36,177 bases of DNA from an uncultured Dehalococcoidaceae bacterium. Its GTDB lineage: Bacteria > Chloroflexota > Dehalococcoidia > Dehalococcoidales > RBG-16-60-22. The stretch spans positions 1-36,177 of the forward strand of contig CAYWRT010000006.1 in NCBI GenBank assembly GCA_964460815.1, in the 5' to 3' direction. How positions within the stretch are numbered: position 1 is the stretch's first letter; each line of letters opens with the position of its first letter. The notes below the pieces were generated by a model. It saw nothing but the letters and a program-made list of their open reading frames with translations, made no database searches and had not been told where the DNA came from. Positions 1 to 36,177 of this stretch are shown here, piece by piece. The translations under genes were made by a program, and so were the position numbers.

Positions 1-31
1 CTATATATACTATAACCCTCTCTGATAATTA

Positions 32-60
32 TTGCCTTAAAAGTTAAATCCGCCTATAAT
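32..60 (+). promoter_or_regulatory. sigma70-type promoter of tRNA-Pro
   Basis: TTGCCT-N17-TATAAT ending 8 nt before the tRNA. Confidence 0.7.
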
Positions 61-68
61 AATGCTGT

Positions 69-146
69 CGGGGCGTAGCGCAGCCTGGTTAGCGCGCCGC
101 GTTCGGGACGCGGAGGTCGGTGGTTCAAATCCACTCGCCCCGACCA
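69..146 (+). tRNA. tRNA-Pro(CGG)
   Basis: Acceptor stem CGGGGCG/CGCCCCG, anticodon arm CCGCG-TTCGGGA-CGCGG, T-loop GGTTCAAATCC, encoded 3' CCA. Confidence 0.97.
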
Positions 147-463
147 TTTTAAAGAATCTGGCCCTGCCGCCCCGGGGAACCGCGTCTCTCATCGCTTCCC
201 ACGGTAAACATTCTAGATTTGTGCTTACCCTGTGTCAACCTTGTGGACTTGATAAGCCTGGCGCCAATCCTTTCGACCACCCTCATAAAATATACTGGGC
301 GGAATATCCGGAGTAAAGGTAAAGAAGATAACCAGACCTGAAAAGAGTATAATAGAGGCAGCAAAAGAAAAAACGGCAACCGGTCCCTCTTAATAGGCTG
401 TGATACCCTTCTCGATTTGCCATTATTACCCAAGAGGTGCCAACCCGGAACATCCTCTAAAAA

Positions 464-1702
464 TTGACACAAGTAATGATGAATAGCAGAGGCAAGGCCG
501 AGCTTCCGGATAGAGAGCATTTACCGCAGAGGGAAGACTCACAGTTAGGAGTCACCAACTGGCTCCTGCGGGCGAAAGCGACCACAGGTATTCGGAGCAT
601 TCATTTCTGGATTATCCTGGGCCTCTTTGCCATCTTTGCCTATATCTATTACGGCGTTTTGACCGCCTTTCACGATATTTATGTTATTCTTTTCTTTTAT
701 CCGTTGATTTATGCTGCTGTCATCTATCGCCTGCGAGGGGTGTTAATCAGCGGACTGGTTTTTCTTGCCGTCTTATTACCCTACGCCCTGCTTATTTCCT
801 ATGACATGCCATTACTAATAAGGTCACTAATCTTTGCTCTTTTTGCCTTTCTCATCAGTAGCCTGGGGGCGACTTTGTTAAACTACCTGGAGCATCAAAT
901 AGAAGCCTACGAGGAGATATTATCTCTTAATGAGGAGTTAAACGGCTATATCGAACGCCTGCAAAGCACTCAGAGGCAGCTTATCCAGGCAGAGAAGCTG
1001 AGCGCCATTGGCCAGCTAGCGGCAGCCGTGGCCCATGAACTCAACAACCCGCTGGCTGGCGTTCTGATATATACCAAGCTACTGATGAAGAAGATAGGCG
1101 ACGATTCCTTTGACAGGGAAGAAACGCTGGCTAACCTGTTAAAAATAGATACAGCAGTTAACCAGTGTTCGAGGATAATACGCGGCCTTCTTGATTTTGC
1201 CCGACAGTCCGAGCCCGCCTTAAAACCGGTAATAATAAGCAGCGTCATCGACCAGGTGATATCTCTGGTCGGTCACCAGGCTGTGATGAAGAAAGTGGCA
1301 GTAGCCAGAGAGGAAGCACCAGCACTGCCACCGGTTCTGGCTGACTTCAACCAGCTTCAGCAGGTGTTTATCAACCTTGCCGTGAATGCTATTCAGGCAA
1401 CCTCTGAGGGTGGCCGGCTGACTATCCGCAGCTCGCTGGGGGAGGATGGCCGGGTCAGGGTAAGCTTTCAGGATACCGGCTGTGGCATACCCCCCGAGAA
1501 TATAGATAAAATATTCACCCCCTTTTTCACCACTAAAGAAGAGGTAAAGGGGGTGGGCTTGGGGTTGTCCGTATCATACGGGATTATTGAGCGCCATGGC
1601 GGCAAGATTGAAGTACAGAGCGAGGTTGGCAAGGGAAGCACCTTTACCGTTTATCTCCCGGTTTATCAAGAAGGGTCACAGCCAACCTCAACACAGCTGT
1701 AA
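464..1702 (+). CDS. Membrane-bound sensor histidine kinase (about 4 TM + HisKA + HATPase); start uncertain (ATG at 476/479 possible)
   Basis: H-box AHELNNPL, N-box NLAVNAIQA, G1 DTGCGI, F box IFTPFFTTK, G2 GVGLGL; hydrophobic N-terminus. Confidence 0.93.
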   Translation: MTQVMMNSRGKAELPDREHLPQREDSQLGVTNWLLRAKATTGIRSIHFWIILGLFAIFAYIYYGVLTAFHDIYVILFFYPLIYAAVIYRLRGVLISGLVFLAVLLPYALLISYDMPLLIRSLIFALFAFLISSLGATLLNYLEHQIEAYEEILSLNEELNGYIERLQSTQRQLIQAEKLSAIGQLAAAVAHELNNPLAGVLIYTKLLMKKIGDDSFDREETLANLLKIDTAVNQCSRIIRGLLDFARQSEPALKPVIISSVIDQVISLVGHQAVMKKVAVAREEAPALPPVLADFNQLQQVFINLAVNAIQATSEGGRLTIRSSLGEDGRVRVSFQDTGCGIPPENIDKIFTPFFTTKEEVKGVGLGLSVSYGIIERHGGKIEVQSEVGKGSTFTVYLPVYQEGSQPTSTQL

Positions 1703-1740
1703 ATTAACACTGACTGCCTGATAGCATCGCAGACAAAGCC

Positions 1741-3030
1741 CTACCTGTTGAACGATACCTTTAAAACGTGCGCGGAGCATGATATACACGGGTCATAGGC
1801 CCTGACCAGCATCTCCAGAGTAAGTCTAATTTTATCCTCGGGTTGGCTCAGTATGGTGGGCACCAGAGCCTCCATGTCTTTCTGGATATTATTATGGTTC
1901 TGGTTGGTGGGAATGATACAGTTAGCCCTGGTCAGTATCCCATTATCATCATAGGTATAGTCATGGAAAAGGATACCGCGCGGAGCCTCTACGGCTCCGA
2001 TACCCCTCCCCGCCCGCACCTTTACCCTGCTATCCTCTTCCTCAAGACCTTTGTCCAGTATCCGGTCAATGAGATTAAGGCTATCCTCCAGGGCATGGAC
2101 ACATTCAATGATTTGAGCCACGGTTATCATGAAAGGATTATGGCAGGGTGCCCTCAGGCCAAGTTCCTCGGCAGCTTTCTGCGCCCCGGGCGATAGCTGG
2201 TCATGATTATTATTAAAGCGGGCCAGAGCCCCCACCATGTAGGCATCACGCTTGTTTTTAGTGTACTTGGCGGTGGAGTGGGGAACACAAAACTCATTGG
2301 TGACCTCCAGGTACTTATCCACAGGGGCGAGACCGGCGTCGGTTGAGGCAATCTGGCCGCTGATAAAGGCATACTCTCTGGTATCTTTCAGGGCGATATA
2401 TTCCGTTTCGCGCGTAAAATCGGGAATCTCCAGGGTCTTGAACAGCCCGACAACAGCATCCAGGTCAGCCAGGGCATCTTCCAGCCTCTTGCGGAGAGCT
2501 TCAAGCTCCCTTAGCTCGGGCAGCTTGGCAAAGCCGCCAACCACACAGGAGATGGGGTGGGTCTTCCTGCCTGCCAGCGCCTCAGCCAGATTATAGGCAA
2601 GCTTTTTCAGTCTCAGCGCCATCAGCACCGCATCTTTGTGCGTGGCTACCAGGGGAAAAACGCTACCGGCTCCCAGGAGGTCGGGTAACACCAGAAAAAG
2701 GACATGCAGGATATGGCTTTCCAAGATTTCGGCATTATAAAGCAGTTTCCGTAAAAGCAGCGTCTGCCGTGACGGCTGAATGCCAAAAGCAGCCTCGGTA
2801 GCCTGTATCGAGCAGGTAGAGTGAGAGATGGAACATATGCCACAGATTCTGGAGGCAATGTGGGGCACATCTTCACAGTACCTGCCCCGAAGCATAACCT
2901 CAAACAAGCGGGGTGATTCCGTAACCTCCCATAAGAGCTTCTCAATTTTGCCATCGGTGGCATTGAGCACGATATTACCATGTCCCTCCACCCGCGTCAG
3001 TTGATGCACATTCACATTGACTTCTGTCAC
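1741..3030 (-). CDS. [NiFe]-hydrogenase large (alpha) subunit, group 3b/sulfhydrogenase type
   Basis: TRVEGHG, L1 RICGICSISH, EAPRG, L2 RAYDPCISCSAH plus a short C-terminal extension. Confidence 0.95.
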   Translation of the reverse strand: MTEVNVNVHQLTRVEGHGNIVLNATDGKIEKLLWEVTESPRLFEVMLRGRYCEDVPHIASRICGICSISHSTCSIQATEAAFGIQPSRQTLLLRKLLYNAEILESHILHVLFLVLPDLLGAGSVFPLVATHKDAVLMALRLKKLAYNLAEALAGRKTHPISCVVGGFAKLPELRELEALRKRLEDALADLDAVVGLFKTLEIPDFTRETEYIALKDTREYAFISGQIASTDAGLAPVDKYLEVTNEFCVPHSTAKYTKNKRDAYMVGALARFNNNHDQLSPGAQKAAEELGLRAPCHNPFMITVAQIIECVHALEDSLNLIDRILDKGLEEEDSRVKVRAGRGIGAVEAPRGILFHDYTYDDNGILTRANCIIPTNQNHNNIQKDMEALVPTILSQPEDKIRLTLEMLVRAYDPCISCSAHVLKVSFNR

Positions 3031-3767
3031 TTGGTCACCTCCGCAAAGGTGTCATAAATTTTAAATTTCTCAACAACCTGGTCTACGGTCAGGCCGTACT
3101 TTTTAAGTATATCCTTCTCCGAATTTATGTTGGGTTCATCCACCAGGCCTCGGCAGCCCCAGCATATCCGCCCGCTATTGACACAGATAGCACCACAGCC
3201 GGCCCTGGTTACCGGGCCCAGGCAGGTCATGCCTCTTTCAAAAACGCAGACATTACCGGCCATCTTACACTCAACACAGACAGGATAGCCGGGTATATCC
3301 GGTTTCTTGTTCAGCAGGAGCGCCTTAACCACCTTGATAAGCTCGGCGGGCTGTGGCGGGCAGCCCCTTACATAGTAGTCTACGGTAACTACGGCGTTTG
3401 CCGGGCGGGCGGGAATGGTATCATAATATCTGGCATCCTCACCATAGACGGTACGCAGCGCCTCTTCCATGGGGACATGGTTCTTCAGGCAATTAATGCC
3501 GCCGATACAGGCACAGGCACCCAGGGCGACCAGGACCTTGGCCTGGTCGCGTATTTTTTGCAGCCGGCCTATCTCTGACTCCCGGCTGATACTGCCCTCA
3601 ATAAAGGCGATATCATAGTTATCGCTTCTCTCCGTCATCACTTCTCTGAAGTTGACAATGTCCACCGCAGCCAGCAGGTCCAGGAGTTGCTCACCATCAA
3701 GGTTAAGCGCATCCAGCTGGCATCCTTCACAGCCGGTAAAATCAAAGAACGCTACCCTAGGCTTCAT
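3027..3767 (-). CDS. [NiFe]-hydrogenase small (delta) subunit
   Basis: FTGCEGC, GACACIGG, RGCPP, VCVEC, CLGPVTRAGCGAIC, CWGCRG. Confidence 0.93.
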   Translation of the reverse strand: MKPRVAFFDFTGCEGCQLDALNLDGEQLLDLLAAVDIVNFREVMTERSDNYDIAFIEGSISRESEIGRLQKIRDQAKVLVALGACACIGGINCLKNHVPMEEALRTVYGEDARYYDTIPARPANAVVTVDYYVRGCPPQPAELIKVVKALLLNKKPDIPGYPVCVECKMAGNVCVFERGMTCLGPVTRAGCGAICVNSGRICWGCRGLVDEPNINSEKDILKKYGLTVDQVVEKFKIYDTFAEVTK

Positions 3768-6094
3768 CAGACTGCCTCCCTTAGATTTCTCAGTTGGGCA
3801 AGGTTAAATACCGGGCCCTCCTGGCATACATAGACACCGTTAATCTGGCAGTGGCCACACTTGCCGACGCCACACTTCATCCTTCGCTCCAGCGACATGA
3901 TGATGTTCTCATCGGGAAGGTCCCTTTTCTTGAGTTCCACGATGACGAACCGGTACATTATAGGCGGCCCGACCACCACCGCCACGGTCCTGTGGGGGTC
4001 AATTTCAACCTTGGGGATAAGGGTGGTAATAACACCTACATTCCCCTGCCAGCTCTCATTACCTTTATCCACCGTTTCGTGGAACTCGATGTCGGGGCTC
4101 TTGTTCCAGGCAGCCAGCTCATCCAGGAACAATCGCTCCGCCGGCGACCTGGCGCCGAAGAGCAGGATGGCCCGGCCAAAAGAGCTCCTGCGGTCAAGAA
4201 TATACTGAATCAATGAGCGCAGCGGGAAGAGACCGATGCCGCCGGCGACCAGCAGAATGTCCTTGCCCTCGAGAGACTCAAGTGGAAAGCCGTTGCCAAA
4301 CGGACCCCGTATGCCCACTTTGGTCCCTTCCTTGAGATGATGCAGGGCGTTGGTAACATCGCCGACATTTCTTATTGCCAGCTGAAAGGTACCGTCTCTG
4401 GTCGGTGACGATGAAATGGAAATGGGCGCCTCGCCGATGCCCATCACCGAGACCTCAACAAACTGTCCGGGGCGATGCCCCAGCTCCCTGCCATCCTCAA
4501 GACGGAACTCAAAGACCTTCTCATTGGGTGTCAATTCGCTGACCTTTACCAGCGCCGCGGGGCAGGGAGCGTATAATTCAGTCTCCGGCTTTACCTCGCT
4601 GACAATACGCTTGGCGGCTTCTTTAATCCCGGCTGACTCAGCTATGGAGTTGAAAGCCTCCAGGGGACTGGCTATCTCCGCCAGGCAGGCGATGGCACAC
4701 CGACCACAGCCCACGCAGCCGACCCTCCCGTATCTTTCCAGAACATATTTACCCTTGCGAAATATCCGGTGCCGGAAACGGCTCTCTTTGTTATGGCGGA
4801 AATTCTCACCGGTAGCTACCTTGGCGAAGTCAACCAGCATACAGCCGTCCCAGCGGCGGAGGCGCTCTCCCTCTCTCAGGTTCAGCGCCACTTCATCGGT
4901 GACATCAAAGCAGAAACAGGTGGGGCACACCATGACGCAGGAGCCGCAACTGAGGCAGGTTTCACTCCTGGATGCCCAGTACGGGTCATCGTAGTTGTCC
5001 TCCAGCAGCTTGGGCAGCCTTTCTCTGGCCACGTCAAGAGAGAGCTGATACCTGGCCAGCGCCCCGTCCCTGGCCTGCTTCTGCCTGGCGATATCATCGC
5101 TGGTCGGTTCGCCTGCCGATGCATACTTTGCGAGGAGTACAGCACCCATTTCTGAACCAACTGTTACCATATAGGCAGTGCCAATATCCGTCAGCAGGAG
5201 GTCAAAGCCCGTTTCCGCCGTGTTCGTCCCCATGCTGGGGGCAAAGGATTTGGGGGATGGGTTAAGACAGTCAACCCCGATGATAACGGTGTTTTGCCGC
5301 CGGGCGATGTAATTGGGGTCAGGGTTGGCCGCCATGAAGACCTCGTCCAGCAACTCGATGGCCTTAATATCATAGGGGTGCACACCGATTACAGCCAACG
5401 GGGCGGCTTCAACTACCGGCTCAGCCTTTGACTCGTCTCCAATTTTGAATTTAAGCAGGTTCTCTCTGGCGGGCAGGAGGTACTTGGTCGGCGGCATAAC
5501 GGTAACATCATAATCAAGACGGAGCTCATCAAAGCTGTCTATCCTGTCGTAAACATATTTCCCATGCCTGGATTTGACGCCGACTATTTCCATCTCCTTA
5601 CTGAGGCTGTTTACCATAGCCTTCAGATTCTCCCTGGTAATAACGAATAACCTCTTGACCGCAGCGGCTTCTACTACCGGCGGCTTGGGTGGCGCGGCTG
5701 CCCTGGCTTTAACCGTCGGTTCCTCGCCTACTGAATCGAGAGTCTCCCGGATAAGCTTTTCCAGGTCGTCGGGGGCAACCGGCTTAACCAGGTAATCAAT
5801 GGCACCAAGCTGCCTCGCCTCGCTCGTGGTTTCATCGGAGGGGTAGGCAGTTATGATAATTGACTTTATCCACGGTCTTTGTGCTTTTACTTCCTTCAGT
5901 ACGGCTATCCCGGTTTGCCCCGGCAAACGTATATCCAAGACCATAACGCTGAAGTCCTGTTTTTCTATCACCTCAAGGGCTTCTTCTCCGGTCTCAGCCG
6001 TGGCCACCTGGTAGCCGGCATCTTTGAGCCAGTCCCTTATGGACTCGCGCACAATTGCCTCATCATCCACAACCAGTACCGAGTTTCTTATCAT
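3767..6094 (-). CDS. Fusion of a response-regulator receiver domain, sulfhydrogenase beta (4Fe-4S, AsrA-like) and gamma (FAD/NAD(P), 2Fe-2S, AsrB-like) subunits
   Basis: aa1-119 REC (D10 D11, D54, T82, K104-P); Pro/Ala linker; CLSCGSCVMVCPTCFC and CVGCGRCAIAC; RPGQFV, GPFGNGF, VAGGIG, CGVGKCGHC..C; single open frame. Confidence 0.92.
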   Translation of the reverse strand: MIRNSVLVVDDEAIVRESIRDWLKDAGYQVATAETGEEALEVIEKQDFSVMVLDIRLPGQTGIAVLKEVKAQRPWIKSIIITAYPSDETTSEARQLGAIDYLVKPVAPDDLEKLIRETLDSVGEEPTVKARAAAPPKPPVVEAAAVKRLFVITRENLKAMVNSLSKEMEIVGVKSRHGKYVYDRIDSFDELRLDYDVTVMPPTKYLLPARENLLKFKIGDESKAEPVVEAAPLAVIGVHPYDIKAIELLDEVFMAANPDPNYIARRQNTVIIGVDCLNPSPKSFAPSMGTNTAETGFDLLLTDIGTAYMVTVGSEMGAVLLAKYASAGEPTSDDIARQKQARDGALARYQLSLDVARERLPKLLEDNYDDPYWASRSETCLSCGSCVMVCPTCFCFDVTDEVALNLREGERLRRWDGCMLVDFAKVATGENFRHNKESRFRHRIFRKGKYVLERYGRVGCVGCGRCAIACLAEIASPLEAFNSIAESAGIKEAAKRIVSEVKPETELYAPCPAALVKVSELTPNEKVFEFRLEDGRELGHRPGQFVEVSVMGIGEAPISISSSPTRDGTFQLAIRNVGDVTNALHHLKEGTKVGIRGPFGNGFPLESLEGKDILLVAGGIGLFPLRSLIQYILDRRSSFGRAILLFGARSPAERLFLDELAAWNKSPDIEFHETVDKGNESWQGNVGVITTLIPKVEIDPHRTVAVVVGPPIMYRFVIVELKKRDLPDENIIMSLERRMKCGVGKCGHCQINGVYVCQEGPVFNLAQLRNLREAV

Positions 6095-6107
6095 CGTTGC
6101 GACCTCC

Positions 6108-6485
6108 TTATTCTTCGTCGCATTTCAGAAGGGTTTCCCGGATGAGTCTTTCCAGGTCATCAGGAGCAATTGGCTTGATTAGGTAATCAATAGCGCCAAG
6201 CTGCCTCGCCTCATCTGACAATTCTGTCGATGGGTAAGCCGTGATAATAATGGACTTTATCTCTGGCTTGAGAACTTTCACCTGCTTCAGTACCGTCATG
6301 CCGGTTTGCCCGGGCAGCCTTATATCCATGACGATAACACTGAAGTCCTGCTTCTTTATCATCTCCAAGGCTTCCTCCCCGGTCTCAGCCGTGGCCACCT
6401 GGTAGCCGGCATCTTTGAGCCAGTCCCTTATCGAATCCCGCACAATCGGTTCATCATCAACAATCAATATTGGCTTTCTGCTCAT
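6108..6485 (-). CDS. Stand-alone CheY-like response regulator
   Basis: ILIVDDE, VMDIRLPG, ITAY, LIKP; no output domain. Confidence 0.93.
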   Translation of the reverse strand: MSRKPILIVDDEPIVRDSIRDWLKDAGYQVATAETGEEALEMIKKQDFSVIVMDIRLPGQTGMTVLKQVKVLKPEIKSIIITAYPSTELSDEARQLGAIDYLIKPIAPDDLERLIRETLLKCDEE

Positions 6486-6613
6486 ACTCTGGCTATCCCC
6501 CTGGCCACTATTACGGAGAGCTCGCTTTCATGTCGCCTCCGGACTGGGAGTGCCGGTGCCGCCGACACCCGGATAACGGATAAAGGTGGCTGTAAAGAAT
6601 ATGAAGGGTAGAA

Positions 6614-6656
6614 TAGTAACTAAAGTTACTATATACCCCTGATGAACGAATGTCAA
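6614..6656 (-). promoter_or_regulatory. Promoter of the REC/hydrogenase operon with an overlapping palindromic operator candidate
   Basis: Minus strand TTGACA-N17-TATAGT (6656-6628); palindrome TAGTAAC-TAAA-GTTACTA at 6614-6631. Confidence 0.6.
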
Positions 6657-6712
6657 TACATATTATGAGGCTAATAATGACTAGCGTGGTGATAAAAAGG
6701 CAGAATCCCCCC

Positions 6713-6765
6713 AATAATGCTGGCGGGGCATAGAGGCCGGCAGTTCAAACCTGCCCGCCCCGACC
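6713..6765 (+). pseudogene. Internally deleted, diverged copy of tRNA-Pro with its 5' flank
   Basis: AATAATGCTGGCGGGGCATAG vs AATAATGCTGTCGGGGCGTAG at 58-78; GAGGCCGGCAGTTCAAACCTGCCCGCCCCGACC vs GAGGTCGGTGGTTCAAATCCACTCGCCCCGACC; D and anticodon arms absent. Confidence 0.75.
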
Positions 6766-7548
6766 GGTCTCCTCTGTTCCCCTCTTCGCCTCCTCCCACA
6801 GGGCATTCTGCTCATCAAAGGACAGTTCCTTGAAAGTCTTCCCGCGCTGCCGACAGAGTCCCTCCATATAGGTAAAGCGACGGTAAAAGCGCCGGTTTGC
6901 CTCCCGCAGCGCTGCCTCGGGGTCAATTCCCTGCCGGCGGGCAATATTGACCAGGGTAAAGAGCAGGTCACCGTACTCCTGCGCCCTCTCCTCCTTACTG
7001 CCCGCCTGCTGGTACTCCCTGACCTCCTCACTCAGCTTATCAATAACCCCGTCAACGTCCTCCCAGTCAAAGCCGACCCAGGCCACCCGGCGCTGAATTT
7101 CCTGACTGTAGCCCAGGGCGGGCATTTGCCTGGGCACACTCTCCAGTATGGATGCATCGGTGCCCCTTTCCTCCTGCTTTAAGGCCTCCCAGTTGTGCGC
7201 CACCTCCTCAGCGTCCTTCACTTTCTCAGAACCGAAGACATGGGGATGGCGGTGAATCAGCTTGCTATTAATGCCCCTGACCACATCACCCAGCTCAAAC
7301 TCACCATCTTCAGCGGAAATCCGGGCGTGGAGCACAATCTGCATCAGCAGGTCGCCCAGCTCATCGCAGAGCTTCCCGGAATCGTCCTCATCAAGCGCCT
7401 CCAGTACCTCATAGCACTCCGCCAGCAGGCTCTCCCGAAGCGAGGCATGGGTCTGCTGCCGGTCCCAGGGACAGCCATCAGGGGCACGCAGCCGGTTAAT
7501 AATTTCTATCAGCGCCTCAAACTGGCTCAGGTCCTTCGGCAAAGACAA
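6745..7548 (-). CDS. mazG: Nucleoside triphosphate pyrophosphohydrolase MazG
   Basis: LRAPDGCPWDRQQTH, ELGDLL, KLIHRHPHVF, second MazG repeat EYGDLLF. Confidence 0.95.
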   Translation of the reverse strand: MSLPKDLSQFEALIEIINRLRAPDGCPWDRQQTHASLRESLLAECYEVLEALDEDDSGKLCDELGDLLMQIVLHARISAEDGEFELGDVVRGINSKLIHRHPHVFGSEKVKDAEEVAHNWEALKQEERGTDASILESVPRQMPALGYSQEIQRRVAWVGFDWEDVDGVIDKLSEEVREYQQAGSKEERAQEYGDLLFTLVNIARRQGIDPEAALREANRRFYRRFTYMEGLCRQRGKTFKELSFDEQNALWEEAKRGTEETGRGGQV

Positions 7549-7613
7549 AGTAACCCCCTGCTCTGATTATACAGACTGGTCTGTGTTGAAGCAACATACG
7601 CTGAGGGCACCGG

Positions 7614-8552
7614 CTAGCCCGGCAGAACAGAGCCTATGAAGTCCCTCTGCCCTCTCAGAAACTCGGCGGCAGACACAACCCGCTTGCCCTCGAGCTGGAC
7701 CTTAAGGAGACCCAGAATGCCATCCCCGGTACCGACACCGGCCACAGCCCCGCTTCCAGGCTGAGCCAGCACCCGCCCCACCTCAGAGACACCCTCCCCA
7801 GGTATAGGCACCGCCTCAATAATCTTAAGCTGCTTCCCCCGCCATCGGGTGTAACACCCGGGCCAGGGATTATAGGCGCGCACCCGCCGCCATATTGCCA
7901 CCGCCGACATTTTCCAGTCAACCTCCCCATCCTCCTTGGTGATGCGGGCGGAATAAGTAGCCGCAGCCTCATCCTGGGGCCGGGGAACAATCTCTCGCCG
8001 CCACCAGCCGGTCAGAGCCTCCTGGAGCAAATGAGCCGCTATCAGGGACAGCTTGCCGGTAAGCGAGCCGGTGTTATCCTGCGGGGAAACAGGCACCGCC
8101 GCCCTGGTCAGTACCGGACCGGTATCCATACCGGCATCCAGCAGCATAACGCTGACCCCGGTAAATTCGTCTCCCGAAAGTATCGCTGACGCTACCGGTG
8201 AGGCACCCCTGAACTTAGGCAATAGCGAGGGGTGGACATTGATACACCCGTAGCGGGGAATATCCAGAACCGACTGCGGCAGAATCTGGCCGAAGGCAGC
8301 CACCACAACCGTATCGGGGTCAAGGTCAGCCAGACGCGATAACGCCTCCGTTGACTTCATACTTACCGGCTGCACCACGGGTAATTGCCAACGCAGGGCG
8401 GCCTCCTTCACCGGCGGTAAAACCGGGGCGCGCCCCCGGCCGGCGGGTCTATCCGGCTGGGTGTAAACAGCCTCAATCCGGTAATGATTAAGGATGAGGT
8501 GCTCCAGAGAGGGTACGGCAAATTCGGGTGTACCCATAAAAACAATCCGCAA
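7614..8552 (-). CDS. fmt: Methionyl-tRNA formyltransferase (start reassigned to TTG at 8552)
   Basis: RIVFMGTPEFA, NVHPSLLPKFRGASP, GMDTGP; GGAGG SD 6 nt before the TTG. Confidence 0.95.
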   Translation of the reverse strand: MRIVFMGTPEFAVPSLEHLILNHYRIEAVYTQPDRPAGRGRAPVLPPVKEAALRWQLPVVQPVSMKSTEALSRLADLDPDTVVVAAFGQILPQSVLDIPRYGCINVHPSLLPKFRGASPVASAILSGDEFTGVSVMLLDAGMDTGPVLTRAAVPVSPQDNTGSLTGKLSLIAAHLLQEALTGWWRREIVPRPQDEAAATYSARITKEDGEVDWKMSAVAIWRRVRAYNPWPGCYTRWRGKQLKIIEAVPIPGEGVSEVGRVLAQPGSGAVAGVGTGDGILGLLKVQLEGKRVVSAAEFLRGQRDFIGSVLPG

Positions 8553-8922
8553 CTTAGGCCTCCGATAACGGAATTTTAACATTAAAAATATTTTCCAACA
8601 ACCGACCATTTTGAACCTGCAACCCCCAATAATCAACAAAAAGGAAAGTATGAAAGAGTTGGCAAGAGGAAAAAAAGGACTATATTGGCTGGCCTTTACC
8701 CCCAAAAACCTTGCCACCCGGGTGCCATTAGTAGTATGCTAGTTGGTGTTAATAATTAGATAAATTGTTAACTTCTCCCACGCAAAACCTGCGAAAATCC
8801 AGTGATTAATTGCTGACAGGGGTGAGATTTTGCCTGAATCAGGAGAGGGGTATAATTTTGCCCGATTAAGGTACTGAACCCTGAAAATCTGAAAGCGGGC
8901 ACACAACAGGGAAAGGAAATTA
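8553..8922. other. fmt/dnaA intergenic region: divergent promoters and possible oriC part
   Basis: AT-rich; TATAAT at 8851; TAGTAGTAT followed by TGTTAATAA (8747-8755); TAATCAACA (8630-8638). Confidence 0.45.
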
Positions 8923-10275
8923 ATGCCGACCAGGACACCACAGGATATCTGGGAAACTGCCTTGGGTGAACTGCAACTCCAGGTGAGTAAGCCAAACTAC
9001 CGAACCTGGTTTGGCAAAACCACCGGTTTAAGTTATCAAGATAATCAATTTATTATCGGTGTACCCAGCACCTTTGTTGCGGAATATCTGGAGAAGAATC
9101 AGCGTTCCCTGATTGAAAAGGCGCTTATCGGTCTCACCTCTCCTGGCGTAAAGGTAGGTTTCCAGGTCAATGGCCAGACTCACCATGGCCCTTACGATAC
9201 CGGGCCCAGTATCCCAGCAGCCGCGCCCTCATATACCAGATTGAACCCGAACTATGTCTTTGATTCCTTCATCGAAGGCAGCAGCAACCGCCTCGCCCGT
9301 GCTGCCGCTCTGGCCGTAGCCCAGAATCCGGGACATAGCTACAATCCCCTGTTTATATACGGCGGTGCCGGTCTGGGTAAGACCCACCTGCTACATGCTA
9401 TCGGTAGCGTGGCGCTCACCAGACATATCAATGTGATTTGTACCAGCGCCGAGCAGTTTACCAATGAGTTCGTCAGTGCCCTGCGCGAGAAGAGCACCGA
9501 GGAATTCCGTAATAAATACAGAAGCATCGGCATGCTGCTCATTGATGATATCCACTTTATCAGCGGCAAGGAGCAGACCGAGGAAAGCTTCTTCCACACC
9601 TTCAATGAGCTGCACAATTCCAACCGCCAGATTGTTATCACCAGCGACTGCCCACCTAAATCAATGCCCTTGCTCGAAGAAAGACTTTGCTCCCGGTTTG
9701 AATGGGGATTAATTGTTGATTTGCAGCCGCCCGATTCTGAAACACGCCTGGCTATTCTCCAATCAAAGGCACAACAGAGAGGTGTGAGCATAGGTCTGGA
9801 TGTGCTGGAGTTTATTGCCCAACGGGCTCAGCGGAACATCCGGGAACTGGAAGGCTCATTGAACCGGGTAGTTGCCTTCGCTAAGCTAAGCCGGACGATA
9901 CCTACCCTTGACCTAGCCAAGAAAGCACTTGAGGATATCGCCGGCAAAGAGGAGGGCTTAGATTCTATAACACCTTTCTATATCATCGAGTCCGTTGCCA
10001 GCAGCTTTCGGCTGTCCGTGGAAGATTTAAAGGGCCGGAAAAGAGAAAAGGAAACCGCTTTAGCCCGTCGTTTAGCCATGTACCTGGTCCGGCAGGAAAC
10101 CAATTGTTCGCTGTCACAAATCGGCCAGGAACTCGGTAACCGTGATGCCGCCGCGGTTACCATCGCCTGTAAAAAAGTATCTACCGATATCACCAGCAGC
10201 CCCTACTTAAAGAGAAAAATCAGGGAAATTCAACAGAGTATACGCCCCAGGGTAAAATTTCGTAAATCCCGCTAG
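8923..10275 (+). CDS. dnaA: Chromosomal replication initiator DnaA
   Basis: YNPLFIYGGAGLGKTHLL, LLIDDIHF, EESFFHTFN, SRFEWGL, NIRELEG, domain IV HTH. Confidence 0.98.
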   Translation: MPTRTPQDIWETALGELQLQVSKPNYRTWFGKTTGLSYQDNQFIIGVPSTFVAEYLEKNQRSLIEKALIGLTSPGVKVGFQVNGQTHHGPYDTGPSIPAAAPSYTRLNPNYVFDSFIEGSSNRLARAAALAVAQNPGHSYNPLFIYGGAGLGKTHLLHAIGSVALTRHINVICTSAEQFTNEFVSALREKSTEEFRNKYRSIGMLLIDDIHFISGKEQTEESFFHTFNELHNSNRQIVITSDCPPKSMPLLEERLCSRFEWGLIVDLQPPDSETRLAILQSKAQQRGVSIGLDVLEFIAQRAQRNIRELEGSLNRVVAFAKLSRTIPTLDLAKKALEDIAGKEEGLDSITPFYIIESVASSFRLSVEDLKGRKREKETALARRLAMYLVRQETNCSLSQIGQELGNRDAAAVTIACKKVSTDITSSPYLKRKIREIQQSIRPRVKFRKSR

Positions 10276-10571
10276 CGCTGGCCAGTTCTTAAAGCTTCAC
10301 CTTATTACCAGAACATATCAACATCATAATGAACATATTTTGTGGTTTTTTTGTGACCTATTTGTTATAGAGCATCTGCGGTTAGCCTGAGACGACAGTG
10401 AAAAAATGGAAAATCTTTAATAAGTTATTAACTTATTGACTACCCTGACATATCGGCAATATTATTCTTATTAGTATTAGTGCTGTTATTAAAAAATATT
10501 GAATATGATTACAAATAACTAATATCATTAAACTGACAATAAACATTTAATTAAAAGACGGATTATGCGGG
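10276..10571. other. Probable oriC / DNA-unwinding element
   Basis: Very AT-rich, directly downstream of dnaA; trio-like TATTAGTATTAG, then TGC and box-like TGTTATTAA (10469-10492); several TTATTAACA-like 9-mers. Confidence 0.65.
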
Positions 10572-11834
10572 ATGTTCGATAAGGCAGAGATAAGGGTGAA
10601 AGCGGGTAGCGGTGGCGATGGTATGATAGGTTTCCGGCGGGAGAAGTTCGTTCCGTTTGGCGGCCCTGATGGTGGGGATGGCGGGGATGGCGGGGATGTC
10701 GTTATTAGGGCGGATGAATCCGTAGATAGCCTGCGGAGATACCGGCAAAAAAAATTGTATGGAGCTGGTAATGGCCGGAACGGTGGCGGCAACAAGAAGC
10801 ATGGTAGAAGAGGTGAAGACATGATATTAGCGGTGCCGTCGGGTACGGTGGTATTGCGCCGGGAGATGGATGGCAGCGACATATTTATTACTGATTTGGA
10901 GCGGTCGGGCGATGGGGTGGTGGTCGCCAGTGGTGGCAGGGGGGGCTGGGGGAATGTTCACTATGCGACATCGACAGAGCAAGCCCCGCATATTGCCCAG
11001 AGGGGAGAGCCGGGTGAGGAGTATTCCATATTGCTGGAGATGAGGCTTATTGCTGATGTCGGGGTTATTGGCTTCCCCAATGTGGGGAAATCAACGCTCC
11101 TGGCAGCAGCATCAGAGGCCAGACCCAATGTAGGCAGCTATCCCTTCACAACTATAGAGCCGGTTCTGGGAGTTGTCGAGATTGGTCAGGAAAGATTCGT
11201 CATGGCGGAGGTTCCCGGATTGGTAAAAGGCGCCCATCTTGGTAGGGGCCTTGGTCATGATTTTCTGCGTCACATTTTGCGTACGAAAATACTTATTCAT
11301 TTAATCAGTGGCAGCTCCGAGTCCCCGGTTGAAGATATGATGCAGGTAAATGAAGAGCTATCATTATTCGATGCCTCTCTGGTGCTAAAGCCGCAGATAG
11401 TCGCCCTGAATAAGATTGACCTGCCTGAGGTGAAGGCGTGTCTATCCGGGATAAGGGATGCCCTCAGCCGTGCTGGTGTTAAAGCTTACATGTTGTCGGC
11501 GGTAACGCGACAGGGTGTCTCTGAGCTTATGTCGGAGGCTATGCTGAGGCTGAAAGGGTTGGGTGAGGAAGGAAAGAGTTTCGGTTTGCCTGAGAAGGTC
11601 TTCCGGCCCCGTCCCAGAGAAGATGCTTTCAACGTTCGTAAGGTTGGGGATGAATTTGTCCTGTCCGTGCCTGAGCTGGAGCGCCTGGTGACCGGAGCCG
11701 GGGCGAGTACCTCCGAATTGCGCTGGCAGCTTAACAGCCAGCTTAAAAGGCTGGGCGTGAACAAGGCTCTGGAGAAGGCGGGAATAAAAAAGGGCGACAA
11801 AATACGCTGCGGTGATTTAGAGTGGGAGTGGTAA
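10572..11834 (+). CDS. obgE: GTPase ObgE/CgtA
   Basis: Gly-rich Obg fold FRREKFVPFGGPDGGDGG, GFPNVGKST, YPFTT, NKID, C-terminal OCT domain. Confidence 0.97.
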   Translation: MFDKAEIRVKAGSGGDGMIGFRREKFVPFGGPDGGDGGDGGDVVIRADESVDSLRRYRQKKLYGAGNGRNGGGNKKHGRRGEDMILAVPSGTVVLRREMDGSDIFITDLERSGDGVVVASGGRGGWGNVHYATSTEQAPHIAQRGEPGEEYSILLEMRLIADVGVIGFPNVGKSTLLAAASEARPNVGSYPFTTIEPVLGVVEIGQERFVMAEVPGLVKGAHLGRGLGHDFLRHILRTKILIHLISGSSESPVEDMMQVNEELSLFDASLVLKPQIVALNKIDLPEVKACLSGIRDALSRAGVKAYMLSAVTRQGVSELMSEAMLRLKGLGEEGKSFGLPEKVFRPRPREDAFNVRKVGDEFVLSVPELERLVTGAGASTSELRWQLNSQLKRLGVNKALEKAGIKKGDKIRCGDLEWEW

Positions 11835-11838
11835 TGCC

Positions 11839-12444
11839 GTGAAAACAGGTGTGTTGGGGGGAACATTTGACCCGGTCCATCTGGGGCATATCAAAATAGC
11901 CGAGGAGGCTAAAGCCTCGCTGGAACTGTCTGAAATTATTCTGGTGCCGGCGGGACAGCCGCTATTGAAACCGGCTCACCCCATTACACCGACTGAACAT
12001 CGTCTCCAGATGCTGCGCTTGGCTATTGCCGATACGCCCTATTTTAAGGTGTCGGCGGTAGAGACAGAACGCCCCGGCCCTTCTTATACCGTGGATACTA
12101 TTGCTGAGTTGAGGGGTCAGCTGGCGGGTGGGGACGAGGTGTTTTTTATCCTGGGCTGGGATAGCCTGGAACAGCTGCCGGAATGGCGGGAACCATCTCG
12201 TTTAATCAAGATGTGTCGACTGGTGGCGGTTCCCCGTCCCGGCTGGAAACGCCCCAGCTTTGAAGCTCTGGAAGCCAGTATCCCCGGCATTTCGCAGCGC
12301 GTAGTTATGCTGGACAGGCCACAGATAGATATCAGTGCTTCAGCCATCAGAGAACGGGCCGCGCAGGGTTTGTCCCTTGTCCACCTTGTCCCCGAGCCGG
12401 TGGCGGCGTACATAAGACAGCATAAACTGTATTTAACAAAATAG
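11839..12444 (+). CDS. nadD: Nicotinate-nucleotide adenylyltransferase
   Basis: GGTFDPVHLGH, PSYTVDT, ILGWDS, ISASAIR. Confidence 0.96.
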   Translation: MKTGVLGGTFDPVHLGHIKIAEEAKASLELSEIILVPAGQPLLKPAHPITPTEHRLQMLRLAIADTPYFKVSAVETERPGPSYTVDTIAELRGQLAGGDEVFFILGWDSLEQLPEWREPSRLIKMCRLVAVPRPGWKRPSFEALEASIPGISQRVVMLDRPQIDISASAIRERAAQGLSLVHLVPEPVAAYIRQHKLYLTK

Positions 12445-12529
12445 GAGTATGGTCGATGGCCCTTATTAAGGGCGGTGAAAAAATATGGCACGGAGCCGGT
12501 CAGGCACTGTGCCTTTATGGAGGTGTATC

Positions 12530-13096
12530 TTGAAAGCTATTGGCATTGTCGGCAGCCCCAGGAAAAGAGGCAACACAGAGATTCTCACCGAGCATACCCT
12601 GAAGGCAATAGCCGAAGAAGGACTGGATACGGAGCTGATAAGGCTGGCTGGCCTTGACATCCGCCCGTGCAACGCCTGTATGGCCTGTAAGGGTGAGGAG
12701 GAGCAGTGTCCGATTAAAGATGACCTGTTCCCGATTTACCGGAAAATGAAGGAGGCCGACGCTATTATCTTGGCCTCGCCGGTCTACTTCAGCTCGGCAA
12801 CGGCTTTACTAAAGGCGTTCATGGAGAGAACTGGCTACATCGCTATAAAGTGGCGGGCGTTCGCCGGGAAGGTGGGGGGTCCCCTGGTGGTTGCCCGCCG
12901 GGCGGGGAAGACTGCCACCTTTGCCCAGATTATGTACTGGTTCCAGATTATGGACATGATTGTGCCCGGCTCCACCTACTGGAACGTTGCCTTCGGCCGG
13001 GAGCCGGGGGAGGTGAGTGGTGATGAGGAGGGGCTGAATACCGCCTGGCACTTCGGCAAGAATGTCGCCAACCTGGTGAAGAAGCTTAAGGCTTAA
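12530..13096 (+). CDS. Iron-sulfur flavoprotein (Isf/NADPH-dependent FMN reductase family); start reassigned to TTG at 12530
   Basis: GSPRKRGNT, CNACMAC-x6-C, ASPVYF; GGAGGTG SD upstream. Confidence 0.88.
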   Translation: MKAIGIVGSPRKRGNTEILTEHTLKAIAEEGLDTELIRLAGLDIRPCNACMACKGEEEQCPIKDDLFPIYRKMKEADAIILASPVYFSSATALLKAFMERTGYIAIKWRAFAGKVGGPLVVARRAGKTATFAQIMYWFQIMDMIVPGSTYWNVAFGREPGEVSGDEEGLNTAWHFGKNVANLVKKLKA

Positions 13097-13340
13097 TCAC
13101 CCCCGGTCGATGATGCCGGTGGGAATGAGGCCTCTCCGGTTGCTGAAACCCAAACAGGTCATGGTCGGGGAGGAGAATAGAAAGTTATTAATAAAGCCAT
13201 GCCCCCGCCTATTTTTTGATTTCAGCGCTTCTGGTAAGGCATGGAGAATTCCTCCCGGCACTGGGGCGGAGTGGCTGGTTATTATTATGCCTGTGGCCTA
13301 TAATACAGTGAAGGCGTGGACTGGAACGGAGGTATCCTGA

Positions 13341-13766
13341 TTGAGTGAAGAGCCGATAATCAGCGATGAGCTGGAGGGTCTGCTGAATGTTGCGTTCGGT
13401 CCCGAGGTCTACGAGGTTGAAAAGGGGATGGTCAGGAAGTTTGCCGAGGCCATTGATGACCCGAATCCGTTATGGCATGAGGCGGCGCCTCCCACCTTTC
13501 CCGCCGCCCTTGTCCCCACCGAGCTTTTACATAAAATGGTAACGGCGAAGTGCCCGCTTACCCGCTTTCTCAATGGCGCCAATGAGCTTGAATATTATCA
13601 GCCCATCAGGGTAGGTGACGTTATCTCCGTTATGGCCAGACTTGAGAAGCTACGTAAGATGGAGGGTAAAGAGGGTGCGACACTCTTTATGATTGTGGAT
13701 ATTACCTATCAAAACCAGAGGGGAGAGGTGGTCGCTAAGGGGCGGAATACCTTTATCAGGTACTAG
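13341..13766 (+). CDS. MaoC/FAS1-like hot-dog fold protein (N-terminal half type)
   Basis: VEKGMVRKFAEAIDDPNP, APPTF, EYYQPIRVGD, NQRGEVV. Confidence 0.85.
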   Translation: MSEEPIISDELEGLLNVAFGPEVYEVEKGMVRKFAEAIDDPNPLWHEAAPPTFPAALVPTELLHKMVTAKCPLTRFLNGANELEYYQPIRVGDVISVMARLEKLRKMEGKEGATLFMIVDITYQNQRGEVVAKGRNTFIRY

Positions 13767-13782
13767 CAGGAGGCAGAGAGAG

Positions 13783-14217
13783 GTGTCGGTTTTTTATGAG
13801 GATATTGAGGTAGGCAGCGAGCTCCCGGCGCTGGTCAAATACCCGACGACCATGCAGCTGGTTAAGTTCGCCGGTGCCTCCGGGGACTATTACCCGATAC
13901 ACTACGATAAGGACTTTGCGCTGGCTAACGGTCTGCCGGGGGTTATCGTTCATGGCTGGCTGGTACTTTCCTTTCTGGGACAGATGCTCACCGACTGGAT
14001 GGGGGAGGGGGGGACTCTGGTCAGGCTGGGTGGCAGCTACCGGGGAATGAATCCCGTCAGCGAGGACATTATCTGTAACGGCCGGGTGACCCGGAAGTAC
14101 ATTGAGGATGAAGGGCACTATGTGAGGGTTGAGACCTGGGCGGAGAACCCTCAGGGGGAGAGAACCGTTACCGGCTCGGCGGTGGTCAGGCTACCCTCCC
14201 GCCAAACCCAAGCGTGA
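13783..14217 (+). CDS. MaoC-family (R)-hydratase/dehydratase; start reassigned to GTG at 13783
   Basis: FYEDIEVG, hydratase-2 motif ASGDYYPIHYD, GLPGVIVHG. Confidence 0.88.
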   Translation: MSVFYEDIEVGSELPALVKYPTTMQLVKFAGASGDYYPIHYDKDFALANGLPGVIVHGWLVLSFLGQMLTDWMGEGGTLVRLGGSYRGMNPVSEDIICNGRVTRKYIEDEGHYVRVETWAENPQGERTVTGSAVVRLPSRQTQA

Positions 14218-14236
14218 TTTTTCGTCCTTATCTTTT

Positions 14237-14350
14237 CCCACCCTGCCGCCTTCCTATCATTTTCTGCTTATCCCGTAAGATACTCCCGCCATCCCCCTTT
14301 CTCAAAGGGGGATTTCAAATCACTCTCGGTCTCCCTTTACGGAAGGGAGA
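14237..14350 (+). repeat. Dispersed ~41-bp repeat copy plus two hairpins
   Basis: CCCACCCTGCCGCCTTCC..GCTTATCCCGTA (14237-14277); hairpin ATCCCCCTTT-CTC-AAAGGGGGAT; CTCTCGGTCTCCCTTT..AAGGGAGA also at ~24600. Confidence 0.8.
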
Positions 14351-14439
14351 AGTTTTAATTAGGACTATTTCAGCTATCTGTAAAATGGCGGAGCAGCCTG
14401 CGTAGGGGCACCGGTTCCTTTGGGGAAATAATAATATAC

Positions 14440-14468
14440 TTGACATCTGTTTAATAGAGATATATTAT
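14440..14468 (+). promoter_or_regulatory. Promoter of archease-rtcB (very short leader)
   Basis: TTGACA-N17-TATTAT, 11 nt before the ATG, no SD. Confidence 0.55.
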
Positions 14469-14479
14469 TTGAGCCTGCG

Positions 14480-14896
14480 ATGAAAAAGAGAAGGTTTAAA
14501 TTTATTGAGCATACTGCCGACGTGGGGCTGATTGCTTACGGCGAGACTTTAACCGAGGCCTTCGCCAACGCTGCCTATGGCATGTTCTCCATAATTGCCG
14601 AGCTTGGTGCTGTTCAGGAAAAAGAGTCCCGCCGTGTAGAAATAGCTGAAGATGATTTGGAGGGGCTGCTTTTTGAGTGGTTGAACAGTCTCATCTACCT
14701 CTTTGATGTGGAAATGCTTCTCTTCAAGAGATTCGATATAATGGAATTTGGCGATAGTCGTTTGTCTGCGACCTGCCATGGTGAGAAATTTGACCCGTCC
14801 CGTCATCGACTGAAGACGGGGATAAAGTCAGCTACGTATCATATGCTTGAGGTGGACAGGGAGAAAAACCAGGTTCGGGTCATCTTCGATATCTAG
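14480..14896 (+). CDS. Archease
   Basis: FIEHTADVG, LLFEWLNSLIYLFD, IKSATYH, C-terminal FDI. Confidence 0.95.
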   Translation: MKKRRFKFIEHTADVGLIAYGETLTEAFANAAYGMFSIIAELGAVQEKESRRVEIAEDDLEGLLFEWLNSLIYLFDVEMLLFKRFDIMEFGDSRLSATCHGEKFDPSRHRLKTGIKSATYHMLEVDREKNQVRVIFDI

Positions 14897-14907
14897 GAGG
14901 TGAGGCT

Positions 14908-16365
14908 ATGACAAGATGGGGAGGTAAACTGGAGAAGGTAGACGAATACCGGTGGCGAATACCGAAGAGCTATAAGGCAGGCATGCGAGTGCCGGGGCTT
15001 ATTTATGCTGACGAAGCTATGCTCGAGCACATTCTGCAGGAGCAGGCTCTGGAGCAGGTAGCCAATGTCGCCTTTCTGCCCGGCATCGTGGGGAGTTCCC
15101 TGGCGATGCCTGATATACACTGGGGCTACGGGTTTGCCATCGGCGGCGTGGCGGCGATGAGGGTAGACGACGGCGTGGTCTCACCGGGTGGAGTCGGTTT
15201 TGACATCAACTGCGGTGTCCGCATACTGCGCACCAATCTGACCCGGCCGGAGGTCAGCCCCAGGATAAAGGAGCTTATAGAGGCTCTTTATAACAACGTT
15301 CCCTCAGGGCTGGGCTCGAAGGGCAGGATAAGGCTGCGCTCCGGAGAGATTGATGAGGTTCTGGTCAGGGGTTCACGCTGGGCGGTGGCCAAGGGTTACG
15401 GTCGTCCGGAGGACCTGGATACCACCGAGGAGAGAGGCGAGATGGCTGATACCAGACCAGACCTCGTCAGCGGCAGAGCCAGGGAGCGTGGCCTGCCGCA
15501 GCTGGGGACACTGGGCTCCGGGAACCATTTCCTGGAGGTAGCCGTGGTGGATGAGATATATGAGCCGGACACTGCCGGTATCATGGGCATAAATCAACCG
15601 GGGCAGGTAGTGCTGCTTATCCACTGCGGTTCTCGCGGGTTGGGGCACCAGGTTGCCGACGACTACATCAAAGAGATGGTCAGGGCTATGCCGAAATACG
15701 GCATTGAGGTGCCTGACCGCCAGCTGGCCTGCAGTCCGGTGAAGTCTCCGGAAGGACAGGCTTATCTCGCCGCGATGCGTTGTGCGGCCAACTATGCCTG
15801 GGCTAACCGCCAGTGCATTACCCACTGGGTCAGGGAGTCATTCTGCCGGGTTCTGGGGAAAAGCGAGGCGGAGGCCGGTCTGGAGCTTATCTATGATGTC
15901 ACTCACAATATTGCCAAGATTGAGGAGCATGAGGTGGCCGGGCGTAAGGAGAGGCTATGTGTGCACCGCAAGGGTGCCACCCGGGCCTTCCCCGCCGGGC
16001 ACCCCGACATCCCGCCGAAATATGCCGGGGTGGGGCAGCCTATTCTCATTCCCGGAGATATGGGACGCGTCTCTTACGTTCTGGTGGGGACCGAGCAGGC
16101 GATGCGGGAGACCTTTGGTTCTACCTGCCATGGCGCCGGCCGGATGCAGAGCCGGGCTGCGGCGAAGAAGCATCTCAGCGGGCGGGACGTTCTGGCGGGA
16201 CTTGAAGCCCGCGGCATAACCGTTCGGGCGGGCAGTCTCTCCGGGCTGGCCGAGGAAGCCTCGGAAGCCTATAAGGATGTAAATGATGTTGTCAGAGTGG
16301 CTCACGGTGCCGGCATCTCCCGGAAGGTAGCCAGAACCAGGCCCATTGCCGTGGTCAAGGGGTGA
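14908..16365 (+). CDS. rtcB: RNA ligase RtcB
   Basis: MPDIHWGYGFAIGG, GFDINCG, LGSGNHF, HCGSRG, HRKGAT, PGDMG, STCHGAGR, AYKDV. Confidence 0.97.
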   Translation: MTRWGGKLEKVDEYRWRIPKSYKAGMRVPGLIYADEAMLEHILQEQALEQVANVAFLPGIVGSSLAMPDIHWGYGFAIGGVAAMRVDDGVVSPGGVGFDINCGVRILRTNLTRPEVSPRIKELIEALYNNVPSGLGSKGRIRLRSGEIDEVLVRGSRWAVAKGYGRPEDLDTTEERGEMADTRPDLVSGRARERGLPQLGTLGSGNHFLEVAVVDEIYEPDTAGIMGINQPGQVVLLIHCGSRGLGHQVADDYIKEMVRAMPKYGIEVPDRQLACSPVKSPEGQAYLAAMRCAANYAWANRQCITHWVRESFCRVLGKSEAEAGLELIYDVTHNIAKIEEHEVAGRKERLCVHRKGATRAFPAGHPDIPPKYAGVGQPILIPGDMGRVSYVLVGTEQAMRETFGSTCHGAGRMQSRAAAKKHLSGRDVLAGLEARGITVRAGSLSGLAEEASEAYKDVNDVVRVAHGAGISRKVARTRPIAVVKG

Positions 16366-16416
16366 GGTTATTCTGCCCGGCTTACCGGAATTAGCCTTGG
16401 GGCAGTACCTCTTCTA

Positions 16417-16456
16417 GCGCAAATGAGTAATTGCGCAGTAACGCAATTGCGGAGAT
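16417..16456. repeat. 8-bp-periodic array (candidate centromere site)
   Basis: GCGCAAAT GAGTAATT GCGCAGTA ACGCAATT GCGGAGAT. Confidence 0.75.
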
Positions 16457-16563
16457 TACATTTTTACCGTCTCTGAGCCATTAGTTCCTGTTCGGTTATT
16501 GAGAGGGGGAACCCATGACTGCGCTTCCTTGACCGATGAGCCCGCCTGTGATACATTGGTAGT

Positions 16564-17196
16564 GTGGATATTACCTGGTTGGGTCATTCGTGCTTCATGA
16601 TTAAGGGCAGCCAGGCCACAGTTATTACTGACCCTTTCCCGCCAGATTTGGGGTACTCACTGGGCAAGCCTACTGCCAGTATCGTAACTGTGAGCCATCA
16701 GCACCCCTCTCATTCTTATGTTCAGGGCATTGGTGGGGAACCAAAAAAAGTCCAGGGTCCCGGCGAATATGAAATCAGCGGCGTCCTCATTATAGGGGTG
16801 GCTACATATCATGATGCCGAGGGAGGCAGCAAGAGAGGTAAAAACACCGTTTACCTTATGGAGGTAGACGGTATATCAGTCTGTCACCTGGGTGACCTCG
16901 GGCATGTGCTTACTTCCGAACAGGTGGAGGAGATTGGCAATGTTGATGTGTTACTGCTTCCTGTGGGCGGTGTATCCACAATAGATGCTGCCATGGCCGC
17001 CGAGGTCATTCGCCAGCTTGAGCCGAAGGCGGTAGTCCCCATGCACTACAAGACACCGGTAATTAACCGTGAGCTGGACCCTGTAGAAAAGTTCCTCAAA
17101 GAGATGGGCATGGAGCTGGTTGAACCCCGTCCCAAGCTGTCCCTCACCAGGACAAACCTGCCTACCAGCACGCAGGTGTTTGTGCTTAATTATTAA
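16564..17196 (+). CDS. Metallo-beta-lactamase-fold hydrolase; probably leaderless
   Basis: ITWLGHSCF, TDPF, SHQHPSH, HLGDLGH, PVGG, PMHY; TTGACC-N17-TACATT ends 6 nt before the GTG. Confidence 0.9.
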   Translation: MDITWLGHSCFMIKGSQATVITDPFPPDLGYSLGKPTASIVTVSHQHPSHSYVQGIGGEPKKVQGPGEYEISGVLIIGVATYHDAEGGSKRGKNTVYLMEVDGISVCHLGDLGHVLTSEQVEEIGNVDVLLLPVGGVSTIDAAMAAEVIRQLEPKAVVPMHYKTPVINRELDPVEKFLKEMGMELVEPRPKLSLTRTNLPTSTQVFVLNY

Positions 17197-17292
17197 GGCT
17201 TGTTTGGGTTCTGTTCGGTATAGGCTTTGAGTTTACTCCGTCTGGTCTCACCCCTTTTTGACCTCACCCCTGGCCGTGATTACATATCTATA

Positions 17293-17332
17293 CCCACCCG
17301 CCGCCCTCGCGGCACCTAAGACTTATCCCGTA
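17293..17332 (+). repeat. Dispersed ~41-bp repeat copy
   Basis: CCCACCCGCCGCCCTCGCGGCACCTAAGACTTATCCCGTA. Confidence 0.8.
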
Positions 17333-17352
17333 ATTTTGTCAGCCGCGCAGGC

Positions 17353-17381
17353 TTGACAAAACCCGTAACTGGCATTATGAT
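17353..17381 (+). promoter_or_regulatory. Promoter of the USP gene
   Basis: TTGACA-N17-TATGAT. Confidence 0.6.
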
Positions 17382-17478
17382 TATAACCTCAGAACAAGGG
17401 TGCAACAGGGTAGGAGTGCCTGTGGCGAAGGACTATTAGTGGCGGGAAAAAATTTTATAAAAGACATGGAGGAAGAGT

Positions 17479-17967
17479 ATGTATAAGAAGATAATGGTTC
17501 CCCTGGATGGCTCGGAGCTGGCGGAATGCGTGCTTCCCCACGTGGAGGTAATTGCTAAGGGCTGTGGCGTGGCGGAAGTCATTTTTACACGGGTGGTTGA
17601 GCCCGCAATTCTGCCAAGTGGCGCCCTGACTGACGGGGGCGCCGTATTGACGGAGATAGACACCGAGCGAACACGAAAGCAAATAGATGCGGGTAACAAA
17701 TTAGCGGCTAGGGACTACCTTGACCACCTGATAAGTCGTATCAAACTGGATAAGGTAAAGATGCGAACAGAAGTACTCGATGGAAAGGCTGCCGAGGAGC
17801 TGGCTGAGTACGCTACGGACAATGATATCGACCTTATTATTATCGCCACTCACGGGCGCTCCGGAATCAGCCGCTGGGTCTGGGGGAGTGTCGCTGACCG
17901 GCTTCTTCGCTCGGCCTGCGTGCCGGTTCTGATGGTGCGGGCTCCCGGCTGCATTCCCGGTATTTGA
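17479..17967 (+). CDS. Universal stress protein
   Basis: YKKIMVPLDGS, DLIIIATHGRSG, GSVADRLLR..PVLMVR. Confidence 0.95.
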   Translation: MYKKIMVPLDGSELAECVLPHVEVIAKGCGVAEVIFTRVVEPAILPSGALTDGGAVLTEIDTERTRKQIDAGNKLAARDYLDHLISRIKLDKVKMRTEVLDGKAAEELAEYATDNDIDLIIIATHGRSGISRWVWGSVADRLLRSACVPVLMVRAPGCIPGI

Positions 17968-18010
17968 GGTTAGTAGTAGAGATATAAGCGATTATAAGTG
18001 CTCGGTACTA

Positions 18011-18724
18011 TCAGTCGTGGTCTAAGAAATCCAGCAGGAGGCGGTTGAAGGCGTCCCTATTTTGCCCGTGGGGGGCATGCCCGTAGCCCGGCATTATCGC
18101 CAGATGTGCCCTTGGTATCAATGCCTTGGCACGGCGGGCTATTGACAGGGGTAAATAAGGGTCAAGGCGTTTCCAGATAAGAAGCGTTGGCGTGCTCAGC
18201 TTTGGCAACTCACTGACGCAGAGCCACTGCGTATCCTCACCTTCTCTGGCCAGAAATTTGGGAAAAGGTTGCCGGAGCCGCAGCAGCTTGCGTACCACCC
18301 AGAAGCCGGTAAGTACGATATTCCCAAATATGGAAATTTTGCCGAGCCCGGCGGCATCCAGTAAAACAAGTTTGCGTGCCTTTTCCGGGTAGCTCAGGGC
18401 GATTTCCAGACACAACCTGCCCCCGAAGGAGTGCCCTACCAGGACCGGGTGCTCCAGCCCCAGCGTCTCCAGGAATCCCAGGATGAATTCAGTGAAGTCA
18501 GAGAGGTAGTAACCGTCTTTATTTCTGTCACTCAAGCCGAAGCCTATCAGGTCGGGGGCATAGAGGCTGTAGCGGTGGGAGAGGGCAGCCATGGTATACA
18601 CCCAGTCCCGGGAGTCGCTGGCCCCGCCGTGTATCAGTACTACCGGGGGACCGCTGCCCGCTTTCAGGTAATGCGCCTGATTATCGCCAACCCTGAGCTT
18701 CAGACTTTCAATACCTGCCTGCAT
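18011..18724 (-). CDS. Alpha/beta-fold hydrolase
   Basis: LIHGG, DLIGFGLS, GHSFG nucleophile elbow, GHAPH. Confidence 0.92.
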   Translation of the reverse strand: MQAGIESLKLRVGDNQAHYLKAGSGPPVVLIHGGASDSRDWVYTMAALSHRYSLYAPDLIGFGLSDRNKDGYYLSDFTEFILGFLETLGLEHPVLVGHSFGGRLCLEIALSYPEKARKLVLLDAAGLGKISIFGNIVLTGFWVVRKLLRLRQPFPKFLAREGEDTQWLCVSELPKLSTPTLLIWKRLDPYLPLSIARRAKALIPRAHLAIMPGYGHAPHGQNRDAFNRLLLDFLDHD

Positions 18725-18808
18725 ATCTTTGCCCTTCTTCTTACTTGCCGGATGTCTTTATCCAGATAAAAATGCATTGTGGTGGCATAGCGGAGTTGGT
18801 GAGGCGTA

Positions 18809-19471
18809 CTAGTTAGCTTCGTCGTTCTGTTTCGTACCCTTGCCTGTCATTATTCTCCAGAACCAGTTAAGCTTTATCTTTTTTACCTCAACATTCACAA
18901 AACCTGTTTTAATATACAGGTTCCTCAGTTCTTCTGCTGTCGTGCTTCCCACATGCGCTTTTTCACCGATTTTGCCCGCGTAGTCTACTATTTTCATCAA
19001 CAGGTAATCGTTGCATATATCCTGAATTATATAGACCCCGTTACGTTTTAAAGATTGCCATACCCTGTAGAAAATCTCTTCTTTTTTGTCGAAATGGTGG
19101 AAGGCATTCGTGCTGAGAACAAAATCGAAATAACCGTTATAATCCAGAGAACCGCCATTCCCTACCAGAAATTCCACATTGTCATACCTGAATCTGGCCA
19201 GCTTCTGTTTGGCTTGCTCAATCATTCGGCGAGATAAGTCCAGGCCAACAACTCTGCCGGTTCCTTCGAGCCTGGCCGCGATATCAATAGTCCCCTGTCC
19301 GGTACCGCAGCCGAGGTCCAGGATATTCATTCCCTTTTCAATTTGCATCCTGCTTATCACGACAGTCTGGCTTCGGCGCTGGAAAGACCTGACAAGTCGG
19401 GATTCATCATAACTCCTGGCTGCCCGGTCAAACTCCCGGGCTATATATTCATCTTGCCCTTTCTTGCTCAC
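18809..19471 (-). CDS. Class I SAM-dependent methyltransferase (UbiE-like)
   Basis: ILDLGCGTG, GLDLS, AFHHF; directly downstream of LysR. Confidence 0.92.
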   Translation of the reverse strand: MSKKGQDEYIAREFDRAARSYDESRLVRSFQRRSQTVVISRMQIEKGMNILDLGCGTGQGTIDIAARLEGTGRVVGLDLSRRMIEQAKQKLARFRYDNVEFLVGNGGSLDYNGYFDFVLSTNAFHHFDKKEEIFYRVWQSLKRNGVYIIQDICNDYLLMKIVDYAGKIGEKAHVGSTTAEELRNLYIKTGFVNVEVKKIKLNWFWRIMTGKGTKQNDEAN

Positions 19472-19472
19472 C

Positions 19473-20375
19473 TCAGTAGCTGCTTCTTTCGTAGGATTGG
19501 ACGAAATTTATAAATTCCTCAAGCAGACGGGTAACCACCCTCTCCTGGCGGTAAATGCAGTAGAAGTCCCGGCTCAGCCTCAGCCCGCTGACGCTAACCT
19601 GCCTGACCAGACCGAGAGCCAGGCTCTTATTAATCGCCAGATTCGACACAAAGGCAATCCCGGCCCTGGCTTCCACAGCCGAGACCACTGCCTGCGTGGT
19701 GCCCAGAATTAGATTGGGCACCCATTTCCTCAGGTCAAGCCCGGCCTGGGACAGGTGGGTTTCCAGGTTTTGCTGAGTGCCTGAGGTTTCCTCACGGAAG
19801 ATGAGCGGCTCACCGGCCAGCTCGGCGGGCGACACCTCGCCCCGCTGGGCGAAGGGGTGCTCCGGAAAAACAATGAGGACAATCTCATCCCCGCTTACCC
19901 TGAATGACTCGAGCTCCTGCCCTTCAGGTGCCATGCCGCAGAACCCCACCTCGTAGGCATTGTCCCGCACCCCGTTGATGACGGCGACAGAATCGGAGAC
20001 CGCCACCTGGACTCTTACGGCCGGATGCAATGCCTTGAATTTCGTCAGCAGCGGGGGCAGCAGAAACTCACCCGGGATGGTGCTGGCGGCGATGAGCAGG
20101 TCGCCGGAAACCTTCTCACGCATCTGGTCCAGGTCGTGATGGAGCTGCTGGCGCAACTCCTCTATAGATTCAGCGAAGCGGAGGAGGCGCTTGCCGGCGG
20201 CGGTCAGGGTAATCGCCCTCTGGGTGCGGTCAATCAGGCGGATGCCGAGTTCATGTTCCAGCTTCTGAATTTGAAAGGAAACCGCCGGCTGGCTGATGGA
20301 CAGCTTCTTGGCTACTTCCGAAAAGCTGCCGAGCTTGACTACCTCCTGAAAGGTCTTGAGATGGTCTAGGTTCAT
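19473..20375 (-). CDS. LysR-family regulator, probably selenium-metabolism associated
   Basis: N-terminal HTH SFSEVAKKLSISQPAVSFQIQKLE, AASTIPGEFLLP, REETSGT; divergent from yedE-selD. Confidence 0.92.
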   Translation of the reverse strand: MNLDHLKTFQEVVKLGSFSEVAKKLSISQPAVSFQIQKLEHELGIRLIDRTQRAITLTAAGKRLLRFAESIEELRQQLHHDLDQMREKVSGDLLIAASTIPGEFLLPPLLTKFKALHPAVRVQVAVSDSVAVINGVRDNAYEVGFCGMAPEGQELESFRVSGDEIVLIVFPEHPFAQRGEVSPAELAGEPLIFREETSGTQQNLETHLSQAGLDLRKWVPNLILGTTQAVVSAVEARAGIAFVSNLAINKSLALGLVRQVSVSGLRLSRDFYCIYRQERVVTRLLEEFINFVQSYERSSY

Positions 20376-20393
20376 TTTGCTTTAAGGGTAATA

Positions 20394-20437
20394 TAAGTAA
20401 AATCTTACTTGCGCTAAGATATTTCTTATGATATAAT
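20394..20437. promoter_or_regulatory. Two LysR-type dyad boxes and the yedE promoter
   Basis: TAAG-N6-CTTA at 20394-20407 and 20415-20428; TTGCGC-N17-TATAAT at 20409-20437. Confidence 0.6.
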
Positions 20438-20504
20438 CTCCTCAGATTATTTTATGGTATTTATGGCAAATCAGCAAGTAAGCAGAGGAAAAGAAGAAGA
20501 GTCT

Positions 20505-20614
20505 AAGAGAGGCTTCGCCTCTCTTTAACAATAATTCACCCTCCCTTACCAAGGGAGGGTGACACAGGGGGAGGGTTGTAAAGTATTGAGGGGGTGAGCT
20601 TAGTCAACACTCTC
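20505..20614. repeat. Hairpin cluster / MITE-like element in the yedE leader
   Basis: AAGAGAGGC-TTC-GCCTCTCTT; TCACCCTCCCTT-ACC-AAGGGAGGGTGA; reverse complement of 20589-20614 matches 24470-24495 at 22/26. Confidence 0.65.
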
Positions 20615-20659
20615 AGTGAGGTGGTGCTGATATAGCTGCCGGACGGAAAGGGGATAATC

Positions 20660-21736
20660 TTGAGGAATAAAAGAATATTCATTATCGTCGCCGGGCTCAT
20701 TTTCGGGGCTCTGGGGGCGCTGATGGTCAACTGGGGCAACCCCGCCAACATGGGCATCTGCGTTGCCTGCTTTATCCGCGATATCGCCGGCGCCATCGGC
20801 ATCCATCGGGCCGCAGTGGTGCAGTATCTCCGGCCGGAAATCATGGGGTTTGTTCTGGGCGCTTTCGTTACCTCCTTCGCTTTCCGCGAGTTCCGTGCCC
20901 GGGGCGGTGCCTCTCCTATAATCCGCTTTCTCATGGGCGCCTTTGTCATGATTGGTGCCCTGGTGTTTCTGGGCTGCCCGATACGGATGATGCTGCGCAT
21001 CGCCGGCGGCGACCTCAACGGGATTACGGCTCTTATTGGCCTGGTGGCGGGGGCACTGGCGGGCATTTTCTTTCTGAAGAGGGGCTTTAACTTCGGGCGC
21101 GCTACCCGAATGCACCCGCTGGTGGGCTGGATGATGCCCCTGATGATGGTGGGGCTGCTCCTTTTTGCCATCTTCAAGCCGGGCTTTATCTTTGCCAGCG
21201 AATCGGGGCCGGGGGCCGCTTTCGCCCCGCTGGCGGTGGCTATTGTGGTCGGGCTGGTGGTCGGCTTTCTGGCACAGAGGACCCGCATGTGCTTTGTTGG
21301 TGCCTGGCGCGACATATTCCTGGTCAGGGATACCTATCTCATAAGCGGCGTGGCGGCTTTCTTTATCGCCGCCCTGATTACCAACTACGCTGTCGGCAAC
21401 TTCGGCGCCGGGGGCATATACCACTGGGGCTTTGCCGACCAGCCGGTAGCCCCTACCGACCACCTCTGGAATTTCCTGGGCATGGCTTTAGTAGGCCTGG
21501 CGGCCACCCTGATTGGCGGCTGCCCGCTGCGTAACTGTATTCTCTCCGGTGAGGGCGATACCGATGCCGGCATGACCGTTCTGGGTTACTTCGCCGGCGC
21601 CGCCTTTGCCCATAACTTCCTGCTGGCCTCCAGCCCCAGCGGCACGGGTGCCTGGGGCCCGGTGGCGGTTATCATCGGGCTGGTCTTCTGTCTGGCGATT
21701 GGCTTTATAATGATGGAGAGGGCAAGAAGTAGCTAG
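20660..21736 (+). CDS. yedE: YedE/YeeE-family putative selenium transporter
   Basis: GNPANMGICVACFIRD, FLGCP, QRTRMCF, GGCP; multi-TM; selD context. Confidence 0.9.
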   Translation: MRNKRIFIIVAGLIFGALGALMVNWGNPANMGICVACFIRDIAGAIGIHRAAVVQYLRPEIMGFVLGAFVTSFAFREFRARGGASPIIRFLMGAFVMIGALVFLGCPIRMMLRIAGGDLNGITALIGLVAGALAGIFFLKRGFNFGRATRMHPLVGWMMPLMMVGLLLFAIFKPGFIFASESGPGAAFAPLAVAIVVGLVVGFLAQRTRMCFVGAWRDIFLVRDTYLISGVAAFFIAALITNYAVGNFGAGGIYHWGFADQPVAPTDHLWNFLGMALVGLAATLIGGCPLRNCILSGEGDTDAGMTVLGYFAGAAFAHNFLLASSPSGTGAWGPVAVIIGLVFCLAIGFIMMERARSS

Positions 21737-21747
21737 AGGGAATAAAC

Positions 21748-22287
21748 ATGGCGTTTCTGAAGCGTAAAAAGGCGGCTTTTGAGGGCGCGGGCCTGGTTCT
21801 CTTCAACGAGGTATCGGACGCGATGCAGGCAGAAAAAACTTTGAAGAGGGCAGGCTATCAGGTAAAGCTGGTGGCGCCGCCGCCCGAGCTGCGCAAGGGC
21901 TGTGACCTGGCCGTGGCCATAAACCTGGTGGAGAAGCTCGGTATTGAGCGGATACTCCGGCAGAGCGACGTCGCCTATGTTGAGGTAGCGCCGCTCAGAA
22001 TAGATACCTCGGAGATACTGGAGATTGTCAGGGTGACTGACTTCGGCGACTGGGTGATGGTCAAGGCGGCCAACATGAAGCTAACCTTTGAGAAGAAGAG
22101 CGGGGTCATCGTCAACACCTCCGGTGGCGGCTGCCCTGATATCCCTTACCTGCATGCTGAGCTGATTGATAAACCGCTTGGCGAGGCGCCGCGCCCCGGT
22201 GAACTCGGCTTTACTCTTTGCGCCCTGATGCTGGAAAGGGCCCTTGAGGAGAGCCTGGCTCTCTATAAGGGGGGTGAGATGCCATGA
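21748..22287 (+). CDS. DUF3343-like (selenium-associated) protein
   Basis: AMQAEKTL..LVAPPPELRKGCDLA N-terminal motif; C-terminal SGGGCPDIP..TLC. Confidence 0.75.
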   Translation: MAFLKRKKAAFEGAGLVLFNEVSDAMQAEKTLKRAGYQVKLVAPPPELRKGCDLAVAINLVEKLGIERILRQSDVAYVEVAPLRIDTSEILEIVRVTDFGDWVMVKAANMKLTFEKKSGVIVNTSGGGCPDIPYLHAELIDKPLGEAPRPGELGFTLCALMLERALEESLALYKGGEMP

Positions 22288-23183
22288 TGCTTATTGCCGG
22301 TACTGTCCCCATCGCGGACATGCCCCTGACCCTGGGGGAGGTGAGTGCCGAGGGTGATTTTCTGCTGGTTGACGGGCGGTGTGTCCCCTGCACCCAGGGC
22401 ACCGGTGCCATGGTCAGCGCCGCCCTGGCGACCACTGACTACCTGAAGCTGGAAGCACCGCAGGTGCTTTTAGCCGGCGACACTGGACAGGGTAAGGGCA
22501 GCCGTAAGCTTTATGAGTATTTAATCAGGAATATAGCTGAGCTGGCACCGCAGGTGCTGGCGCTGCATTACTGGCTCCCGAATATAGTTCAGACGAGGCA
22601 ACTGTGTGACGCCATTAAAGAGTGTGCCCGCCGGCCGGTAATGATTGCCGATGCCGCCTCGATGTATTCCGCCAAGGCAACCGGGCTGGCTGGCGACTTT
22701 GATATTTTTACCCCGGATGCTACCGAGATGGCGTTTCTGGCCGACCCCGCCGCCACCCACCCGGCCTATGTCCAGAGGCACCTGATTGACACCGATATCA
22801 AACGGACGCCCGAGCTTATCAAGACCGCTTATCGGAACGGGAGTGCCGCCCGGCTGCTGCTGGTGAAGGGTGCCGTTGACTACATAGTCAGTAATGGCGA
22901 GATTTTGGCTACCGTGAGTGAGCCCGATGTGCCGGTGATGGAGGCCATCGGCGGCACCGGTGACACCATTACCGGTCTGGTCTCGGCTCTGGTCTACGCC
23001 GGCCTGGAGCCTCATGAGGCGGCCATTATCGCTGCCCGCGCCAACCGCATGGCGGGAAAGTTTGCTCAAGCCACTCCGGCCACCAGAGTCAGGCAGGTTA
23101 TTGCCCAGTTTCCGGCTGTTTTCCGGGAGTACCTGTGTCAATGGAGTGGCGTTTGCTATACGCAGGGAGTAAAATATGACTGA
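22284..23183 (+). CDS. Ribokinase/carbohydrate-kinase-fold protein (YjeF-C-like), function unknown
   Basis: IADA, FTPDATE, LLVKG, AIGGTGDTITG anion-hole motif. Confidence 0.75.
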   Translation: MMLIAGTVPIADMPLTLGEVSAEGDFLLVDGRCVPCTQGTGAMVSAALATTDYLKLEAPQVLLAGDTGQGKGSRKLYEYLIRNIAELAPQVLALHYWLPNIVQTRQLCDAIKECARRPVMIADAASMYSAKATGLAGDFDIFTPDATEMAFLADPAATHPAYVQRHLIDTDIKRTPELIKTAYRNGSAARLLLVKGAVDYIVSNGEILATVSEPDVPVMEAIGGTGDTITGLVSALVYAGLEPHEAAIIAARANRMAGKFAQATPATRVRQVIAQFPAVFREYLCQWSGVCYTQGVKYD

Positions 23184-23394
23184 AGTTGATGTCCGGGGCT
23201 TTTCCTGCCCCATACCGGTGGTCAAGACCAAGAAAGCGATGGAAGATAATCCAAAAGATGTGCTGACGGTGCTGGTGGAAACCGAGGTCTCCAAGGAGAA
23301 CGTCTCCCGGCTGGCACAGAGCCGGGGGTATTCGGTCAGGGAGGAAGCGGTATCCGGCGAGTACCGGCTCACGCTGACACCACCGGGTAAATAG
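23176..23394 (+). CDS. TusA/SirA/YedF-like sulfur or selenium carrier
   Basis: VDVRGFSCPIPVVKTKKA. Confidence 0.9.
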   Translation: MTEVDVRGFSCPIPVVKTKKAMEDNPKDVLTVLVETEVSKENVSRLAQSRGYSVREEAVSGEYRLTLTPPGK

Positions 23395-23414
23395 AATACT
23401 GGAGGGGCGAGTAG

Positions 23415-24464
23415 ATGGGTGATGAGGCAAGACCGCGTCTCACCGAGACCGTTCATGGTTCCGGTTGAGCTTGTAAGATGGGTCCGGGAGACCTTGCCCA
23501 GGCGCTGGCTGGCCTGCCACTTATATCCGACCCGAATCTCATAGTGGGTATAGAGCGGGCTGAGGATGCCGGTGTCTACAAGCTGACCGATGAGCTGGCT
23601 ATCGTTCAGACGCTTGATTTCTTCACGCCGATAGTAGATGACCCCTATGCCTTCGGTCAGATTGCCGTCGCCAATGCGCTGAGCGATGTCTATGCCATGG
23701 GTGGCCAGCCCCTGACGGCGATGAATATTGTCTGCTTCCCGCAGAAGAAGATGGACATATCTATACTGAGGGATATCCTGGCCGGGGGTCTGGAAAAGAT
23801 GCATGAGGCGGGGGTAATACTGGTGGGCGGGCACAGCGTTGAGGATGACGAGTTGAAGTACGGGATATCGGTCACCGGCACCATCCACCCGGCTAAGGTC
23901 GTCCTCAACACCGGTGCCAGGGCTGGCGACCGGCTGGTTCTGACCAAGCCACTGGGCACGGGCATAATAAGCACGGCGATTAAGGGCGGTATGGCTGGTG
24001 AAGGGGCGGTCGCCAAAATCACCAGGTCCATGTCCACCTTAAACCTGAAGGCATCGGAGCTGATGCAGGCCACCGGTGTTAATGCCTGCACTGATGTTAC
24101 CGGCTTTGGCCTGCTCGGCCATGCCGCCGAGATGATTGAGGGGACCGATGTGGGCATGGTGATAGACTCGACGGCGGTGCCGTTCTTCCCTGAGGCGAGG
24201 GAGTTTGCCGTGATGGGCATGATTCCCGCTGGACTCTACCGCAACCGCGAGTTCCGTAAAAATATGGTTGAGGTGGCTCAGGAGGTTCCCCAGTATCTGG
24301 CCGATATCCTCTTTGACCCCCAGACCTCGGGGGGCCTGCTGATTTCGGTGCCGGAACACAAGGCATCAAGGCTGCTGGGGAGGCTGCATAAAGCCGGCAT
24401 CAGTGAGGCGGCCATCATCGGTGAGGTGGTTAGTGAGCCCAAGGGCAGGATTATCATCCGTTAA
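23415..24464 (+). CDS. selD: Selenide,water dikinase, selenoprotein form (UGA=Sec at codon 18)
   Basis: SD GGAGG then ATG 23415, in frame MGDEARPRLTETVHGSG-U-ACKMGPGDL; TGA at 23466-68; DFFTPIVDDP, NALSDVYAMGG, DVTGFGLLGH, DPQTSGGLL. Confidence 0.95.
23469..23503 (+). promoter_or_regulatory. Bacterial SECIS-like hairpin
   Basis: GCTTG..GGTC-CGGGA-GACC..CAGGC; G-containing apical loop begins 16 nt after the UGA. Confidence 0.7.
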
Positions 24465-24469
24465 TCAGA

Positions 24470-24843
24470 GAGAGTGTTTGCGAACCTCACCCCCTTACCC
24501 CCACCTCGTTTCTAATCTAATCCCACCCTGCCGCCCTCGCATCACCTATTGCTTAGCCCGTGAATATTCCACCCCTTATCCCCACCCCGCCTTGGAAATC
24601 CCTCTCGGTCTCCCTTTAATTAAAGGGAGACGACCCATCGTGCAAAAAGTATTGTCCCCCTTTGCAAAAGGGGGACTAAGGGGGATTTCCCCTACGGGAT
24701 AAGCAGAAAAAGTGCCAAGGGTGGCTTGGGTGGGAATAGATAAAAAGGAAAAGGAGGGGCGAAGCACCTCTATAACTCCCTGTGGGTGTGGTGGGGAGAG
24801 AACTACGAGATAAGCCATAGATGAAACGAGGGCGGCGGGTGGG
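24470..24843. repeat. Composite repeat cluster (three ~41-bp copies plus hairpins)
   Basis: Copies at 24522-24562(+), 24693-24734(-), 24804-24843(-); hairpins TCTCCCTTTAATTAAAGGGAGA and CCCCCTTTGCAAAAGGGGG. Confidence 0.8.
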
Positions 24844-24862
24844 AAAAGATATATCAGCATTT

Positions 24863-24902
24863 CCTCATTAACGCAATTGCGCAATTACTCTTTTGAGCAA
24901 CT
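24863..24902. repeat. 8-bp-periodic array overlapping the 3' end of the RHH gene
   Basis: CCTCATTA ACGCAATT GCGCAATT ACTCTTTT GAGCAACT. Confidence 0.6.
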
Positions 24903-25218
24903 CGGTATCGTCCTTAACTCCCCGTACGTCAAGGCTGGTCTTGCGGAAAGCCCGCACCATGGCCTCGATGAGCTTGGTCTTGCTGAGCTTCTTGCCGCCG
25001 CTGAACTTGGCGGTTGACGCCAGGTTCTCCAGATAGGCGTCTTCTTCACGGTTGAGAAATACGGACAGCTTAATCATATTTGTCTTGGGTGTCCTGGGCG
25101 ACTCGGGCGTCGGGACTGGTTCCCTCTGTTCCGGCGGTGCCACGGGCTTATCGCTGCCAGTGAGGCGGTTCAGAGCGGTTCCGTAGGCAAGCTCCTCGGT
25201 TATTCTAGCTCTTTTCAT
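24868..25218 (-). CDS. Small ParA partner, predicted ribbon-helix-helix DNA-binding protein (116 aa; start reassigned to ATG at 25218)
   Basis: Overlaps the parA 3' end with SD GAGGTG; Pro-rich N-terminal tail; strand MIKLSVFL, helix EEDAYLENLAS, helix SKTKLIEAMVRAF. Confidence 0.7.
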   Translation of the reverse strand: MKRARITEELAYGTALNRLTGSDKPVAPPEQREPVPTPESPRTPKTNMIKLSVFLNREEDAYLENLASTAKFSGGKKLSKTKLIEAMVRAFRKTSLDVRGVKDDTELLKRVIAQLR

Positions 25219-25990
25219 GCAACACCTCTTCTGTAAGTAATCTATAGGCTTCGGCCCCATCTGATTTGGGGGCATAGGTCAGGATTGACATCCCGGCTGC
25301 CGGGGCTTCCTTGAAACGGACACTGGTGGGGATAATGGCGTCAAATACTCTGATTCTGTCGCCAAAGGCTCTCTTGGTAACTTCGATGACCTCCCGGCTG
25401 TGCAGGGTGCGGGGGCTGGTCATGGTGAACAATATGCCCGAAATCTCCAGGGAAGGGTTGAGCCTGTCCTTCACCTGGATAATTGTGCTCAGCAAAAGTG
25501 CCAGCCCTTTCATCGCCAGGAAGTCAGCCTGCAGGGGTATGATTACCCTGTCGGCGGCGGTCAGGGCGTTGATGGTCAGCAGTCCGAGGCTGGGCAGGCA
25601 GTCCACCAGTATAAAATCGTAGTCCGGGCGCACCGGCTGGAGCATCTCTTTTAACATAAGTTCGCGGGTAGACGCCTCCACCAGGTCAAGCTGTGCCTGG
25701 GATAGCTCTATATTAGCCGGGACAAGGTCAATATTGGGATTGCTGGTGGGGATGGTAACGTCGGGGATTAGGTGGCGGCCATTATTTCTGATGGTGCTCG
25801 TCAGAGCATCGTAGACAGTGAGCTTCAGGTTATCAGGGTTGAATCCCAGGCTGATGGTAAGGCTGGCCTGCGGGTCCCAATCAATTACCAGCACCCGCTT
25901 GTCACGCTCGCTTAACCCCTGGGCCAGGGCGGCTGACGTGGTTGTCTTACCGACGCCACCCTTCTGGTTGGCGATGGCGATAATTGGCAT
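25205..25990 (-). CDS. parA: ParA/Soj-family ATPase without N-terminal HTH
   Basis: NQKGGVGKTT, DWDPQAS, VDCLPSLG, VRFKEAP. Confidence 0.95.
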   Translation of the reverse strand: MPIIAIANQKGGVGKTTTSAALAQGLSERDKRVLVIDWDPQASLTISLGFNPDNLKLTVYDALTSTIRNNGRHLIPDVTIPTSNPNIDLVPANIELSQAQLDLVEASTRELMLKEMLQPVRPDYDFILVDCLPSLGLLTINALTAADRVIIPLQADFLAMKGLALLLSTIIQVKDRLNPSLEISGILFTMTSPRTLHSREVIEVTKRAFGDRIRVFDAIIPTSVRFKEAPAAGMSILTYAPKSDGAEAYRLLTEEVLHEKS

Positions 25991-26011
25991 ATCCCGGTTC
26001 CTTTACGGGAA

Positions 26012-26065
26012 ATTATAGCGCAATTGCGTAAATGCGTCAATACTCTACTGCGCAACTGCGAATTT
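26012..26065 (-). promoter_or_regulatory. parA promoter overlapped by a six-unit 8-bp array
   Basis: Minus strand TTGACG-N17-TATAAT (26040-26012); plus strand GCGCAATT GCGTAAAT GCGTCAAT ACTCTACT GCGCAACT GCGAATTT (26018-26065). Confidence 0.8.
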
Positions 26066-26157
26066 CCCATCCTCGTTTCTCTGGATGGCTGCCTTGGAGC
26101 CGGCGCTCTTGGATGGGAGCAAATTAAAAAAAATTTTAAAAATTTACTCAATAAGTA

Positions 26158-26186
26158 TTGACAAAATTAATATATTCTCTTATAAT
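26158..26186 (+). promoter_or_regulatory. Consensus sigma70 promoter of the DUF2089 operon
   Basis: TTGACA-N17-TATAAT, followed by TATTAA-rich repeats. Confidence 0.75.
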
Positions 26187-26261
26187 ATATTAATAATATT
26201 AAGTTATATATTAATTATATTAATTATTAACGGTGATTTTTATTTAGAGAGGTGATCTGGT

Positions 26262-26624
26262 ATGTCCCGAGAATGGCATGAGCTCACGAAAATGACCCAG
26301 GGCAGGCCGATAACTGTGGAGCGTGTCCGCCTGGTTGACGATGATATCGCCATTGAGGGCAGCTTCACGCTACCGCCTCTGGCCAATCTTTCTGCCGAGG
26401 ACCAGATTTTTGTCATGGCCTTTGTTCGGTGCCATGGTTCCATCAAGGAAATGGAAGAGATGTTCGGCATAAGCTATCCGACGGTTAAAAACCGTATCAA
26501 CCGCATTGCCCGGCAGCTCCCGTTTGTTGAGATAGTGTCCGTTACTCCCCAGGAGGAAGTAATTGACGAACTCGAGAGAGGTGACATAAGCGCCGAAGAG
26601 GCGATAAGGAGGCTATCGAAATGA
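26262..26624 (+). CDS. DUF2089-family HTH protein
   Basis: IEGSF..LSAEDQIF..GSIKEMEEMFGISYPTVKNRI, LERGDISAEEA. Confidence 0.85.
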   Translation: MSREWHELTKMTQGRPITVERVRLVDDDIAIEGSFTLPPLANLSAEDQIFVMAFVRCHGSIKEMEEMFGISYPTVKNRINRIARQLPFVEIVSVTPQEEVIDELERGDISAEEAIRRLSK

Positions 26625-26899
26625 AACGACCACCGGTGTTAATGCGCCTGCGCTTTCATAACGGGGACAGGAAATTTGGATTGTGGCTGCCGTTGTTCCT
26701 GCTCATTCCACTGGCGCTGGTGGTACTTATTATACTGTCGCCGCTAATAATTATCGCTATCGTTGTTCTGTGGCCGAGCGGCTGGGGTAAGCTGGCACTG
26801 CTGGTTTTGCAGGCGGCCTGGGGGTTACTATGCTCGATGCCTGGCCTTAAGGTTGATGTTCGGAATCCTAATCAATGTGTATATATATCGGTTATATAA
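26621..26899 (+). CDS. Small membrane protein (DUF2089 operon)
   Basis: ATGA overlap with the upstream gene; two hydrophobic segments. Confidence 0.75.
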   Translation: MKRPPVLMRLRFHNGDRKFGLWLPLFLLIPLALVVLIILSPLIIIAIVVLWPSGWGKLALLVLQAAWGLLCSMPGLKVDVRNPNQCVYISVI

Positions 26900-26920
26900 A
26901 TAACAAAGGGGGATATTATA

Positions 26921-27364
26921 ATGACTGAGAACCAGAAAAAAATACTGGAGATGTTGTCCAAAAACAAGATAAGTATTGATGATGCTTATCGACTGCTCAA
27001 CGTGATTGATTCCGGGGAAGGCGAGCCGGGAAGTACCGTAAAAGCAGAACCAGGCGGTAAATCCATGCCTAAATACCTGCGTGTTACGGTAGTGCCCAAT
27101 CCAGAACATAAGAACGCTGACAATGTTGACCGCGTTAACGTCCGCGTGCCCATGTCGCTGATACGTGCTGGAATCAAGCTGACATCCTTAATACCGTCCG
27201 ATGCCATGGATAAGGTGAGTGATACTTTAAGGGACAAGGGTATCGACTTCGATGTGCGCAGCGTTAAATCCGAGGACCTCGAGGAGCTTATCGAAGCGCT
27301 GGGCGATATGGAAATTGATGTGGAGAGTGGCAAGGGGGAGAGAGTAAAGGTTTTTGTCGAATAG
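26921..27364 (+). CDS. SHOCT-like N-terminal domain protein (DUF2089 operon)
   Basis: KKILEML..KISIDDAYRLL, KYLRVTV, VNVRVPMSLI. Confidence 0.75.
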   Translation: MTENQKKILEMLSKNKISIDDAYRLLNVIDSGEGEPGSTVKAEPGGKSMPKYLRVTVVPNPEHKNADNVDRVNVRVPMSLIRAGIKLTSLIPSDAMDKVSDTLRDKGIDFDVRSVKSEDLEELIEALGDMEIDVESGKGERVKVFVE

Positions 27365-27420
27365 CTTGATGATATATATCTTGTTAGCTTCTGGCAGTTA
27401 ACTGTATTTATAAAACAATG

Positions 27421-27468
27421 GCGCAATTGCGTAAATGCGTTAATGCTCAATTACGTAGCTGCGGTACT
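27421..27468. repeat. 8-bp-periodic array (candidate centromere site)
   Basis: GCGCAATT GCGTAAAT GCGTTAAT GCTCAATT ACGTAGCT GCGGTACT; first 20 bp identical to 26018-26037. Confidence 0.8.
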
Positions 27469-27615
27469 TCGTGGCAACGCCGGTATTGACAATCACACCG
27501 ATAGGGCTATAATTTAATTACGGCGGTATGACATCGCTTGATTACTGTATAGAGAAATCAGGCGCTGAGACTGACACAGCCGTTGCTGAAGCAGAAAGGG
27601 TTAAGGTGAAACAGA

Positions 27616-28203
27616 ATGGTGGGTAACAAACAGAAACCGGCATCAAACCCCGGGTTGAAGGCAATAATTATTTATTGGTCGGCTACAGGAAATACGGAGA
27701 AGGTGGCCAATGCTATCCAGAGAAGCCTGGTTAGCGAGAAGGTAGCGACCAAGCTCATGAAAATACCGGAAGCCGAAGAGGCCGAGCTTTACGAATATGA
27801 CCTGGTTTTCCTCGGGTCACCATCATATGAATGGCACCCCCCGGAACCCGTGGTGAATTTTATCAAAAAGAAAATAGCCCATCACAGGGAAAGAGGCGAC
27901 GTTAAGCTCTGTGCCCCAAAATTGCCCGGAAAGACGGCAGTTATTTTCTGTACTTATTCAGGACCACACACCGGCATAAACGAAGCTATCCCGGTGTGTA
28001 AGTACCTGGGACAGTTCTTCGAGCATCTTGGCTTTGAAGTAGCCAGAGAATGGTGTATTGTCGGTGAGTTTCATAACCGTGAAGAACTGAGCACCAAAGG
28101 GAAAATGGGAGACACCAGGGGACGCCCCAGCGAACAAGACCTGTCCAGGGTAGAAAAAGACGTACGCGAACTAATCAGGTCTATTCGCCATGTCTCGCCG
28201 TGA
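27616..28203 (+). CDS. Flavodoxin-like protein
   Basis: YWSATGNTEKVA, FLGSPSY; upstream TTGACA-N16-TATAAT at 27486-27513. Confidence 0.85.
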   Translation: MVGNKQKPASNPGLKAIIIYWSATGNTEKVANAIQRSLVSEKVATKLMKIPEAEEAELYEYDLVFLGSPSYEWHPPEPVVNFIKKKIAHHRERGDVKLCAPKLPGKTAVIFCTYSGPHTGINEAIPVCKYLGQFFEHLGFEVAREWCIVGEFHNREELSTKGKMGDTRGRPSEQDLSRVEKDVRELIRSIRHVSP

Positions 28204-28583
28204 GTATGGCTATTCGTCGGAGTAGCCTTTTATCGCCCCTCAGGATTTACCCTCAACTATTCGGGATAACAGAAGACCGCTGATAGCCTGTTTGAGTCCC
28301 ACAGTCTTTACTGGCTTTTCCGCATACCATGATAGCGGCGGCTGAGTTTGGCCCAGCGCTTGAGAGCTTACTGCGTCTTGCTTGGCTTATTGTATCCAAA
28401 CATTACAAACGTACCATATGGATTAAACATAAGTACCGCCGCCACCATGACTAATTGGCTATTTACAGCCCGCATCCGATTAACCACAATAATTAATGGG
28501 GCATTGTATCCGGAACCATGGATACAATCTATTTCGCTATTGAGAGGCTTGTATTTCTTTACAACCGACCAAGAGGTATATAT

Positions 28584-28928
28584 ATGAAAGGTGAGAAGGG
28601 AGCCTCACTGGTGGAAACAGTCGTGGCACTGGCGCTGCTGGGCCTCATTAGCCTGCCTTTCCTCAGTGCTTTGGCCACCACTTCTAATGCCAGGTTGATT
28701 GCTGATGAGCACGCTGCCGCCAGGATTCTGGCCGAATCCTACATGGAGGATATCAGACAGCAGGAATATGCCTTTTCTTATGACACCCCTCCCGTTACCG
28801 AAGACGGCTATTCAACTCAGATTAATGTTGATAACCTGCGTAACAAAAATATTCAGAAGATAACGATAACTGTGAGACACCACGGTGGGGACATAACTTC
28901 TTTGGAGAGCTACAAGACAAACCGATGA
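28584..28928 (+). CDS. Type IV minor pilin (PilV-like); start reassigned to ATG at 28584
   Basis: Class III signal KG/ASLVETVVALALL with E5; SD GAGG. Confidence 0.85.
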   Translation: MKGEKGASLVETVVALALLGLISLPFLSALATTSNARLIADEHAAARILAESYMEDIRQQEYAFSYDTPPVTEDGYSTQINVDNLRNKNIQKITITVRHHGGDITSLESYKTNR

Positions 28929-29452
28929 CATTTCATAAATTTTGGCCGATACGGGAGAACCAGAAGGGCTTTACTTTGCTTGAGCTGTTAGTAGCCCTAG
29001 CCATTACCAGCTTTATTAGCGTCGGGGTAGCCATGGCCACCGTGCAGGTGGTTGACCAGGGGGGCCGGAACAGTGACTATAACACTGCCAGCCGGAACAC
29101 GCTGAATGCCATCCACTGGATTAGCCGTGATGCCCAGATGGCTCAAACCCTGGAACCGGGTGGTTCATCGGGCTTTCCCCTCAACCTGAGCTGGGTTGAG
29201 TGGGATAACACCGTTCACCAGGTTACCTATGCTGAGGATGGGGACAGGCTGAGGCGGAGCTACTCTATTATTGGTGGTGGGGCACCAAATGTGACTCTGG
29301 TGGCTCAGTACATTAACTGGGTATCGGAGAATACCACCTGTGATTTCAGTGACGGTATTCTTGAATTGACAGTGACCACCACTGTCGGCACTGGCTTAAA
29401 CGCAGTCAGCGTAACCAGAACGCATGATATTGCCCCCCGCCCCGGATTGTGA
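28925..29452 (+). CDS. Type IV minor pilin (PilW/PulJ-like)
   Basis: QKG/FTLLELLVALAI, WISRDAQMA. Confidence 0.88.
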   Translation: MTFHKFWPIRENQKGFTLLELLVALAITSFISVGVAMATVQVVDQGGRNSDYNTASRNTLNAIHWISRDAQMAQTLEPGGSSGFPLNLSWVEWDNTVHQVTYAEDGDRLRRSYSIIGGGAPNVTLVAQYINWVSENTTCDFSDGILELTVTTTVGTGLNAVSVTRTHDIAPRPGL

Positions 29453-29456
29453 AGAG

Positions 29457-31847
29457 ATGGTTAACAGGATAAAGACTAACCTAGTTAAATATGTTAAACG
29501 TTTAAATGAGGAGAAAGGGCAGGCTCTAATGTCGGTCCTTGCCTTCCTGCTCATAAGCAGTCTGACCCTGCCACCTATCCTATCTCACATGCGCACGTCG
29601 CTTCAAACAGGGAAGGTGTATGAGGATAAGACAGACCAGCTGTATGCGGCTGATTCGGGGATTGAAGACGCCCTCTGGCAGATAAAGTATGACCGGCTGG
29701 AGCCGTTGTTCACTAACCCGGCTTATAACATCTATGACTTCGGTACGACCTGGTCATACCGTCTAAACGACCCGATAAATAACCTCACGGCTAACGTAAG
29801 TATCCGGAACGTCTGGATTCCGAGCAACGTATCGCCGCCATCAGACGCGGTTGAAGCCAGGGAAATCATTGAGTCAAACAAGCTGATGGTAGCCGGCACG
29901 GCTACTGACGAATCAAACTACAAGATAAAGATAAGCTTCAGTCCCGGTGAGGGTGAGGAGGAGGCTTTGATGGTCGAGTCGCTGGGAATATGGCTGCCGC
30001 TCGGTTTCCACTACAGCGGCTCCTGCACCCTGGCAACCGTACCTGGTGCGCAATACTACTCGGAAGATGTTACGGATTATGCCGGCGGCGAGTCCGTGGT
30101 CTGGGAATTCACCCCCTCTATTGCTTTCACGTCCTTCGGGGCTGACCCCGGGGAAATGCCGATGATAGCCGAGATTAGCTTTCAATATACCGCCGATGAG
30201 GCGGGAGCCGAACCGGCGACCGTTTCTTGGATAGAGACCTACGGCGCTATTACTGATATCCTCCCCGTTACCTGGGATATTGACACCAGGATTTACACAA
30301 TTACCTCGGTTGCCGGTGATACCGAGATTGATGCCTACTCGTCCAAATGCGAATTGCGCAAGATGGGTGACGCCATTGCCGGTGACTACTGTGCCATCGG
30401 CAACTCTCTGATGAGAGATATTAATCATGACAACTACCGGGAAACCTGGCTTTCCGAGAGCAGTACCGAGGTCGATACTATTCCCAATGATGCGGAAGAG
30501 GGTTTCGCCGACGTGATTCAGGCCCATCTTTACTGGTCAGGGTGGCGGAATGAGAGCAGAAAGCAAACGGAGCTTTCTGAATCCTGCAGTAACTTTGACA
30601 GGTGGATTGACGGCAGTAGCTGGGATATTGGTAGTAATTACTTTCAGGGCCATTACAGCAGCTCGGGAGAAGACCCTCGCTGTCTCACCCTGAAAAGTGA
30701 GTATAGCCTGGACCTGAGTTCTTACGCTGATATGGGAGCAGTAACGGTCTCCTGGGAACAGTGGGAGACTGGAAACCTGGAGTCTGGCGATGGACTTGAC
30801 TTTGCTTTTTCCCCCGATGGCGGTAATACCTGGAGCAGTTACATTGAAGCCTTCCGCGGTAATATCGGTAGTTCACGGCAGGATTTTTGCTACGTTATCC
30901 CCTCCGATATAATCCCCTCCACTTATTTGACTGATGACTTCAAGCTGAAGTTTTACCTGGTCGGTTTTGCCGAATCCGACGACAATTATTGCCGTATAGA
31001 TAATATTCAAGTCAAGTCAATGATGCCAGACTACGACGCCGTCTTCAAGATAGATGACAATCAGGTCTATCTGGATAATGGAGAGGCTGCGCAGGGTCCC
31101 GTAGACATAGTCGCCACAAGAACACAGGTCTTACCCAATTATGACAGTAGTGGTAACCCCAATGGCTTTTCCTACTCCTGTTACCTGGATGTCACCAAGC
31201 TTGTAAAAGCGTATGGTGAAGTGGTCGAGGATGAATACGGCATTGAACACCATACCGGCAACGAGAACTACACCGCCGGGGATGTGGTTGCCGATACCGG
31301 CAACATGTGGTCTTACGCTGGCTGGTCTCTGATAATTATTTACTCCAGTCCGGAGACGGCGGGGCATCAGCTTTATCTCTGGGACGACTTTATGTACGCC
31401 GATGAGGACACGAATATCGACTTCGACGGCGATGGCGTTGATGGCGGCGACATAACCGGTTTTGTCGTTCCGGAGCAAATCGAGGGCATACCAAATGCGG
31501 CCAAGCTGACCTGCTTCGTGGGCGAGGGCGATACTTATACCGGTGACAAACTGAAGTTTACCGGTCAGTCGGGGTACAGTGAGTACCTTGAAAATGACGA
31601 AAGTCCCTGGAGTAATGTCTGGAACTCACAGTCGCCGGGTTTTGACTATGACGGTGTTGACATTGACACCTTTGACGTTCCCTGGAAGAATTCTTATAAC
31701 CAGAATCTGGTAGAGCCGGGTGATACTTCAGCACACTTAGACCTTCCCACCGGGCAGGATAGCTGGAATCTGGTGTATATAATTCTATCCATGCAGAGCC
31801 TGACCGTTACCGGCGGTACCGTGCACTACGTTATACAATATGGCTAG
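29457..31847 (+). CDS. Large PilX-like pilin with acidic beta-rich adhesin-like domains; start uncertain (ATG 29457 assumed)
   Basis: KG/QALMSVL without E5, YAADSGIEDA (PilX-N like), long D/E/Y/W-rich C-terminus. Confidence 0.8.
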   Translation: MVNRIKTNLVKYVKRLNEEKGQALMSVLAFLLISSLTLPPILSHMRTSLQTGKVYEDKTDQLYAADSGIEDALWQIKYDRLEPLFTNPAYNIYDFGTTWSYRLNDPINNLTANVSIRNVWIPSNVSPPSDAVEAREIIESNKLMVAGTATDESNYKIKISFSPGEGEEEALMVESLGIWLPLGFHYSGSCTLATVPGAQYYSEDVTDYAGGESVVWEFTPSIAFTSFGADPGEMPMIAEISFQYTADEAGAEPATVSWIETYGAITDILPVTWDIDTRIYTITSVAGDTEIDAYSSKCELRKMGDAIAGDYCAIGNSLMRDINHDNYRETWLSESSTEVDTIPNDAEEGFADVIQAHLYWSGWRNESRKQTELSESCSNFDRWIDGSSWDIGSNYFQGHYSSSGEDPRCLTLKSEYSLDLSSYADMGAVTVSWEQWETGNLESGDGLDFAFSPDGGNTWSSYIEAFRGNIGSSRQDFCYVIPSDIIPSTYLTDDFKLKFYLVGFAESDDNYCRIDNIQVKSMMPDYDAVFKIDDNQVYLDNGEAAQGPVDIVATRTQVLPNYDSSGNPNGFSYSCYLDVTKLVKAYGEVVEDEYGIEHHTGNENYTAGDVVADTGNMWSYAGWSLIIIYSSPETAGHQLYLWDDFMYADEDTNIDFDGDGVDGGDITGFVVPEQIEGIPNAAKLTCFVGEGDTYTGDKLKFTGQSGYSEYLENDESPWSNVWNSQSPGFDYDGVDIDTFDVPWKNSYNQNLVEPGDTSAHLDLPTGQDSWNLVYIILSMQSLTVTGGTVHYVIQYG

Positions 31848-31916
31848 ATTAACGTCAGTACCCCTTGAATGCAGGTGGCATCTCCGGTAAAAGCGTCGCC
31901 GGAGGTCTATGGTCAG

Positions 31917-32615
31917 TCATAGAGAATCTACAGTGAACCTGAAGCTTCCGTCCGCACACTTGCAGGAGTGCAGTAGCTCTATGAGTTGCTCCGTCTTCAT
32001 AACCCAACCGTAAGAACCGGCTACCTTTTTTATGGTAGCTTGACCTATCTTCTGCCAGGAGGAGGCGGTGGCATCTTCCACCAGTATGACGTCATAACCA
32101 ATATTGAATGCGTCCGTCAGTGTATTTTCCACACAGATGGCGGTGTCTACGCCGGTAATGATGGTTGTGTCGACATGGATGCTTCTCAGCCAGAGGTCAA
32201 GCTCAGTGTCCTGGAAAGAGGAATCTCTTCTCTTGACGACTATGTGGTCGTTGTTTGTCGGCCGGAGTTCATCAATTATCTCTGCGTCCCATGTTCCCCG
32301 CACAACGGCGGGAATCCTCAGGAATTCCGCCCTTCTCTCTGGTATGATGCGGTGCAGTCTCGTGAAAAGGTCTATCCCGGATTCCTCTCTAACCTGCTGG
32401 GTATAGAATATGGGTATTTCCAGTTCACGAGATGTCGCCACTAACCGCGCAATATTCGGTATGATACGCCTGTAGGCGTTGAGGTCGGCTCCAATATTGC
32501 CTCCATACTTTTCGTATGAGCCCCCAGGCGTGCAGTAGCCATTCTGCATGTCGATGACCAGCAGGGCAGGACGAAATATAGGCGGTCTTTTATGGGCCAT
32601 AACTCGTGCCTCCAT
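31917..32615 (-). CDS. Isochorismatase-family cysteine hydrolase (RutB-like)
   Basis: LLVIDMQN, KRRDSSF, GVDTAICV triad. Confidence 0.92.
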   Translation of the reverse strand: MEARVMAHKRPPIFRPALLVIDMQNGYCTPGGSYEKYGGNIGADLNAYRRIIPNIARLVATSRELEIPIFYTQQVREESGIDLFTRLHRIIPERRAEFLRIPAVVRGTWDAEIIDELRPTNNDHIVVKRRDSSFQDTELDLWLRSIHVDTTIITGVDTAICVENTLTDAFNIGYDVILVEDATASSWQKIGQATIKKVAGSYGWVMKTEQLIELLHSCKCADGSFRFTVDSL

Positions 32616-32800
32616 TCATTACTGGTTATCCACTAATTTGAACTGGGATAGCAGCTGCTGACCTCTCCCGGATAATTCTACCACATTCCCGTTTGTAGTT
32701 CGCCATATACGCCAGGAATAGCCCGAAATTTATGTTAACAGGTGCCCTGTGCTATAATGGGGCAGCCCTGGAGACGGGGTAAATACGGGAGCGGTAAATA

Positions 32801-34060
32801 TTGTCTAATACAGAATTTCGCCAGCTTCCCCAACCTGACTCACCTGTTTTTTACGGCTACGTCGTCGTTTCCATTTCATTCGTTATGCATATGATTGCTT
32901 TCAGCTTGTATGACAGCTTCGGCGTCTTTTTCAACCCGTTGCTGAACGAGTTTGGCTGGAGCCGGGCGGTGATTTCGGGGGCCAGCTCGCTGTCCTTTAT
33001 TCTGATGGGCGTCTTGGGTATAGTCATGGGAGGCTTAACCGACAGGTTTGGTCCGCGGATAGTACTGACAATCTGCGGTTTTCTTCTGGGTCTGGGTTAT
33101 TTGCTAATGTCACAGGTACAGGACCGGTGGCAGCTGTATCTTTTATATGGCGTGGCTATTGGCATTGGCATGAGCGGCATCTGGGCCCCGTTATTATCCC
33201 TGGTTGGCAGATGGTTTGTCGGGAGAAGAGGTTTGATGACGGGTATTGTTATCGCCGGCGGGGGCATTGGTGCCCTGGTCGGGCCGCTGGTAATTACCAG
33301 GCTTATTGCGGCTCATGGTTGGAGAACAAGCTGTATCATGCTGGGAAGCATCACCTTATTAGTGCTGGTGCTGATAGCTCAGTTTCTCAAGCGTGACCCT
33401 GGAGACATAGGGCAACTTGCCTATGGTGCCAGCGAAGAACGGGAGCCGGCGGTGGCATCAGAGGTGCCGGGTTTTTCTCTTAAAGAAGTGGTTTATACCC
33501 CCCAATTCTGGCTGGTTTTTTCCATGCTATTCTGCTTGGGAGTGGGCATTTTCTCCATACTGGTACATATCGTGCCACATTCCAGGGAGTTGGCAGTCCC
33601 GGCCATTACCGCCGCCAATATCTTGGCTTGCATTGGGGGCGTGAGTATTATTGGTAATTTGGCCATGGGCCGTGCTGTTGACAGAACTGGTCCCAGGCTG
33701 GTTCTTATTATCGGTCTCATTCTGATGTTGGCGGCTCTATTATGGTTATTACCCGCCAGGGAGGTCTGGATGCTTTACCTCTTTGCGGTTGTTTTTGGCT
33801 TTGCTCACGGCGGTACGGCCACAGCCCACGCACCAATAGTGGCCAGGCTTTTCGGGCTGAACTCTCTCGGTTCTATTTTCGGGCTGGCTACTTTTGGCTT
33901 CACCCTGGGAGGGGCAACCGGGCCGGTGATGACCGGTTACATATTCGATTTAACCGGTAGCTATAAATTAGCCTTCATGTCCTGCGTGGTTATCGGTTTC
34001 ATCGGGCTCGTATTGGCCGCCATATTAAGGCCAACCAAAAGGCTGGGAGGTAAAATCTAG
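32801..34060 (+). CDS. MFS transporter (OFA/MCT-like)
   Basis: GGLTDRFGPR motif A, about 12 TM. Confidence 0.93.
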   Translation: MSNTEFRQLPQPDSPVFYGYVVVSISFVMHMIAFSLYDSFGVFFNPLLNEFGWSRAVISGASSLSFILMGVLGIVMGGLTDRFGPRIVLTICGFLLGLGYLLMSQVQDRWQLYLLYGVAIGIGMSGIWAPLLSLVGRWFVGRRGLMTGIVIAGGGIGALVGPLVITRLIAAHGWRTSCIMLGSITLLVLVLIAQFLKRDPGDIGQLAYGASEEREPAVASEVPGFSLKEVVYTPQFWLVFSMLFCLGVGIFSILVHIVPHSRELAVPAITAANILACIGGVSIIGNLAMGRAVDRTGPRLVLIIGLILMLAALLWLLPAREVWMLYLFAVVFGFAHGGTATAHAPIVARLFGLNSLGSIFGLATFGFTLGGATGPVMTGYIFDLTGSYKLAFMSCVVIGFIGLVLAAILRPTKRLGGKI

Positions 34061-34396
34061 CCCTGTCCGGAAGACCGCATTTTAAGATTTACTTCAGGGC
34101 TATGAAGTAAAAACTAAATAGCTTCTTAATTTTTCGAACCTCTCATTATTACGGTGATGTTTGCCGTCCCTGACATCATTGTAATCTTCAATTCCATGGC
34201 TTTCAACCCGGGATGTAAATGTCTTAAATTCGCATTTTTTATTTAACACTGTATAACCATTTTACGGTCAATTTAAATTTAAAAACTCCGAGTGCAAAAG
34301 TATGCGGAGTGTAGTAGTATATAAAGGATATCGCGACTGGCTATATCAAATTGGGCCAAAAAGTAACCACCAAAGCTAATACATAACTACTTTACT

Positions 34397-35677
34397 ATGT
34401 CTTATCAGGATACTGAACAAAACGTAAAGACGGAATCGCATTTTTTCTATGGCTATGTGGTTGTGCTGGCCTCTTTCGTTATCCAGATGGCTATGTTTGG
34501 GCCGCGTGCTTCCTTTGGCGTCTACTTCAAACCGATGATAGCCGAGTTTGGCTGGAACAGAGCCTTACTGTCAGGCGCCTTCTCGATTTCCACAATTGTG
34601 CAGGGGCTGTCCGGTATTATCATGGGCGGTCTTAACGATAGATTTGGGCCTCGAGTAGTGCTGACGCTTTGCGGTTTCCTTTTAGGTCTGGGGTGTTTGC
34701 TGATGTCACAGGTCAATACCGCCTGGCAACTGTATCTGTTCTATGCGGTGATAATGGGTATCGGGACGGGTAGTTATTTCGTCACGGTATTGTCAACAGT
34801 AGCCAGGTGGTTTGTTAAAAAAAGAAGCGTGATGACGGGTATTGCTATGGCTGGTGGAGGCACAGGAGGATTAATCACCCCGCCATTGATTTACTGGCTA
34901 ATCTCGGCGCAGGGCTGGCGTAACTCCTACTTTATTTCAGGCGCCGTGGTTCTGGTAATCATCATTGTGGCTGCTCAGTTTCTCAAGCGTGACCCTGCCA
35001 AGATGGGATTAATGCCGTACGGCGGGAACCATGAAGTAGAGGGGAAAAAGCCGGATATGGGTGACCAGGGATATTCCCTCAAAGAGGCCGCTTCTACCTG
35101 GCAATTCTGGACGGCGGCTGCCATGTTATTCTGCACGGGATACTGTATGATAACTACCCTGGTGCATATTGCGCCACACGCTACGGATATTGGAATCTCG
35201 GCTGCCAGTGCCGCCAACATTATATCGATAACGGCGGCAGCACACCTTACCGGTGGCATTGTGATGGGTAGTATTGCCGATAGAATTGGCATCAGGCGGG
35301 TTTTTATCATGTGCTTTATCCTGATGGCGGCAGCACTGCTCTGGGTCATGACAGCTAGAGAGGCGTGGATGTTATATTTGTTCGCTGTTGCCTTGGGCAT
35401 TGGCGGCGGCGGTGGCACGGCGCTGATGTCGCCTTTGGTGGCGGAACTGTTCGGGATAAGTTCGCATGGTCTGATTCTGGGCGTTTGTGCCTTCTCCAGT
35501 ACCCTTGGCGCTGCCGCCGGCCCCTTTGTTGCTGGTCACCTGTTTGATGTCAATGGCAGTTACCAGTTGGCCTTTGCACTTTGTGCTGCCTTCGCCGTTG
35601 TCGGTCTTATATTGACAGTGATACTGAGACCGCCTAAAAGACGGCAGAGCCTCGTGAACGGCGTGAAGGATAAATAA
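34397..35677 (+). CDS. MFS transporter, paralog of the upstream gene
   Basis: GGLNDRFGPR, GSIADRIG; shared blocks FYGYVVV, VLTxCGFLLGLG, AQFLKRDP. Confidence 0.93.
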   Translation: MSYQDTEQNVKTESHFFYGYVVVLASFVIQMAMFGPRASFGVYFKPMIAEFGWNRALLSGAFSISTIVQGLSGIIMGGLNDRFGPRVVLTLCGFLLGLGCLLMSQVNTAWQLYLFYAVIMGIGTGSYFVTVLSTVARWFVKKRSVMTGIAMAGGGTGGLITPPLIYWLISAQGWRNSYFISGAVVLVIIIVAAQFLKRDPAKMGLMPYGGNHEVEGKKPDMGDQGYSLKEAASTWQFWTAAAMLFCTGYCMITTLVHIAPHATDIGISAASAANIISITAAAHLTGGIVMGSIADRIGIRRVFIMCFILMAAALLWVMTAREAWMLYLFAVALGIGGGGGTALMSPLVAELFGISSHGLILGVCAFSSTLGAAAGPFVAGHLFDVNGSYQLAFALCAAFAVVGLILTVILRPPKRRQSLVNGVKDK

Positions 35678-35722
35678 GCGGCCGCGAGTGGATTTGAACC
35701 GGCGAACGAGGGCTTATGAGGC
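35678..35722 (-). pseudogene. tRNA 3'-half remnant (Met/Ile2-like CAT loop)
   Basis: Minus strand CTCATAAGCCCTCGTTCGCCGGTTCAAATCCACTCGCGGCCGC; stems broken, no 5' half. Confidence 0.5.
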
Positions 35723-35924
35723 TGAAGGAAGCCGGTTTTGCCCAGTTGTTAATTTAGGCATCTGCGGTGCTGAAATAGCAAATTTTACCCTCTACGGGTT
35801 GAGATATTATACTCGTATAGGGTATAATTATTTCGGTTGGATAATCCTGCGCACTGTAATAGACAAGAGTCTAACGCGTTTTCCAATCATCTATCTCAAA
35901 AAAAATACAAAAGGAGGTATACTC

Positions 35925-36177
35925 GTGCACGCAACGATTCAGAAGCCCATTGACGAGATTCTGGGGTATTTCAAGCCCGATGAGCGAGTTTTCGTCGTCG
36001 GCTGCGACAACTGCGCCGCCAAATGCCGTTCGGGAGGCATACCCGAGACTGAGGAAATGGCAAACCGGTTAAAGGAAAGAGGGGTGAATATAATTGGGTG
36101 GTGTGTACCTCAGCCAAAGGGGATATCGCTCTGTAAACTCTCCAACACTACAAAAGTGCTCCAGGAGGAATATGGCG
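35925..36177 (+). CDS. MetV/MTHFR-C-terminal-domain-like protein, truncated by the window end
   Basis: SD AGGAGG, GTG start; QKPIDEIL..VFVVGCDNCAAKCRSGG. Confidence 0.7.
   Translation, partial: MHATIQKPIDEILGYFKPDERVFVVGCDNCAAKCRSGGIPETEEMANRLKERGVNIIGWCVPQPKGISLCKLSNTTKVLQEEYG

Follow-up and report, generated by a model that had tools for sequence, protein, structure and literature searches.

The hydrogenase operon and its neighbours

The window, by which we mean the whole 36,177-nucleotide stretch of DNA analysed, is a metagenome-type contig of a genome that is 75.6% complete in 201 contigs. It carries a tightly packed hydrogenase operon in the order solo receiver (REC), REC-beta-gamma fusion, delta and alpha, and, downstream, a histidine kinase gene convergent with it. 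The features are given here from the promoter side onward (aa, amino acids).

6628–6656, minus strand: candidate sigma-70-like promoter (TTGACA-17-TATAGT, 11/12), from a consensus scan only, about 143 nt 5' of the solo receiver start
6108–6485, minus strand: free-standing receiver (125 aa) that opens the operon, a paralogue of the fused receiver (Response_reg, 5.9e-31, Pfam)
6379–6431, minus strand: 53-nt stretch coding for alpha-1/beta-2, identical to 5988–6040 in the fused receiver
5732–6094, minus strand: fused receiver domain, aa 1–121 (Pfam, pocket residues, modelled (beta-alpha)5 fold with block pLDDT 77–90)
5933–5935, minus strand: D54 codon of the fused receiver
5654–5731, minus strand: Pro/Ala-rich tether, aa 122–147 (low conservation, low pLDDT)
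4661–5653, minus strand: beta (HydB/ShyB/AsrA-like) part, aa 148–478 (Fer4_22, invariant cysteines, PDB 9nez_B 1.8e-52)
4580–4660, minus strand: beta-gamma joint, aa 479–505 (a helix in the AlphaFold2 model)
3767–4579, minus strand: gamma (HydG/ShyC/AsrB-like) part, aa 506–775 and stop (FAD, NAD(P) and [2Fe-2S] domains; PDB 9nez_C 7e-61)
3027–3767, minus strand: delta small subunit, 246 aa (Oxidored_q6 4.2e-25; HydD 3.2e-56)
1741–3030, minus strand: alpha large subunit, 429 aa (NiFeSe_Hases, Pfam; RICGIC and DPCISCSAH)
464–1702, plus strand: histidine kinase, 412 aa (HisKA with H191, HATPase_c; about four membrane helices at residues 45–142)

The solo receiver and the fusion are separated by a 13-nt spacer with GGAGG ahead of the ATG of the fusion; the delta start overlaps the fusion stop by 1 nt, and delta and alpha overlap by 4 nt. 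The alpha subunit contains all four Ni-Fe cysteines and has an 8-residue tail after its DPCxxCxxH motif. No DNA-binding regulator was found by Pfam in the locus of the window, nor a sigma-54 site upstream of its operon. The stretch is present in salt-marsh metagenome runs, and no RNA run containing it is listed among the public sequencing runs.

Domain architecture of the fusion

The fusion is a single 775-aa frame (3767–6094, minus strand), with the plus strand full of stops. Pfam assigns residues 6–115 to Response_reg (E 1.5e-29), 379–474 to Fer4_22 (5e-31), 513–601 to FAD_binding_6 (3e-09), 615–717 to NAD_binding_1 (4.2e-11) and 736–768 to DHODB_Fe-S_bind (2.3e-10). The receiver holds the acidic pair, phospho-acceptor Asp, Thr/Ser and Tyr/Phe switch and Lys of its family, with Y101 and P105 beside the residues named next. 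The initial annotation had described an intact receiver with D10, D11, D54, T82 and K104, followed by a Pro/Ala linker, a 4Fe-4S beta and an FAD/NAD(P)/2Fe-2S gamma part in one frame of this length; the residues read in the pocket and the Pfam and NCBIfam matches confirm this description throughout.

Against NCBIfam, the beta part (151–475) matches ShyB (1.9e-64) and HydB (1.3e-61), the gamma part (503–771) matches hydrogenase gamma PRK08345 (7.5e-83) as well as AsrB, ShyC and HydG, and the alpha subunit matches ShyA (1.5e-82) and HydA (4.4e-77) ahead of VhuA (1.5e-43) and FrhA (5.6e-41), with the scores of all hydrogenase parts below the curated equivalog cut-offs. These sub-threshold scores make the enzyme of the window a distant bacterial relative of the group 3b sulfhydrogenases. 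In 57 sequences, eleven cysteines of the beta part (C380, C383, C386, C390, C393, C395, C418, C460, C463, C466 and C470) are invariant, as are C741, C746, C749, C757 and G619/G621 of the gamma part. From its domains and motifs, the gene is predicted to encode the part of a cytoplasmic [NiFe]-hydrogenase of the group 3b type that transfers electrons on the NAD(P)H side. The enzyme looks fully catalytic, its Ni-Fe cysteines, cluster ligands and FAD/NAD motifs being complete in the sequence, and the reversible H2:NAD(P)+ oxidoreductase activity expected of the group 3b type is the putative activity here.

The Pro/Ala-rich linker between receiver and beta part (about residues 122–147, EEPTVKARAAAPPKPPVVEAAAVK) is the least conserved segment of the chain (mean column identity 0.53, versus 0.75–0.88 elsewhere). 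AlphaFold2 gives its residues 124–146 a pLDDT below 50 and positions the receiver relative to the rest without confidence (pTM 0.41). In the model, this segment is a flexible and disordered tether of about 25 residues. Complex prediction of the receiver (1–125) docked on beta-gamma (148–775) returned ipSAE values of 0.01 and 0.00 against a threshold of 0.32, which speaks neither for nor against an interface.

Distribution of the fusion and its assembly

The initial annotation had named a singleton or an assembly artefact as grounds for refutation, and the fusion is neither. Of the 120 best database relatives, which come from several sources, 119 show the same domains in the architecture search, and 20 of 42 genome loci have the fusion. 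Full-length fusions occur in 11 of 401 sampled Dehalococcoidia genomes, including 9/9 of one genus, and the fusion is also present in single-contig complete genomes; in three genomes from the family to which the genome of the window belongs, no match was found at E 1e-40. The REC-beta junction (5647–5752) is crossed by contigs of three of the four sequencing runs with 0–2 differences. An error of assembly, frameshift or gene calling could draw on the metagenome-type contig of an incomplete, 201-contig genome and on the exact 53-nt repeat shared by the two receiver genes, inside both copies of which the public contigs break (6011–6017 and 6402–6408). However, an exchange through the repeat would affect no more than the first ~27 codons of the two receivers and could not create a fusion. 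Such an error is refuted by the bridging contigs and the relatives, and we assign it next to no probability.

The fused beta-gamma forms group together in the tree, and the sister of their clade is formed by Chloroflexota operons in which the genes are separate. Three beta-gamma fusions without a receiver branch within the REC clade and are thus secondary losses; these three relatives also lack the kinase of this lineage nearby. The initial annotation mentions neither the solo receiver directly upstream of the fusion, nor the kinase, nor the recurrence of receivers with such diaphorases elsewhere. Receivers recur, attached to or encoded beside such diaphorases, in other, uncharacterised lineages, with REC-beta fusions in six further 50%-identity clusters and a solo receiver directly before beta in four Myxococcota- or Bdellovibrio-labelled loci. 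A common origin of the receivers in the fusions of the other clusters found no support, as they are 28–45% identical, no more than ordinary receivers are.

The twin receiver

The solo and the fused receiver are identical at 96 of 125 residues (77%), and the solo pocket is likewise complete (D10, D11, D54, T82, Y101 and K104). Residues 18–41, which cover the alpha-1 helix, are fully identical between the two; this helix carries most of the kinase specificity of receivers. Most likely, one kinase serves both receivers, and the solo one acts as a partner, a competitor or a phosphate sink. In six other genomes the corresponding pair is 66–79% identical with many synonymous differences, which indicates that the pair is old and has been kept similar. 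The same synonymous differences led us to reject recent gene conversion as a general explanation for the whole of the likeness; in the window, the exact match over 53 nt suggests that a patch was converted locally.

The kinase beside the operon

The core of the window kinase shares 59% and 54% identity with the cores of [FeFe]-hydrogenase-like sensor kinases found next to the same operon in loci L001 and L009, whereas the best paralogue within the genome of the window reaches 40%. Six of the seven closest loci with a downstream flank have a kinase directly after alpha (the window, L001, L003, L005, L006 and, as a fragment, L020); L049 is the exception. On these grounds of similarity and position, the window kinase is assigned to the lineage that accompanies the operon in relatives. 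The [FeFe] H-domain lies in one chain with HisKA/HATPase_c in L001 and L009 and, by similarity, in six more loci. In L012 and L014 the REC-beta-gamma gene is the only receiver gene adjoining the [FeFe]-like sensor kinase. Pfam found only HisKA and an intact HATPase_c in the window kinase, with neither PF02906 nor any other recognisable sensor domain, and PF02906 had no match in the genome of the window (75.6% complete). No orthologue of the Pyr_redox-REC protein of L001/L051 was found in that genome at the same completeness. The predicted pairing of the window kinase with both receivers is inferred from position and similarity only.

Conservation of the receiver pocket

The pocket is widely kept among the 140 fused homologues (D54 and K104 in 138 each, T82 in 137, Y101 in 135, D10 in 128 and D11 in 127), and the conservation of the receiver (0.78) is on par with that of the catalytic parts. 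Outside the subclade of the window, altered pockets occur: subclade B (10 sequences) has E10/S11 and yet keeps the sensor kinase, the genus with complete genomes has the pair D/S, and single loci have D54N (L017) or K104R (L049). Because of these alterations and of the three lineages that dropped the receiver and kept the operon, phospho-control cannot be essential to the enzyme, and it may not be the sole role of the domain.

The receiver could be mainly a phosphorylation-independent structural or assembly domain, serving dimerisation or docking and kept for non-signalling reasons. The degenerate pockets and the repeated loss would suit such a domain, as would the genus with 9/9 carriers, in which neither a kinase nor a solo receiver was found within the flanks examined (two loci). 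What speaks against it, besides the near-invariance of D54, is that the subclade of the window (the window and seven loci with a readable N-terminus, including L001 and L003–L008) retains every acceptor residue as well as the switch pair Y101/T82, and that the gene has a kinase and a twin receiver as conserved neighbours. We regard a mainly structural receiver as unlikely.

Comparison with known systems

Sulfhydrogenase 1 (PDB 9nez/9nf0; HydB, HydG, HydD and HydA) and sulfhydrogenase 2 (ShyBCDA) consist of the same four parts in the order beta, gamma, delta, alpha, and are the top NCBIfam and PDB matches for every part in the window. The Ni-Fe, Fe-S, FAD and NAD(P) motifs of group 3b enzymes are all present. 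RxCGxC and DPCxxCxxH occur in a large subunit closest to those of group 3b (NCBIfam, with scores below the equivalog cut-offs), and delta is encoded together with an Fe-S beta and an FAD/NAD(P)/[2Fe-2S] gamma. The difference lies in the subunits: in place of four separate ones, beta and gamma form one chain with an N-terminal receiver and a tether, and the locus includes a solo receiver and a kinase. The earlier statement that characterised group 3b enzymes have separate beta and gamma subunits and no receiver agrees with sulfhydrogenase 1, in which no receiver was matched. The searched literature yielded no publication for PDB 9nez.

The large subunit of group 2b hydrogenases has no C-terminal extension and works with a PAS-kinase. 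The alpha subunit of the window has the 8-residue tail after DPCxxCxxH and matches group 3b best, in a match list that included no group 2b model and from a library that may contain none. Among H2 sensors linked to histidine kinases, the HydDB table, in the part of that source available, gives [NiFe] group 2b and putative [FeFe] group C1. As far as that part goes, both likewise tie two-component signalling to hydrogen metabolism, but they sense H2 and signal to transcription, whereas the receiver in the window sits on a subunit of the catalytic enzyme itself. The kinases beside the operon in L001, L009 and other loci have the [FeFe]-hydrogenase H-domain, as in group C1; the window kinase has membrane helices in place of that H-cluster domain (PF02906).

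Response regulators with enzymatic outputs include the methylesterase CheB and GGDEF-type proteins such as PleD, named in part in PIRSF text. In these proteins, too, a receiver with a complete pocket stands at the N-terminus and is joined by a flexible linker to an enzyme at the C-terminus, and by analogy the fusion likely follows their logic of relief of inhibition or phosphorylation-driven dimerisation. The output of CheB and PleD is a signalling enzyme, whereas that of the fusion is a redox subunit with several cofactors, which belongs to a hetero-oligomeric metalloenzyme. REC-HoxE/NuoE-type 2Fe-2S fusions (Atlas clusters, mostly Nitrospirota; feature score 0.83, a lead only) place a receiver on another type of diaphorase subunit, from hydrogenases or NADH dehydrogenases, with an unrelated redox domain (PF01257) and a length of about 290–310 aa. 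Neither a receiver on a hydrogenase subunit nor a response-regulator output of this kind is described in the openly accessible literature searched (PMC13390414, PMC5037454, PMC8163306, PMC2674652, PMC5736913 and PMC6005880 included).

Proposed function of the receiver

Our best reading, like that of the initial annotation, is that phosphorylation acts directly on the hydrogenase enzyme, and we hold it as apt to be right as wrong. Circumstantial support comes from the intact and conserved pocket, the adjacent kinase and the lack of a DNA-binding regulator in the locus, as well as from the three REC-less relatives being without the kinase too. The membrane kinase (464–1702) would phosphorylate D54 of both receivers. 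Through its alpha4-beta5-alpha5 face, the phosphorylated fused receiver would alter how active the enzyme is or how it oligomerises, whether by forming a dimer with a second copy of itself or with the solo receiver, or by binding to or detaching from beta-gamma. The exchange of H2 and NAD(P)H would thereby be switched within seconds and not by transcription. A plausible purpose would be that of a check valve, which stops NAD(P)H from draining to H2, or the reverse, when the near-equilibrium direction flips.

The hydrogenase module could instead be the input. Through their redox state, the clusters and the flavin of beta-gamma would report H2 and NAD(P)H levels and set phosphate uptake or loss by the fused receiver, which would then be a redox-controlled phosphate sink that tunes the supply of phosphate to the solo receiver, the true messenger. 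In favour of this are the solo receiver, whose identical alpha-1 would make it a competitor for the kinase, and the absence of a DNA-binding output from the locus. Two database representatives (P0137 and P0140) also carry receiver and kinase domains N-terminal to a beta-type domain, so that kinase and Fe-S module form a single chain, an arrangement that might suit a sensor. Regulators usually have their receiver N-terminal and their effector C-terminal. The fusion has this usual layout, which argues against an input role, as do the fully catalytic appearance of the enzyme and the lack of a known target for the solo receiver; in relatives, moreover, the H2-sensing role is already taken by the [FeFe]-hydrogenase-like kinase. 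We consider an input role quite improbable.

In the fuller form of direct phospho-control, a two-component phosphorelay would end on the hydrogenase: phosphorylation of the diaphorase receiver, balanced by its free twin, would switch the H2/NAD(P)H exchange post-translationally, and in sister lineages an [FeFe]-like H2-sensor kinase would give the signal and also drive the sigma-54 promoter of the operon. We place this form slightly short of an even chance. If true, it would be a complete H2-sensing circuit that controls one enzyme at two levels.

To our knowledge, the regulation of hydrogenases is known at the levels of transcription, maturation and redox or O2 inactivation. A built-in receiver would, if it acts as proposed, add a new and fast layer to the control of how cells balance H2 and NAD(P)H, and would be a new class of output for response regulators. 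Fusions of this design are common among Dehalococcoidia of sediments and the subsurface, bacteria with a major part in the cycling of carbon and halogens under anoxic conditions. Newly found in this work are the likeness of the two receivers with their identical alpha-1, the kinship of the kinase to [FeFe]-like sensor kinases, and the status of the REC-less forms as secondary losses without a kinase. Being small soluble domains, the two receivers and the core of the kinase are amenable to testing.

The fusion protein and its operon

A stand-alone receiver (solo REC) opens an operon that lies entirely on the minus strand and continues with the receiver-beta-gamma fusion (REC-beta-gamma) and the small (delta) and large (alpha) [NiFe]-hydrogenase subunits.

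Features of the operon and of the adjacent kinase gene
6656-6628, minus: sigma-70-like site ahead of solo REC
6108-6485, minus: solo REC, first operon gene
3767-6094, minus: fusion, encoding P0001 (775 aa)
3027-3767, minus: delta, with a 1-nt overlap with the fusion stop
1741-3030, minus: alpha, with a 4-nt overlap with delta
464-1702, plus: histidine kinase (412 aa), convergent with the operon, 38 nt from the alpha end

The spacer between solo REC and the fusion is 13 nt long and contains GGAGG. Alpha carries RICGIC and DPCISCSAH, the latter followed by an 8-residue tail, and is much nearer in NCBIfam to ShyA/HydA (of sulfhydrogenases 2 and 1, group 3b NAD(P)-coupled enzymes) than to VhuA/FrhA; the small-subunit cysteines are found in delta. 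The hydrogenase thus looks catalytically complete. On the upstream side of the operon are mazG, fmt and dnaA, and housekeeping genes make up the remaining window. A distance of 2.4 kb separates the operon from dnaA (8923-10275, plus), so a position close to the replication origin is probable. At the contig end there is a tRNA-Pro (CGG) gene (69-146, plus).

The initial annotation had described a single 775-aa frame of REC, beta and gamma at 3767-6094; Pfam and NCBIfam agree, and the frame is open on the minus strand only.

Pfam domains of P0001
Residues 6-115: receiver, 1.5e-29
Residues 379-474: Fer4_22, 5e-31
Residues 513-601: FAD_binding_6
Residues 615-717: NAD_binding_1
Residues 736-768: DHODB_Fe-S_bind ([2Fe-2S])

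Sulfhydrogenase beta models of NCBIfam match residues 151-475 (ShyB 1.9e-64, HydB 1.3e-61), and hydrogenase gamma and AsrB models match residues 503-771 (7.5e-83 to 3.3e-63), every score being below the curated equivalog cut-off. The top PDB matches are to sulfhydrogenase 1 (gamma, 9nez_C, 7e-61; beta, 9nez_B, 1.8e-52), in which beta and gamma are separate chains, whereas here both share one polypeptide with the REC. The acceptor-pocket residues listed earlier (D10, D11, D54, T82 and K104) are all in place, with Y101 and P105 as the remaining switch residues. The AlphaFold2 model, built from a 57-sequence alignment (mean pLDDT 75.0, pTM 0.41), presents residues 1-121 as a standard (beta-alpha)5 receiver (block pLDDT 77-90), residues 124-146 as disordered (pLDDT <50) and a confident gamma part with low confidence near the metal-cluster loops. 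Conservation is lowest in the linker (0.53; REC 0.78, beta and gamma 0.75-0.88).

Recurrence and reality of the fusion

A database search with the fusion gave 1432 matches; the best 120 have lengths of 711-798 aa and identities of 67-100%. Of these 120, 119 combine PF00072 with the beta and gamma domains; the exception, P0084, has a short N-terminus. In a survey of contigs with one genome per species, 20 of 42 loci encode REC-beta-gamma, three encode beta-gamma without REC and 16 have beta and gamma as separate genes, while one is cut by a contig end and two hold unrelated receivers. A full-length uninterrupted match is present in 11 of the 401 sampled genomes of the class (the window's own, G340 and nine of one genus), and fragments in two further ones. 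That genus, of the same order as the window, has the fusion in 9/9 genomes, most of them single-contig and 1.7-2.1 Mb in size. The fusion is therefore no singleton.

Misassembly, the other concern of the initial annotation, would make the fusion an artefact, which we consider vanishingly improbable: the architecture recurs in relatives, and public contigs from three of four sequencing runs cross the REC-beta junction (5647-5752) with 0-2 differences (X1, 3771-6017; X2, 5085-6017; X3, 5353-5791). The fourth run gave pieces of ~150 nt only.

The fusion had no match at E 1e-40 in three genomes from the same family as the window, and the nearest relatives (80-82% identical) belong to a family listed under the same class, not the same order. 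The distribution of the operon is thus patchy, and its transfer within the class is likely.

The twin receiver

Solo and fused REC share 96 of 125 residues (77%), with residues 18-41 (alpha-1, beta-2 and alpha-2) all identical and the differences concentrated in alpha-3 and the start of alpha-4. Their DNA is 76% identical, the codon differences being 35 synonymous and 29 non-synonymous. Solo/fused pairs in six other genomes are 66-79% identical with 33-47 synonymous differences, so the pair is old and its members have stayed similar, with occasional conversion patches. One exact 53-nt run is common to both genes (fused 5988-6040, solo 6379-6431); in three runs, public contigs break off within the two copies, at 6011-6017 and 6402-6408. 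The gene immediately before the fusion is solo REC both in the window and at loci L001, L003, L004, L005, L006 and L020 of relatives.

A kinase lineage with exchanged sensors

In the window kinase, residues 45-142 form about four membrane helices, H191 sits in an HExxNP box and the ATPase domain is complete; Pfam recognised no sensor domain in it. A convergent kinase follows alpha also at L001, L003, L005, L006 and L020 (a fragment), and L049 has neither kinase nor solo REC. At L001 and at seven loci of subclade B (62-64% identical; L009, L011, L012, L014, L016, L018 and L024), the kinase beside the operon is ~650 aa long. In the kinases of L001 (11418-13370, minus) and L009 (2132-4081, plus), Pfam finds two 4Fe-4S motifs, an [FeFe]-hydrogenase H-domain (Fe_hyd_lg_C, 4e-47 and 3e-51), a C-terminal Fe-S motif, HisKA and HATPase_c; the other six were assigned to the H-domain type by similarity. 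The same layout of H-domain and HisKA/HATPase_c is given for putative [FeFe] group C1 in HydDB, where its members "may sense H2 ... via histidine kinases". For this putative H2-sensor class, the REC-beta-gamma operon alongside is an obvious target. The core of the window kinase is 59% identical to that of L001 and 54% to that of L009, compared with 40% for its best own-genome paralogue. All three belong to one lineage, the sensor of the window kinase having been swapped for membrane helices.

Subclade B has an NtrC-type regulator (REC, sigma-54 activator, HTH_8) between kinase and operon. All eight loci having that gene show a sigma-54-type TGGCA-N6-TTGCA site ~20 nt after it (L009:5441, L010:776, L011:5453, L013:349, L015:683, L016:3043, L018:5470 and L024:4072); L012 and L014 have no such site, nor do the window and subclade A. 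At L012 and L014, the sole receiver gene beside the sensor kinase is REC-beta-gamma itself. L009 also has a 138-aa Cys-rich ORF (5514-5930) between its sigma-54-type site and the fusion.

Gain, loss and pocket state

Beta plus gamma were placed in a quick IQ-TREE (41 rows) that omits the overly short L021, L023, L024 and L026, the unrelated L041 and L042, and the own-genome or remnant copies L043-L046 and L051. One clade (SH-aLRT 99) holds all fused forms, 23 with REC and three without, and its sister consists of Chloroflexota operons in which the genes are separate. Two or more changes are required by well-supported branches; because the REC-less L019, L022 and L047 are nested within the REC clade, they are best read as losses. 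Neither a dedicated kinase nor a solo REC was found in their flanks.

Acceptor-pocket states of the fused receivers
Window, L001, L003-L008, L020: D-D-D-T-K (C at position 101 in L007)
Ten subclade-B sequences: E10/S11 (also T82A in L018)
L048, L050 (the genus with complete genomes): D10/S11
L017: D11N and D54N
L049: K104R

Signalling competence, as judged from these residues, is best kept precisely where solo REC and kinase are present, the exception being subclade B, which kept the kinase with an altered acidic pair. A mainly structural role for the REC we regard as unlikely. A decayed copy of the locus in another genome (L051, G128:C5, 4886-7415) retains a solo REC, beta and alpha fragments and a kinase broken over two frames.

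A proposed mode of control

Beyond the observed anatomy, conservation and synteny, we infer control by phosphorylation, to which we give an even chance. The window kinase would phosphorylate both receivers; the phosphorylated, tethered REC would change the activity or assembly of the hydrogenase; and the solo REC, served by the same kinase, would act as partner, competitor or sink. The converse, in which the enzyme would provide a redox input and the REC would be a phosphate sink under its control, seems to us improbable, somewhat more so than the structural role. Docking prediction of REC on beta-gamma returned no answer and weighs neither for nor against. The design is a group-3b-type hydrogenase combined with a response regulator of new output. 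No description of a receiver on a hydrogenase subunit was found in the literature searched, most subscription journals and supplements being outside its coverage. This window adds an intact pocket, a 77%-identical twin REC with a conversion patch and a sensor-swapped kinase; its relatives add the pattern of REC loss and the sigma-54 sites.

Receivers with other redox subunits

A search of 1.84 billion 50%-identity representatives gave, among the best 150, a single protein that covers residues 3-775, P0122 (68% identical, 773 aa); many of the 150 are beta-gamma fusions without REC (39-60% identical). Pfam analysis of ten representatives revealed REC-beta without gamma in six (P0133, P0135, P0146, P0148, P0160 and P0183), REC and histidine-kinase domains before a beta-type Fer4_22 on one chain in the metagenomic P0137 (740 aa) and P0140 (746 aa), and other architectures in two. 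Receivers of the checked fusions are only 28-45% identical to the fused REC, an identity that does not support a common origin. An unrelated solo REC directly precedes beta at four Myxococcota- or Bdellovibrio-labelled loci. Directly upstream of solo REC at L001 (4615-6366) and L051 (7474-9225) is a gene for a 583-aa Pyr_redox_2/Pyr_redox_dim flavoprotein, a further fusion of receiver and oxidoreductase, whose REC is C-terminal and shares 51% identity with that of P0001; a search of the window's genome gave no orthologue. In Atlas clusters with 51 and 102 members, the majority from Nitrospirota, a REC is combined with a HoxE/NuoE-type 2Fe-2S domain (feature score 0.83, a lead only). Given these occurrences, attachment of receivers to redox subunits looks like a recurring solution.

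Other genes in the window and genome

Elsewhere in the genome, a separate second beta/gamma-like pair (G000:C87:1654-3532; 33% and 46% identical) has no delta/alpha genes after it in the stretch seen. In the window, an 807-aa ORF (29424-31847, plus) matches no Pfam family at E 1e-5, and a possible selenium-handling cluster (20660-24464) encodes Sulf_transp, Se_S_carrier and an AIRS/SelD-like protein. On another contig, the gene for a second [NiFe] large subunit of cytoplasmic type (G000:C117:3000-4268) has an in-frame TGA, which may point to a selenocysteine hydrogenase.

Follow-up and report, generated by a model that had tools for sequence, protein, structure and literature searches.

Genes and repeat arrays next to dnaA

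The window, that is, the whole 36-kb stretch of DNA analysed here, is one entire contig from the metagenome-assembled genome (MAG) of an uncultured member of the Dehalococcoidales (assembly G000; 201 contigs, 2,087,754 bases or 2.09 Mb, 75.6% complete). In addition to dnaA, whose product matches Pfam Bac_DnaA (1.4e-64), Bac_DnaA_C and DnaA_N, the contig bears obg, fmt and rtcB. As in type Ib partition systems, the ATPase encoded by parA is small and lacks the HTH domain found at the N-terminus in type Ia. Pfam AAA_31 (2e-60) covers residues 2-183, and CbiA matches at 2.8e-25. The ATPase has no N-terminal extension, and KGGVGKT at residues 10-16 forms the deviant Walker A motif. Downstream, a gene for a 116-aa protein (the small gene) overlaps the end of parA by 14 nt: its ATG lies at 25218, and GAGGTG precedes this ATG by 5-6 nt. 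This overlap agrees with the original prediction, which had described an HTH-less ParA coupled to a 116-aa protein gene.

Four arrays are present, each built from a unit that comprises a GCGC/GCGT/GAGT-type tetramer box and an AT-rich spacer, in 8-bp phase (Table 1). Given the position of dnaA and a switch in the sign of the GC skew at ~9 kb in the window, the arrays lie ~6-17 kb from dnaA, which bears out the distance from oriC that had been proposed for them. A rule-based scan of the 201 contigs (2,087,754 bases) found runs of at least four units only at the four arrays, and one run of three elsewhere in the genome, at C2:937. In ten simulated genomes of equal size (first-order Markov), there was no run of at least four units, and runs of three numbered 0.9 per genome. 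The scan rule is circular because the box set came from the arrays themselves, whereas the absence of runs of at least four units elsewhere in the genome is not. Moreover, the 10-mer CGCAATTGCG has four genome copies, one per array. Hence, all four arrays of the original prediction are real, and only the placement of one of them needed correction: the array set at 24863-24902 is in phase only from 24871. The iterated repeats and autoregulated promoter typical of type Ib systems are recognizable at the level of sequence anatomy only, in the boxes that occupy the spacer of the parA promoter-like site.

Table 1. Features of the window. Units of each array are written in 8-bp register from its first position; R1 is the DNA model of the arrays described in the text.
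Feature	Position	Strand	Description	Units	R1 (bits)
dnaA	8923-10275	+	marks the replication origin region		
Array 1	16417-16456	.	4-5 boxes; intergenic (rtcB / metallo-beta-lactamase-fold gene)	GCGCAAAT GAGTAATT GCGCAGTA ACGCAATT GCGG	26.5
Terminator-like hairpin	24654-24676	-	10-pair stem then T run; ~190 nt downstream of the small gene		
Small gene	24868-25218	-	116-aa candidate centromere-binding protein (translation)		
Array 2	24871-24906	.	4 boxes across the final codons and stop of the small gene	ACGCAATT GCGCAATT ACTCTTTT GAGCAACT	27.9
parA	25205-25990	-	261-aa Soj-type Walker ATPase without N-terminal HTH domain; stop at 25205-25207		
parA promoter-like site TTGACG-17-TATAAT	26012-26040	-	11/12 consensus; boxes fill the -35/-10 spacer		
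Array 3	26018-26065	.	5-6 boxes; putative operator on the parA promoter, likely centromere site	GCGCAATT GCGTAAAT GCGTCAAT ACTCTACT GCGCAACT GCGA	31.6
DUF2089 promoter	26158-26186				
DUF2089 gene	26262-26624		divergent zinc-ribbon/HTH protein		
Array 4	27421-27468	.	4-6 boxes; intergenic, before a flavodoxin-like gene; top match of the genome	GCGCAATT GCGTAAAT GCGTTAAT GCTCAATT ACGTAGCT GCGG	35.3

Predicted fold of the 116-aa protein

The 116-aa protein comprises a conserved peptide (residues 1-21), a variable Pro-rich linker (22-46) and a strand-helix-helix core with a third helix (47-116). Residues K2, R3, R18, K50, S52 and F54 are invariant in a 27-sequence alignment. Searches of Pfam, NCBIfam and PDB sequences found no match for this protein. 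P0001 and P0123 matched no Pfam family at E ≤ 5 and did not reach the gathering cut-off of RHH_1 or RHH_3, and a remote homologue, P0141, scored 0.046 on RHH_1, also below the gathering cut-off. Profile searches of PDB sequences gave designed proteins only at E ≤ 10 with respect to SegB homology, and no match to ParG. As a ParB-type ParA-binding motif, the N-terminal peptide failed: on a PWM built from 21 ParBs of the class, P0001 ranked 387th of 4840 background ORFs. Other RHH partners ranked from 79th to 2368th on the same matrix.

The AF2 model of the protein (pLDDT 86) has helices at residues 57-72, 80-94 and 104-115. The homodimer model scored 0.63 in three runs, versus 0.00 for the best of three controls; among proteins of solved structure, 20 of 30 pairs and 1 of 23 single chains attain this mark, and a complex model of this kind can pass through likeness to solved dimers. 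Contact agreement between runs was at least 97%, with a partner pLDDT of at least 65. The modelled contacts are 50:54, 52:52 and 53:53, within an antiparallel pair of strands that has S52 at its centre, and helix 2 on helix 2. In addition, hhalign aligned the A1 profile with the partner protein of a sister lineage (G062) over 80 columns (92.6% probability, E 4.5e-7), and this partner scores 3.3e-4 and 21.0 bits against Pfam RHH_3, just under the cut-off of 21.6. On the other hand, Foldseek searches with two monomer models gave a best E of 3.9 and no RHH chain. In the absence of a family or fold match, the RHH assignment rests on the complex model and the transitive profile link, and we regard the predicted fold as probable. 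The RHH protein of the original prediction thus has support from the antiparallel ribbon of the homodimer model and from the link to a near-RHH_3 partner, but not from the fold search.

Distribution of the arrays and lineage of ParA

The DNA model R1 derives from 26 arrays found in 16 genomes and thus matches at those sites by construction. In G000, it gave 11 matches at E ≤ 1, of which 10 fall at the four sites on C6 and a weak one at C27 (E 0.46). Four relatives with long contigs show where such arrays lie with respect to dnaA. All 11 matches of G041 (1.9 Mb, with one contig of 1.56 Mb), representing six sites, are in C2:980255-1010693 (dnaA at 986382-987669), and all 14 of G001 are on C23:52989-85041 (dnaA at 80030-81343). 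The 14 matches listed of 17 in G005 are on C53:76478-113678 (dnaA at 105809-107131), while G012 has 29 matches on C3:5267-18391 (contig of 139,760 bases; dnaA at 9716-11038), C47 and C39. Around dnaA, the arrays of these four genomes span 13-37 kb. Accordingly, the arrays are clustered near dnaA here and in the four relatives, as had been anticipated, and are not spread uniformly over the genome.

Among 30 other genomes of the family, which are related and not independent samples, 26 encode the small protein adjoining the same ParA, so that an integrated plasmid absent from relatives does not account for the locus, again in line with the original prediction. R1 arrays at E ≤ 0.01 were found in the same 26 genomes, 12 of which gave no sequence to R1, and the small protein, ParA and the arrays are all absent from G021, G022, G043 and G044. 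Where contigs allow, the small gene lies 8-30 kb from dnaA. The array in the parA promoter, with boxes in the spacer, is present in all 16 relatives having DNA upstream of parA, and an array of at least four units at the 3' end of the small gene in 7 of 17 genomes.

The original prediction had also noted neither ParB nor parS, and both searches bear this out. ParB_N (PF02195) has no match in the 75.6% complete G000 assembly, and the 16-bp palindromic parS consensus has none in 2.09 Mb with up to two mismatches allowed. Because of the incompleteness of the MAG, ParB or further arrays could sit in unassembled DNA. ParB_N matches occur in 2 of 24 family genomes, and no SMC was found above the cut-off in any of five genomes. 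At the position beside parA where ParABS systems have ParB, the downstream ORF encodes the 116-aa protein, which has no ParB domain.

The closest solved relatives of ParA are chromosomal ParA/Soj proteins (8ray, 2.8e-57; 6iub, 3.8e-50; 1wcv, 6.1e-45), and ParF is absent from the PDB matches at E ≤ 1e-10. Unlike type Ib systems, which are plasmid-borne and have an ATPase of the ParF/delta branch, this one is found on the dnaA/obg/fmt/rtcB contig with a Soj relative. Thus, the description of the system as plasmid-style is apt for the small protein and for the arrays of boxes and spacers, which resemble parH of TP228 as described in PMC3130281, but not for the ATPase. In a tree of ParAs from the same class (43 rows), 21 RHH-coupled ParAs are separated from 22 ParB-coupled or orphan ParAs with split support of 100/99, and the ParA of the window falls in the RHH-coupled clade.

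Candidate partition mechanism and its relation to known systems

We consider it likely that the locus is a chromosomal partition system of the origin region, in which a Soj-type ParA works with a small dimeric RHH-like protein that replaces ParB. Dimers of the small protein would coat arrays of GCGC, GCGT/ACGC and GAGT/ACTC boxes 8 bp apart, perhaps with one dimer per box by analogy with ParG on parH of TP228. Several arrays, intergenic and no more than tens of kb from dnaA, would jointly act as a multi-site centromere. The flexible conserved peptide 1-21, in which K2, R3 and R18 are invariant, could touch nucleoid-bound ParA-ATP and stimulate its ATPase, and the marked origin region would then follow the ParA gradient. 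The array in the spacer of the parA promoter may in turn mediate autorepression. The ParB-independent partition system originally proposed is supported as far as computation reaches; we infer that the small protein may bind the boxes, stimulate ParA and serve in segregation.

RHH proteins commonly act as repressors. The small protein might be a local repressor only, with the arrays as operators of an origin-proximal regulon (parA, the metallo-beta-lactamase-fold gene and the flavodoxin gene) and a ParA unrelated to the sites, dedicated for instance to other cargo or to DnaA regulation. Every array is indeed intergenic or at a gene end, close to gene starts; arrays 1 and 4, directly upstream of genes, could be plain operators; array 3 is on a promoter; and 18 nt separate array 4 from a promoter-like site downstream of it, TTGACA-16-TATAAT, with 12/12 consensus. 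Orphan ParAs positioning other cargo have also been described (PMC9178275). However, the genes neighbouring the distal arrays vary among genomes while nearness to dnaA is kept, G001 has no array beside the MBL-fold gene, and G012 and G005 have at least a dozen arrays in the 13-37 kb around dnaA. Moreover, the small gene always overlaps parA and both are lost together, and the operator of a type Ib plasmid, as described for ParG, is itself a working centromere (PMC3130281). We therefore regard repression as the sole role of the small protein as improbable.

It is very unlikely that the arrays are bound by another protein, such as the DUF2089 protein, the parA-small gene pair being a mere neighbour. 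The DUF2089 gene is 200 bp from array 3, adjoins parA in G041, G005 and G001, and was not found in the four array-less genomes. Nevertheless, no homologue was found in three genomes that carry arrays as well as ParA and the small protein (G010, G015 and G009), and in G003 and G019 it is on other contigs. Array 3 covers the promoter of parA and not that of DUF2089, and 4-bp boxes at 8-bp spacing fit the mode of one RHH dimer per box described for ParG (PMC3130281). Equally hard to credit is the reading of the locus as a leftover of an integrated plasmid or other mobile element, kept by descent with no present chromosomal function. A small RHH-like partner with iterated boxes is typical of plasmids, and a class member (G126) has canonical parAB plus a parA-RHH pair. 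However, the scan of the window ORFs found no integrase, rep or transposase family (as predicted for the first two). Across 22 of 24 genera, the small protein retains intact frames and 66-88% identity, and several genera show synteny of selD, the small gene, parA and the DUF2089 gene. Every carrier keeps arrays at many separate intergenic positions around dnaA, and the ATPase groups with chromosomal Soj proteins.

Returning to partition by ParA and an RHH-like protein, we lean slightly toward the view that a branch of the Dehalococcoidia swapped ParB-parS for RHH proteins and a distinct Soj-type ParA clade, in a family seemingly also without SMC. The many arrays of the oriC region would take the role of ParB loading and sliding, building a large origin-marking complex. 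If true, this would be the first demonstrated case of bacterial chromosome segregation via an RHH centromere-binding protein, and a bacterial counterpart of archaeal SegAB.

The system is related to known kinds, namely plasmid type Ib and archaeal SegAB. The repeat of pSM19035 is a 7-bp heptad, whereas the repeat is 8 bp here; delta-omega is a plasmid system, and delta matches the ParA of the window only at 1.7e-18 in the PDB search. An RHH(-like) protein with iterated short repeats at several sites of one replicon is nevertheless common to both, since omega is described as an RHH-type global repressor and centromere-binding protein with iterated short repeats at several promoters (PMC4498918, PMC2441792, PMC9499535). 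Soj-Spo0J-parS (ParABS) shares with the present system a Soj-type ParA, several origin-proximal sites and a partner with a conserved N-terminal peptide. However, this partner is not ParB, its N-terminus fails on the ParB-motif PWM, and nothing in a 116-aa RHH-like protein corresponds to the clamp and the sliding that CTP is described to drive in ParB (PMC12462528, PMC11229316).

TP228 ParF-ParG-parH, as described in PMC3130281, likewise has a small HTH-less ParA, a small partner, encoded downstream, that forms dimers and has a flexible N-terminal tail (both predicted here), and a promoter operator built like the centromere. The boxes that ParG occupies, one dimer on each, have the sequence ACTC and are separated by 4-bp AT-rich spacers; the ParG operator also serves as a centromere (PMC3130281). 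Here, in contrast, the system is chromosomal and beside dnaA, with short arrays of 4-7 boxes dispersed over tens of kb where TP228 has a single block of 12 plus 8; GCGC, a palindrome, and not ACTC is the commonest box, the ATPase is Soj-like, and the small protein has a third C-terminal helix. SegA-SegB of Sulfolobus differs in being archaeal, in having no SegB sequence match in our PDB profile searches, in the SegB sites described, which lie beside the segAB operon and are not spread around dnaA, and in the atypical non-sandwich dimer of SegA, while the ParA of the window is closest to sandwich-dimer Soj proteins. Both nonetheless combine a chromosomal ParA-type ATPase with a protein of ~110 aa (PMC8682754). 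SegB is described there as an RHH protein with extra helices whose N-terminal 21 residues activate SegA, and the layout predicted for the small protein is alike: a disordered ATPase-activating N-terminus, then one strand and three helices, in an RHH dimer that coats DNA sites.

Arrays at the chromosomal origin

Contig C6 (36,177 bases) is a complete contig of a 2.09 Mb assembly that comprises 201 contigs and is 75.6% complete. Family scans of its ORFs recovered dnaA together with obg, fmt, mazG, rtcB with archease, and selD, and the GC skew switches sign at about 9 kb. The original prediction had noted no integrase or rep gene, and integrase, rep and transposase families were indeed absent among the window ORFs scanned. 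Altogether, dnaA, the skew switch, the chromosomal genes and the lack of mobile-element families identify C6 as the origin region of the chromosome. Using an E. coli-type DnaA-box consensus, we counted 19 matches at one mismatch against 7.2 expected, with no cluster beside dnaA. Hence, oriC is located by dnaA and the skew switch only.

The four arrays that had been proposed are all real and in 8-bp phase. A rule-based scan found no run of at least four units elsewhere in the 2.09 Mb, and ten Markov-simulated genomes contained none. The array upstream of parA encloses the promoter-like sequence of this gene, the spacer of which is filled by boxes, and this layout recurs in 16 of the 16 related genomes with upstream DNA. 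At the 3' end of the small gene, 7 of 17 genomes have an array of at least four units.

To follow the arrays across genomes, we used a sequence-only DNA model (R1) derived from 26 arrays of 16 genomes. The origin clustering that a scan of this type was expected to reveal was recovered, as R1 matches group around dnaA in the host genome (G000) and in G041, G001 and G012. The small protein is encoded by 26 of the 30 other family genomes, and R1 at E ≤ 0.01 matched exactly these 26, including 12 outside the model; family genomes are related and hence non-independent. The other four (G021, G022, G043 and G044; 70-93% complete), possibly one clade, have neither arrays nor the small protein nor a Soj-like ParA. 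Genes next to the distal arrays vary from genome to genome. This sequence comparison argues for origin-proximal position as the conserved feature of these arrays, rather than a fixed regulon. One of the two short array-bearing contigs of G012 carries parA. In G041, dnaA matches as two adjoining pieces (query residues 20-341 and 342-448), which points to either a frameshift or faulty assembly there.

Features of the window (C6 of G000) and R1 matches (E ≤ 1) in the host and other genomes
Feature	Genome	Position	Strand	Details
dnaA	G000	8923-10275		family match
Array	G000	16417-16456		intergenic
selD-small gene spacer	G000	24465-24860		400 bp
Two hairpins in spacer	G000	24654-24676, 24715-24729	minus	
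Small gene	G000	24868-25218	minus	start 14 nt ahead of parA stop; GAGGTG upstream
Array	G000	24871-24906		covers last codons of small gene
parA	G000	25205-25990	minus	261 residues; Pfam AAA_31, 2e-60
Array	G000	26018-26065		contains TTGACG-17-TATAAT of parA
Promoter-like site	G000	26158-26186		perfect TTGACA-17-TATAAT; divergent from parA
DUF2089 zinc-ribbon/HTH gene	G000	26262-26624		divergent from parA, after promoter-like site
Two further ORFs	G000	region 26158-27364		beyond DUF2089 gene: 92 aa, then 147 aa (weak SHOCT-like match)
Array	G000	27421-27468		intergenic
Two prepilin-like ORFs	G000	28518-28928, 28925-29452		N-terminal methylation motif, weak in the first
807-aa ORF	G000	region 28518-31847		after prepilin-like ORFs; no Pfam match
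11 R1 matches	G000	10 at four C6 sites, 1 at C27		C27 match weak (E 0.46); dnaA C6:8923-10275
11 R1 matches	G041	C2:980255-1010693		six sites; dnaA 986382-987669; four contigs, one of 1.56 Mb
14 R1 matches	G001	C23:52989-85041		dnaA 80030-81343
29 R1 matches	G012	C3:5267-18391 and two short contigs		C3 of 139,760 bases; dnaA C3:9716-11038
0 R1 matches	G022			no small protein; dnaA C11:16917-18269

ParA and its small partner

ParA shows no N-terminal extension to its AAA_31 match, in agreement with the HTH-less protein initially described, and its Walker A box (residues 10-16) is of the deviant type. The solved structures nearest to it are chromosomal ParA/Soj proteins (best 8ray, 2.8e-57). Two more ParA-type chains match at about 2e-52, Helicobacter pylori Soj at 3.8e-50 and 1wcv, an entry titled 'segregation protein', at 6.1e-45. 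Plasmid delta gives a weaker match (1.7e-18), and ParF is not among the 20 PDB sequences listed for ParA at E ≤ 1e-10.

An alignment of 27 sequences divides the small protein into a near-invariant peptide (residues 1-21, with K2, R3, T7, E8, Y12, L16, R18 and G21 invariant), a linker that varies and is rich in proline (22-46) and a conserved core (47-116). No sequence match was found in Pfam, NCBIfam or the PDB, and PDB sequence and profile searches with the alignments of this family and of a remote family sharing its core returned designed proteins only (E 0.1-6). Named homologues belong to Dehalococcoidales or Chloroflexi MAGs and are all annotated as hypothetical.

The original prediction considered this protein a ribbon-helix-helix (RHH) protein. 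The AF2 monomer, obtained with a broader alignment (pLDDT 86 overall, above 92 over residues 50-116), is extended at 47-56 and helical at 57-72, 80-94 and 104-115. Against a best value of 0.00 in three controls, the homodimer model scored 0.63 in three runs. Among proteins with solved structures, 20 of 30 pairs and 1 of 23 single chains attained that mark. Contacts agreed by at least 97% between runs, with a partner pLDDT of at least 65. The lowest-error contacts (50:54, 51:53, 52:52 and 53:53) describe a predicted antiparallel ribbon of two strands with S52 at its centre, the two copies of helix 2 pack together (84:84, 87:87) and the third helix lies against the opposite subunit. As modelled, this pattern is the RHH arrangement; the homodimer pass may stem from likeness to solved dimers. 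Independently of this model, the family profile aligns with an 89-aa protein encoded after the closest outgroup ParA, in G062 (80 columns, 92.6% probability, E 4.5e-7), over a region that takes in the common N-terminal motif. This G062 protein matches Pfam RHH_3 (3.3e-4) with 21.0 bits, just below the cut-off of 21.6. The link is visible to profile comparison only, as BLASTP between both proteins gave no alignment. The homodimer model and the profile link favour the RHH assignment; against it, Foldseek retrieved no RHH chain with either of two monomer models. From these predictions, an RHH fold is probable.

In the protein atlas, the clusters nearest to residues 45-116 are unnamed short proteins from Acidobacteriota and Omnitrophota (0.89-0.90), and a CopG-type RHH cluster at 0.82 is a lead only. 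The remote family mentioned (P0132-P0193; 75-110 aa, without Pfam match) has the core in common with the small protein, including an AKFSGG-type turn and a DV.GVK.E.EL stretch ahead of the third helix, and is devoid of the N-terminal peptide; single-protein scans of genome and metagenome contigs for it gave no match. A separate proposal, that residues 12-21 mimic ParB's motif for binding ParA, was unsupported by a PWM from 21 ParBs adjoining class-level ParAs: among 4840 background ORFs, the small protein ranked 387th and seven other RHH-type partners 79th to 2368th.

The DUF2089 protein, encoded divergently from parA, might bind the arrays in place of the small protein, and its gene adjoins parA in G041, G005 and G001. 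However, DUF2089 was not found in three of the five array-bearing genomes examined (G010, G015 and G009), and it is not a better candidate than the small protein. On the other side of the small gene, the spacer towards selD has many C-runs and G-runs and no ORF with a family match.

Distribution and the place of ParB

Neither ParB nor parS had been seen in the window, and the genome-wide search extends this observation: in G000 (75.6% complete), ParB_N had no match and the parS consensus with up to two mismatches had 0 occurrences. Within the family, 2 of 24 genomes have a ParB_N match, as do 6 of 16 further families in the order. In one of the latter (G035, locus L013), the gene adjoins a radical-SAM gene and an ORF resembling, on reading the sequence by eye, a phage terminase small subunit, and it probably lies on a mobile element. 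Short ParB_N hits occur in G001 and G006. SMC (TIGR02168) was above the cut-off in none of five family genomes (G000, G041, G012, G005 and G022), the best score being 28 bits versus 567; 9 of 14 control genomes passed. The lineage may lack both ParB and SMC.

The small protein has a narrow distribution: 22 of 24 family genomes encode it, as does 1 of 16 further families in the order. Among 300 genomes of the class, only two matches appeared, both weak, and clustering 1.84 billion representatives at 50% identity places the full-length protein in a single cluster. We also surveyed the 29 best Soj-like ParA loci out of 150 class genomes. In these, parA is followed by a ParB gene in 21 loci, by a small overlapping ORF of strand-helix-helix type in 7 and by neither in 1. 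In a maximum likelihood tree of 43 ParAs, comprising these 29 and 14 of the family and G037, a branch supported at 100/99 separates all 21 RHH-coupled ParAs from the rest. Because the tree is unrooted, this split may reflect either a single partner switch or a single imported module. Four of five non-family genomes with a parA-RHH pair have no ParB_N. G126 carries such a pair plus a canonical parA-parB pair (C1:5165-5905 and C2:21782-22914), so both are able to coexist. The parA-RHH pair lies 14 kb from dnaA in G148 and 81 kb in G151. Upstream of the remote pair in G090 (C46, L037), the DNA is AT-rich, and recurrent words of the CATAT/TATAA type stand in place of GCGC boxes, as expected for a partner with another ribbon sequence. 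The ParA matches at G042:C3:19073-19852 and G046:C143:6476-7252 have one in-frame TGA each; in the window, selD adjoins the parA-small gene locus.

Proposed mode of action and known systems

ParABS is regarded as the machine by which bacteria in general segregate their origins, and the CTP-driven clamp, sliding and SMC loading by ParB as its core. In the present case, an ATPase of this kind seems to serve a chromosome together with a partner incapable of these three activities, and the centromere seems to have been multiplied instead, as numerous short arrays around oriC. Should this be confirmed, ParA-driven chromosome segregation would not require the ParB-specific functions, the Soj lineage would offer a natural case of partner replacement, and bacterial chromosomal systems would be linked with those of plasmid type Ib and with archaeal SegAB. 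Consisting of just two small genes and a site of 40 bp, the system lends itself to tests in E. coli and could act as an orthogonal DNA-positioning module. In the freely accessible articles searched, neither a ParA-RHH system of a bacterial chromosome nor partition in Dehalococcoidia was described.

In TP228, each ACTC box takes one ParG dimer, the spacers are 4-bp and AT-rich, and the operator doubles as centromere (PMC3130281). In SegAB, RHH dimers of SegB coat DNA, and an N-terminal stretch of 21 residues activates the SegA ATPase (PMC8682754). By analogy, we infer DNA binding and function of the ParA-small protein system: dimers of the small protein would coat each array, their tethered N-terminal peptides would activate ParA bound to the nucleoid, and all arrays, scattered as they are, would jointly mark the origin region. 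This mode of working would be like that of plasmid type Ib systems and archaeal SegAB. Unlike them, the system described here is found at a bacterial chromosome origin, with a Soj-type ATPase and a putative centromere that is dispersed.
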